Assembly (NCBI GenBank): GCA_017499595.2
Contig: CM039000.1
Coordinates: 4,092,001 to 4,156,000 of the forward strand
Direction of reading: 5' to 3'
Length of the DNA: 64,000 bases
DNA from: Psilocybe cubensis
Lineage: Eukaryota
Position numbers and translations under genes: made by a program. Within the stretch, counting starts at the first letter, position 1, and each line of letters opens with the position of its first letter. This document shows positions 1 to 64,000 of this stretch, one piece after another. The notes beneath the pieces are model-generated. The model was not told the DNA's origin. It made no database searches and saw nothing but the letters and a program-made list of their open reading frames with translations.

Positions 1-1120
1 TTGTGCTAGCACAAAATTGATGGTATCAAGAAGCCCATCTAACGCACCATCCTGTGAATTGTTTCCTGTAGAGATAAACACAGTAGGCACGTTGGTGGAA
101 AGTCCTAAAGAATACTGGATATACAAATTGGCTTCCGTGCTCGGCGACAATTCCGTGTCACTTTTCCCGTCCAGTGTCTCTAGGGTGAATGTTGCATTAC
201 TCGGGACGTCTGGTCTGAATTTCTTTAGAAAGCTGGATAGATCATCAGTGCTGGGAATTTGATCAACAAATCCTGAGACGGCGAGTGTGCTGGTAGATTG
301 GGAGGTTACTGGACTAGGAAAACCATATAGCGCCTCAATGCATGCTGGAGTAACCTCAGTTGTACACGCCTGACCAGATTGCCTTGCCTTCAACGCGGTA
401 GGAGGAGAAACAGACAGAAGCGGAAGGTGTGCGAATGGACTGTCAAATCTACAATTTTATGGATAATGTCAACGTCATGTATTGCCACATACCATGGCTA
501 TATGTGTTCACGTACGTGGTAGTTGGGTGAATTGTATCGATATGTTCCTGTAACGACTTTGGAATGGAGTAGAGAAGTGTTCGAACGAACTCCGCCCCTG
601 TTTTATCGTGCTTGAAAACTTGGTAATTTGCACCAATGAGATTATTTGCCTGGTGAATTGGTACTGAGAACTGAAGCCAATCCCCTGATGGGGAAATGGG
701 AGTAGAGGAAATTCCATTTGACGTCAACCATTGATTAACCAGTGAAATTGTATCTGGGTTAGGTGCTGTGTAGGCGCTGACCTGATATGTCAAAGTCAGC
801 TAAGATCATGGTAAAGCATATCTGTCAATTATGGAGTATGATACCTGGTCTACGGTCAGATGCTTGCCGTAACGAGGCTTCCCGGGTGTGCTGACGTCCA
901 ATAGTGTATCATGGAGACCTGATATGTTATTCTGGCGAAGTCCAATACGTAGTCGAATAATCTGGGTTAAATTAGCTGGTCGATGCAATGTAAACCCCTC
1001 TGGGGCGGAGGTACGTTGGTCGTGAATAATCGTTTCCAGGAAATCTGAAGTGGATTGAGCGCTCGAAATTGTGCTTGCATAGAGGAGAGGTAAGTAGATC
1101 AGCAATCGTTGTGGAAGCAT
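1..1120 (-). CDS. Secreted S53 family (sedolisin/tripeptidyl-peptidase-like) serine peptidase precursor, 5' part; gene continues beyond position 1
   Basis: Signal peptide MLPQRLLIYLPLLYAS, propeptide motifs LRIGLRQNN, YGKHLT, YSIP..LQEHIDTIHPTT, then TPACIEALYG and EANLYIQY. GT-AG introns at about 843-783 and 514-449. Confidence 0.9.
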
Positions 1121-2898
1121 TGTGTAACGTGAGTCGGAAATTGAACTCAGAGTAGAATGTTGACTAGATTGCTCTTTAATACGCCTACGATTTAGTTAAT
1201 GGAGTAGGTATGCATCCCCTTATGTAAGTACAGTGTAGTATTTACACTGTTTGTGGTCGGTAGCAATATCTTCCGTATTAATAGGGGAACCATTCTGTGT
1301 ACATATTCGTACAGGCCTTCTCAAGTTCGACCTATAAATAATGGACATCGATTTCATTAACAAGAAATAGAAATTTCGCGGAAAAACCTTCAAAGGGTGT
1401 CATGGGCCTTCGCCAAACCCATTTTTGAAGTCGTGAATTTAATTATAAATGCCCTTTACGAAGTTCACCAGGGGTGATACATAATGCATCATAAGCATCC
1501 AGAGGGAGTGGAGAAATATCTTTCTCGTGAGAAGAAAGTTGCGTATCTTCCTCGGGAGAAGACGATGATTCGACAGAATACTGTTATCAGCAGCAGCATT
1601 CCTAGAGTTATTTACTTTTCAAATTGGAATGCATGCTAGAGCTTTGGGAAAAGATATCGTACCGTAGTTGATGTAAACTCAAATAACTCAACTTCTCAAG
1701 AGTATGACATATCGCTATCAAGGATCTGAAGTAGGTATTATTTGGATTATATGGAACTAACATTTATCATGTTGTTTACGCAGTTTCGCAATGATTTTAG
1801 TCCCTTCAGACCCGATTTCAGTCTTTTCGGCCTCGATTACGACGTTTTCAGGGATACTTCGAATTTTTTGAGTGATCAAAAAAGCAATGTTGCTTTGATT
1901 ATATTGATGATCCAACGCTCCACTGGCAGATCTTCGGAAGAATTCCTGCGGAGAAGGAAATCGTATTCAAATTTTTTGATCAAACCGTTGCAAAATTATG
2001 TCCCCTTATCTAGTGTCGTTCCCACGCTATAGCGATCTCCACCTGCGAGAGGCACGGGAGACTAATATCAGACAGATCAAAGTCGGAGTCAAAAAACGAG
2101 ATTTTTTTACACCGCTTTCATTCTCCGCCAGAGCATCTCGTGCCGAGATTATCCTTAAGCTTAAGTATGTAATATGTACATATCTGTTAATTTATCTTCT
2201 CTGCCCCATCAAATTTTTGAAATTCGTCGATTATTTTGCTTCTCGACTCAAACTCAGATTCAAAGTGCCGAAACTTTCTGTGGGGGCTTTGGTTGATTTT
2301 CCTAAATACCTATTCACATTATGATTTGACTTGAGGCTCTGCGCTTTGAACTTACGACCATGTGCCGACAACAGTTGCATAATGTTGTAGTCAAATGATT
2401 TCCAAATCCATACCCATTTCATATCATTCTGTGTGAGAAAAAACCTTTTTACAGAGAAAATAGATTCAATGAAATGTATCAAGTATCATGAGAAACGAAG
2501 CATAGGATCAATAAATCCAGCGCCCCAGGCCAATCTGAACAACTGATCCAACTCATTTTATTTTGAAATGTCCGGCAACACCGAAATATAAGTCCGATTG
2601 TATGTATATATTTTTATGCTAGGTTTGTTGATATAAACATTGCTGCGAACTTATAACTCGCGTTGTAATTGGCGGAGTCGCCCTATTAATATGACCACTG
2701 TGTATACATCTGCTCCATGAACGGAACAGAAATAGCTTTAAAGATACCGTATCTCTGTTCCTAACAGTCTGAGCCATGTGAAGAATAGTTCTTTGTTAGA
2801 TATTGATCACCAACTGAAATACATAAGCAGCAAAAACGGTTGGTCAAGGTAAGTTAGCCAGCTCAACGAATCCCTCATCTAGACAAACTCCTACCCCG

Positions 2899-4142
2899 AT
2901 GGCAGCTCTTAGTGCAAACGAGACCATTTTCCTTGGAACAGTGCTCGAATTCTGTTTCTATGGTTAGTTTTCCTGTATTGTTCCCCATTTTTGTCTCATT
3001 TTAATGTGCCCAAAGGGTTCTATTGCGTCATTTTTTCCTTATACTTACATATCATGAACAAAAGGGGCCCGATTCCCCTCAGATACCCAATATCGGCTTT
3101 GTTCGTGCTTTCCACGTTCTACGTCTGCACAGACTTTGCGTGTCAATTTATAGCTATTGTCAGTGGATTCGCTGAATATGTTCCATAGTAACAAGGGTGA
3201 CAGCTATTCATTGCTTCAGTTCCGTCCCACAAGTCAAAAAGGAGCTGTTGCGGTATATGCAATTACAGTGGCAGGCGATGCTCTTTATTCATTTATCGAC
3301 GTTATTTCTCAAGGTGTTTTGGTACGATTGCGCATTTTACACGAGTTTTACAAGTATTCGACTTTCTTCAATTCACAGATATACAGATGCTGGATCATGT
3401 GGAACAAAAGGCTATCCTTTATTGTCCTACCCTCACTATTAGCCACCACCTCCTTTGGTATTTGAGTATTCCTTCTATTTAGACTGTATGGAAACTGATA
3501 TATTGACGTCATATATTACTTATCAGTCCTCGCAATCACCACAACGATCCAGTACCTCGTTTTGGGACCTAATGACACAGGTGCCCGAGTCCCTTCATGG
3601 TGGTTCAAACTTGCCCTCGCATCCTTCTCCATCTCCCTCTGCGTCAACGCCGCTGTAACATCACTGCTTGTATTAAAAATCGTTCTTCTCCACCGCTCCC
3701 AGTCCCTCGATGGACCTCCGACAATAGGCTCGTACAAACTCCGCCCGCTTATCTCGATCATTGTGGAGTCCGGCATGTCCACGCTCATTGCCCAGACGTT
3801 GTGGGTGGTGTTCGTGCAACTGGAGATATCGGGAAACCCTGGATTTTCCGCTATTTCTGGTCCTACTACCATGATCTATGTGCGTATTTCTTTTGCACTG
3901 GGTTGTTAGTACAGCGTTGGATTAATTATCTATTGGGATAGGGGATTACTCCAACCCTTGTCCTGGTGCGGTCTGCCATGGGCAGGTCTTACGATAGTAC
4001 AATAATGGATGGACATATAGTGTTCAAGTCTGAGAACTCCACTGGGATACATACATTTTCGAGATGTGACCACCTCAACATGATGGCTGCAGATGAAGGG
4101 AGCTTCAGTGCTGAACAGAACGTTGACAAACAAAACATATGA
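2899..4142 (+). CDS. Multi-pass (about 7 TM) membrane protein of an agaricomycete-expanded family
   Basis: Spliced model MAALSANETIFLGTVLEFCFY|GFYCVIF...|IYRCWIMWN...IIVESGM...|GITPTLVLVR. Hydrophobic helices and short GT-AG introns; stop TGA 4140-4142. Confidence 0.8.
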
Positions 4143-5568
4143 AACCGACGAGTAGTACCAGTGCACGTTTGATGAAAAATTCTCGCAGATCACGTCTGAC
4201 TCTTAGTTAGAATCATTTTGTAGTTGCTATTATTTAATCTCTCGGGAGAGTTTCGGCAGGGAACAAAATCGGAGTCAAATTTTCTGGACCGAAACCCTAG
4301 GTTCGTGACCAACCTTTTTGATAAATTAGCTTTTCGAAGTCCGAACCTAGGATCGACGCTCGTACACCAGTTGTTTCTAACTCCGCCTATTTCTAGCTCC
4401 GCTCGGTGAATTTTATCATAAAAAACCTCTCTAGTTGAGCGGATTGCTTTTTTTTTTCACTATTCCCGAGTCACAAAACGATGATTCCCTCAAATCCGGA
4501 CCATTTGTCCCAGGCCTTGTGTGAATATCTCTCTTTTCGCAATCCGATCAATGTTTGACGGCATAATCAAAACAACATTTGTACAAACACATCACTCGGT
4601 ACCTGCCTTATCTAGAAAAGAGACGAGTCTAAGATTCACAGAAGCCTGGCTCGCGAGCGAGGCTCGTCCCAACCGTCAAACTCGGGCCAGTGAGTAAACA
4701 TCGTGCGAGCCTTCGAGTTTCCCATTGAACCAGAACGACATTCTGGCTGCAAAGCGTCAGCGGTCCTTCAACCCTATGAACCTCGAGGAGGTATCAACTA
4801 TCATGCCCCTCAAATCACCTTCTCGCGCTTTGATGGCTTTCAGGAGGTTTCTCGCCCACAATGAAACTTGACATACCTCTATCTTCTTCACTTCTTGAAT
4901 AGTGAATAGTTGGCTTCGAAGTCAAGGTCGACTCGGTCAGTGCGCATATATTTGATTATGGTTACAAATTTACAGTTTCGTATCAGTTCTGGATCCCCCG
5001 TTCAAGTTCAAACACCCGATTCTCGAGAAGTGACTGAGTAGGACATGAAAGGAGGAGAAATGGGTCCAGTACTAGAGCATCGGTGGGTCATCTACTCGCT
5101 ATTGCGTCATGTTAGACCGGTTCTCGGTTCTCGTTCACGCGCGTCCACATCCTTCCTATGCATCACTGGATGCGGTACTTCCCCCAAGACAATAAGTAAT
5201 CCTATTTTCTGCGTTCGTCGCTCATCCTACCAACGACTTCAAACCCTGTAAGAGGTGCGTTAGGAGGCGGCACCTTGCCATTACTTGTTGGAATGTCAGG
5301 CAGGAATCGAAAGGTAGGGTCAACATGGAACCCCGTAAGACCTGAGGCGGAGGTTTGGGTTATTTCTGATTTGACTCACTGTGGTATAGTGGATAGGTTT
5401 ACCTACGACCAGTTCAACTAACCGTTCATGATTCACCAGAATTGCACTGCTTCACTCGCGTTATTTCTAGCTAATCTCGCCGAGACAAATGGACTTTACG
5501 AACGCGTGGTTCAATGATGGAGGTTGAATTTTTATTTTGCAATCCCATTGGTCTGTAGTTGACAAACG

Positions 5569-6921
5569 CTATGGCCCCCCATCTATCAACCTCTTCGCAC
5601 GGATCCAAGCAGCAAATGCCATGAATAACTGCACCTTTGGGAAACGCTCGCAAAAGACCAATAGCGCTCCTAGCTGTGCTTCCTCTGTTGTACCACACGC
5701 TTTTAGAAGCTTGGCCAAATCCACCGGACACAGATATGGAGGCTGTCTGACGTCCTCGATCACAGTGCCACTTCCTTGCATGATGCACGCATAGTACACG
5801 CAGTGGTCCATTCCAAAGCAGTGCCCTAGCTCATGGCTTGACGTACGACAGACTCGCGCCAGCCAGGTGCCTGTGATGATGTCCTGTGGTGAACTATTGG
5901 TGAGGGGAGGTGTGTTAACGTACGCCAAAAGAGCCGCGCGCATCGGTGACGTGGCGTTCTGGTCGTCTTGTACATTCAAGTCAGAGTCGACCTTGGACTT
6001 TTTCTTTGGGCGCTTTGTTGAATCTGAGGCATCGATGCATTTCATGATGTATGATTGGCAGTGTGAAGCCGGCCAAGCGTGTTCCCGTTCTACTTCCTGG
6101 ATACCATCCAATGCTGGGTTATACCTTGCTGTAGATATGACGGAAATACGACTTGCACCGTACGCGCGCCCGCACACAAACTCGTCGTCGTCATCCTCGT
6201 ACAAATCATGGTTGACGAGTAGAAGGATGGCGTATGCATCCTCTGGAAGTATCTCAATGGCTGCCTCTAGTATGTCGTCGAGATTGAGCTGAGCTGGGTA
6301 AACATCATCTGGAGAAGGGCGAGCGCGGATGCCAATGCATTCGGTTTGACACGCTAATCCAATTCGGGTGGGTATTTTTGTTTTCATTTTTGAAGAAGCT
6401 CGCTTCAATTTCGGGGGATCATCCTCCCAACTTGTGAACCGCAGCTTCGTGGGTAGCGATTTAACCTGCATGCCATGGTAGAACGCTCCGAGATAGAGGA
6501 CAACATCATCAATTTTTGGGGCTGAGCAGGTCCCTGACATTGACGTTTTATTGGGATTGGGATTACACCATGTTTGGATGTAACCGACGTCTGAGTCAAC
6601 TTCTGGAGGGTATGCCACGTAGAGTACATTCCTCTGTGGGGTTACCTTGTTGCGATTCTTTTCCCTTGTCCATGATCGAAAACTTTGCGGAGGGCATCTG
6701 GGATCGTTTGAGAGGTCGTCATTGGGCAAGATAAGGGGTGCAGGGAAAGTTGACGGCGCTATTTCATCGTCGATGGCATGTGATGATAATCCATTTTTCC
6801 TGTTTCCTGTAAGAGTAACGGAAGCAGCGGCTGCCCGCTGCATGGCCGAAGGTCTCTTGAAACCCACACTTGCAGCATTAGTGCATGGTTCGAAAATGAG
6901 ACTAGTGTGTTTGCATGCCAT
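5569..6921 (-). CDS. Archaemetzincin-like zinc metallopeptidase (M54), intronless
   Basis: HELGHCFGMDHCVYYACIMQGS...PPYLCPVD matches the archaemetzincin HExxHxxGxxHCxxxxCxM...CP motif; DLYEDDDDEFVCGRA upstream. First ATG at 6921. Confidence 0.9.
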   Translation of the reverse strand: MACKHTSLIFEPCTNAASVGFKRPSAMQRAAAASVTLTGNRKNGLSSHAIDDEIAPSTFPAPLILPNDDLSNDPRCPPQSFRSWTREKNRNKVTPQRNVLYVAYPPEVDSDVGYIQTWCNPNPNKTSMSGTCSAPKIDDVVLYLGAFYHGMQVKSLPTKLRFTSWEDDPPKLKRASSKMKTKIPTRIGLACQTECIGIRARPSPDDVYPAQLNLDDILEAAIEILPEDAYAILLLVNHDLYEDDDDEFVCGRAYGASRISVISTARYNPALDGIQEVEREHAWPASHCQSYIMKCIDASDSTKRPKKKSKVDSDLNVQDDQNATSPMRAALLAYVNTPPLTNSSPQDIITGTWLARVCRTSSHELGHCFGMDHCVYYACIMQGSGTVIEDVRQPPYLCPVDLAKLLKACGTTEEAQLGALLVFCERFPKVQLFMAFAAWIRAKRLIDGGP

Positions 6922-7537
6922 TCGGTTTAGATGATTAAGCGCGTCGCAAGTTGTGGACGCGAACAATTGTCCTCAATTGTGTGGATGATTCCAGATCCGA
7001 TGAGTATGAGTCACAACACAAGTTTTCGGTTGGGCTGCATGTAAGCGTTGAATTTAATTTGAGTTTGATGCAAACATTGGCCGGGCCTGCCGGACCGGCA
7101 ACTTCCTGGGAAAAAATAGGTTTACCATGTGTTTGTCGGGAGATAGGTGAAAGCAGCTAACAAGTCAACCACTAAATAATCTTTAATCGGGTCCTGGTCG
7201 GCTCCACATAAAATGAAGTACTAGAAGCAAAGCAAGGTGAAATTTGTAAATCGATTTACCCTCTTTTTCTGCCCCTTCAAAGCTTCAATTGATATGATGA
7301 AGAACCTGGGTAGAATGGAGAAGGCCTTTGGTTACAAGAAGAAGATGTCAAATGATGCGAACTTGACTATTCTGCCTCTATTCAGTTGTTAGCAGCGCAG
7401 CAAAGGATGCGAATATATGATTAATGATTTCTCATCTTGACCGGATTGCATAAAATGTGAACGCACCTCGTCGTATAACAGAACGAAATACTCCTTTGTG
7501 TGGTCCAAGTCCCCATAACATCTCTTCTTTTCCTGAA

Positions 7538-8991
7538 ATGCGTATGAGTAAGTTTTTCACAACTTTTCGTAGTTCATCCCTGTGCTCACACACATATTCA
7601 GTTAATCTCACAGATCCGGGGAACGAGTCCTATCTCGCTCCCATTTTATATCGATACGATTACATGGCTGGCTGTCCAGACTTATCGCCAACTCAAATAC
7701 GCGATATCTTAGAGTCTTGTGACAAAAGCGCTGGAAAACCTCTCTCACCATTCCCTCGTTTAGTAATCGACGACTCATCGAAGATGACCGAGAACAGCAT
7801 CAAGTTATATCCCGCGGCTGCAGGTCTTCCCTGGCATTCTACTATTCTAGCTCTGAGGCAGACCAAGCATTGGAAAGCCGCAATATCTATGGTCACAAAG
7901 CTGCTAAATCTATTTGCAGAGGACGACATTTCCAATACAACTCTTTACAGAGGGTCCAAGTCATATGCAAATATTGCGAAAAGGGAGATACATGATATAA
8001 ACCACAATTGGTCCCGGTTCCTTTTGTTTGCGTGGCCAGGCGCCGATGAGAAAAGGATAGAGCTAATCTCAGCTACTCTGACCTTTGTGTTCCTCTTTGA
8101 TGGTAAGGTATGATTAAATCGTATTAGATCAAAGTCTAATTGTCTTCAAGATGTTTGGGAAATGCAGGACGAAGAAACAGTGCGTTATTTAAACCTAAAA
8201 TTATTGATTTGGCAACGTAATAGAGCTAACTCTACGAGCAGGTTCGCATTATTCAGGCCGAATTTATTTCTTGCCTGACGCTACCGGACTCTGAGATTTC
8301 TCTATTCAAGAGGGAGCGGAGCCTCACACCCCTCCAGGCTATGATTACTCAAGTTATACAAGGGATTTATGATGAAGACCAGAAAGGCGGAAATGGCGGC
8401 AAGGACGTAGTGAAGTGTCTGATCGATTTTATCAACCACCCTCCCCCTGCCAAGGAGTACCATACACTCAAGGAGTTTCTAGATTATCGCATAGTTGATG
8501 CTGCTGCGGAGTAAGCTGCTTTGATACTTTTCAAAGCTAGGCAACTGACATATGAAAACTATATCAGATACGTCTTTGCATGTGCCAAGTTCTCCATCCA
8601 TTCGAGTGTTCAAATGGACAGCCCAAGCATTAAACGGTTCATTAGACTTGCTTCAGAACATATATGTTACTCTAACGACCTTGGTTCGTACGATAAGGAG
8701 AAGGAGGCTTATGATGAAGGACATGTCTTGTACTTGATCAACGCGGTTGACATGGTGAAGAAGGTGTTCAAGCTTCCAGATGATGCCACTGCAAAGTCAG
8801 CTACACTTGCACTTCAAAAGCAGACCGAGATGGAACTCGGAAGGGAGCTTGAACACCTTCGTGCATCGGGTGAAGCTACTGCCCAGGAACTTGAATATTG
8901 CGAAGCTGTAATATATGCAATGATGGGAAATACGTTTGCCTCGGTGGTCATGTCCCGTTATGGGGGGGACGTCACTAGACTTAAATCTTGA
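7538..8991 (+). CDS. Class I terpene synthase, paralogue 1 (TS1), 5 exons, about 410 aa
   Basis: Exons about 7538-7547, 7602-8102, 8151-8179, 8242-8511, 8568-8991 give FLFDDVWEMQD (DDxxE), YRIVDAAA, NDLGSYDKE (NSE motif) and SRYGG (RY pair). Confidence 0.9.
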
Positions 8992-10316
8992 TTTGTTTTC
9001 GAAAGTATAGTTATCATAATATGATCACTGTTCCAAATCATATGTACTTGAACTCACAAAAAATAGGACATACGTCTCAATATGTAATTATATTTAGCCT
9101 CGGATGGTTTTTCCACCGACAACTTCAAGCGAGTGGAAGCTCAGGCTGTCGCGGCGTACCCATTGACAAGAAAGATATTTGCTTCGTTGGTTATATCCAG
9201 CTAAAGGTAAGCATGGGGTCAAGTCACTTGACATAAATCCTTTGTGCACTTATTCTTGGTATCAGTGGTATCTAGATAAAAAAATATGAATGAATATAGG
9301 TCATATAACAATCTTTCGTTGGGCCAGGTTGTTTTGCCAGAATTACAACGAAGAGGCTTTTTGCATTCGTATACTCTAGCATATAGTGTATCATTTACAC
9401 AGACAAATTGAGAGCCACTTAAGGATTCAATAATTACTGTGGGACTTGACGTTATAGCCACATCCCACTAAAATTCCTTACAACTTCCTCTCGCTTGTGT
9501 TGGACTTGAAACAGTGACCGGGTACTTTCATAGTTAAGATATCTTGTGGTGGGCGCAATGGTGCATGCGGCTGGATAGTGTCATTTTAGGCCAAAGGTTG
9601 TCGTTGAACTACATCTTCCTGGATAATTTCACTTCGCAGGGCCCTAGCAAGCCAGCTACTACATTCTGTCTAAGCCACAGTGCAGACTTGTCCTGTGGTG
9701 TAAATGTGATGGGGATGCAAGAAACGAAAACGTTATTTTTGAATAGTACTGAAAGGAAAAAATATCTCTCACAAATCATTGGTGTATCTTTCTCGGTTAC
9801 GTAAAGTAAAGGTGAACGAAGAGAAGAATCGGATGATTTTCCGTAGATCCGAACATCATAATAGATAGCATGAATGATTGAATCTGCACAGTAAGCTTTT
9901 ACATTTAGGGGTGAGACAAAGTTACACTCATAATTAGATATGTGCATCGCTGCTGTACCTGTATTTTAATATTACTATTATAAGTTTGATAAAAGTAGAA
10001 GTACCTAATCTTGTGACTGTCTGTAAAATAGGTCTTGAATATGTTGCTATACAAACCCGATTAAAATAATATAGAACATTATGAAAAAATAACTGGAAAA
10101 TTACCCCACTTTCAACCAAGAGAAGACAAGAAGTCACCGACTTGCCATTATGGTTTGCTGGTCATCACCCCAAGAAAACATATGGTAGATTATCAATAAT
10201 AGATTATCATCTCTAGTAATTGGTGTCAAGTCGGGCCGTATGACACTATAAAGTCGAAGCTGTGGAGGTTTTTACCGTCCTATCGTTCTCCGTATAGCTT
10301 CTCTGTTTTTTCCAAA

Positions 10317-11765
10317 ATGCACATCAGTGGGTCGTTTATATTTTCTAAGTAAGTTTGTACTTACATAGAATTTTAGAAGACTTAGTAGCACCTGAAGATG
10401 CGGAATTTGTCTCTCCAATACACTATATATACGATTACATGTCCGGGTGTCCAGACTTATCGCCAACGCAGACGTCTGATATAATGGGTGGTCTTGAAAC
10501 AGACTCTGGTAAAAAGCAACGACCAGTCCCTCGTTTATTGGTCGACGACAAACCAGTCATTCAACAAAACAGCGTCGCGCTATATCCTGCACCTGCCGGT
10601 ATTCCTTGGCACACTACTATTCCCCTGCTCAGACACAACAAGCATTGGGCATCTGCAGTGTCCATGGCCCGAAAGCTTCTCACCTTGTTTTCGGAGGACG
10701 ATACTGCAAATACGACATTACGCAGAGGATCGAAGTCGTATGCGGATATCGCAAAAATCGAATTAAACGCTCTGGATCGTAACTGGTGTTTGTTTCTTTT
10801 CTATTTGTGGCCCGCCGCTGATGAGAGGAGGCTGGAGTTGATTACGGCCGCAATCGTCTTTGTGTTTATTTTTGACGGTACGCTAATATTGACTGCTCGT
10901 GGTGGAAAGTTTACTAATTAAGTTGCAGATGTTTGGGAGATGAAGAATGAAGAAACAGTGAGCGTTATATACACATTTGGCATATCTTAACATGAAATCA
11001 AACTAACGATCACTACAGATTCGAATCATTCAGAAGGAGTTCGTCGCTTGTCTGAAATTACCTGACCCAGGGGACGTACTAGCGCAAGATGGAGAGAACG
11101 TCACTCCATTACAAGAAATGATATCCACGATCATACGAGGATTTGAAGAAGAAGATTCCGAATGCGGGAATGGCGGGAAGGATGTCATCAAGTGGCTTAT
11201 CGAGTTTATCAATCATCCACCCCCAACCAAAGAATTCGAGACACTCAGAGAGTTTCTAGACTATCGAATAGACGATGCTGCCGCCCAGTAAATATTCTTC
11301 ATTTCTCCTTGAAAAAACCTAACTAACAAATGTAAATTAAGGTTTGTCTTTGCGTGCGTCAAATTCTCGTTGCGCTCCAGTGTGCAGATGGACAGTCCAA
11401 GGATAGAGAAATTCATGAAAATCGCGTCGGACCACGTATGCTACGCAAATGACCTCGGATCGCACGATAAGGAGAAAAAGGCCTATATTCGCGGGGATGT
11501 ACTGTACTTCATCAACGCAGTCGATATGGTGAAAAAGGTGTTCCATCTTCCTGATGACGACGCTGCAAAGTCGGCCACGCTTGTTCTTCAGATGCAGACC
11601 GAGATTGAGCTGGGAAGGGAACTAGAGCGTTTGCGCGCATCGAGTGACGTTACGGTTGAGGAGCTTGAATACGTGGAGTCTGTGGTGTACGCATTGACGG
11701 GGAACATCTTTTGTTCAGTGGTCATGTCCCGCTATGGAGGGGAGGACACTAAACTTGAAATTTAA
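10317..11765 (+). CDS. Class I terpene synthase, paralogue 2 (TS2), 5 exons
   Basis: MHI|KDLVAPED...FIFD|DVWEMKNEET|...YRIDDAAAQ|...NDLGSHDKE...SRYGG; same intron positions as TS1. Confidence 0.9.
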
Positions 11766-11932
11766 GTAATAGAACATATTATGTTTGAAAATATAATGCC
11801 TTTTATTTCTTCCCAGAAGTTGACTGAAAGGGACATTGTTTCAAATATCTACGTGGTAGGTTTTGCACCAACTCCTTCGACTCAGTTCATATACATCTTG
11901 CATTGTAGTCCACGATACCTAACAATCACGAC

Positions 11933-12480
11933 TCACTTAGTCAGCTCAGAATATAACCATGCAGATTTCTTACCATGGTCATCAAGAATTTGTTTCACCC
12001 TTGCATCCGCTTCCGAGGGCGACGGTTTAGGCACATCATCTATGTTCATATCCGACCTGCCAGCAAACCTCGCACGTCGACTCATAACCATCAACTCGAA
12101 GGGTTCTTCATATCCTACCTGCCTCATATTGAAGCCCGCGTCAGTGTACACATTGCTCATCTTAGTAAATGACGAGGAGATAAGGCAGAGTAGCAAAGTG
12201 ATGTTGGTCTAAAAGAAGACTAGGGGTGTATGAATGAGCCGTAACCGTATGAATGTACTGAATGTGGTGCAACGGAGCCGAGTGCGAACAAATTTATTCC
12301 AATCACTGGACAATTAGCCATGCAAATGTAGTAGCATAGAAGTACAACTCACAAGTAGCCACTCTGACCTTATATTTTTCCTCTTCGAAGTACCCACACA
12401 AAGTCCAACAGTCTTCCTGCCCCTTTACATTTGACGGTAAATGGGATAAGCAGCAGCTCTCATTCCACCGTATCGAACAA
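11933..12480 (-). pseudogene. Fragment of an unidentified spliced gene
   Basis: Two exon-like segments ending at GTGAGT donors (…YKVRVAT and …WLYSELTK). Upstream frames contain stops; no recognisable family. Confidence 0.3.
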
Positions 12481-14769
12481 CTTAACAAAGCGGCCTTAGC
12501 TCTGTAGCTCGTTTGCTTCTTTCAACGGGACCGACCATTTCCAAGGATCACTGGATAGAAAACGACGAGGTAGACGGGCAACAAAGTGTGAGGCGGAGGC
12601 AATTCATGAGTAGATCAAGCGCTAAAGAGTCTCATCTTGAGAGTAGTGGGAGTCCGTATAGCCGCGAGAGTACATGCCTTCCTCCTGTGGGTGTGGTAAC
12701 GGTTTAGTTGTAATTGAACGAAGACTTGCCAGTGGCAGGCGACCAACAGACCACCGGCAATCAACCGGCACACATCAATTTCCCACGAGCTTGTTTGGTC
12801 TTCAACAACAGTTGATCACTGCATCTTTGCAGCAGTTATTATAAGAACATACTCTAACATACTAGAAATCACTCATCTTTTGCCTACTGTACTGACTGTA
12901 TTGCTAGGGCTACCTTGTAAAAATTTACCACACTGTTGAATCTGTTATCCGTCCACAGATGCTCTGAGTAGTAGCTGAGACCCTTCAAAGTTCAAACGCC
13001 AAGAGAGACAGTAGACTTATCATCTTCCTTCCGATTGGCGCATAGATTATCCAATTTCTTTAAATTCTTACCGTAATACCTCGTAATACTGACCTGGAAC
13101 TTCCAGCACCTTCCCGCTAACACGTTTTGAATTTGGAAGCATGAAGAGTCTAGCTCATTCTGGAGTGGGTCCTGGCATCAATGCAGACTTAGACTCTGTC
13201 TTTCTGATTGCCGGATTTCTTCGACGTCTCATTACTTAAGAAGTTGACGTCGAGGCACCCACTAAAGTACCTATTGAGCCATGAGTGCATTCAGTAGTGC
13301 ACAATATCCCATTAAGGTCATTGCTACAGGAACACTGGAGATAATTAAAGGGACATCCGGACCATGCAACCCAACGTTGTAGTCCAATATAGACATTTGT
13401 CAACTTCAACCATTCTTCAGATTATTCCCATTCAATAAACTGTTGGTCAAATACTCGTTGACGTCCATGTGAGGCAGTGATTTTGTTGTTCAAGGATAAC
13501 CATTAGCAAGCTAGCCCGAATTATAAGCTCAAAGCGGCAAACACTCGCTTGTACTGTAATTCAAAATGTACGGAATATACGCAGCATTCTTTTCAACCAT
13601 TTGGGCCTTGGGAGTCAAATGGGGACATGCTCCCGACCCATATTCATGAGCGCTAGCCATTCGTAGGAGAAGGATATTGAAACTACCGCACACGTGTACT
13701 TAGATAAATCACTTTACGTACCTTTCGCGGGACAGGTGTTGCCTTCCGTCACTCCCTTAAGCAAGGCAACCCGAAGTTCGGGTTCGCGTAAGATGTTGTC
13801 AGGATCTTTGCCCTAATTTTTCGCTTCTCTTGTTTTTCATATACACGCGATTGGTACCATGGTGAGAGGTTACGTGTGTAAATGAAGTGGGTGAGTCTGA
13901 GATTGCCAGCGCAAAGTCGTTGTACTTTCGACTTTCACATGCTAGCCATTCACGCTAACAGGTGCTGCTTGCTTTGTGCTTGCTAACTGCATTTGAGATT
14001 GTGTTGAGATCTTTCGCGTTCGCCAAAAGTAGCCAAGTGAACGTGATTTGTCAGAAGGAGTATCTTTTTTTTTTCTTCCGTTCACGACGCGGCGGAGGTT
14101 ACTGCTTTCTTGTCACAGAGGTCATAGATGAGCAATGCTTATCCATGTTCGCTGTAACCCGATATAGTTTTTTCCTAAATTCGGACCAATACATCATTCA
14201 CGACTCCAGGATGTGGACATTACCAAAACATTCAGCGCATGAATAAGTGACGTTGTACCTGTGTCACCATGGGTGTCCACTTTGGACAGAGGAAGGGGGG
14301 AATGGAATTTCTGACCCGCGTACCGTGTCCACTGTCCTAAGTCACAAGTGTGTTACCAAGCTGAAGACGAAATGAAATTAGTTCAGTCGATCACATCGTG
14401 TAGACCTAAATAGCCGATGGCATGACGCGTGAAGCTAGTAACACAAGGGATGGAAGAGGTGGTTTGCGTGCCAGCGACATGCGCCGAGCAGTGTTACGAA
14501 AATTGTACTCCAACCTATGCTTCTACTAATTCAGTCGATTAATTCACACAAAATTATGAAAAGCCGACGACTAAATCGGCGGTGAATCGAGCACAATCCC
14601 GTCATGACAGACGTTTTGAGCTATAGTGGTTCAAGGCAGTGACGGAATGCAATCTGTGCGATAGAAAATTTTGGATGGCCTGATATCTGTGGGCAGAATA
14701 TAAATTCACAGATAAATTGCATTTCTTATCAACATTTCTCCTCCCGAATTCAATCCTCTGTCTGTTTAC

Positions 14770-16290
14770 ATGGCCTGCGTCGATACAAGTATGTTTATCA
14801 TTTGTATCACAGGCGTAAACCTGCTAACTATAGTTCTACAGACAACCTCGCCGACGAACGCAGCAAGTCCTTCGTCTGGCCTATTTCTTATGGCTTCGAT
14901 TACATGTCTGATTGCGTTGAGAGCTTACCTTTATCAAAAGATAACTCTGATGCCGTCACTGTTCCATTCCCTCCATTGTTAATGGAGAGTGATCCCAAAG
15001 TCAACGATGCCAGCATCTCGCTGCACCCTGCCGACGCTGGTCTTCCATGGCACACTTCGATACCCTTCCTCCGGCAAACGAAGCACTGGAGAAGTGTCCT
15101 ATCTATTACCCGCCGGCTCCTGGAACTCTTTGCTGACGCGGGCTCGGACGACACCGCGAGTAAAATCTGCTTAGATATCGATGCTGCGTTTGCGCAAGGA
15201 ATGGTAAACACCTGGGCCGAGGTGGCGAAGGCAGAAATACCCATCATTTTCGATAGCTGGAGCCGGTTTAATGCATACTTTTGGGTTGCGGCTGACGAAC
15301 GGAGGGTGGAACTAATGACTGCGGCCAATGGGTTGATCATTATTTTTGACGGTGAGCTATAAATAACCCCTTCTTCGCTCATTTTTCGTGTCCGCTGATT
15401 AAAAAGCCCACTTCATTTTTAGATGTTTGGGAGACCAAGGATTCCGAGGCAGTACGTCTTTCCATATCTATTTATGTTATCTTTTTATTAAATTTATTGT
15501 ACGCGCAGATTCACAAGATTCAAGCCGAATTTCTGTCGCGTTTCAAGGTACGCGACAGTGGACGTGGGCGTGGTTTCCCCAATGTTCGGGAGGAAGACAC
15601 TACCCCACTCCAGGCCTTCATAACGGATGTCATACAAGGTTTCTACGAGGAAGACACGAAAGGCGGTAATGGTGGAAAGGAAGTTGTCGACCGGATGGTC
15701 GAGTTCATCAACCACCGCCCTCCGGCACGGGAGTTTACCACGCTTCGCGAGTTCCTCGATTACAGGATTAAAGATGCGGCCGTCGAGTGAGTATTCTATC
15801 TGTAATTGATTTTGATTGTGTATGCTTAGCTTGCTGTCCTAGGTTTACGTTTACTGGAGTCAAATTCTCTCTGCGATCGAACGTCAACATGGAGAGCCCC
15901 AGGATTGCACGCTTCATGAGTCTCGCATCAGACCATGTGTGCTACGTTAACGATTTGGGATCCTACGACAAGGAGAAAGCTGCATACGAAAGAGGAGAGA
16001 TCGTGTATATGCTCAATGCAGTCGACTTTGTGCGCAGGATGTATAACCTCCCCGACGATCGCAGTGCGAAGCGGGCCACACTGCAGCTGCAGATGCAGCT
16101 TGAGAGAGAGATGGCAAGCGAGTTAGATCGGCTGCAGCGCCTCGTAAGAGAGTGCAGCAAGGCAGATGAAGCACCCAGCATGGAGGAGTTGGAGTTTGTG
16201 GAGGCGGTGGTGTATATTGTGACCGGAAATATCTTTACTTCGGTAGTCATGTCAAGGTATGGTGGAAAGGCTGCACGATTGAGCTTGTGA
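14770..16290 (+). CDS. Class I terpene synthase, paralogue 3 (TS3), 5 exons, most divergent copy
   Basis: MACVDT|NNLADERS...IIIFD|DVWETKDSEA|...YRIKDAAVE|...NDLGSYDKE...SRYGG; same intron positions. Confidence 0.9.
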
Positions 16291-16639
16291 GGGGTGGATT
16301 GGCTTATTAAACAGCGAGGTTGGCAGTTCGATAAATGTATTATAGCCCATTGACCTTAGCGCCTGTAAATAGTATGTATAATGATATGTAATGAATGTTC
16401 ATTAGGAGGTTTTTGCGGTCTCCAACAATTGCAACAGATTGCGTAAAACTCCCATTATCTGGGGTCTACACCAGGAGCAGAACAAGGTGATGATAACCTT
16501 TAGTATAACAGGAATTAAGGTGACGATTTATTGTCGTTTTCAGAGAAGAACCGTCAAGGAATAACAAAAACAAGGCGTTACATTTGAATTACCGATAGTA
16601 CTGGGATGTTCATATATGTAGCTTTCGTAGATTGATGTA

Positions 16640-17180
16640 GCGTGCTTTTACCTCGTTGTTCTCAGGCAATTTGTGCAGGTCTTTTCAAAGTGCAGGAGTG
16701 TGCCTACCAGCCTTCAAGCTTCAAGCTGAACTTGCCCAATGCTGCCGAGAGTGCCGTGTTCGCCTGGCCAGTTTTATCAATTAACGTTCAATCTCCGATC
16801 ATGCACGGGCGTCAGCTGACAGCTGGCCAATGCGAAACGTTCCATGTTGCCCAAGTCCTGTCTCAACCATTTCTGTTTTTGCGACTTATATTCGTCCCTG
16901 TATTCTGTCTGGATGACCCGGTGTATCATTATCGTATTCTCCAATAGCGACGTCCCGATTCTGCGAAAATGCCCTACTTCACTGGTTTCCAGTGTCAATG
17001 TCATTGCTGCATCGTTTCTTCTACCTTCTACGGCCTGATTTCCTCGATACAACTTTCGATGGTCATGAAAACCAATCAGATAATATGCTAGCGCTATGCG
17101 TCTGGTGTCTGGGAGTGTCTCAGCGTTCTTTCGAGCTCCTCTTCAAAATTAGCCCGATTTGTTTATGTGAAGAAGATGTT
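16640..17180 (-). pseudogene. Possible decayed NB-ARC/TPR (NLR-like) gene remnant
   Basis: IMIHRVIQTEYR resembles the winged-helix HRLIQ segment; a TPR-like GTLGSIGQVQLE..LLHFEK follows in another frame with stops. Weak resemblance only. Confidence 0.25.
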
Positions 17181-17478
17181 ATACTGGCGAAATGAAGCTG
17201 CGTCGACTTCAACACAGTTTCGATTTGAGCTGTATACACATGCGGAGTACCTGTACCCTGCTGTAATGGTGTACCCTCACAACTTAATTAACGGCGTTAA
17301 ATTGGTTGTGATTCGTTGAAAGCCATGTCTTTGGAAAGCCATGTCTCTGATATACGCCCATCGATGCTTGATGGGTTACCGAAGATGCCTGATGTCAATT
17401 GCGAAGTCACATACCCATTCACATGTTATGCTACTGTTGCTCCTATTCGCTACATTGTTGTCTAGTTCCAAAACCAAC

Positions 17479-18941
17479 TTAGGATATAAGTCGTGCGACA
17501 TCCCCTCCATAACGGGACATGACCACTGAAGCAAATGTATTGCCCATTGATAAATGGAGCACGGCTTCGCAATATTCAAGCTCCTCGGCAGTAGCTTTGC
17601 CCGATGCACGAAGCTGTTCAAGCTCCGTTCCGATTTCTATCTCGGTCTGCTTTTGAAGAGCAAGGGTAACTGACTTTGCGGTGACATCATCAGGAAGGTT
17701 GAACAGTTTCTTGATCACGTCAACCGCGTTAATGATGTACGAGACACGACCTTGATTATATGCCTGTTTCTCCTTTTCGTATGAGCCAAGGTCGTTAGAG
17801 TAGCAGATATGCTCTAATGAAAGCCTGATAAACCGTTTAATGGTAGGACTGTCAATCTGAACACTGGAGTGTAGGGAGAATTTGACACCTGCAAGGCCGT
17901 ATCTGATATCATTTTGTGTCGGTGTCAAGTACATTTCTCAGAGACAATGCTAAAGCAGCTTACTGTGCAGCCATATCGACAATGCGGTAATCCACATACT
18001 CTCTCAGCGTATTGTAAGTCTTGGCGGGAGGAGGGTGGTTGATGAAATCGATCAGGTACTTCACGACGTCCTTGCCGCCATCTCCTCCTTTCAGATCTTC
18101 ATCATAATACCCTTGTATAACTTGAGTTATCATAGCCTGGAGGGGTGTGAGGTTCCGCTCCCTCTCGGATAAAGAAGTCTCAGAGTCCGGTAGTTTCAGG
18201 CAAGAAATAAATTCGGACTGAATGATGCGAATCTGCTCGTAGTATTAGATTTAGTATTTAGTTTACTCAGAGTATATTCATTTAGGTTTGAATGACCCAC
18301 TGTTTCTTCATCTTGCATCTCCCATACATCTTGAGGATAAATTAGACGGAGATCTAATACGAGTTAATTATATCTTACCATCAAAGATGAACAATAAGGT
18401 CATAGTAGCGGAGAGCAGCTCGAGCCTCCTCTCATCAGCGGCAGGCCACAGATAAAAGGTAAATCTAGGCCAACTGTGATCTATGACGCGTAGCTCCTTT
18501 TTAGCCATATTCGCATATGACTTGGACCCTCTGTAAAGAGTAGTATTGGCAATGTCGTCCTCTGCAAATAGATTTAGCAGCTTTGTGACCATAGATAATG
18601 CAGCTTTCCAATGTTTGGTCTGCCTCAGAACTGGAATGGTACAATGCCAGGGAAGACCTGCAGCGGCGGGATATAGCTTGATGCTATTCTCGTTCATCTT
18701 CGCCGAGTCATCTATTAATAAACGAGGGAATGATGAGAGAGGTTCTCCAGCGCTTTTGTCACAAGACTCTAAGATATCGCGTATTTGAGTTGGCGAGAGG
18801 TCTGGGCAGCCAGCCATATAATCGTATCGATATGAAATGGGAGCGATGTAGCATTCGTCCCCCGGATCTGTAAAATTAACTGCGAAGTTGTGTGAGCAGT
18901 AATACTCATAAACTCTGAACAGCTATAAAAGACTTACTCAT
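17479..18941 (-). CDS. Class I terpene synthase, paralogue 4 (TS4), 5 exons
   Basis: LFIFD|DVWEMQDEET|...YRIVDMAAQ|...NDLGSYEKE...SRYGG. The first ATG seen in TS1 and TS5 reads ACG here, leaving ATG at 18941 and a 4-nt coding first exon. Confidence 0.88.
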
Positions 18942-20096
18942 ACGCGTTTCAGAGAAAAGAGAGATGTTATGAGGACTCGGAACACGCAAAGGTGGTTGTT
19001 ATTTTGTTCAGTTATCCAGCAACATGGCTACATTTTATACATTTTGGTAAAGATAAGAAGTTATTAGTAATATAGATTCAATTGTCAACACCCGAACAAG
19101 AGCAGGCGAGTTATGTGTGCATCATTTAATATCTTCTTCCTGTACGAAAAAACCTTTCCCATCCCGTTCACGTTCTCCGTCTTCTTATGAAATTACAATC
19201 ACACTGAATACTTTTGTCAAGGTCAGGGAAAGGTGATCCACACCGCTGTGCAGATGCCAGGTCCCATTTGTTGTCAGAATGATCCTTCAGAAACCACTGG
19301 CATTCTGCTGTCTGATGCTACCTCGGCACTTAAGTGTCTCCATGATGTATCTAACGATTTTAAACGTAAAAATTCCCTGGTTTTGCTTCTGGTCTTTCTG
19401 CATGGTCGAAGCCGAATAACATGCGATTGCAGAAGGTCCCGTGCTACCATACAGATATTTAGTTGGCCATTTATTTCCACCTTTCCCGAAGAGCACATTC
19501 TAAACTTATTTTTCAATAGGACACTGCCTGTCCACCACTGATCCTCGTGTGTGTTTTCCATCAAGCTGATAACATAAATGCATTAGTATGCCATGCTATC
19601 AATGAAATAGCTCCGTCAAGTTCAAGTTCGTGTAGACTTCTCAAACGATTCAGGTCGCGCTCCACAAAGTTTTCAATCATGGAAAAGGGAACGAAATCGT
19701 GGTATTCACTCCAGATGTTGACCCTGTGGATACATCAAAGCATGGTGACCAACTTGATAATGTGGTCCCCTACCTCGCCGCGTTATACGATGTCATGTGG
19801 GTTCAATCTCTACCCATCAAGCCACGGTTCACATAACAGTAAGAGATAAATAAACAGAAAGTAGCACCCGTTTATGCTTTGCATAATTGGAATGAAAACT
19901 CATATCTTTTTACTCTAGCAATGACACAGGATGGAGATAGGCAAGTGTTATTGCAATGATTTATTAGCCATTGAAGACTGTCTTTAAATTTTGAATTCAT
20001 GAAGGTTAACGGAGGTGGTATGATGCCGTAAAGTTGTTGAAGTACATCACTTGCGACGCGGTGGGCTTTTCCTTGTTTTAGATGTCCCCAGTTTGA

Positions 20097-21437
20097 TTAG
20101 ACAATCGCTAGATTAAGCTCCCTTCCCATCTCCATCTCGGTTTGCTTTTGAAGTGCGAGTGTAGCCGACTTTGCTGTGGCATCATCTGGAAGCTTGAACA
20201 ATCTCTTCACCACGTCAACCGTGTTAATGAAATACAAGGCATGTCCTCGATCATATGCCTCCTTCTCCTTCTCATACGAGCCAAGGTCGTTGGCATAACA
20301 GATCTGTTCTAATGCAAGTCTGTTGAAGCGTTTAATACCTGGACTGTCAATCTGAACACTCGAATTCAGGGAGAATTTGGCACATGCGAAGACATATCTG
20401 GAATCATTTATATATGTTAGTCACCTGTTATAGAGAAGGTATTGAAGCATCGTACTGGGCAGCGGCATCATCTATGCGATAGTTGAGAAACTCACTGAGC
20501 GTACTGTACTCCTTGTCTGGGGGAGGGTGATTAAAATACTCGATTAACCACTTGATGATGTCCTTTCCTCCATTTCCACCTTTAGAGTCTTCCTCATGAA
20601 GCCCTTGTATAACCTGAGTAATCATTGTCTGTAGGGGTGTGACTTTCTTCTTCCGCTCTGATGAACCCATCTCAGAGTCCGGTGGTCTCAGCAAAGAAAT
20701 GCATTCAGACTGAATGATACGATTCTGCGCGTAGCATTAACTTTATTATTTAGTTCCATAAATAATTTTTTGCTTTAAATGACCCACTGTTTCTTCATCC
20801 TGCATCTCCCAAACATCTTGAAGAAAATTAGACTGCGATCCTATACGAGGTGATTATATCTTACCATCGATGATGAATATGAAGGCCATAGTGGCGGACA
20901 TGAGCTCGAGCCTCCTCTTATCAGCGGCGGGCCACATATACAAAGAAAATCGAGACCAATTGTGATTTACGCCGTGTATCTCCTGTTTCGCAATCTTTGC
21001 ATGCAACCTAGACCCTCTGTGAAGAATTGCATGAGCAAAGTCGTCCTCTGCAAATAGATTTAGAAGCTTGGTGGTCATCGAAATTACGGATTTCCAGTGT
21101 TTGTTTTGCCTCAGCACTGGGATAGTAGAATGCCATGGAAAGCCTGCAGCCGCGGGATGTAACTTGATGCTGTTCTCAGTCATCTTTGCCGAGTTGTTGA
21201 TTAATAAGCGAGGGAACGACGTAAGCGGCTCTCCAGAGCTTGTGTTACAAGGCGCCAAAATCTCGCGTCTTTGTGTTTCTGATAGGTCCGGACAGCCAGC
21301 CATGTAGTCGTATCGATATAAAATAGGAGCGATATAGGACTCGTCCCCCGGCTCTGTGAGATTGACTGCGAAGCTGCGTGAGCACACGCATAAACTCTGA
21401 ACAGTTTTAAAACAACTAAACACCTACTCATACGCAT
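20097..21437 (-). pseudogene. Class I terpene synthase paralogue 5 (TS5), 3'-truncated
   Basis: FIID|DVWEMQDEET, YRIDDAAAQ and NDLGSYEKE are present, but homology stops after TEMEMGREL (then NLAIV-stop at 20097). The last helix and the SRY motif are missing. Confidence 0.82.
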
Positions 21438-21889
21438 TAAGGCTCCAACCGTTTAGTTTCCGTTTAAATTTTTTTACAAACTAAACGGAAACGGTAATAA
21501 ACAGTTTACAAACGTTTATAAACGTTTGTAAACAGTAAGCTCGAGGGTGGCTACAAGGGCAGGCGTTCAACAGCGTTCAACGCATCACTTGTCCTAATGC
21601 GGCCCATTTGCCAAGGAATATAATAGTCGGCACCTAATTGGTACAAAAATGTGACCAAAACAAGAGTGCAAATGAGTTAGTTTGGTGTAAAGAATAAAAG
21701 ATGAATCATTTGATGTAATACGCACCTAATATTGTCCAAAAAAGAGATATACTTTAGCACAAAAATCTGTTACCGTTTGAACCGTTTATAAACGTTTGTA
21801 AACTGTTTAACAAGGCTCGTAAACTAAACGAAACGGTAAATGGTATATACGGTTTACAAACGAAAACAAATGAAACGGTTGGAGCCTTA
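21438..21889. mobile_element. hAT-type MITE (452 bp)
   Basis: Terminal inverted repeat TAAGGCTCCAACCGTTT...AAACGGTTGGAGCCTTA, exact 8-bp direct repeat ATACGCAT at 21430-21437 and 21890-21897, and subterminal AAACG/CGTTT repeats. An 8-bp TSD is the hAT signature. Confidence 0.88.
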
Positions 21890-23086
21890 ATACGCATTTC
21901 CCCGGAGAACATAATGGAGGTTGTTATCTTGTTCAGTTGTACAACGATGCACGTCCACATTTTATACAGTTTGGTAAAGATAAGAAGCCATTAATACGCA
22001 TTCAGAGTGTGTTGAACATGGGCATTTAACAACCGGACATGAGCAGAAGAGTCAAGTGTGCATCATTTATTATCATCTTCCTGCCATACAAAACGGCCTT
22101 CTCCGTTCTATTCAGGTTATACATCTTCTCATAAAGTTAAAATCACACTGGGTGAGCTTTTTCTAGGCCAGAGAAGGGAGACCTGCCCCGCCCTGGAGAT
22201 GCAAGGTACCATATTTTTGGCAGAATGATTGATTTCTGTGAATCGAACTTCAGGAAATACTGGTATTTTGCCGCATGGGGCCACCCCAGGCACTCAACTA
22301 TCTCCATGATGTAACTGACGATCGTAAAAGTGAAAAATTCCCTGGCTTTGCTTGTGGTCCCGATTGCAGACCATCCCGTAGCTGCGATGAACCACTAATA
22401 CCCGCGAGAGTTTTCATATCAAGGTGACAAAAAAAAATGCTTTAGGATCCCATGCCATCGGTAAAATTACTCCATCAACATTGAAGTGTTCTTCTTCTAG
22501 AATGAAAACATAAATAATACCCACCTGAATTGGCCTAGGAATCAGCTGACTGAGAGACTGAGATGTGTGTCAAAGAATGTATACGCCTTCCTTCTACCTT
22601 TTCAATCATGATATGATTTGCATGAAGATGAAAAGGGCGAGTTGGTGTGCGGGGCCGGGAGCGCGTTCAGTTCATGTCGCATTTCCATCTTATCCATGGT
22701 TAAACGTTAAAGGTGCAAGCCTACAATGGATGGGAGCTACTGATAAGAACTCAGAAGTAGAACGGGGGCCTGCCTGGCTGCACATTGTCAGTCATACATC
22801 AAGCAAATATACCGATGCCTCAGACCGCCCTTTAGTATCTCATCCTGTAGGTCTTACCGCAAACAAAGAGAAAGTAGAAAAAAAAAAAGAAACAGAAAAA
22901 GGGAAAGGAGAAAAGCAGTGTCGAATCAATTAAACACTCTAAAATACAACTTGACGACCCAAACCACATCCAAACCACACCCCAAACACCGTAGAGTTGG
23001 TATTGGTATCATTAGCAACCCCCACGATGACGACGACGACGACGACGACCACATACACTTCCATACCCACATTTCCACTTTCGTGA

Positions 23087-23125
23087 TTAAGCGATCTTGA
23101 CTGTCTAAACCACAACAAAAAAAGG

Positions 23126-23159
<34 letters not shown>

Positions 23160-26100
23160 AGGATCAAAGCCAGTCAGCCACAATCCCAAAAAACACAAAG
23201 AATGAACAAATAAAAAGATCGACGTACTTTGGCGTATAGAGATTCTACGACTTTGCTAATTTGCTCGATTGTATCGATCGCAGCGCCATATGTGTTCTAT
23301 CCGCACAGAAGAACGGGGCGTATGTCAGTATAAAAAATAACGATATAGCGATATAATGATAGAGCGATATAGCGATATAATGAGGGAGGACATACGTCAG
23401 CTTCAGGTTCGTCGTAGATAATCAGACAGTCCCGTCCCTGATCAAGAACACCGAATAGCGTCTTGTCAAGTATCATCTTCGAGAGCCTATGTGTACATAT
23501 ATCAGCGATCAACATGGTCAGACGAATAACACGCGAAGAAACGAAAAACGAAAAACGAAAAACCAAAAAATAAAAGTAAAATAAAATAAAATAAATAAAA
23601 TAAAAATAGAAAGAGATAAACGCACTTGCTCTCAACACTCTGCCTCTCCTGCCCAACCTGCTCCGCAACATACCCAATCTCGACGACGGAGTAGGGCTCG
23701 ACGACGCGCTTGAGGTTGCCCTCGAAGAGCGTGTCGTACAGCTCGGAGAGGTGCGTGCGGATTGTTGGGTCCGATTGGAGTTCTGTGGGAGTGGGTGGGT
23801 GGGGTGGGGCGTGGGACGTGGGGGCGTGGGCGTGGGGCGTGGGCGTGGGGCGTGGGATTGGGTCGTGGTGTGTGATGGCGTGGTGTGGGAGGTGGTGTGT
23901 AGTGTGTGATGTGATGTGGCATGGAGCGAGGTGTGGTGTGGATAATAGGACGGAAGGAACGAAATAAGACATGGATATGGAAAGACAAAGTCATCAGTAA
24001 ATATACCACATTATAGCCATAAAAGAGAGATAAAAAATCGAAGAATCAACAACGCAGAAAAAAAGAGAAAAATTAAAAAAGCTGAAAAAGGAAAAGAAAA
24101 GGAGCGAGGAGGATATAACACGATACCACGTTAACACGATGATACGATCACCCGCACCCGTACCAAAGCACACGCACAGCGACGGCGCGTTCCGTTGCGC
24201 ATACGATACATTATGGAATTGTCAGCGGGTCAGGTGTGTCGTGTTGCGCATCGCAATTGTGTGTTGTAGTTGTGCGCGTTGCATTGTATTTGTGTGCTAT
24301 CCATTATGCATTATGCATTATGCACTACGCGCGTAAACGCTTCGGACCCGCTTGTATGAAATGCCGCGATACGCAACGGAGCGGCTTGGTGGCGATGGGG
24401 ACGACAGGCAGGGACGATGATGAGGATGGTGAGGGGAAAGCAAGGGGGATGTGGTTTATGATGGTGGTGTAGCTTGCGCAAAACATTCGGAATATAACAT
24501 GTATCCGAACAAGCCAACCATCCGATCGTATAAGCCGCAAAGGCCATAACCGCGAAACTCGGTGAACTCGCACAAGTTCAGAGTCAAATGCAAGTCGTAC
24601 GTGTATCCGAAAGAGGGAATGGAAAGACCATAAATGGACTTGACTGGATTCCTCCGAACTTGGCGCATGGCAGAGGCGAGAAACATAGAAACAGAACTTT
24701 CCAGAAAACAAAAGAAAAGAAAATAAACGAAAAGAAAAGGAACGAAAAGAAAGACAAGAAAAGAAAGAAGAAAAGGAGAGAAGAGACGAACGTACCCTCG
24801 CGATACTCCCTCAACACCTCTCCAAACTCCTTCAGATCTCTCCGCTGATGCGCACGCGCGACGGCACGCATACTCTGCACGTCCCGTGTCTGCGCGTAGC
24901 TGTTGGCGAGTTTGAGTGTGAGGAGCGCGTTGACGTCTTCCGGCTTTTAATTTCAAGGTGACGGGTGTGGTGAGCTGATACAAAAAAGGAGGGGAGGGAG
25001 AGGAGGGACGTACGAGGTTCAACATGACTTTACACAGTAACATGTACTTCAACGCCGAGAGCGCCTGTCCAACCTGCCCCTGTGCATTCTTACCCTTCTC
25101 CGAGTCCCCTCCCACTCCCGGCTCTTTCGCCCCGTCCTCCTTTTCTTTATCCTGAGGTTTGCCGCTTAGACCCTCCTCGCCCGCGGCGCTGAGATTCTCG
25201 AACGCCTCGAAGAAGTAGGAGTACGCGGTGCTGTAATCTTTGTCTTCGGCGTGTAGGATCCCGGATTGCATGTCGAGTTGGGATTGGAGGTAGGGTGGGC
25301 AGTAGATCGAGTTGGCGGCGGTGCGGGAGGAGGTTAGGGAGGCCTTTATTGTGGGTGGATGGATTTGTGAGTCTGTGTTGGAGGGAGAGGGAGGAAGGAA
25401 GGGAGGAGGGAGGGAAAGCGTACCTTTGCCTTTGCCATGTTTCCGATGCCGCGGTATACCCTGCTTTCGAGGAGGTGGACTTCGGTGAGGATCATCTTGT
25501 CGTCTAGCTTCTTGAGCTCTGTGAGAAGTGTCTCGATGAGCGCGAGGGCGGGTGTAAATTGCCGTGCTTCGAGTTGACTGGTTTAGTTGGGTTTTTTTGT
25601 GAGCTTGGATAGAGGTGTTTGGGATGGGAATACGTACAGCGCAACGAGCCGTGTTTCGAGCGAGTGTTTGAGGAAGATGCGTTTTTCTTGTTTGGCCCAT
25701 GCGATGTTGTCGGTGAGAGTTTTGATTTGGATTTGTTGGCTGTTTGGAATGGCGGAGAAGAAGTCGAGAAGGGTGCGGACTGGACATCCGAAGTCGTAAT
25801 TGTTGTTTTGAGAGATCGAGGCAGTTGAAAATCGTCAGTTACATGTAGAAAATACATTGAGAAGGTGTGTGGGGTGGATACGCACTTAGCTTTGCTGTCT
25901 TTGCTTTTGCTGTTGAACTCATGAACGCCCGCGAGGCTGTGATCACCTCTGCCAGTCCAGCCGCATACTTCTGGTCCCGATACAACTCTCCAAGTTTGAC
26001 AAGCGCAGTTTCCTGATCGCGCAGGACTGTAGGATCCGGTGTGGTGTTGGTGCCTGCAGTAGAAGAGGAGGTGGAGGTGAGGATCTGCTTGTAGAGCGCC

Positions 26101-26186
26101 TCTGCTTCCTTTGGGTTTGATTTGGCGAGGGTGTCGGCGCGCGCGAGGAGGTCGGAGACGGAGGTCGAGGTCGAGGTAGACGCCAT
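23087..26186 (-). CDS. RPN6: 26S proteasome lid subunit Rpn6 (PSMD11), multi-exon
   Basis: [87 protein letters not shown]-terminus SLYAK|TVKIA-stop. Confidence 0.95.
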
Positions 26187-26387
26187 GGATGTGGTGGAAG
26201 GAAGTTGAGAGATGAGGAGAGATGGAGATTTGCAAGGGGGACACGCGTCGCACCCGTGGGAAAATCAGAGCTGACGCGTCGCCTGCCTCTTTCTTCAACT
26301 CTTTCTCATTTCTCTCTCTTGTCGACTATTCCTGGGTTTCTCGTATAAAACATATAATCCTTCGATAATCAGCTTATAACGTACAAG
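26187..26387. promoter_or_regulatory. Putative bidirectional promoter shared by RPN6 and RPN7
   Basis: Only 201 bp between divergent ATGs. Contains ACGCGTCGC twice (26243-26251, 26274-26282) flanking CGTGGGAAAA (26255-26264). Confidence 0.7.
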
Positions 26388-27915
26388 ATGGCCGACGAAG
26401 TAGTTCTCCCGATCCCGAACCTCGAACTTCCTGAAAAGCTCTTCATCCTCTCCAACCCTGCCCTCAAACACCTGCACGACGAGGCACGCCGTGTGCTCCT
26501 CGAGGGTCTCAAAGCAGATCGTGCGTTTCCCTTCCTCATACATACTTGCAGCCCACTTACATGAATTTGCGTACCTATACACACACAGAGATGGGCCCTT
26601 ATTACCGCACACTCACGTCGTCCCCGTCATCCCCGCTCCCGCTGGACGCTGCGCTACTGGAGAGTATGGAAGCGGAGAACAAGGCGGAGCTGGAAAAGCT
26701 CGATGAGCGTCTAGCAGAGGCTGAGAAAACGGAGGGCGAAAGCGAGATCTCGGACGCGCTCAAGGCGCGCGCAAACTATCTGACGAGGATCGGAGACAAG
26801 GTGAGCCTCGATCCCTCTGCTGGCGTATGTATGCGTCTAACGTTGATTGATACGTGTGTGTGTACAGGAGAAGTCGTTAGCGGCACAGAGACTTGCGTTG
26901 GAGAAGACGCCTGGACTTGGGTCGAGGATCGATATCACGCTCACGATTGTGCGCATTGGGTTTTTCTTCAACGATAATGCGGTTATAACCACCAACATGG
27001 CCGATGCTGAAAAGTGTGTTTTCACCCTCTGTCCCTTATTCCCATCCTCATCTTACCCTACCTACCCACAGACTCATCGACGAAGGCGGCGACTGGGACC
27101 GCCGCAACCGCCTCAAAGTCTACCGCGGCCTACACCTCCTATCCACCCGCCAATTCAAACGCGCCGCCGACCTCCTCCTCGACGCACTAAGCACCTTCAC
27201 CGCCTCCGAGCTCCTCTCCTACACCCGCTTCGTCGAGATGACCGTCATCGCCGCCGCGCTCGTGCTCGGCAGAGTCGATCTGCGGAAGAGAGTGATGATG
27301 GCGCCGGAGGTTGTGCAGGTTTTGCCGGACGTGCCGATTTTGGGGGAGTTGGTGGGCAGCTTTTGGGAGTGCAAGTATGATAAGTTTTTTATTGCGCTGG
27401 GTAGGTCGTCGGTTTATGTTTGTCCGCGGGGTTTTTTTGTACTGAGTGGGGTGAAGCTACGCTGGAACAGACGCACCTTTTGCCTTCGCGTACGCTCTCA
27501 CCGCATGCGCGGTTCTATACACGGGAGATGCGTATCCGCGCATACACACAGCTATTGGAGAGCTATCGGAGTTTGACACTGGAGAGTCTAAGCGCTGCGT
27601 TTGGAGTAAGCGTCGAGTTTGTCGATAGGTGAGTTTTCTTTTCCTTTCTTTACCTCTCTTCGTTTTTCTACGGCTGCTTCAACTTACTAACCCACACCCT
27701 CACCCTCACCCTCACCCCACCCCGTCTAATAACACACCCCCAGCGAACTATCCCATCTAATCGCACTCTCGCGCCTCCCCGCCAAAATCGACAAGGTGCA
27801 CCGGATCGTGAGCACGACGCGCCCGAGCCTTAAGAATGCGCAGTATGAGGTTGTGGTGAAGAAGGGCGATGTGTTGTTGAATCAGGTGCAGAGGTTGAGT
27901 AAGGTTTTGTATTAG
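26388..27915 (+). CDS. RPN7: 26S proteasome lid subunit Rpn7 (PSMD6), multi-exon
   Basis: [72 protein letters not shown]...[16 protein letters not shown]; stop TAG 27913-27915. Confidence 0.95.
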
Positions 27916-28124
27916 CGAGTGGGATTTTTTGTGTTGGTCTTGTTGGATGGGTGGGGAGGAGGAGGGGTTTGGTTTTTTCATTTTTTTTTTCTTTTTTGTT
28001 TTATGTTGTGTAGATACAGGTAAAGTGTCCCCGTGAAATATAGGACAATCATTTCAAGAGTCTATGCGCGCTAGTGTGTGCGCTAGAAGCCCAAAGGCGA
28101 TGTAGAGCCGGACGCCTCCATTCA

Positions 28125-28722
28125 CTAAGATTGGGCTCATCAGGAACCAGCACCCCCTTAGGTAAGCAAAAGTTGGCTTACCTCCGAACCTTTTCAACCC
28201 TTCTGCACTCACACTATTCTACATTTTTGAACCACAGATATGTAGGTTATGCTTCTTTGAACACATCTGTGGTTTTTTTTTTCAAAAAAATTTTGATCTC
28301 AAGAAGTTATAAAGATTTTAATTTTTTTCCTTTTTTTTTAGTCTAACACGTCAGAAATGGTGTTTTCTCGAGTTTGGGAGATTTTCGAAAATTTGACAAT
28401 GTTCTTTTGGCCGCTTATATAATGGTACACGTGACCACACGTGACAATAAGTCACGCCTAAGTAATACCTCTCAGACTCATTATGGACTTCCAGAGACTA
28501 CAATTTGACCTCTGAGGTGTAATTCTATTATTGTGGGCATAAAGGCTAGTAGTAAGGATTGTATATGCACATTTATGAATTTTTTTTTTTTAAACTTTTT
28601 GTCTGAAACCATTTTCCGTCAACATAACTTTTGATTTTTTTTTCGAGCTGGATTTTGGCCGCTCTTGGCGCCAAGCCCATTGATTACGTAAGGGTGCTGG
28701 TTTCTGATGAGCCCAATCTTAG
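28125..28722. mobile_element. MITE-like non-autonomous DNA transposon (about 600 bp)
   Basis: About 30-bp terminal inverted repeats CTAAGATTGGGCTCATCAGGAACCAGCACCC / GGGTGCTGGTTTCTGATGAGCCCAATCTTAG around an AT-rich non-coding interior. TSD ambiguous, possibly TA. Confidence 0.75.
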
Positions 28723-28836
28723 GACTGTGAGATGATTCTTATGTCATGACGGCGTTTCTAAATTCTATAAGTATCAGCCGTTTAGTCTCTTAAATCTTGA
28801 CACAACCCCTCAGCTACGTACATTCATTGTCAACGT

Positions 28837-29582
28837 ATGGATAACAACTTCACTTACAACATTGGTGAGCAGTTGGTTACATGTGCAGTTGGTGAAGATG
28901 AGCGTTCTCATTGAATTTAAATTATAGAAAGGGTAGTAAACCCTGTACGTGGCAAGGCACTGGAGGGAGGACCATGTGCGTGTACCCTGCTGTCCATGTA
29001 GACTCTACCAAACCCATGAGAACCCATAGTCCCCCCTTACAAATGTCCGCGCCACTGTGAGCTACCATTTACTCTATTCAACGTCATTCCCGATCAACTC
29101 ATATGTTCTACGACGTTGTTGCTTGCTTTGATCTCCTCATTAGACTACCTCCCTATAGGTGCCTGGCCTCGCGACTTGATATATGATGCGCTCCCCGGTG
29201 GGGGGAACTGGTACACTCACTTTTTCGATGCGCTCGCGCGCAGTAGAGGGCGGGAAGTGACGCATGCGGAGATATTGGAGAATGAACAGGCGTATGCGGA
29301 TGCTACCAATCTGATTTTTTTCGCTTGCGACTCGCTTTATGCTGCTACGGTTAATGTTGGTTTGAGTTCTGCTCCTATTGCTCCTTGCATGACTATAGTT
29401 TTTTCTCAAGATTTTTTTTTCAGGGGTATCAAGTGGATTCGGAGGGGAATGTATGCAGTGAACGCATCCCGATTATTATTTTGGGCCTTCCGAATAAGCC
29501 TCCCAGGGATGATCAGATCGAACTCGTGCTGGAGTTGTTGCAAATGAAAAAGGAGGATCTGATCAAGATCAGGCTCCCGTAA
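28837..29582 (+). CDS. Hypothetical small protein, spliced
   Basis: ATG 28837 with GT-AG-delimited exons; YLPIGAWPRDLIYDALPGG... and a final exon GYQVDSEG...IKIRLP-stop. Family unknown. Confidence 0.5.
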
Positions 29583-30139
29583 TACTGTTCAGGTGTAAGC
29601 GCAGAGGGTGATAATTAATAGTATGAGAGCGTCAATTTTTGCAAATGTTATGAATTTTATTGTCGAAGCGTCTGGTATCTGTATCAAAGGAATGAAGCGT
29701 AGTAAAATGTTGGTGGGAGTGGTAATCGGCAAAATAATCAGGAGATGATTCGCAAACCAGTCTTTTTAGCTTATTGAGCTGGCTCCGCTCATTTTTTCAC
29801 AAGTTGCCATTTGGTACATAAGGAGGTGGTGGGGGTAGAAATTTGTGGAACGCGCAACGTAACGCCGAACATTTATTGGCAGTTGGAAAGTGAATCGGCG
29901 AAGGGCGGCGAAGGGATGTAGTGTACAAAAGAGTTGTTATCCGGAGAAGTTATGAGGGAGGTCGTCATCACCGACATCAACTAACACTCACAATCATTTT
30001 AATTGAACGGCAGGTTGAGATGGTGCTTTGGGGTTTTTTGACAGTGGTGAGACCAACACCAAGCGTGATGCAATTGCTTTGTACGACTTGTACACCCGGC
30101 GATGAGCAAACAACGCTGTTTTGCATAAACACAAAGGTA

Positions 30140-30661
30140 CTACACAACGTCTGCATACAATACGGAAGAGGATAGGGGGCAAAGATAGGCACCGAAAACA
30201 TACTCCTCCGTGATCACCAAATCCGGCTTAATCCCCTTCCTGTATTTGAGCGGGCAGTCTGGGAGGATATTGCACCGTTTGTGGAGCAGCACACCATTGA
30301 GTATGTACAACTCGTTGAGCTCCCCTCCTGAAATCTTCTCGAACAGCAGAGCGTACCACTTCGTGTTGACAACGCATTCAAGGTTGCGCTGTCCATGCAC
30401 GATTTGATGCCAATAGAGGTCTAGATGACTCGGGGTAAGAGCGTCTCGGTGTGGGCGAAGGTCGGGATGTAAATGGGATTGATGGTACGTAGATAACAGG
30501 AACTGGGTGGACGTGAGGATATCACGAGAAATGTGGGTGGTGTGTGCATGATTTTGTATTAAGAAGGAAAGAAAACTCACCGCACACCTCATCTTGCATC
30601 TTGTCCATCCCATACACATCCTTCCAGACAGGCAATTCCACGTCAAATTTGCGCAGAGCAT
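30140..30661 (-). pseudogene. Possible coding remnant, unidentified
   Basis: Protein-like stretch HLDLYWHQIVHG...LYILNGVLLHK with a nearby GTGAGT donor; no start-to-stop model could be built. Confidence 0.25.
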
Positions 30662-32319
30662 CGTTACCGTCGTGCGTCAGTCTGTGTAGGTCGTTATGAT
30701 AGCCAAATCAATGAACGCATAGTGTGAAAGAAGAGAAACACGGACAGACTGCCTCTATCACTCTAATCTCCGTTTTGGGTTACAGACAGGGTACTGTATA
30801 CATCGTACATGTACAGAAGCCGTTATTCTTGCGTTATGTGTATGCACCAGTTATCCCTCTTCAAATATGAAGAGGCCGTGGAGATATTGAGTGCAAGGAG
30901 GGAGTTTTGATAGGGGGTCCTTTAAATCAGACATGTCAGTTACAATAAAACAGGAACCAAAAGGACACATACTAATAGCGAAGGATCATTTGTGGAGGTG
31001 AAGCTGAAGCAAGTTGAGACGAGACAGACGACGCGATTCGCGGATTAGTCAGCCAGTGATGTTCGCGCGCTCGGGCCATGCCTACCAGCCTTGCCCTCTT
31101 AACTTGTGGGCGACGCGCACATTCTACGCATTACCAGCATCGAACGGATTAAAGAAGTGTTATAATTCGATCCAGGAACTTATTTTTTCTTACAGGAATC
31201 AAGCCTCCTTATTGGTTGTACAAGTTGAACGGGAGCACGCGGCTCATAATAAACACTCTGACGCATTACCTCTGTACGCACCATTAGTCAAGGCACTCAA
31301 CAATTGGTAAGTATACATCTTCACTTGAGCTATTCATTAACGGAGCACGGTGTGTGATACACCAATGGAGGGCGTGACTGGTGGTGCACTACCTGTTTGC
31401 AGCGGGGAGGCATCAGAAGGTGGAGTGTGCGGTTCCGTGATGGAACGAGTACTGCAATTGTAGAGCAAGGGTAGGTGTTGAGTGTAACGAAAAAGAGATG
31501 GGGACTGTGGAAGGGGGATTTAGGGTTTATGGTGAGATTTGTGGCCTTACGCACTCGCCCACCCATCAAGATATACCGCTTCAAAGCCATCATCATGACC
31601 TATCGCACCCCAACCCACGCCTCACTCCCCTATAAATGAACGCGGGTGACAGTCACTTTAACGAGAAAAATGGCATGGGACGCACTACTAATATAGACTG
31701 AATAACGGGCAGCGGGGAGAAGCCATTCAGTCACTCACACCCACTCTTACATACCCTTTCCACCTCAAAAACATCATACAACCTTCCCACACCCTGCACC
31801 TGCACCTGCTCACCCACAAACGCGTCATTTCTCAGTGGTTTTTCCCCCACTTATCATGAAAATCTGTACACGCCAACATCGGGGCCGACACCTGCACACG
31901 CATACAACCCGTCGGCATCTATGGAATTTGGCTGAGGATGTTGTATTGGGAAAGCAAGCACAGTATGCGTACCTCATTTTTTAGTACCTTACCAGACCTT
32001 ACCCGGTCAGTTATACTGCATAGTCACACGCATGTCCGATATCAGCGAATGAAAAGACGGTCACAGGTGCTCCTTCATCTCATTCTCCCGCAGGTCACGG
32101 AAGAATACACAATAATTGTGTCGAAATAACACGCCGAAACCGCATAGTGTGAGACTTTTGAATTTGTACGAAGCCTGCTAGTGTTGTGTGCTGTCAACAT
32201 TGTGGATCCAGTGTTAGTTAGCCGTTTGGGGATAGATAACATGAGAAACGGATGTATATTATTACCGTCACAGGATCCCCCACGTATTCCAGTGGTACTA
32301 TCATCTTACTCTAGAAACC

Positions 32320-33104
32320 ATGTTCAACGACTCGGAATCACATAACCATGTTCAAATTGAAGACCTCATCGAAAACGCATTCGAGGAAATCGATCCAGCT
32401 CCCTCCTTGATACGAATAATTAACAATCACCCAGGATACGAAGACATCGAGTTCCTCATCGTTGATGCCTACATCAGAGCCATAGAGCGGATGCCCTCTC
32501 GTGGATACGCCCTCCCCAAGGCCCTCAAAAAACTCGAGGCGATCTCCGCTGACATAGACAATGATCTTGCCAGCACGGTCTACTTCAACGCGGACTTTAG
32601 CAACGTGGAGGCAAGCGAGTATGGCCCAAAGAACAAGTTTCTGATGCACAGCTTTATATCGGGCTTGTCTATCAAGCACAACTTGGCTCAGACCACCACC
32701 ATGTACGCGTTGATTGAAAAGGGACTCGATCCGGACGGTGCAAGACAGAAATGTGAAAGCTTCAGCGGGATAACCAATGAGATATTTGTGGTTGGAGCAT
32801 GTATACAAGTTCTCCTCGCAGGTTCCGTATTGATTTCCGAGAGCGCTGGTCCAAATTACCGCACGACGGCCGACATAGTGGCTAGACAATTAAAGAGCAG
32901 GATGGAGGAGGGTGTGGTCAAGGAAAAGCATGCACATGCAGTTCTCGAGGTTTGTCGATCATTTTTGAACTATATCCAGAGCGTATGTTGGCTAATTTCC
33001 ATATGTTAAAGTTGGCAATCGCCCATGCGGACTCTGGGTTACTCGCTAATAACGATCGTGATGATGTGTGGACGCTTCTATTTCCACCTCCTTCCACACA
33101 TTGA
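32320..33104 (+). CDS. Hypothetical protein, 2 exons, about 240 aa, no signal peptide, acidic N-terminal half
   Basis: Exon 32320-32949, GT-AG intron, exon 33012-33104 (LAIAHADSG...DVWTLLFP); AT-rich TATA-like sequence upstream. Confidence 0.75.
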
Positions 33105-33596
33105 ATTCCCTTTACCACACGTTCAGGAACATCGAATGACATTTGCTAGGTTCTGTATTACTATCTGGCAGTAAATGGCGCTATCTTGAGTCAATGTGTA
33201 CAGCATTTTTGTAGGTAAAAGATTTGGTCCTGGTCATCATTTCAGGATTGTAAGCGAGATAAGGTGTGTGTGTTGAGAGTATAATTGTTTACTCCCCCAT
33301 TGTGGGCTACGGTTGATTAAATTCAACACAAAATATGGAAGCAATTCAGTCTAATCATCGTCCGTACACACTGAGTATGGTCTAATAGCTTTTAACATTC
33401 TAAGCAACGGTGTTTCAAACTTTCATTATTCTTAGATTACCATATACCTGCTGTATAAAAGGCAGATACAGGAAATAGAGTTCAACCCATCATTCAGTCT
33501 GCAAGCTGGTCTTTGGACAAGAAAAGATTTAATACTTACCCCTCCTCCGTATATTCTCGCCTAGTATTCTGAAATTCGATATCAAGACATATATCT

Positions 33597-34681
33597 ATGG
33601 TATGTAGTGAACCAAATTTGAAGTCATGATAACAACCCACTTAACTATGATGACTATTAGATGAATTTCACGACGATTTCTATCCTACTGTACATATTCT
33701 GTCTGGCCCAGGCATATCCAACAGACAACACCCACAGAATCAACTGCCACATCAGCGATTCTTTGTACTGTGGAGATTCTCCTAATGGAATCCGTCATAT
33801 TCAACCCCAATACGACTTCGGAGAACTTGTCTGGCTAGAGCGTCGCATCTCTAGGGCAAAGAAAGATGCGAATTCAGCATCCCGGCTGGAACGAAAGAAG
33901 GAAGCAAAGAAGCAAATCAGGAAAGCCAGAATGAATGCAATATCAGGACACAGAGGTAACGGAGTAGGGCTTCATGCTGTCATACACTCTGCAGTGCAGA
34001 GAAAGAAACAAGAGTTGAAAGATGTTGCCAATGCAAAGCATTCTAAGATGAAGGCGGCTGGGGCAGAACATCGCAGAACCAAAGGACTACCCCCAAGGAC
34101 CGCTCATTATGACTCATGTTCCAGGATTTTCGGATGGCTCTGGTAAGTATCGATACATCTCTCTTCTGGTTGTAGTCTAAGAAAGGCTTAGTGTTCGACC
34201 GGATCTTCATTTTACTGGAAAGGCCGTACGTAAAGCCAACTTTGACTCGCACATAAGGGTAAACGGAAAAGTGAGTGTACAATATTTACCACCAGATAAA
34301 ATACAAATAATTTGGGTCTGATAGAATCAGCGGCCTGTTAGAATATTTAATAACTATGTTCACAAAGATCCTGGAAGTTCTGGAACGACACGTCCTATTG
34401 GCATTATGAGTGGTAATGGACATGAATTTCCCTTGTCAGGCGGAACTTCAGGCGTACAGGTGCGGAAGAGCTATAAAAGTAATCCTGTCAGGATTATCTC
34501 CCAGACGGATGCCGGTGAGAGCTACGTATCCTTTATGTGGTGTTGTCGCTTAATCACTACTGCGTATATGAAACCAGCTGGAGAGCACTACCACGTGGGT
34601 GTCGTTGCTCACGAGCAGTCAAGACTACCTACCCATCCCGCCAAAGATGACCATTTCCAGATTCACCCCGATAATGATTGA
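33597..34681 (+). CDS. Secreted basic protein with Kex2-type site and C-terminal RNase T1/ribotoxin-like domain
   Basis: Signal peptide MNFTTISILLYIFCLAQA and LERR site. In-frame splicing 33661-34142, 34192-34270, 34325-34514, 34578-34681 yields PVRIFNNY...HEFPL...NPVRII...GVVAH...DHF. Possible extra ATG exon at 33597. Confidence 0.7.
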
Positions 34682-35099
34682 ACTTTGGAGTTCGGTGCAA
34701 CATATGATACTGACGACTTACAATTGAAAACACGACACATGTATAGTATTGTTGCCTAATAGTTGGCTCTGTGGGTGGGGTGAAACAATGAAAACGTCAA
34801 CTTTAACAATCAATGCTGAGCTCGAATCCATTTGTTCGGATACATGGCTTTCTACAGTCATCCCATTAATACAGAGGTGGAATACTAATAACAAGTCGCA
34901 CCCAGCATCTACGTTCTGCCACACGACAACGAGAACAAACACGACACTTACGCACATCCCCATTGCTCCTTCCGGCGTTGCGTCAATCGCCAAACCAATC
35001 CCTGCAGCAATATACTTTAAAAGGAATGTGAAGAAGCGAGCGTTGAGTGCCGTACCGGCTGGACACGAGCGGAGAGATGGATTGCGATACTTCTAGAGG

Positions 35100-35330
35100 G
35101 TGCGGATAGTGAGTAGATACAGGCAAAGATGGGAATGCAGGCGGTTAAGCGCATATATGGGAGGAAAAGGATGGACTGGGCAGCGGGGCGAGCCCAAGTT
35201 CGAGAGTAGTGGAAGAAAGAAGCGGGATAAGCAGTAATGATCGCTCACCAGCACCGAGATAGCCACAGAATCCAGTGAGCGGGTAACACCGGGAAAGAGA
35301 TGTATGCGAATGTGTGTAGGTTTGTGCGGT
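35100..35330 (-). repeat. Gene-fragment repeat, paralogous to about 41600-41860
   Basis: CTCACCAGCACCGAGATAGCCACAGAATCCAGTGAGCGGGT matches CTCACCAGCACTGAGATAAACACAGAATCCAGCGAACGGGT; both end an exon (GFCxYLxA) at a GTGAG donor. Confidence 0.6.
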
Positions 35331-36785
35331 CTCGTAGCCATCGTGGGAGGGTGGGTGGCCGTTGATGTATTGGGTGTCCATATCGAGCTCGATGTTGTGT
35401 TTCTGTATGTCCCTAAACGGCCGCTCACATTGTTGCTCCTGGCGCTAGCAATAGACATCTTGCACATCAACAGCCAGCTTCTTTCCGCAGCACGGTGACC
35501 TCGTCATAATTCCTCTGTCCTCCTCCTCTGCCATCAGATCGTTTCCTCGCGTCTCGAATCGTCACTGGTTGAAATGGGAGCAGCGGTATCGTAATAGATT
35601 CGGGATGCGGTGGGGTCGTATTGGATTAAGTAACAATGCAGAGACGTCAAGGAGGCTGTGGTGGAGTTAAAAGTGTAGGTAGACACTGTCTCGTAACGCG
35701 CTGCTGTACCAAAGGTTAGCGACAGCGGGCCTCAGTTTCCATTCAACGCCGAACGGGGTACCGCAGAAATTGGGGTAGCCATTGAGTATCCAGAAAATCG
35801 CGACTGATGACAAAAGGTTCCACACTCCATGCTCCTGTGCGTGGGACCGCAATCATATCTCATTAAATACTCCCAGCGGCCAATGATTTTACTTGATTTA
35901 TGTTTCAGTCCCTATGTTTGTTGCAAACACCAACCATGCTTCTGAAGCCACGCTGGAGGTTTAGAAATTATCTCGCTGTATACTTCTAGTGTGTTACTAC
36001 ACTTTCAAATATTCACACAGGGCACCATTAGTGCGAAGATCATTCTGCATGCTACATTTTTATTATATGATTATATCACTCCAACCATTTTTTGCCGAAG
36101 TATCATAGCCTCATTCTCAACGGATCGCTGGGGCAATGTGCATCCACACATTCTAGAGCGTACATTAGACTACATACCGTGAATCAATTTGGAGGATTGT
36201 GAATTTACAAAAGATAATGTCGATGGTATTGGGCTGACCACACGTGGAAGTGGATCTCGGTGATTGTATTGTTATGGTGCTCCTAAATTGGATGACCTGG
36301 ATAGTGTGTACGGTTCTGAACTTCCAGGAAACTTGTGACATCATTCTTTTATTTAACCCCAGGGTTTGCCTGCAGATATTTTTGGCTGGAGCGTGATAGA
36401 CTTCTCTCTTGGAGTATCTAATTATACCTGTTTCCGTTGCTCCTGACAAAGTATCACACGATGTTTTCCTGTTTTATGAATTTTGATTCTGTCGATGCTT
36501 GTATCGAAACAGGTATATAATGTTCAAAATTACAAATCCTTCACCTCATTTTCTTCCTAACGGTAGGTTTGTAGCTGTTCTACGCCTGGGTAATTTTTGT
36601 GTGAAGTATTGGTTCCGATGGAGTACAGTTTTGATGATGCGAATTTTGGATGGTATACGCTCCATATCAACAAATTTGATGGTATCTTTTGATAGACTTG
36701 AGCATGGATCAGTTCTTCCTTTTGTAAGAGATATTTTTGTATATAATATGCGAATTAGTTTTTGACGTTGACTATCCCCACAACC

Positions 36786-37951
36786 ATGGGTACTCAATCC
36801 TCAATTACTCGAGCTGAATATACTGAACGTAGTATCCTTGTCAATGCGCCTATGCTTCAAAACTTCTTGATGGGTACCGGTCATTCGCTGTTTTCTTTTA
36901 CTTCAGCAGTGTAATGCAGCGCGTTATAGGGATTTATACTGTCATTTATGCGTCGACTCTGCATATATGTTGTATGTATCCTCTCTAACGGGATATCAGC
37001 AATCTAACGTACTCATTTTGCAGTATCAAGGGGTCAATCAAGCGCACGAGTTGTCGTCCTCACAATCTCTTTGCTATACATCATAATCCTGGCAAACTGG
37101 ATTTTTCACTGGTATAATCTTGACTGTATATCAATTCTTCACAATCTCGACTTCGACTTTTGGAATGACTCAGGACCCGTCTGGCTGAACCCAGCGTCGG
37201 AAACGTTATTTGATACATCGTTGATTATACACGATAGCCTATTGGTGAGGGAAGGTCAATATCTTTAGCAATACGGCCTACTGAAGCAAAGTATGGAAGA
37301 TTTGGCGATGCTACCATGTATGGGGACAGTCATTCAAAGTTACAGCTGTACCTCTAATGCTGTTGATTGCGGAGTCCGGTACGTGACGACACTCAGAGGG
37401 ATAATCAAACATAATCAATAATGTATATTTCAGCTCTCTTTATTTTGCATATTTTAAGTATCGACAATATCTTCGTATTTGGCGAGGCAAACTTTCTCAC
37501 TTGGACAAACGATTTGACGATATCATCCATGGCGGTGTGTATCGGAACAACAATGTTAACCACAAGTCTTATTGCATGCAAAATAATATTATCATCGCGG
37601 AATACTACATGGTCAAGAGGACGATATCGTCGTATTGTTATCATCATCATCGAATCGTCCTCTGCAACCTCAGTTTGCCTTTTGCTATGGACAATATCAA
37701 GATTCGCTGCACCTACGAATGCATTTCCCTCATTCTCCCTGGCTCAACTACAAAATTTTTCTTCCACATTATTGCTCGTAATACCGGTATATGCTATCTT
37801 TTGGGATTGGTACTAAATGATCTAACATCAACTCTAACAGGGTATTGCGCCAACGCTGATGGTGCTCAGGCTGGCCACTTTCAATGACCACAAAACAGAT
37901 TCGACTACAGTTACACATATATTCGGTCTCTATTCAGATTTCGACAATTGA
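36786..37951 (+). CDS. Multi-pass membrane protein, same family as 2899-4142
   Basis: MGTQSS...MLQNFLM|GIYTVIYASTL...|IWRCYHVWG...IIIESS...|GIAPTLMVLRL; GT-AG introns at family-conserved positions. Confidence 0.8.
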
Positions 37952-38551
37952 CAGAGCGAGGAGGATGCTTCAGCTCAGTTAAGGAACAGTGATAACCTCT
38001 AGGTATGTCCCCAATACTACTGCGCAGAGTACCATGGGACTTTTAGGAATGCTCGAGGTTAAGGAGGAGCGACAGTGAGTGGATACGAAGTATTAGCCTC
38101 TGGAATTTGTATATCATTGCATAAATTCGATTCGTGTGTCCAACGACGAGCCAGATAATGTGTGCTGGGCTCCCTTTGAATAAATAAACCAATCGAAGCA
38201 TTGCCTCGCTCTTTTTAAATTCCTAACATCAATTCCTACTCTAAACCGCCCTGTCACACACTCTCCCGATCTTTCTACACACACACCATCCTATCTTCAA
38301 ATCACTGCATATAAAATTCCCAGGCACCAATCCCACACCATCTCCATCCTCATCCTCATGCGTCGAAGTCCCCCCGTTCTGCCCAAGGTTCCAACTTTAC
38401 GGCAGATGCGCATGGAGGCCCACCGACCCGCTCGCATGTATCACCGTATTGACACGCGTCCTTTGCTTGGAGATGAAATGCCGACAGGTCGACGTATGTC
38501 TATCTAGTGGTAAAAAAACAAGTTGCGAGTCAGGCCGATGAATATATGTCT

Positions 38552-38650
38552 TGAAAATTTCTGTTTTGAACCTGTCACTTAAAAACCTAGATGTAACGAA
38601 TGAAAATTCCTGTTTTTGAACTCATCACTTAAAAACCTAGATGTAACGAA
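38552..38650. repeat. Tandem duplication, about 50 bp x2
   Basis: TGAAAATT...TCACTTAAAAACCTAGATGTAACGAA repeated twice. Confidence 0.9.
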
Positions 38651-39019
38651 AAGGTACGCGTTTTGTGACAAAGAACCGAACGTAACCATGGGATTTGAGA
38701 GGAGACGAGACGATACAAGGCGAATCATGACAGATGATGGGTCGAGGTATGTGAATTTACATTGCAATGTGCTGTGCTGTAGCGATTTTAGTTGACACAC
38801 AAGGACAGTGAACAGTGTGAGCAGAGATTGCAAAGGCGGGTTATTCATTGGCTTTGAAATCATATATACACAGCATCCAGTTACTACAGTACCGTTTTGT
38901 TGTAGCCTACACCCAATCAACATTATAAACTCCAAAAACTAAATACGCATTCCCACACGTAGCATCCATACCTATACACGAGTCAACATCAACACATTAT
39001 AAAATAAAGGAAAAACAGA

Positions 39020-39550
39020 AACATACCGCCGACTTTCCCATTTCCATCTACGCAGTTTGTGAATATTCACTGAATAGTTTACGAAACATCCACACAAGGC
39101 GATGACGCTGCGCCAGCCGTCTGGTGGAGGTTTGACCCGCCGATAGCCGCGTCGCCTGCGGTGCAGAATACGACGTTGTCTCCGGGCACGGTGAACGCGT
39201 TATTGGGGATGCTGGCGAGGTAATTGTAACATTCTACGGTGTTGGATATGTCTGCGGTTATGAATGTGGCAATGACCATAGACCATGGTTCAACATAACC
39301 GCCTGTATACCGTGTACCTCAAAGTATTAACATAGGCTGGAATTTGGAGAGCGGTAGAGGATCTATGGGCAAACATTTCTTGTTGTCGGTGATAAGAGAA
39401 ACCACTCACAAATCGTTAAAGCAAATCGCGCACATATACGTCGTCTCCGGCACTTGCGGGAATGGACCGTATTTAACACGTCGCTTCCTCGACTTGCGGA
39501 GGACTTGGCACAAATTGGAGTGTGTAGACCGGTACGCGATTCCAGAATGA
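39020..39550 (-). pseudogene. Remnant of a small cysteine-rich secreted-type protein gene
   Basis: ECYNYLASIPNNAFTVPGDNVVFCTAGDAAIGGSN...SSPCVDVS and TNCVDGNGKVG exon segments; upstream frames carry stops. Confidence 0.5.
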
Positions 39551-42500
39551 ACTAGTTGACGCATATACGTGACTAACTCGTGTGTGTGCATGAAACGAAA
39601 GAAGCAGACGAGACTGAAAGCGAGACATAAGCGTATTTATCTCATAAGAGACAGACACAACCCAACAAAGAGTCAGTCCGAAAAGCCAAATGGACGATGA
39701 AGGATCGGACAAGACACTGGTCGTAGTGAGAATGGAGAGGTGATGTGGGTGGTGGGAGGGGTGACAATCACGCCAAGGAAGGTGAGGGAAGGAAACGATA
39801 GAGGATGGGATTGGTTTGTCCTGGGAATCTGTTCGAGGAGCACAAAGGGTTACAAAACGGCACGCACCGACTCATCAACATTTGGGTTCAAGCCCATCGC
39901 TCACACCGCCTCACCCGCACCATCAACCTCACCATTGCCCTCGCTGATGCTACCGCAACCCCTGCGAACAGGAACCATTCGATCTGAGTATCCCATGACC
40001 TCGGAGAATACAAGTATAAGTCACCCACATCCCATCGACACCAATGTGCACAAAAACCGAGTCATGTTATGGCCCTTCAGTATTGTTGTATGCATACGTG
40101 CGGAATCGCCCACTTCATCCTGCACTATGACCAAGGGAGAATACAGTACATGTACATGTATTCATCGGGAGAGGCCGCGGCGGGCAAAGAAACGATGTGG
40201 ATGCGATGGAGAATGCAAAGATCGGTGGAATTACTTGGGGGTATGGAGAGTGGAGAGTGGAATAGGGAGTGTTAGAGGGTCACTCACATACACGCCTCGC
40301 CCCTTAATAAACTATCTTCAAAACGTCCTGGGACGAGGTGCCACCAGACGAGGATGGGGGGAGGGGGCTCAAGCGGGAGCTCGGTTGGCGAGCGAGTCGA
40401 ATTCACTTGAAAAGAACATGATCCTTGTCAATTAAGTACAACATCATCTATCGTCCAAGTAAACTTCTCTTATATTTCAATGAGCATCGACAACCACATC
40501 GTGGCGGAGTGGGAATGTGGAGGTTGGCGCGGGTGGTGTGGATGAGGATAAGAATGGGTGGATCGCGGAGAAAGTGGGTGAGACAGAGTAGGACTTTGTG
40601 TTATCGGTGACGGAAGATGATTCGAATGTGCGGTGCTGAGTGGCTGGGCGTTGGCATTCTGTTCTGCGAAGGCGTGAGCTAATGCGATAGGAAAGGTCGC
40701 GGAGAATAAAACACACGCTGTTGTCTTCCACTTGGAACGTTCAAGGTGGCGGTTATTTCAACCTGTGGTGGAATTGACAAAAGCCATCAAAACTCCGCCC
40801 TAAACACCCGTCGCCACGACTTCTCGCTTCATTAGCGAATCGCCCCAGCTATCAATATCAGACCACACAACATGCTTAAGCCCTTTTATATCCGTCAACG
40901 CTGCTCAAGAACCTGTGCCATACCCTTCGCCTAATGAGAAACGGGAGGAAGTGGAGGTGGTGCATAACCTAGGGTGAAGAGCAGGGGGTTGGTTGTGTTT
41001 TTATTGATGATAGTGAGGTGGGGTGTGGGCGAGAGGATGTGGTGAATGGTGCACTCGACGAGAATAGGAATGTGGAAGGCGTAGAGAGTATGAGCGTTGG
41101 TTAAGGAGACAGAGGTGGAGGTGGATGATCCAGGGGAATCGAACAAGAATTTTAAGAATGAGCCATGAACACACTCTACGTTGCGCTTGGTCCCACTTGG
41201 TCCAATGAATCCGGCAAGTTTGTGCATCAATATGAAACTGACGTGATCCCGGAGACAATGCGTGAGGTGGCAGGCAACGCACTACCGACATTCGGAAACG
41301 GGCCACCACCAGACGCTGAATGAAATGGTAAAAAGTGGAGTAAACAACAAGACCCATTCACATAGGCACGCACACACACGCACCTCAGTTGAAACGAAAT
41401 ACATTGTCCAGCCTCCCACTCCCGCCGAGTTCCACAATGGAAACCACTTTGGTACCCCTCAACCCTTTACTTCTGAAGCTTACTTTTACTCTTGTGCACA
41501 ACCCGTCAACGCCAAGGTCCATATATGTGCCGGTATCGAGTCCGGGAGCTGAGAGTCTTGCACACGACGCATGAGCGCTTTGTATAGAGGGTATGGAGGA
41601 TGAGTCGATGCAGACAAGGATGGGAATGCGGATATTTAGGCTGCGGGGTGAACGTGAGATTGAGGGTTGTCCTTTTGCGTCGACGTTGACTGTGAGGTAG
41701 TAAAGAGAGGGAGGGGGGTGCTTGCATTGTCCGGGTTGTGAACGAAAGTGGAAGAAAGAAGTGGGATAGGTGGAAATGGTCACTCACCAGCACTGAGATA
41801 AACACAGAATCCAGCGAACGGGTGAAACCGGCTGAGATAGGGTCGCGAATGCTGGCAGGTTTGTGGCAAAGTTGTAAGTTGTGTACTTGGATGCGCAAGG
41901 ACAGACAGAGTCTTCGTCGTCGTGCGAGGTCGGGAGGCCGTCGGTGCGCTTGGCGTCCATGTAGAGTTATAAGTTGTACTCATTCATGTGTGCTCTTTCC
42001 CCTCACAATCGTGGACATACCTATTCAGTTCCTCCCCTCGGTGAGGCAACCTCCTCACAATGTCCTCCTTTGTAATTGCTTTGTTCCCAGTTGAATCAAC
42101 GGCGGATGTACTCGCAGAGAGACAGGGAAGGCAAAAGGGTGTATCTGATTCAGCTGTGAGGGATAAGATGCTGACGACGAGGAAAAGGGATTAATGCAGG
42201 TCAGCGTACCTTGTTGCAGTCCACCGCCGGACAAGAAGTTGGAAAAAAACCTTGACTCGACGTCGGAGCAGGTATGTTTCCCACTCTACACCGATCCATC
42301 AATGAGTTGTTGAAGATCGTAACAGCCTGAGTATTGAGGTAGTCGAACTGTCTTACCGGAGATTATTGGAATCTGAGGCCTTGAGGGCCTATGGCATGAG
42401 TGCATGGACGTTGGGAGAGTGAAACCACGTGTGAGGGTGAGGGAATTGTTGGGAGAAGTTGGGCGTAAACTCACTAGAATACGACTAACCGTTTTGCCAC

Positions 42501-42789
42501 CTGCCGTTCCGATCACAATATAACACCAACTATCCTCCATTTCGCAACCATTGGCGCAGACTGCCCACAGCTGCCAGCGCTGGAGTTGAATACGCCATCG
42601 GCACGCACGAGATAGCAAAGAACGTATACGTGTACATGGAATAGCATGAAGAGCGCGAACACAACCTGCAATTTCTACTGCACCGGACCCACAGACTTTC
42701 ACCATCAGACACGACGCTGGCAGTACAACAAGTCTCACATATATGCATATGAACGCTGTACAGCTGCAGCGGCGTCGATGTTAAGTATG

Positions 42790-43070
42790 TGCCAGCATAA
42801 TAGGAAATTGAGGGTGATAGCGGTGGAGAGGGGTGTGTTGTGGGTGTCCTCGAGTCGCGAAAAAAAAGCAAAAAAATCAAACGCGAACCGCTCACCTAAC
42901 GTTTCTCACTGCTTTGTGCCTCTACCTTGCTACCCTGCGTTCCATCTTGCCAGTTGCATATTCTTGGACTCTTGGTTGTCGTTCGAGTGGTCGGGGAAGA
43001 GATGGTGGTGGAAGAAGACAAATGTCGCGTTGTTTGTCCCTGCTGTTGTCAGGGACATTCAAACTCCGCT
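42790..43070. repeat. Dispersed repeat, inverted copy at 57261-57563
   Basis: ATGGTGGTGGAAGAAGACAAATGTCGCGTTGTTTGTCCCTGCTGTTGTCAGGGACATTCAAACTCCGC is the near reverse complement of 57262-57329; similarity extends over about 300 bp. Confidence 0.85.
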
Positions 43071-43149
43071 CAAGAACACAACCACTCACACTCTCATGAT
43101 TACCGACAAACACGCGTACTTCCCCCTCTCGTTGTCTATTAGATCAAAA

Positions 43150-44090
43150 ATATGATCAATACCTACCTACTCCGCCCAAACCACTTCACAACATACCCAA
43201 TCGCAATGACGGAGTAGGACTTTGAGAGCATGTCGCATAGCTCGGAGAGATATGTGCGGGTTGTTGGGTCGGAGAGTGGAGTCCTATGGGTGGTGTCGTG
43301 GAAGGGGAGGGATTGGGATATGGGTGCGGTTTGGGAGGTGTCGGGTCCGTGTGGTGTGTGGCAAGTTGTGTCGTGGATGAGAGGATGGGAGGAGCGAGAT
43401 GAGGTGTGGGGATGGAGAGGACAAGGTCGTCAGTAGTCATAGAAGATAGAAGAAAAATTGAAGCAGCACCCAACCAACAAAGTACGACAAAATACGAGAA
43501 CAAAATAACACGATCACTCGCATTTAAGCATACACATAGCATGTCCCATTGTGCATACGAACATCTATGGGAACCCTTAGTGGGTTAGGTGCGTTGTGTT
43601 GCGTATTGTGTAGCTTACGAACGGGCCAAAACCATCCAACTATAAAGGCAGAAGAGAAGATACGACGGACATACCTTTGCAATACTCCCGTCTCCACTGA
43701 TGCGCACGCGCGACGGCATGTATAATTCTGCACGTCCTTTTTCTGCGCACAGGTGTTGGAGAGTTTGAGTGCAAGGAGCGCGTTGACGTCTCCCGGCTTT
43801 CTTTTTCACGGGTGGGGTGAGCTCATGAAGACATGAGGCGGGGGAAGGAATGGACGTACGTGGTTCACAACGAATGTACATAGTAACATGTACTTTGTCA
43901 CCTGGACTTTGCCACCAACAGCGGAAGGACCCACTACTCCCGCGACGCTGAAGTTGTCGAACGCCTCAAAGAAGTAGAGACAGTCCCGGATTGCATGTGG
44001 AGCTGGGATTGGAGGTAGGGTGAGCGATAGATTGAGTTGGCGGTGGTGCGAGAGGATGTTGGGGAGGCTTGTACGTGCGCGGATGCATGT
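43150..44090 (-). pseudogene. Decayed partial duplicate of RPN6 including intron sequence
   Basis: YFFEAFDNFS, KYMLLC and HISPSYAT (HLSELYD region); nucleotide matches to 23690-25340 including intronic stretches; frameshifts and deletions. Confidence 0.85.
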
Positions 44091-44987
44091 CTGACCCTGT
44101 GTCAAAGTGAGAAGGAAGCAAGGAAATCGATGCCATTGTGGTGGAGGGAGTGCGTTGCGGAGTGAGTGAAAAATTGAGAGTAATGCGGTTGTTCTGAATG
44201 GGGAGGATCAAGCGGGGTTGAGAGCGTTGCTGGGGAAAGTGGAAGCAATTCTATCAAGTTGGGGGGGACAAAATGTAGAGAATACGGGGGTTGAGGAGGT
44301 ATTTGTGGAGATTGACGCACCCCAGAAAGCATAGAGGAGCTGCGGATAGTTTGAGTAAACACAAACGAACATAAATGTTTCCTCCATCTCCAACCATGAA
44401 CACATGTCTAGAGTCCCGGAAGAATTATGGTGTGTTGAGTGGCAGGGGAACTTGGAGATGACGGACTGCAAATTTAAATTTCGGAAAATTGTAAATTTCG
44501 GAATAACAAAGATGAAAACTCGCTCCGAGGTTTACTTAACCTCGGACTTCGGAGGAATATAGGTAAAATCGCTATACTTGGACCTGATAAGCCTTATAAA
44601 AAGGCGAAAATGTGGAAGGGAGCTCTCCCAAGCTCACGCTTTTGTCCACAAGCCTATAGGCCATCCGGCCTTTCTTTGCCAACTCACAGCTCACTTTGCT
44701 TCCTGCTCGTTGGACACATTAATCCCTACACCCTGAACCCTAAACCAAGCAGCTAGCACTTTTGGAAATGGAAAGAATGGTAGGTTGTTCATTACACTAG
44801 GTATTGACCTTTACTTACCACACCATTTCTTAGAATCAAATACATGTTCAAAAAGACCTAGGACCACAACGTGGTTCTGAGGTTTTAGGGCTTAAATCAC
44901 AAGAGTACGTGACATGGTTTTCATGGCAAAACAAAATACTCAATACCAGCTCAGTGTTAGACATCTTCAATGGGGTTTGGCTACCAG

Positions 44988-45851
44988 CAAACCGGCCATC
45001 TCGTACTGTGGGCAATGGAAAGAATGGTAGGTCATTATACTAGGAATTGGCTTTTACTTACTGACATACCATTTCTTAGAATCAAATACACACTCACAAA
45101 TACCCAGGACAACTGTTTCCAAGAAAACAGACAATGGCAACAAAAAGACAAGAAGACCAAAGAGACATGTTGTTTCAGAGGATTCCAAAATGGTAGCATT
45201 GTACAAAGCTGCCAGGGAATCCCAGAATGTCAGGGAAAAGTGGATCAAAACTCCCCCAGTTCTCTTCCAACAAGTTGTTTAATCATTTGGACAAAAAACA
45301 TTCATTCTCTTTCAGCCATCACAAAACAAAAATCCTTCAAAAAATGATTGAACATATTGTCCAGATACCAATCCAACAGGGCATCTCTATGATGTCTGAT
45401 CTTGTTCTGCCCTCTTCCCTTCCAGGTCCCAGAACAAGATCAGACACCATAGAGATGCCCTGTTGGATTGGTATCTGGACAATATGTTCAATCATTTTTT
45501 GAAGGATTTTTGTTTTGTGATGGCTGAAAGAGAATGAATGTTTTTTGTCCAAATGATTAAACAACTTGTTGGAAGAGAACTGGGGGAGTTTTGATCCACT
45601 TTTCCCTGACATTCTGGGATTCCCTGGCAGCTTTGTACAATGCTACCATTTTGGAATCCTCTGAAACAACATGTCTCTTTGGTCTTCTTGTATTTTTGTT
45701 GCCATTGTCTGTTTTCTTGGAAACAGTTGTCCTGGGTATTTGTGAGTGTGTATTTGATTCTAAGAAATGGTATGTCAGTAAGTAAAAGCCAATTCCTAGT
45801 ATAATGACCTACCATTCTTTCCATTTCCCACAGTACGAGATGGTCGGTTTG
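44988..45851. repeat. Long near-perfect inverted repeat (422-bp arms, 20-nt loop)
   Basis: Arm 44988-45409 is the reverse complement of 45430-45851 with about four substitutions seen by eye; mirrored ORFs appear in the ORF track. Confidence 0.95.
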
Positions 45852-46870
45852 GCTGTTTGTAGCGCGACATGGCTCATCAGTGCCGTGCACAGTACTGATA
45901 TACTGTTACAAAAGCGTAGCCTCTCGGGAAGCGGAGTTTAAACCTGGCATTCCACAACACCTGCGACTCCTACTCTCTCCTGCCCACGGTATGGACCCAT
46001 AGGGACTTTCTTTTGGTGTGTAATGTCTGGACCGCGTGATAGGGAGGTCGTGATGCAGTGGGTGAAAGCAGGAAAGGATGTGAGATTGCAGGGACGTGAG
46101 GAAGGACTCAGGATGAAAGGTGAGTCGATACAACCACTCTTTCACCGCGAAATTTTACTACTGACATGTTTTGAAATATGATATCCATCCTAGCCGTATT
46201 TACGGTGTCAAAGTTTGACTTTACAGTCCCTCCAAGGCCTACGTGCCCCTCAACGTTTCAACGATTAGCAAATGCCTTGCCGTTTACCAAACACGCTCAC
46301 GCAATACATCCCTCGCACGCTACTGCAACAACAAACTCAACGGTAGGCTGGGTATATTAAGAGGTGCGAAAGTGACGGAGAGGTCATGGCGATGTTTGAG
46401 GTGCGTCAATACCTCATACCATTTCATTCACCATTCTTGTCTGCTTACACACAATATCCTCGTCTTACTCTGCCCTCCACATGTCGCCGCTTCGACACTC
46501 CGCTCCTTACCCTTGTATTATCATATTTCCATCTCCATCGTAGACCTTTCTGTCTATCGCCCTTACCTATAAAAAAATCTTTTTTAAATGGCTAGGCAAA
46601 GGACAAAGCGGGAGAAAAAGTTGCAATCGCTCCACCACTGCTCTTCAGTAGTTGACACCTACTCCATCCATCCGCTGACGGTCAGTACTGTACTACAATT
46701 GGATGAGGGTTGAATTGGGGAGATGAGCAGAGGTTGTTGTCACACATATATTATATGTATTAAGGTGCGTTTTCGCAGTTTTGGCATCATTTATCTCCCA
46801 CTCATACCCTCCTGTTGTGTCCCATCCTGTCTTCATATCACACAACACGCACACACACTCACAGCTGATC

Positions 46871-47570
46871 ATGAACAAATCCCTGCCACTTAAACCATCA
46901 ATTTCAACGCACCGACCTCTCACATACCGACTGACACGGCCAGTCCTTCAATCCATCACCAATACCACCACATTCCCCTCTGCAGAAGTCTTGACAGCAA
47001 AAGAACGCGTAATTTTTCGGTTACTTCTCGACCAACTGTGCATGGTCTGGGGTAGGACCCCACCATCTCTCTCGCTAACGTGTCCTCCCCTCCCTCATTG
47101 GCTATACCCACTCCTCAGGCGCGAACGCTCTACAGTTCTACTTCGCTTAGTTGTTAATGTCAATAATGTCAAGTCTCACTGCCTACACAATATCCCATTT
47201 GATTTCAAATTTCCACATCTCATCCCCATCCTCGTCTGGGGCCGCCTTGTCGCTGAGGACGCCTGGTATGCTACTGAGCTACACTCTCCATCAGCAACTG
47301 CATGACAATTTTGAATTTGTTTTCTTTTTCATACAGTGTCATTAACGAAGAACACAAACACAAACACAAACACAAAAACTAAATCCAGCACGAGCCGGTG
47401 GAAAATAGCGCAACGTGGGTGGAAAAACTCCCTACCATGAATCGTGATGGGCAGTATGCGCGTGTAGGCATCGGCCTCCATATTGACGAGTATGAATTCA
47501 AGGGGAATGTGGTGTGTAGATGCAGCGTTTTGGCGGATCCCGTTGAGTATTGGAGTCCTCTGAATCGTAT
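46871..47570 (+). CDS. Hypothetical spliced protein or relic
   Basis: MNKSLPLKP...LCMVW|...LVAEDAW|...ARVGIGLHIDEY...WSPLN with GT-AG boundaries; 3' end unresolved. Confidence 0.35.
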
Positions 47571-49565
47571 GTGCGTGTACGGGGTGTGGAAAAGTGTATG
47601 ATGTGTGCGCAGGATACTAAATACATCAGCTCTGGGGAACATCAAAGGAAAACCAGGCAAGGTATCTTTTTCCGCTTCTCCTACGTCTGTTCCAACATGG
47701 ATGCAACGAGAGTAGTAACGCGCACCTCCATTCGATGTACAGTCAAACAAGAACAAACATGGCAACGTCACCTCTTGCTTTTCACCACAACCGCTGCCGC
47801 CGCCAACACCACCACTAACGACTTGTGGTGCATGGAAGAAACGCCAACAATGGAGGAAGGGGCTTGTTGGAAGGGAAGCAATGGAAAGAACCGTGAGTTT
47901 TGATCAAATTCAACCCGAGAAAACTGACGACCCTCTTTTCGCAGTTTGCGACCGATACGCACGATGTACACACCCAGTGCTACTTGCCAACACTTGCATC
48001 TCTTATTTGTCACGTCTCACCTAGAGGTTCAATCGAGCAGTTCAACATGCGGTTCGCCGACCCCTTGGAATTTTCCAACGAGGTGCTGCTCGTTTCGTTT
48101 CATTTCATCTCGGCCACATCCGCCTCTTCCGCCACTTTGCTGCTCTACCCAAAGAAACACAATGAGGATTTCCAACGCACAAAATTGAATAGCGGTTGAC
48201 GTTGGGATAGGTGTGGGCGTGGGTGGGGTAGATATGCGTAAGAGTTAACATGTGAGTGACCATACGGCGGGCATACGACCGCCAAACCCACGGCCAAACT
48301 TCCGATTCTTCCCCGCCTATCTCTCCGCGTACCAATCGACGACGATACACAGGTGTAACTGTAGAGGCGTAGTAGAGTTTTTGTAACATTTCGGTGCGTG
48401 GCAGTAACTACACAGAATAGCACCAAACTCCGTTCACACTCGCACTGGCACTCTATCCTGCCCTCGCAAAAGCGTTTGTCCACCACCCAGCCACTCAAAA
48501 TATCGACCTCCGCACAGCGGCCACAGCCAACACCCATGCACCATCATGACCCCTTCCACACACGTATCCCCTCCCACTCTTTCTATTCATGACTTACTGC
48601 GAACCCCCCTCCTGACGCTCTTGACAGAGGTGTTTGGCAAAGTGATTGCACACACTTTCTCACTCCGCCGTGTGATCCACGTTATCCATGATCTCCCTCC
48701 ATATCATCATTCTCAAAACTCGTGCTAACTTCCCATACTTCCGCTCAGCCTCGGTGTACTTGTCAAAGCCCAATAAAGGCTCACATATACACCGACCAAG
48801 CTCCCGCTCTGTCCCACGGTGGCCAGCACTTCCCCTTCTTCATCTGAAGTGGCCTTCCCACTATGTATGAGCTGTCTCGTGTCCCCCTTCCTCTCCGTCA
48901 GTTTTTTTGATTTTGATTTTGTATTCATGCACAGCAGCACAAGCAGATGGCCAAGGGTACAACGAGGAGGGTGAGACACCCTATCCTCGACGATGATGGG
49001 TTGTATGCGTGTGTGTTGAGATGTAGTGGATGCCCCACCTTTCCTCGTCTTGATTTTATTCATTTGTCCCATCGTTGCAGCTGTGTCCCTCTCAGTCAAG
49101 CCACTGAATGATGGATGCGGGATGCGGGATGGTGGGGTTGTCGCTGAGTTTGCACAGTGCATGTACGTTGGACTTGGGCTTTGAATGTGTACGCCAGCCT
49201 TGCTCGTTGTGGTCTTTCTGGGTGGCTTCTCTCTGTGTGTATGTGTCCATTGCCTGTGCGTCTGCGCGTCCTAATTCTGTGAAGTCCTTTTAAGGTTTCT
49301 CCTAAGATGCTGTTCTCTTGTACATCTGTAATGTTGTAGTCGATAATTAAAACTTGTGATGGGCTAGAATTTCTTTGTTTGTGTCTACGTTTGCGTGCAG
49401 TCTCGCTTCACCGCGGTTAGATGCAACACGGCAAATATCCTGAAGTTTAACGTTATGTAGCCGTGGGAGTGGCATTGCACGCGCACAGTATAAATAGCAG
49501 AAGAAAAACAATTAAGAACATCGCACGCACCAAATCATCCGACTCCTTACCGCTATCCGTAGCCC

Positions 49566-50931
49566 ATGGATTACCTGGGTTTTCTTTTGAGTGTTCAGGC
49601 ACTTCCTCTGACGACTCAATTAGAAGGTCCTGATGCGGGAGTTATCCAAGAAGCTTATGCGCACTGTTGTGCGATGGAGGCTTCAGCTGGGGAGGAGAAG
49701 AAATTGCTCATGTATGCACGTGTACTCGGATACATGATCCTCGAGGCTCCGTCTAAATCCGGATCCTTGTTCATTGCGCGTGAGATAATAGAGTGGCGGA
49801 AGAATAAGTGGGATTTGAACTTGCTGGCAGAATTTTATGTGCATTATATCTTCGGAGCTTGTATGTTCATCTTGTTTTTCTGCTCGTTAATGATGTGTCA
49901 ATAGATCTCATCCTGTCTGTGATTCAGTCACCCGCCGCAGAAATGAATTTACTGATGAACGCGTGTATTATTCCTTCGAGGAAGAGGATTTGTATGGTAC
50001 TCCAGACCCATATCCGAGGGATGAAAATTCGGCTAGACGTACCGTGAGTTTTTTACATTGTCCTGCTACTTTCGCAGTAACTCTCAAGAAAATCAATTGA
50101 CATTTAGGTCTTACACCGCGATGGATTTTCGTGTAAAATAACACACATCCCCGATGAGCAATGCTTTCCTCTAATGACACCAGCCGAGCGAAAACAAGTA
50201 CTTGGTGGTCGGCCATATCATCATCAGGATCTAATTTTGTTGTGCAGTATAATCCCCCCTTCCATAGACTGGAACTTTGATCTATCTGCATATGGATTCC
50301 ACACGGTAGGAGGTCTTATACGGGTTTGAGTTCAACAAACATCCAATTTTATTGACACTCTATTGGATAGACTGAATGCTCAAAGACACTCGGAGACCTT
50401 CTATATGGATTCAGTGGCATTCCCGTCGCTACTGATCTTAGTGGTGATATGGTATATGACATGTCGAACAGCATTGCATTAGCATACATGACTAGAGAGC
50501 ACTTTAACGTTCTCGCTCTTTGGCTTGAGGAAGTTCCAGTAAGCTAGCACCATCCCATTTCGCTTCATATTCTCTATACAAAACGCTCATTCTTTTTCAT
50601 TATTTCAAAGGACAAACCCAACACATATCTTGTGCAAGCATACCGTGAGGGAATAGTCGATGATGACCCACCAGTGATCACATTCACAACACCATCCAAT
50701 ATCAATATACCGCTACCAAACTCAGAATACCTCCGCCTCCATGCATCTTTGGCCCGAATTGCGCATTTGTCGGGTGTATACCAATATCTTGACAATCTAC
50801 CCATGTTCGTGGAGACGCTTGATTCGGAAGGCAATTCGGGGGACATTTTGATGGCGAGGCTTTCTCGTGCGGTGTTGAGCGGTTGTAAATGTGTCACTTG
50901 GATAGACGTTGATGATGATGACTCTAAATGA
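49566..50931 (+). CDS. Fungal HNH-endonuclease-like protein with degenerate catalytic positions
   Basis: ARVLGYMILEAP N-terminal region, LHRDGFSCKIT, CSIIPPS, SNSIALAYMTREHFNVLALW, LPNSEYLRLHASLARIAHLSG; multi-exon. Confidence 0.75.
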
Positions 50932-51483
50932 TAAACAAACAGAAAATGAATATTATTAGGGATGTTATTAGAATTCAAATACTTTATTTTCATTGTCACC
51001 TTTCTTGCTCGTACGACACTGTTAAGGCTCACCAAATAGGCTCTCTCCCGACCCTGCACTCTCCAAGTTCACTTCCACGTTGTCGGCGTCGGCTGAAGGA
51101 TCATCACCAAAGAGTGCGGGTGGTTTATTGTTTAGCCTTATACCTCGCTATTAATTTTCTCTCCTGTCTCCTGTCATCGTCGTCTCCCTGTTCTGTTACT
51201 CCACGCATCTGATCTCCCTCTCCTTGTATAATGTCTGATGTCTGATGTCTGATGAGTACTATACGGCATCCGAGTGATGTTGTTGTCTGTGATAGCTATA
51301 TTGTTTTTATTTGTATCGACTGTAGCTTTGTTTCGATTCAAGGCTCGTCTGCTTGTTTTATGTCTGAGAGTCAGATAGGTCCCGGTCAACGACAACTTTC
51401 CAGGCCAGGCCCTTTAGCCATTCTAATGAAGGTATGTGTAAAATCATGACCGTTGAAGGGATGTTGTTTGATATCTATGATAT

Positions 51484-51602
51484 ATCATGACAGCGGGAAT
51501 TTATCCACTAGCTGAGAAGCCCGTATATTGAGATGATACAGTTGATGTATCATGACAGCATCCTCCACTAACTGAGAAGCCCGTAAATTGAGATGATACA
51601 GT
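51484..51602. repeat. Imperfect tandem duplication, about 60 bp x2
   Basis: TATCATGACAGC...TCCACTA.CTGAGAAGCCCGTA.ATTGAGATGATACAGT occurs twice. Confidence 0.85.
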
Positions 51603-51947
51603 CAATAGACACTAACATGGAATAGTCTAATTGCCTGCCACGGAGTTTCATTCCCACAAATGTTGCCGCTATCACAATCATGATTCGCCAAACATAAAAT
51701 CTATTCTCAATATTGATTAACACCTGAACTAAAACTATTCAAGAAGTTCTGTGATTAGCATCTGCTTAACTGGAGTCTTATATAGATCAGCAGTTGACCT
51801 ACGGCAGTTGAACGTATGGCCGCCCAACTGAGGGGAGAGTGACTCAGAGTGTATATCCTATGATCCAATGGAGTTTCTGCGATAGATTTGTATAAGTAGT
51901 GTGCAGTTTTCTCCATAGCTTTTAGTATTATCCACAAGTCGACTATC

Positions 51948-52962
51948 ATGTCCATTCCGAACATCACAATTCCTGCCAACATTGAAAACTATACAATTAG
52001 TGCAAGTCTTGGTGCTTCAATGCTTCAAAACCTTCTGATGGGTAAGTTTCCGGGTGCTTGATAACCAAAAATGCGATAACCGAATTTGATTAGGGATTTA
52101 TACAATGGTGTATGGCCTCACCATGTACATTTGCAGTGGGTAGTTTTTTTTTTGAAGAACAGCCTGAAATGCTGAGAGCTATCAAAGTCTCAAGAGTGTC
52201 ATCAAGAAGGGGACCCGGTAGCATGACAGTGTTGATAACAATATCCGTGCTCTACTGGTTAAACTTTGTCGATTTCCTTCTTCAGTGGTATTCTCTCGAC
52301 TGGTCATTTTTAATCAACAGAGGCACAAAGGATTTGATATATTGGGCATCGTTGGATAGTCCGCAGTGGCTTTATGCATTATCTATTATAATCGAGAGCA
52401 TTCTCCCTGTTGTATCTGATGGGCTTCTGGTGTGTAATATTTTGACCGCCAGGTTCATGCATTGCTCACTAATTTATAACAGACATGGAGATGTTATCAC
52501 GTATGGAGCGCATCAATGCGAATCATGTCCATTCCACTATTATTCGTTATAGCAGAATGTGGCAAGTAGATACGACATTCATCTACTATACCCGCTGACT
52601 TTGGTTGAGCAGCCTTGGCCACAATATTTACATTGTTCAATCTGATTTCGTCCGAAGTTACCAGCGACCAAAGAGCAACTTTGATTAATCATATTTACTC
52701 AGCGTTTATCTTCATGAGTCTAGTAACCACATTCACTGCCACACTTTTAATCGGATGCAAAATATACCCGGTATTTGGGACTATGCGTCGATCCAGGACG
52801 AGATACATGCATCTCATCACTATAATGGTTGAATCATCTTCGGTATATTCCCTATGCCTGCTCCTTCAGGCTTTGTGGAATACAATACCGGTGTGCTATT
52901 CTTTGGATTCCTTATTGAGCGAAGGGTTTTACTTCATCTCAGCCGCCTTAGATGTTATATCT
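51948..52962 (+). pseudogene. Third multi-pass membrane protein paralogue, interrupted in its last intron
   Basis: MSIPNIT...MLQNLLM|GIYTMVYG...SDGLL|TWRCYHVW...IMVESS...; donor GTATGC at 52963 is followed about 11 nt later by the repeat element. The terminal GIxPT exon was not found. Confidence 0.7.
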
Positions 52963-52973
52963 GTATGCGTTTT

Positions 52974-53667
52974 TCTAAGCTTATTCCCCCCCGAAGGGGG
53001 GGCCTTCGTTGCATTGGGCCTCCTGTTCAGAATTCCGGAAATCTGATGCCAGATTCGGATTCCTGGACCCCAAAAACCCCCAAATACACTTTCAAAATAT
53101 TTTATTTTGTACATACGGAGGTGCTACGTAATTAAATGTGTATTTTACCGAGGCCGGCCTCCAAATTGATGGAGGCCACTGGAGGCCGGCCTCCGTCTAA
53201 AAATAACTTTTGACAGGCACTGGAGGCCGGCCTCCGTCTAAAAATAAACGCGTCGAGGTGGCCTGAGGCCGGCCTCGATTCGTACTCGTGTTGTCCGCGC
53301 GAGTGGAGGCCGGCCTCCCGCCTGTCTCCCGACGCCTGCGCTCGCTGTCCCAACGCGTGTGCTTGCTGTCCCAACGCGTGCGCTTGCTGTCCCGACACGT
53401 GCGCTCGCCGCCTGCCTGACGCCTTCTCTCGCCACTGCGTGTCGTCGCGCCGCCACCTCCGGGCCGCTGCTGCCGCCGCCTCCACTCGATGCCTTTCGCT
53501 GCCGCTGCACCGCCTCTCCTTGCCGGCTGCCGTCCCGCCGTCGCCGCCTGTCATCCCGCCGTCGCGTCCACTCTCCGCCGACAATGACACGCACTCTGCT
53601 GCGTGTCGTTGCACCGCCACCCCCGAGCCGCTGCTGCTGCTGCCACCTACCCCACCCCGCCGCTGAC
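52974..53667 (-). mobile_element. Helitron-like non-autonomous element, copy 1
   Basis: Direct-repeat homologue of 56311-57215 with a sharp shared left boundary. On the minus strand it ends with hairpin CCCCCCTTCGGGGGG, then AATAAGC and TTAG; five GAGGCCGGCCTC palindromes inside. Confidence 0.55.
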
Positions 53668-56310
53668 GTTTGAACTTAACTCGCGCCCCACAACACGGCA
53701 TCTCGGCCTCGGCCTGTCTTCTTTTGATACACACGCTCGTTCCATCACAGCTCACTCGCAACCCACTCCCGCCGTGTCGCTCTCGTCCACGGTTTCTATT
53801 GCAATCGCACTCACCGCTTCCTTCTTGCGTTTCCCTCACATCCTCCTCCCCTCCGTCCCTCTCTGCACCAACGTAGGCACCCACAACACGTGTCCGCTTT
53901 GTGGGTGTAAAAACGGCTGGTACATGCGAGATAATGGCAGCTTCTTGACGTCTCCACTCACGCGTCAATCGGCAGGTAGTCGGTTGCTGTCTACCACGAT
54001 GGTGAGGGAATTGGGGTGTGGGATCAAAGGCAGAGCGTCGGGATGGGTGTTGTCGATGGGTGAAAGGTAGAGCGACGGGAGGGTCTTGTGGATGACGGCG
54101 ACAATGGGTTGTTCAGGTGAGTTCATTATGGGGCTTACATTGCGATGGCACTTACAAATGTCCTCTTGCCTTCACATCCGTTTCATTCCTACCTCTTCTC
54201 TCCTGCCCATCCTGTCTATTTCCACCTTGAAACTAAATTCATTTCTTCACCTTCACATTCCGAGGCGAAATGAAAGATGAAATGAAATCGATCGAGCTCA
54301 AGAGATTCAAGATGTCCATGAATCAATTAATTAATGAAGTACATACATACATGTACACACAGTTAGACTGTTAGAGTAATAAGAGGGATTACATACAGTA
54401 GTGTGGTGTCTGCAGGGTGCAGTGCAGGGTTCACGACGTGCCACATTGTACAGAGCACGCACAGCGCAGTCAGCGTGTCTTCTGGGGGTGTTGGATGACT
54501 GGAGTAGATGAGGCTGTGCAGAAAGTATCTTTGTTCCCTTGTCTTTCCTCACTGACTCCCATCCATAACCAAAACAATCCGCATCGTCCGCATGTACCCA
54601 CCAAATATAATGATACACCCAGCAATAAACCTTGCGACTCCGGCGCTCACAAAACCACGTTCTCCAACTCCTTCACCGACTCCTTGGCAGCTCCTTGCGG
54701 AACCAAGCACGTGTGATGCCTCCTCCCGCACCCAGCCCTCGGGGATGCTCGACGAAGCATGGGAGGGTTGAGAGGGTATTTGCTGGTGGGCGCGGGAGCT
54801 TGAGCTCGGGTTTAGGTTCAGGCTAGGGGGGTTGGGGAATAGGAAGTGGTGAGTGCAAGCGCGAGTATGGGTTTAGGGTGGTGAGTGCGAGCGCGAGTAT
54901 GGGTTTAGGGATGCAGGCCTTGCCTTCTCAATGTTACAAGGGATGTTGGGGGCGTGCTGTCAAGATGCGTCAGTACCACGTATCACAGTGATGGGCGGTA
55001 TGACTGACTACTTGCCTTTATCACCCCATCCACGCTGTCGTAACATCCAACAGTGTCGATATGCCGACGTGTCGCCCTTGCTATCACTCCGACCGCTCTG
55101 CCATCGACCTCATTCTCATTTGTGTTTTTGTGTTCAATGACGGCTGCGCATCCGGAAAAACCGCGACCGCGACCTCAACTTGAAGAGGGGGGCAGCGTCT
55201 TTCCTTATTCGGCATCAAAACGCGCGGCGGTCTGGAATGTGGTATTGCATGGCGCAGTCACTGGAAGGGGCGTTAATCATAAATAGGTCAGTTATTTGAA
55301 CAACATATGACCCGCTCTGTTACTCACCGTCGTTTTCCCATCCTTCCGCACTCCTCTAATCCCCGCCATCGCCCTCGTGAAGGTGTCTAGATCAAGCACA
55401 GTGTCGAGAGGGCCTGTTGGCGGCCTTCTGCATTGCAATTGTGGTTGGGGAAGGTCAGAAGCGGGCAATGGTGCTCTGCGGGATAGGTCAACATTGCGTG
55501 AGTAACTGTTTTCCTGTCTGTGTTAGTACTCACCATTGTTTGTTTTGTTAGCGTGCACATGTCATGAAGGTCGATTGAGGGCGGCAAGAGGCGTGGCGAG
55601 TAACCCGCAGAGACTGCTTGAGGGCGGGGAACGAAGGGTGGGTCATGATGGCAAGGGACCAGCGATTTGACAAGAGGGGAAAGCTGCCAAGGTGTGTATC
55701 AGTGCTGTCAGTATGAGTTATTGGGCATGTGCTTACCGTTGTCTCGTCAGTGGCAGTTGTACCAGCAACCTGTGGAGACCGCTTGAGGGGGGGAGCGAGG
55801 GGTAGGGCGGAATAGCATGGAGCACATCTTCTATGTTCAGACATCTGTGAATGCGGAGTGGGCCAAGCTGTTACATGTGACGAGTGTCTCGCGTATTTGT
55901 CCTTGTTATGCTGGCAGCAATCCACGGACTTGTAAAAATTCACTGTCGTCTCTCGCTCGTCTCCTTGTCGTCTTTTATGACAGTGCAAGAATGCGTCCCG
56001 AGAGGCTTTTCGAAGCAGAAGAAGAAGACGCGGCTTATCTCCGATTCTCGTCAAGCTTCCGCACTTCAACTTTCTCCCTTTGACACCGTGACGTTCTTCC
56101 TACTGCCACTGCATGTCCAAAGCACAGCCATGGTGAGTTCCTCCGTCTTCTTCCTTACCACAACCATATCACACCGCCCCTTATCTGAATATCCGCGGAG
56201 CAGCTCGATAACGGCCTCTATGCTCAAGCTGAGGTGGTGCGGACACCTCCTTGATTTACATATCACGCTTTAATGGTGCGTACACATCCACATTTACCAT
56301 CACCTCTGTC

Positions 56311-57215
56311 TCTAGGCTTATTCCCCCCCGAAGGGGGGGCCTTCGTTGCATTGGGCCTCCTGTTCAGAAATCCTGAAATCTGATGGCAGATTCGGATTCC
56401 TGGACCGCAAAAACCCCCAAATACACTTTCAAAATATTTTATTTTGTACATACGGAGGTGCTACATAATTAAATGTGTAATTTCTGGAGGCCGGCCTCCA
56501 AATTGATGGAGGCCACTGGAGGCCGGCCTCCAAATTGATGGAGGTCACTGGAGGCCGGCCTCCAAATTAATGGAGGTCACTAGAGGCCGGCCTCTGTCTA
56601 AAAATAATTTTTGACAGGCACTGGAGGCCGGCCTCCAACTAAAAATAAACACGTCGAGGCCACCTGAGGCCGGCCTCGATTCATGCGCACGTTGTACGCG
56701 CAAGTGGAGGCCGGCCTCCCGCCTGTCTCCCGACGCCTGCGCTTGCTGTCCCGACGCTTGCGCTCGCCGCCTGCCCTACGCCTGCGCTTGCCGCTGTGTG
56801 TTGTCGCACCGCCACCTCCGGGCCACTGCTGCTGCTGCCGCCTCCACTTGACACCTGTCGTTCAGCCGTCACCGCGTGTTATCACGCCGTCACCGCGTGT
56901 CATCCGGCCGTCGCCGCCTGTCGTCACGCCGTCACCGCCTGTCGTCCCGCCGTCTCGTCTACTCGCCGCCCACCACGACACGCACTCTGCTGCGTGTTGT
57001 TGCGCCGCCATCTCCGGGCCGCTGCTGCTGCCGCCGCCTCCACTTGTCGCCTGTTGCTGCCGCCGCGCCGCCTCCCTTCGCCGGCTGTCGTCCCGGCGCC
57101 GCCTCCCCTCGTCGCCCACAATGACACGCACTCTGCTGCGTGTCGTTGCACCGCCACCTCCGCGCTGATGCTGCCGCTGCCGCCTCCCCACTGCCGCCTC
57201 CACCCCGCCGCCTCG
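56311..57215 (-). mobile_element. Helitron-like non-autonomous element, copy 2
   Basis: Minus-strand end is a CCCCCCCTTCGGGGGGG hairpin, AATAAGC, CTAG; seven GAGGCCGGCCTC palindromes; GC-rich low-complexity interior. Confidence 0.55.
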
Positions 57216-57260
57216 TGATTTGTCGTGTTCTGTTTGTTGCTCAACATCTTCACCGCCGTG

Positions 57261-57563
57261 CGCGGAGTTTGAATGTCCCTGACAACAGCAGGGACAAACA
57301 ACGAGACATTTGTCGTCTTCCACCACCATATCTAGACCTCTTCCCCAACCACTCTAACAACAAAAATAACATTGCGGGACTACAGGAATACACGATTGGT
57401 GAGAGGGCATGCAGGAAAGCAAGGTAAAGGCACAGATCAGGGAGAGAAGTTGGGTGAGTGGTTTGCATATGTTTTCTTTTTTTTCTTTTTTTCACGACTC
57501 GAGGACACCCGCAACCCTCCCCTCTCCACCGCTATCACACCCTCAATTTCCCATTACACTGGC
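57261..57563. repeat. Dispersed repeat, inverted copy of 42790-43070
   Basis: Reverse-complement match; the peptide CLSLLLSGTFKLR appears at both sites in the ORF track. Confidence 0.85.
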
Positions 57564-58836
57564 CCAGCCCCTCTTCGATGGTGTAGACGTCTGTGCAGCA
57601 GGGATATGTTGCTAGGGAGGGATCTGGTGAGTGTCTGCGTTTGTTGTCCACGCCGACATGTCCCAGACAATTTCATGATGCTCCTCAATGTTGTAGACGA
57701 GTATGCGGGTGGAAATGGGTTACTAGGCGGTCGAGTAGACGGAATTGGTGAGTTGTCAAGGTTAGTTCAGCCTGATTCACAGTAAACCGCGCGCTGACTT
57801 ACTTACATAGGTGTCGTTGTCCGTCGCCGGCGTTGACTTTCAGGTTGATGCAACCTTGTTATGAGGCTGCCGTGGTCAACACGTTCAACAAGAACGGCCT
57901 CACATCTTTGTTACTGTTGGGCGGTTCACGGTGAGCAAGCGCGTGCTGCATTTTAGTGTGGAGAATGCTGCGTTTTAAGGTCAGTTCTGCTTGAATCATA
58001 GTAAACAGTGACTTACTTGCATAGGTACTGTTGTTCGACGCCGGCGTCACTTTCCAGGTTAATTCAGCACTGTTATGGGGCGGTCAATCAAGGGCGGTCT
58101 CCGGCGAACAAAAAAAAAACATGGGCTGACTTACAGTGTGCAAAGGGTCCGCCGCTTGCAGAGGCTTGTCGCTGTCGCAAACAGGTACGTGTCAACGCAT
58201 ATCCACGTCGAACAGCGTAATACTTATCTGCAAGTGTCCTACTAAAACCACACTCGCGTCCCGCGGCGTCTCGATGGGTAGAGTAGCCTGCACAGAAGGC
58301 TGGAGTTGAAGAATGAGATGTGAATGTGAATTGAGGAGGCTCACCGTGCACCGCCCTCGACGCCCGACACGCTGGGATGATGGTTGTGAGGTTGCAGAGG
58401 GATGCAAAGACAGAGTGGACTCACAGTGCGTCGTCAACCTCTACCTCACAGATCCTTCACTCATCGTCATACACATTCCTGCGAGGGAGATGGTCAGGAG
58501 CGGCTCATAATGCGAGGGGCGGACAATACTCACGGCATTACGGTGCGTTCACGTCGTTGCAAGGCGTAGGACAGCGGAGAGGGCGAGCTGAATGGCGTTG
58601 AGCGGAGGGCAGAGCAAAAGTGTGCGAGAAAAAATACATACCGTGTTGTCGGCCAGGCGTTCCAAAGGGCATTAAGCAGAGGGCGGTGGAAGGCGTTGAA
58701 AGGAGGGCAGTAGACGAGCAGAGGAGAGTGGAGTGTGGATTGGGGATGAAGAAAAAACCTCATAGTCCATGTCCTTTTTATATTTCAGCCACCCCTGTAC
58801 GTCCACGTCCATACAAAATGTAAAACGTCACGTTTC

Positions 58837-58838
<2 letters not shown>

Positions 58839-58868
<30 letters not shown>
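58839..58868. repeat. (TG)n microsatellite
   Basis: About 15 TG units read directly. Confidence 0.95.
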
Positions 58869-58872
<4 letters not shown>

Positions 58873-61800
58873 TTTGTGTTCTTTTCTTGGTTTTTCGGCC
58901 CATCTGTCCATCCATCCAGTTGCTAGTGTGTTACGCAATATCCTGTCGATCGGGTGGGTTTGATATCTTTGTTGTGTTGGATTCAATCGGCGCTGACTCA
59001 ATGTCCAACGATACTTTGACATTGCATACGGAATGCCAATGGGTTTGATATTTAGAGATTTGAAGTTAATCGACGACAACACCACTCGAAGATCAAGTGA
59101 ATCGCATTGAATCCCACTTCCAAACCATGCACATGCAGAATGTACTCATACGTTTATTTGTTATCTCTGCAATCTGCGCTGTTCTGATATCTCGTCACGA
59201 CACAGAACTTCTTTGCAAATGAAACACCGCTTTCTAGTGGCTTTACGCAATTCGAATTAACCATAGAGACCCGCTCCTGAGCCGAAGAGGAAGGGAAACG
59301 TTTGGAATGAGGTGATTTTGCAATTTTGGGGAGGAGGAGGGGGTCTTGACCGTGCGTTTGAATTTGTCTATGGGTGGATATGGGTATATTCAGATTCTGG
59401 GACATGAATTAGACAACCATGGATGTCATCAAACGGTGCAAAAACAACCATTGAATGACGCATATAATTGACCAATATGAATCACACTGCGACGCAACGT
59501 GGAACGGACGGCTTACCTGAGTGACCAGTTATTGATGTGAGTATCCAGAACACATTTGGTACTCGGAGCACACAGCAACACTCATTCGCACTTCGCACAG
59601 TGACAACTAGGCCATCATTTCAACTTGTGTCCGATTAGCTACCTTTTCCGACACAGTTGTAGACATCTGTTTCGCTTTTTTTCATTAACCATCGTGTGTT
59701 ATTTGTGCAACCGCTTACTCGCAACACACCGAGATGGCACCACACCGTCCAACACACGCCTAAACACTATTCCTTTCCTGTACTGCCGCCTGTGCGTGTC
59801 AATGTGCGTAGTTTGAGGCAGGCTTTAGGTACGTTGTGTTCAGTTCCTTCCCTCTACCTTCCCCAACGGCAACATCAATACCCTCGTCAGTGCCACATGC
59901 AGCAGCCCCACCGACAACGGTGACTTCTCCCACCAACCCTACATCAACACCTTAATCTCCTTCTCTTCTCGTCATTTTCAGCGCCAATCGCTACATTCAC
60001 TTTGCCAATACCCTCGTACAGCATCTGGGGATGGCCACCAAATTGACATCTAACGTGGTCCACTCTGCGCTTCAGAAGACTGGTTTGTGCATGACTGGTA
60101 TTTCATGGGGAGTGTTTCCTACCCCACCCTGTCTTCTTCTGGAAAGTTGCATATTAACCTCTATCTCCAGTTTACCACTTTTTCATAGCGTGGGTTGATA
60201 TGCATTCTTCCCTTTCCACTGTGCGTGGTGCTGTTTTTGTGTCTCCCAGAGCCGACTCACATAGACTTTCCAGAAGAACAACATCGGTGTGACCATCCAA
60301 ACTCGCGACGGACACTATACTGCGATGGAATGAGGGTTAGCTAAGGTGTTGCGGATGGGACAGGCAAGAATGTCGTCACGAATGTATTCTTTGCGAGACG
60401 TGGGTCTTTCTGAGGGGTGATGGGGTGTATGATAAACTCCTGGTGCGTCCATACGTGACTTAAACTATCGCGCATCTCTCACCGGGGATTACTTACCACA
60501 GTAGCTTAATACAACCATGAAACATGGCTTATTCTGCAGGTCGGAGAGCGCGAACTGCGCAAGATTGGGCAGCCGGATGGACATTGTAGACTTATTGAGA
60601 CACCTAGACATGGAACCAGGGCTTTTCTCTCTTTTTGAATTCTTTTCTTTTCCGGTTCTTCCTCGTTTGCATCCGCCTCTTCCTTCGGCACAACCACCAC
60701 GACATCCCTTGCCAACAGTCATTGCTATGGTCGTATACTTCGCAATGGAATGCCCCCCGACTGCATGCTCTCTAGAACCATCCTTTTCACCCAGCTTCCA
60801 CCCTTTGTAGCGCCTCTTCGCCAAGCTGGGGCCTCGTTTTCATGTTTGTGTCTTTGTCATCGGGCATTGGTACGTGTACCTTGTAACCAAACAAGAACAG
60901 GGTCACCGGTACGAATGTAAGACACAGACGCGGGCGATTTTGATGCTTAGTGGGGTACAAATGCTTGATCTAGATGAAATCATGCCATGCGTCGCATCAA
61001 GTAGCAGAGTGCCATCGCAAGCGCGGGTGTGCGTGTAAAGGTATGTGTGCTCACCGAGGCATTCTTCGATGATCGCGCAGATGTATAAACCGCGCTTCTG
61101 CGCCTGTGTTGCGTATGTCGGCTAAACAGAGTGTCAACGGTCTGGCTGGTGGTGAGTTCTTGATTCTCAACTTCGCCTTTCCTTTCATTACATTGCTGTT
61201 CCTCAAAGCCTACCCCGCTCGTCTCCACTCGTCCTTGTTTCCTGTGGCACTTGATTCCCTTTCGTCTTATCTTCCTCTTTTTTGTCTTCTTCCCGTGTCT
61301 AATTATTGCAAATTCATATACAAGGTGTAGCCGAATATCTCAAACTCGTATCATATCTCATGGTGCCATGGCCTGCTTCTGTCGTATTTTCATATTCTTT
61401 TTCTATTCTAATACACACATCAACCCACACCTCTACCCTTCCCGTCGTCGATGTTGCTTTTTGTTCTAGCATTGTATTGTTGCATTCATTGAGTGGTGTT
61501 CTCCGGGGATGGATAAAAAATTTCATGTTGCAACTTGAAAATTATGAGACTACGTGCTACGTGAGTGTTACTAGTACCTATTGATAAATTAAGGCTGATA
61601 TGAATCCAGCTCAAAATTTGAGAGAAGCGCGGTGGATGGAGGAGATGATGTTCCGAGGTACGTATGGATCTCATTTCAATGAGTATTGGAGATGCTTTCA
61701 CATTCCACAATTTGAGACTTTGATTGTGGTTATACACTGACCCTATATCTACGCTCAACATCTCCAAAGACACAGGTAGGTGCTTTTGTGAGTGTAATCA

Positions 61801-63038
61801 GTGCAAACGGATAATTGCAACATACACACATGAAACGAATCCATTGACGATCCACAGCTTCAGCAACCCCCATCAACGATTTCCGGATACCACTCAAGTA
61901 CCCAGGTATCCCCTATATGTCCACAGACACATCCAAAACCGCGTATTTCGCGCAAACAGCGCGTAGTTGCTGCCAGCTCACAGCAAGGTTCGTCAAGTTC
62001 ACCGCGTCTTCTTCTCATTTTTCTTTGAAAGATAGTTCGATCACGTATGTAAGGGTGTCGTAATGGGTTTTAAACGCGACGGGAGCGAAAAGGGAGCGGT
62101 TTGAATGGCCTGCAAATGTGTAAATGGGGAGGAGGAGAGGATGTGGTGTCGGCATTGTACGCGGTCTATTCAACATGTGAGCAGTCTGGGTCTATTATTT
62201 GGGTTAACATGGATGAGGAATATATGTATGTACCTCGTACTAGTAGTTTACAGGTGTATTTATGTCGTATTTGCGTATACGTGTACGTCGTTTGTCTCAA
62301 TTTATGTGTTCATTCAGGCCTTTCACAGATATTCGAATGGTTCTTATGTGTATCTACACAGTAGCCTGTGGTCTTTAACAATGGATATTTTTGTACACTG
62401 CTAACTAGCTCTCGAACTCGCTTTGAAACGAGTTGGTAGGAGCTAAATATCCATTTGATGACTCGCTGGGGAATGGGGATTGATGATTTTAATGGTTAGT
62501 GAATGGTACTCCTCTTCTACACTGTATATTACAATCGATGACCGGCTGGTATAGTCTATTTAATAGTAATTAAACGAAAATGAAACATCTCCTACGGAGG
62601 CCAATTGCAAAGTTGCCACTTCCCTGTGGCTTTAAACGACAGCCAGGCAAGTTCTAGCCTCCGTAACGTAAATTATAAATATATCTTCGTGCCATTGGAC
62701 AGTTGGAAACTGATTGAATATTGAGCATGGCGAAATCGAGCCGGGAAAGGAGGTGAGGATACTTTACGTGCATATTTCATGGGTTTCCATTGGCATTTTC
62801 GTGTGAGCGGTATAGTGTCCGGGAGTGCTGTTCAATTGCAGTTATATGCAGTAAACATGTGTGGAATAGTGTTTAACAGGAATGTACCTGGCTACAACTT
62901 TGCAACATTCAACTGCTGCATCGTGCTCTATGCATCTGCACCTCTAATTTAGATATCACACGTTAATGTGGAAATAACTCCGTACTTGAAACCCCGCTGG
63001 TGTTGTCGTGAATACACCACAAAGCACATATTAGCGTT

Positions 63039-63205
63039 GGTTAGGGTTTATGGTTTAGGGTTGGTGGTGACCACAAAAATACAGATTAGGATGGTTTAGG
63101 GTTTAGGTTTTAGGGTTGGTTGGGATTTGATAATACCATAAAAGCACAGATTAGGCTGGTTAGGGTTGGTAAATACAATTATATATGTAGCAGATTAGGG
63201 TTGGT
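63039..63205. repeat. Degenerate TTAGGG-containing repeat tract
   Basis: Several TTAGGGTT units within a larger CAGATTAGG...GGTT period. Confidence 0.7.
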
Positions 63206-64000
63206 GTGTATGTACCAATGTATCCACAATTTTTGACATGTCCGACTTTCCTCAACACCTCAGAACTTAATTTTCACATTTGATCAAGTACTATAAATAC
63301 TATTCTGTCTATTCAGTGCTTCAAACTTACCACAGAATGTTGCAGACAATGAAAATGTGGGATATACGCAATTTGAAGACCCGGCACGAATGTTTCAAAA
63401 GTATTGCCATTTCCTCATCACAACGCACTGCCACCTCTTCAACTACGCATTCCATTATCTTCAAACGCACCTAAACACAATACTTCGCCGCAATGATGCT
63501 GTGAGCCGAAGGAAAATTAGCACCACATACATCTCCTCCTCCCCCAAATCACAAAATTACGCGATTTCAAACATTTTCTGCATCTAACTGACATTCAAAC
63601 ATTGCATAAAGGAGCCGGTCACCTCCGAAGACAAGATTTAAAGAAGCTGGATGCAAGTCAATCGAAGTTGAACATGTATAAAAACATTACATTCCGTTTA
63701 GACGCACCTGGGCACAAAACGAGGAAATCTGGGTCTGCCATGAGGCTCCTGAATAAATTGAAGTTATACATTGGAGGAGATTATGTGAGATAAGATAAAC
63801 GAGTCACTAACACGGCATCCAGATGAAAATTGGGACTGGCATTTGTTAAGCGCCCAAAATGTCTCCAAGACGGTACTTTCATATATTTAACACATAGCGT
63901 CTCTATTACCCCAAAATCAGTGACAAAGCAGTGCATTAGGAAGGGCAGAGGGATACATACATGATATACAGAGCTACAAGCCAGCTCCATGAACTTTGCG

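What the first reader, a model, noticed from the sequence alone, without database searches (positions are those of the whole stretch)
7538..21437. Five-gene array of atypical class I terpene synthases with no tailoring genes
Seen: five paralogues in 14 kb (three +, two -), all with the same four introns. The DDVWE motif is split by intron 2, so it is invisible in the ORF track; NDLGS(Y/H)(D/E)KE is present in all five and RY in four. They share an N-terminal region (YDYMxxC, PxxAGxPWH, LRxxKHW) that I do not recognise from characterised basidiomycete Cop-type sesquiterpene synthases. Known: DDxxD/E, NSE and RY define class I cyclases. Inference: a lineage-specific expansion of a poorly characterised synthase clade making a panel of unoxidised or volatile terpenes, since no P450 or prenyltransferase lies in the window. 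This is the best candidate for a new system here.
Basis: partly seen in the sequence, partly recalled or inferred. Interest (0 to 1): 0.8.

Follow-up and report, generated by a model that had tools for sequence, protein, structure and literature searches.

The report
Mould-type terpene synthases in magic mushroom
Five neighbouring genes in the mushroom Psilocybe cubensis encode terpene-making enzymes of a family otherwise found almost only in moulds; the family is known, but what these five make is not, and they may have come from a mould by gene transfer.

Summary
The array is real: five paralogues with four shared introns and the stated motifs. Genes C and most of B, D and E match Psilocybe cubensis database proteins letter for letter. 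It is not a new system. The proteins belong to the AaTPS/BcStc3 family: AaTPS, a 7-epi-alpha-selinene synthase (PDB 6LCC), matches over the full length (E 9e-92; TM 0.81/0.91), including the 'unrecognised' N-terminus. A 2024 paper lists all five as uncharacterised homologues. A-D are intact, with dN/dS 0.13-0.23. E has lost its RY helix in this haplotype and has a MITE at its start codon; two other DNA-like runs carry about 230 extra bases at the break. New here: the agaric copies nest among ascomycete proteins beside Bipolaris (100/99; AU p 0.010 and 0.075), which suggests horizontal gain and then subtelomeric expansion. Paralogue C has Asn at the site that the 1,8-cineole synthase Hyp3 needs to stay a monoterpene synthase. 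No products or transcripts are shown.

The parts
7538..8991 (+). Gene A, 410 aa, AaTPS/BcStc3-type class I terpene cyclase, intact; exons 7538-7547, 7602-8102, 8151-8179, 8242-8510, 8568-8991
   Evidence: 79% identical to D; its C-terminal part equals database protein P0156
10317..11765 (+). Gene B, 410 aa, intact; exons 10317-10326, 10377-10877, 10929-10957, 11019-11287, 11342-11765. The NCBI model (P0001, XP_047752266, 420 aa) uses a 20-nt first intron; a 50-nt phase-1 intron matching the other paralogues fits better
   Evidence: fold and PDB match
11491..12706 (-). Spliced minus-strand transcript (introns 11749-11799 GC-AG, 11919-11973, 12258-12352, 12481-12535) with a 72-aa ORF that has no Pfam hit; its 3' end overlaps the last exon of B in antisense
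   Evidence: joints in contigs of runs X1 and X5, whose RNA nature is a guess of the tool; splice signals and ORF; Pfam on its main exon
14770..16290 (+). Gene C, 427 aa, intact, the most divergent paralogue (50-51% to the others); Asn169 seven residues before the first Asp of DDxxE; exons 14770-14788, 14842-15351, 15423-15451, 15509-15786, 15843-16290
   Evidence: identical to P0002 / XP_047752267
17479..18941 (-). Gene D, 408 aa, intact; inverted duplicate of A (81% DNA identity over 1.6 kb); starts at the second ATG because the first reads ACG
   Evidence: ends with database protein P0004
20097..21437 (-). Gene E, 369 aa in this haplotype; lacks the last ~40 residues including the RY pair, probably inactive here
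   Evidence: P0006/P0159 (XP_047752269) end the same way
20110..20111 (.). Deletion junction in E: contigs of DNA-like runs X2 and X4 carry further sequence here (230 bases in X4 record 19), part of which matches the end of gene A (8934-8979) on the opposite strand
   Evidence: tables 5 and 8; A needs 141 bases from the equivalent point to its stop
21438..21889 (.). 452-bp MITE with terminal inverted repeats and an 8-bp target-site duplication that includes E's start codon; it separates E from its upstream region
   Evidence: 8-bp duplication in 8 of 8 copies examined; 15 near-full-length matches, this copy included, at 94-100% identity in the genome

Best explanation
A subtelomeric tandem and inverted expansion of one AaTPS/BcStc3-family class I terpene cyclase. 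Shown here: family, fold, intact metal-binding motifs in A-D, purifying selection, and breakage of E. Inferred from the family: each enzyme binds three Mg2+ through DDxxE and NSE and holds the diphosphate with the R-x-x-D sensor and RY. It ionises a prenyl diphosphate, most likely FPP as in AaTPS, and cyclises it to a sesquiterpene hydrocarbon or alcohol. The paralogues differ at pocket positions on helices C, D and the G kink, so their products probably differ; C may prefer GPP or capture water. Inferred from the tree: the ancestor came into the Psilocybe/Galerina lineage by DNA-level transfer from a filamentous ascomycete, introns included. My odds: family 0.97; A-D catalytically competent 0.85; FPP the main substrate of most copies 0.7; ascomycete-to-agaric transfer 0.65.
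For: AaTPS is the best PDB match by sequence (E 9e-92 for B, 4e-80 for C; next best 1.5e-17 and 6e-13) and by fold (TM 0.81/0.91, 35% identity; model pLDDT 86.8). AaTPS has DDSWE and NDLASYDKE and used only FPP among GPP, FPP and GGPP (PMC7414894). Sensor R, linker D, NSE and RY are kept in A-D. dN/dS is 0.13-0.26 in the 6 of 10 pairs with unsaturated dS. All 14 named clusters outside Psilocybe in my look-ups are filamentous ascomycetes. The published BlastP found 7 basidiomycete proteins in 3 species among 160 proteins in 124 species (PMC11120764). Agaric rows form one branch (99/98) whose sister is Bipolaris P0157 (100/99), and two mixture-model trees agree. The intron in D|D appears shared with ascomycete members. 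The contig ends in telomere repeats 73-87 kb from the array.
Against: No product, assay or transcript of A-E is shown. 35% identity to AaTPS does not fix the product, and AaTPS F146 is Trp in all five (my mapping from the alignment). BcStc3 deletion and overexpression gave no new sesquiterpene (abstract). 'Selinene' does not occur in the main text of the 2026 Psilocybe headspace paper, whose supplement could not be read. Ascomycete monophyly was rejected under LG+G4 (AU p 0.010) but not under the mixture model (p 0.075). The outgroup fills only a third of the columns, and AaTPS and Galerina KDR73888 were not in my trees. Only 20 of the 150 representative hits, plus P0001, were looked up by name.
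Confidence: 0.68

Rival explanations
1. Same family, but inherited from the common ancestor of ascomycetes and basidiomycetes and lost from most mushrooms; or transferred in the other direction, into Bipolaris.
For: The mixture-model AU test does not reject ascomycete monophyly (p 0.075). Shared introns fit common descent as well. The deep branches of the family are unresolved. Bipolaris P0157 is the only ascomycete row on the agaric branch.
Against: It needs loss from nearly all basidiomycetes (3 basidiomycete species of 124). The agaric copies are 43-46% identical to P0157, while P0157 is 28-39% identical to the other ascomycete rows in the same table. LG+G4 AU p 0.010.
Confidence: 0.25
2. 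The copies are mainly monoterpene or diterpene synthases rather than sesquiterpene synthases.
For: The second-best structure is Hyp from Hypoxylon (8II9), probably the 1,8-cineole synthase Hyp3 (my inference from the entry title and PMC8956814). C has Asn at its N135 site. F146 to Trp could narrow the pocket. Cyclase domains of fusicoccadiene and sesterterpene synthases are weaker hits.
Against: A, B, D and E carry L, I, M and M at that site, like AaTPS (I), which did not use GPP or GGPP. Di- and sesterterpene synthases match only at E 1e-8 or worse. No GGPP synthase lies nearby.
Confidence: 0.2
3. The array is a silent or decaying subtelomeric relic that adds nothing to the mushroom's chemistry.
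For: E is deleted and MITE-interrupted here; the region is rich in transposons (KDZ, Plavaka); an antisense transcript overlaps B; the major headspace terpenes but one are assigned to Cub enzymes.
Against: A-D have intact frames and splice sites and dN/dS 0.13-0.23. E seems to keep its end in other isolates. Relatives persist in P. cyanescens and in a metagenome contig.
Confidence: 0.2
4. Their main role is aromatic prenylation of indoles with DMAPP, relevant in a tryptamine-rich mushroom.
For: AaTPS prenylates indole at pH 8.6; F244 and Y272 of its pocket are kept as aromatic residues.
Against: In AaTPS that activity is 5000 times less efficient than cyclisation and is shared by unrelated class I cyclases. 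Nothing here points to it specifically.
Confidence: 0.05

Closest known systems
AaTPS of Alternaria alternata, 7-epi-alpha-selinene synthase with cryptic indole prenyltransferase activity (PDB 6LCC/6LCD; PMC7414894, first 3 of 8 parts of the main text read)
   Same: Full-length match including the N-terminal extension; DDxWE, NDLxSYDKE, sensor R-x-x-D and RY; length 410-430 aa; TM 0.81/0.91.
   Different: About 35% identity (structure-based); F146 is Trp in all five; basidiomycete host; five-copy array; products untested.
BcStc3 family of Botrytis cinerea (PMC11120764; abstract, section 2.1, passages of section 3.3 and rows of Table S2 read)
   Same: DDMWE / NDLASYDKE / R-D triad / RY, 411 aa. 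Its Table S2 lists all five proteins, XP_047752265-69, at 31-35% identity to BcStc3, plus P. cyanescens and Galerina marginata.
   Different: BcStc3 has no known product. In the passages I read the paper calls the basidiomycete copies uncharacterised and mentions gene transfer only in general; its tree of the top 55 hits holds Galerina but no Psilocybe protein.
Hyp of Hypoxylon sp. E7406B (PDB 8II9/8IJT), probably the 1,8-cineole synthase Hyp3 (passage in PMC8956814)
   Same: Shares the G(L/V)PW part of the N-terminal extension; its N135 site aligns with Asn169 of paralogue C.
   Different: About 20% identity. That the entry is Hyp3 and that N135 equals the published N136 is my inference.
Psilocybe cubensis CubB-CubI, Cop-type clade I, III and IV synthases (PMC12247026 passages; PMC13096983 parts 1 and 3 of 6 and passages)
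   Same: Same organism, same class I chemistry; tandem copies with a broken paralogue occur there too (cubG1-G3).
   Different: 316-364 aa against 408-427 aa; no sequence match to the genome's other PF19086 loci. CubA's size was not seen.

Membership tests
Class I terpene cyclase (PF19086) | DDxx(D/E) motif on helix D | tested here: met
   DDVWE in 5 of 5 spliced models
Class I terpene cyclase (PF19086) | NSE/DTE motif on helix H | tested here: met
   5 of 5
Class I terpene cyclase (PF19086) | Diphosphate sensor R-x-x-D and C-terminal RY | tested here: met
   Sensor in 5 of 5, RY in 4 of 5; E lacks it in this haplotype
Class I terpene cyclase (PF19086) | Alpha-helical terpenoid synthase fold; Pfam score over cut-off | tested here: met
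   Model of B only, pLDDT 86.8; Pfam 38-48 bits for the database proteins of B, C, D and E
Class I terpene cyclase (PF19086) | Mg2+-dependent cyclisation of a prenyl diphosphate | not testable with these tools
   needs an assay
AaTPS/BcStc3 family | Full-length homology, far above other cyclases | tested here: met
   E 9e-92 against 1.5e-17 for the next structure; listed among BcStc3 homologues
AaTPS/BcStc3 family | N-terminal extension of about 85 residues | tested here: met
   The exon-2 profile aligns over 1-166 with AaTPS 32-195, E 1.7e-28; extension described
AaTPS/BcStc3 family | FPP to 7-epi-alpha-selinene; indole prenylation at basic pH | not testable with these tools
   known for AaTPS only
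Cop-type basidiomycete sesquiterpene synthase clades I-IV | Sequence kinship with the genome's other clade I-IV synthases; about 315-365 aa | tested here: not met
   Best tblastn E 0.34 against 24 other PF19086 loci; a separate branch in the trees; trichodiene-type clade IV loci were not fetched
Hyp3-type fungal monoterpene synthase (paralogue C) | Asn on helix D seven residues before DDxxE | tested here: inconclusive
   Present in C, but also in 4 of the other 21 rows of alignment A3, none with a known product; overall identity about 20%
Bifunctional di/sesterterpene synthase (fusicoccadiene synthase type, NCBI's label for C) | Fused C-terminal prenyltransferase domain | tested here: not met
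   Stops at 408-427 aa; no PF00348 match on this contig
hAT-type MITE (superfamily assignment recalled, not from a call) | Terminal inverted repeats, 8-bp target-site duplication, dispersed copies | tested here: met
   no autonomous partner was sought

The most novel reading that the evidence does not exclude
An ascomycete terpene cyclase gene crossed, introns and all, into the Psilocybe/Galerina lineage and expanded near a telomere into a working panel outside clades I-IV that recent surveys of the Psilocybe terpenome did not assay. Paralogue C switched to monoterpene or water-capturing (cineole-like) chemistry through the same helix-D Asn as Hyp3. One paralogue may make the orphan wound-induced volatile neotrifaradiene, and E segregates as an intact/broken polymorphism among strains.
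Probability: 0.3. Interest if true: 0.68.

Novelty: new member of a known kind. Interest (0 to 1): 0.45.

Why it matters
The 2026 survey of P. cubensis sesquiterpene synthases calls itself complete for clades I-IV, yet leaves neotrifaradiene without an enzyme. Four intact enzymes of another family, none matching CubB-I in size, would add chemistry to a mushroom whose minor metabolites are of pharmacological interest. The family had one characterised member among 160 in 2024, so five paralogues at 50-79% identity are a compact natural series for mapping pocket residues to products. A transfer from ascomycete to agaric would be the reverse of the terpene-synthase transfers named in the passages I read. 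It is a good enzyme-discovery lead, not a new kind of system.

Tried and rejected
Expression: no RNA holder was listed. The two runs guessed to be RNA gave contigs only at 5521-5699 and 11491-12706 and none on exons of A, C, D or E; this is no evidence either way. The RNA contig over B's last exon is spliced on the minus strand, so it is not B's mRNA. More copies in the genome: a search with A's last exon found 5 of 5 candidates, all in the array. E's missing end elsewhere in the window: none by tblastn. Tailoring genes: none; the genome-wide P450 search scored only 92 of 369 candidates, so it gives a lower bound. NCBI names 'Terpene cyclase aneC' and 'Fusicoccadiene synthase' were treated as automatic labels: no prenyltransferase domain is fused; AneC itself was not compared. 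Identity with CubG1-G3 was rejected on size (326-329 aa). The word-index protein search is insensitive here: it returned neither AaTPS nor Galerina KDR73888, so its blanks were not used as absence. The metagenome scan gave 1 locus of 99 pattern matches. Trees: the 36-row careful mixture tree did not finish and the quick tree was read. One search dropped 10 unnamed rows and 2 outgroup rows; one search dropped the 10 unnamed rows, D, E and 3 outgroup rows. A first model of C took a wrong donor (its identity row used that model) and was corrected. Literature: searches for a report of transfer of this family into agarics and for a BcStc3 product returned nothing beyond PMC11120764 in the listings; subscription journals and the CubA paper were not seen. 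The supplement of PMC9400892 (part 1 of 2) gives only counts, so whether its 20-21 synthases include these five is open. Earlier scan notes held nothing on this family.
Full report
Observation. Spliced models give A 410 aa (7538-8991, +), B 410 aa (10317-11765, +), C 427 aa (14770-16290, +), D 408 aa (18941-17479, -) and E 369 aa (21437-20097, -), each with four GT-AG introns in phases 1, 1, 0, 2 at matching places. Intron 2 splits the DDVWE motif. The NSE motif is in all five and RY in four. An NSE-type pattern occurs 5 times in the window and never in 50 shuffles. C equals database protein P0002; B (after its first exon), D and E match P0001, P0004 and P0006; all are labelled Psilocybe cubensis, accessions XP_047752266-69. 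A search of the genome with A's last exon finds these five and no others. The window is C3:4092001-4156000 and the contig ends in telomere repeats at 4186456, so the array is 73-87 kb from a chromosome end, beside KDZ and Plavaka transposase genes.

What family. The best solved relative is AaTPS of Alternaria alternata: E 9e-92 over residues 2-419 of B, against 1.5e-17 for the next entry. The AlphaFold model of B (pLDDT 86.8) matches 6LCD with TM 0.81/0.91 and 35% identity. The AaTPS paper describes it as an extension of about 85 residues whose truncation lowers activity and solubility, and reports DDSWE, NDLASYDKE, FPP as sole substrate and 7-epi-alpha-selinene as product (PMC7414894). A 2024 study of Botrytis BcStc3 found 160 homologues in 124 fungi, 7 of them in three agarics: five in P. 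cubensis, one in P. cyanescens, one in Galerina marginata. It states that only AaTPS is characterised (PMC11120764), and its Table S2 lists XP_047752265-69. So the family and these five members are in print; in what I could search, their products are not. They are unrelated by tblastn to the genome's other PF19086 synthases (best E 0.34) and larger than CubB-CubI.

State of the copies. A-D keep DDxxE, the R-x-x-D sensor, NSE and RY; dN/dS is 0.13-0.26 in the 6 of 10 pairs where dS is not saturated, 0.13-0.23 for pairs among A, B and D. A and D are an inverted duplication (81% DNA identity over 1.6 kb), and E is 77-78% alike to both. E lacks its last 40 or so residues. In contigs of two DNA-like runs there is extra sequence at 20110/20111 (230 bases in X4), part of it matching A's end, so E probably keeps its end in other isolates; the X4 copy differs at 131 of 1203 bases. 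A 452-bp element with inverted ends and an 8-bp duplication sits at E's start codon; 15 near-full matches at 94-100% identity occur in the genome, and 8 of 8 examined have the 8-bp duplication. Between B and C, contigs of two runs guessed to be RNA show a spliced minus-strand transcript whose 3' end overlaps B's last exon. Expression of A-E was not shown either way.

Neighbourhood. No P450, prenyltransferase or other tailoring family was found among 83 window ORFs and 51 ORFs in 30 kb upstream, nor by tblastn or heme motif. That does not mean the products stay unoxidised: the genome has many unlinked P450s, and the one metagenome relative (L042, 67% to the P. cyanescens protein, same four introns) lies head to head with a P450. 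The host of L042 is unnamed; I treat it as an agaric from its tree position and the look of its P450, which is an inference.

Mechanism. From class I chemistry (established knowledge), three Mg2+ held by DDxxE and NSE ionise the prenyl diphosphate, and the pocket folds the cation. FPP is the likeliest substrate because the nearest characterised enzyme uses it alone. Mapping AaTPS pocket residues by the alignment, F244 and Y272 stay aromatic and F146 becomes Trp in all five; several helix C, D and G positions differ among paralogues, which suggests different products. C alone has Asn seven residues before DDxxE; this aligns with position 135 of the Hypoxylon Hyp structure, the site named in its N135A mutant. 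A passage in PMC8956814 says Hyp3 N136 mutants turn this 1,8-cineole synthase into a sesquiterpene maker. The same Asn occurs in 4 of the 21 other rows of alignment A3, so it is a lead only.

Origin. All 14 named clusters outside Psilocybe are filamentous ascomycetes (the classification of the genera is my knowledge). The seven agaric rows form a branch (99/98) with Bipolaris P0157 as sister (100/99); mixture-model trees agree (96 and 99). Forcing the ascomycete rows together is rejected under LG+G4 (AU p 0.010) but not under the mixture model (p 0.075). The outgroup is fragmentary, and AaTPS and Galerina are missing from these trees. The intron in D|D seems family-wide: 75 of the 93 hits with a locatable motif, out of 149 examined, read D-G there as an unspliced frame would; a Lecanora model and a Botrytis byssoidea model carry insertions at that spot. 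Transfer from an ascomycete at the DNA level is the simplest reading (about 0.65), with ancient inheritance and wide loss as the rival. My searches found no paper that tests this.

Verdict. Observation confirmed; interpretation partly supported. These are uncharacterised members of a known family, four intact, in an unusual host. Interest 0.45: specific, testable enzyme predictions and a likely transfer, but no new kind of system.

Noticed in passing
window 23297-27576: 26S proteasome lid genes Rpn6 (-) and Rpn7 (+) lie head to head (Pfam RPN6_N, PCI, RPN7).
   Followed up: no
window 43186-44207 (-): ORF fragments that read like a decayed second copy of Rpn6; not tested.
   Followed up: no
window 5569-6972 (-) and L043:5677-6441 (-): Two M54-type metallopeptidase genes about 10 kb apart. 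A 65-bp piece of the first recurs inverted at 19635-19699, upstream of D, so the A-to-D duplication may have carried part of it.
   Followed up: partly
window 1-1195 (-): Sedolisin (S53) peptidase gene with a Pro-kumamolisin domain, running off the window.
   Followed up: no
window 21438-21889: Recently active MITE family with 15 near-full matches on 9 contigs; its autonomous partner was not sought.
   Followed up: partly
window 10317-10376: The NCBI model of B needs a 20-nt first intron, and the NCBI models of D and E use a shifted acceptor that breaks DDVWE; these models need correcting before cloning.
   Followed up: yes
window 20111-23200: Runs X2 and X4 diverge strongly or lose cover over E and its upstream region, suggesting a highly polymorphic haplotype block.
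   Followed up: partly
window 53132-54112 and 56649-57353; 34728-35503 and 41385-42094: Pairs of similar ORFs with no Pfam hit, the first pair GC-rich; probably repeats or local duplications.
   Followed up: no
L042:1-1470 (-): P450 gene head to head with the metagenome relative of these cyclases; one exon's best match in this genome is about 50% identical and unlinked.
   Followed up: partly
L044:2627-5750 and L045:3400-5082: KDZ transposase with CxC2 domain and a Plavaka transposase 15-27 kb upstream of the window.
   Followed up: no
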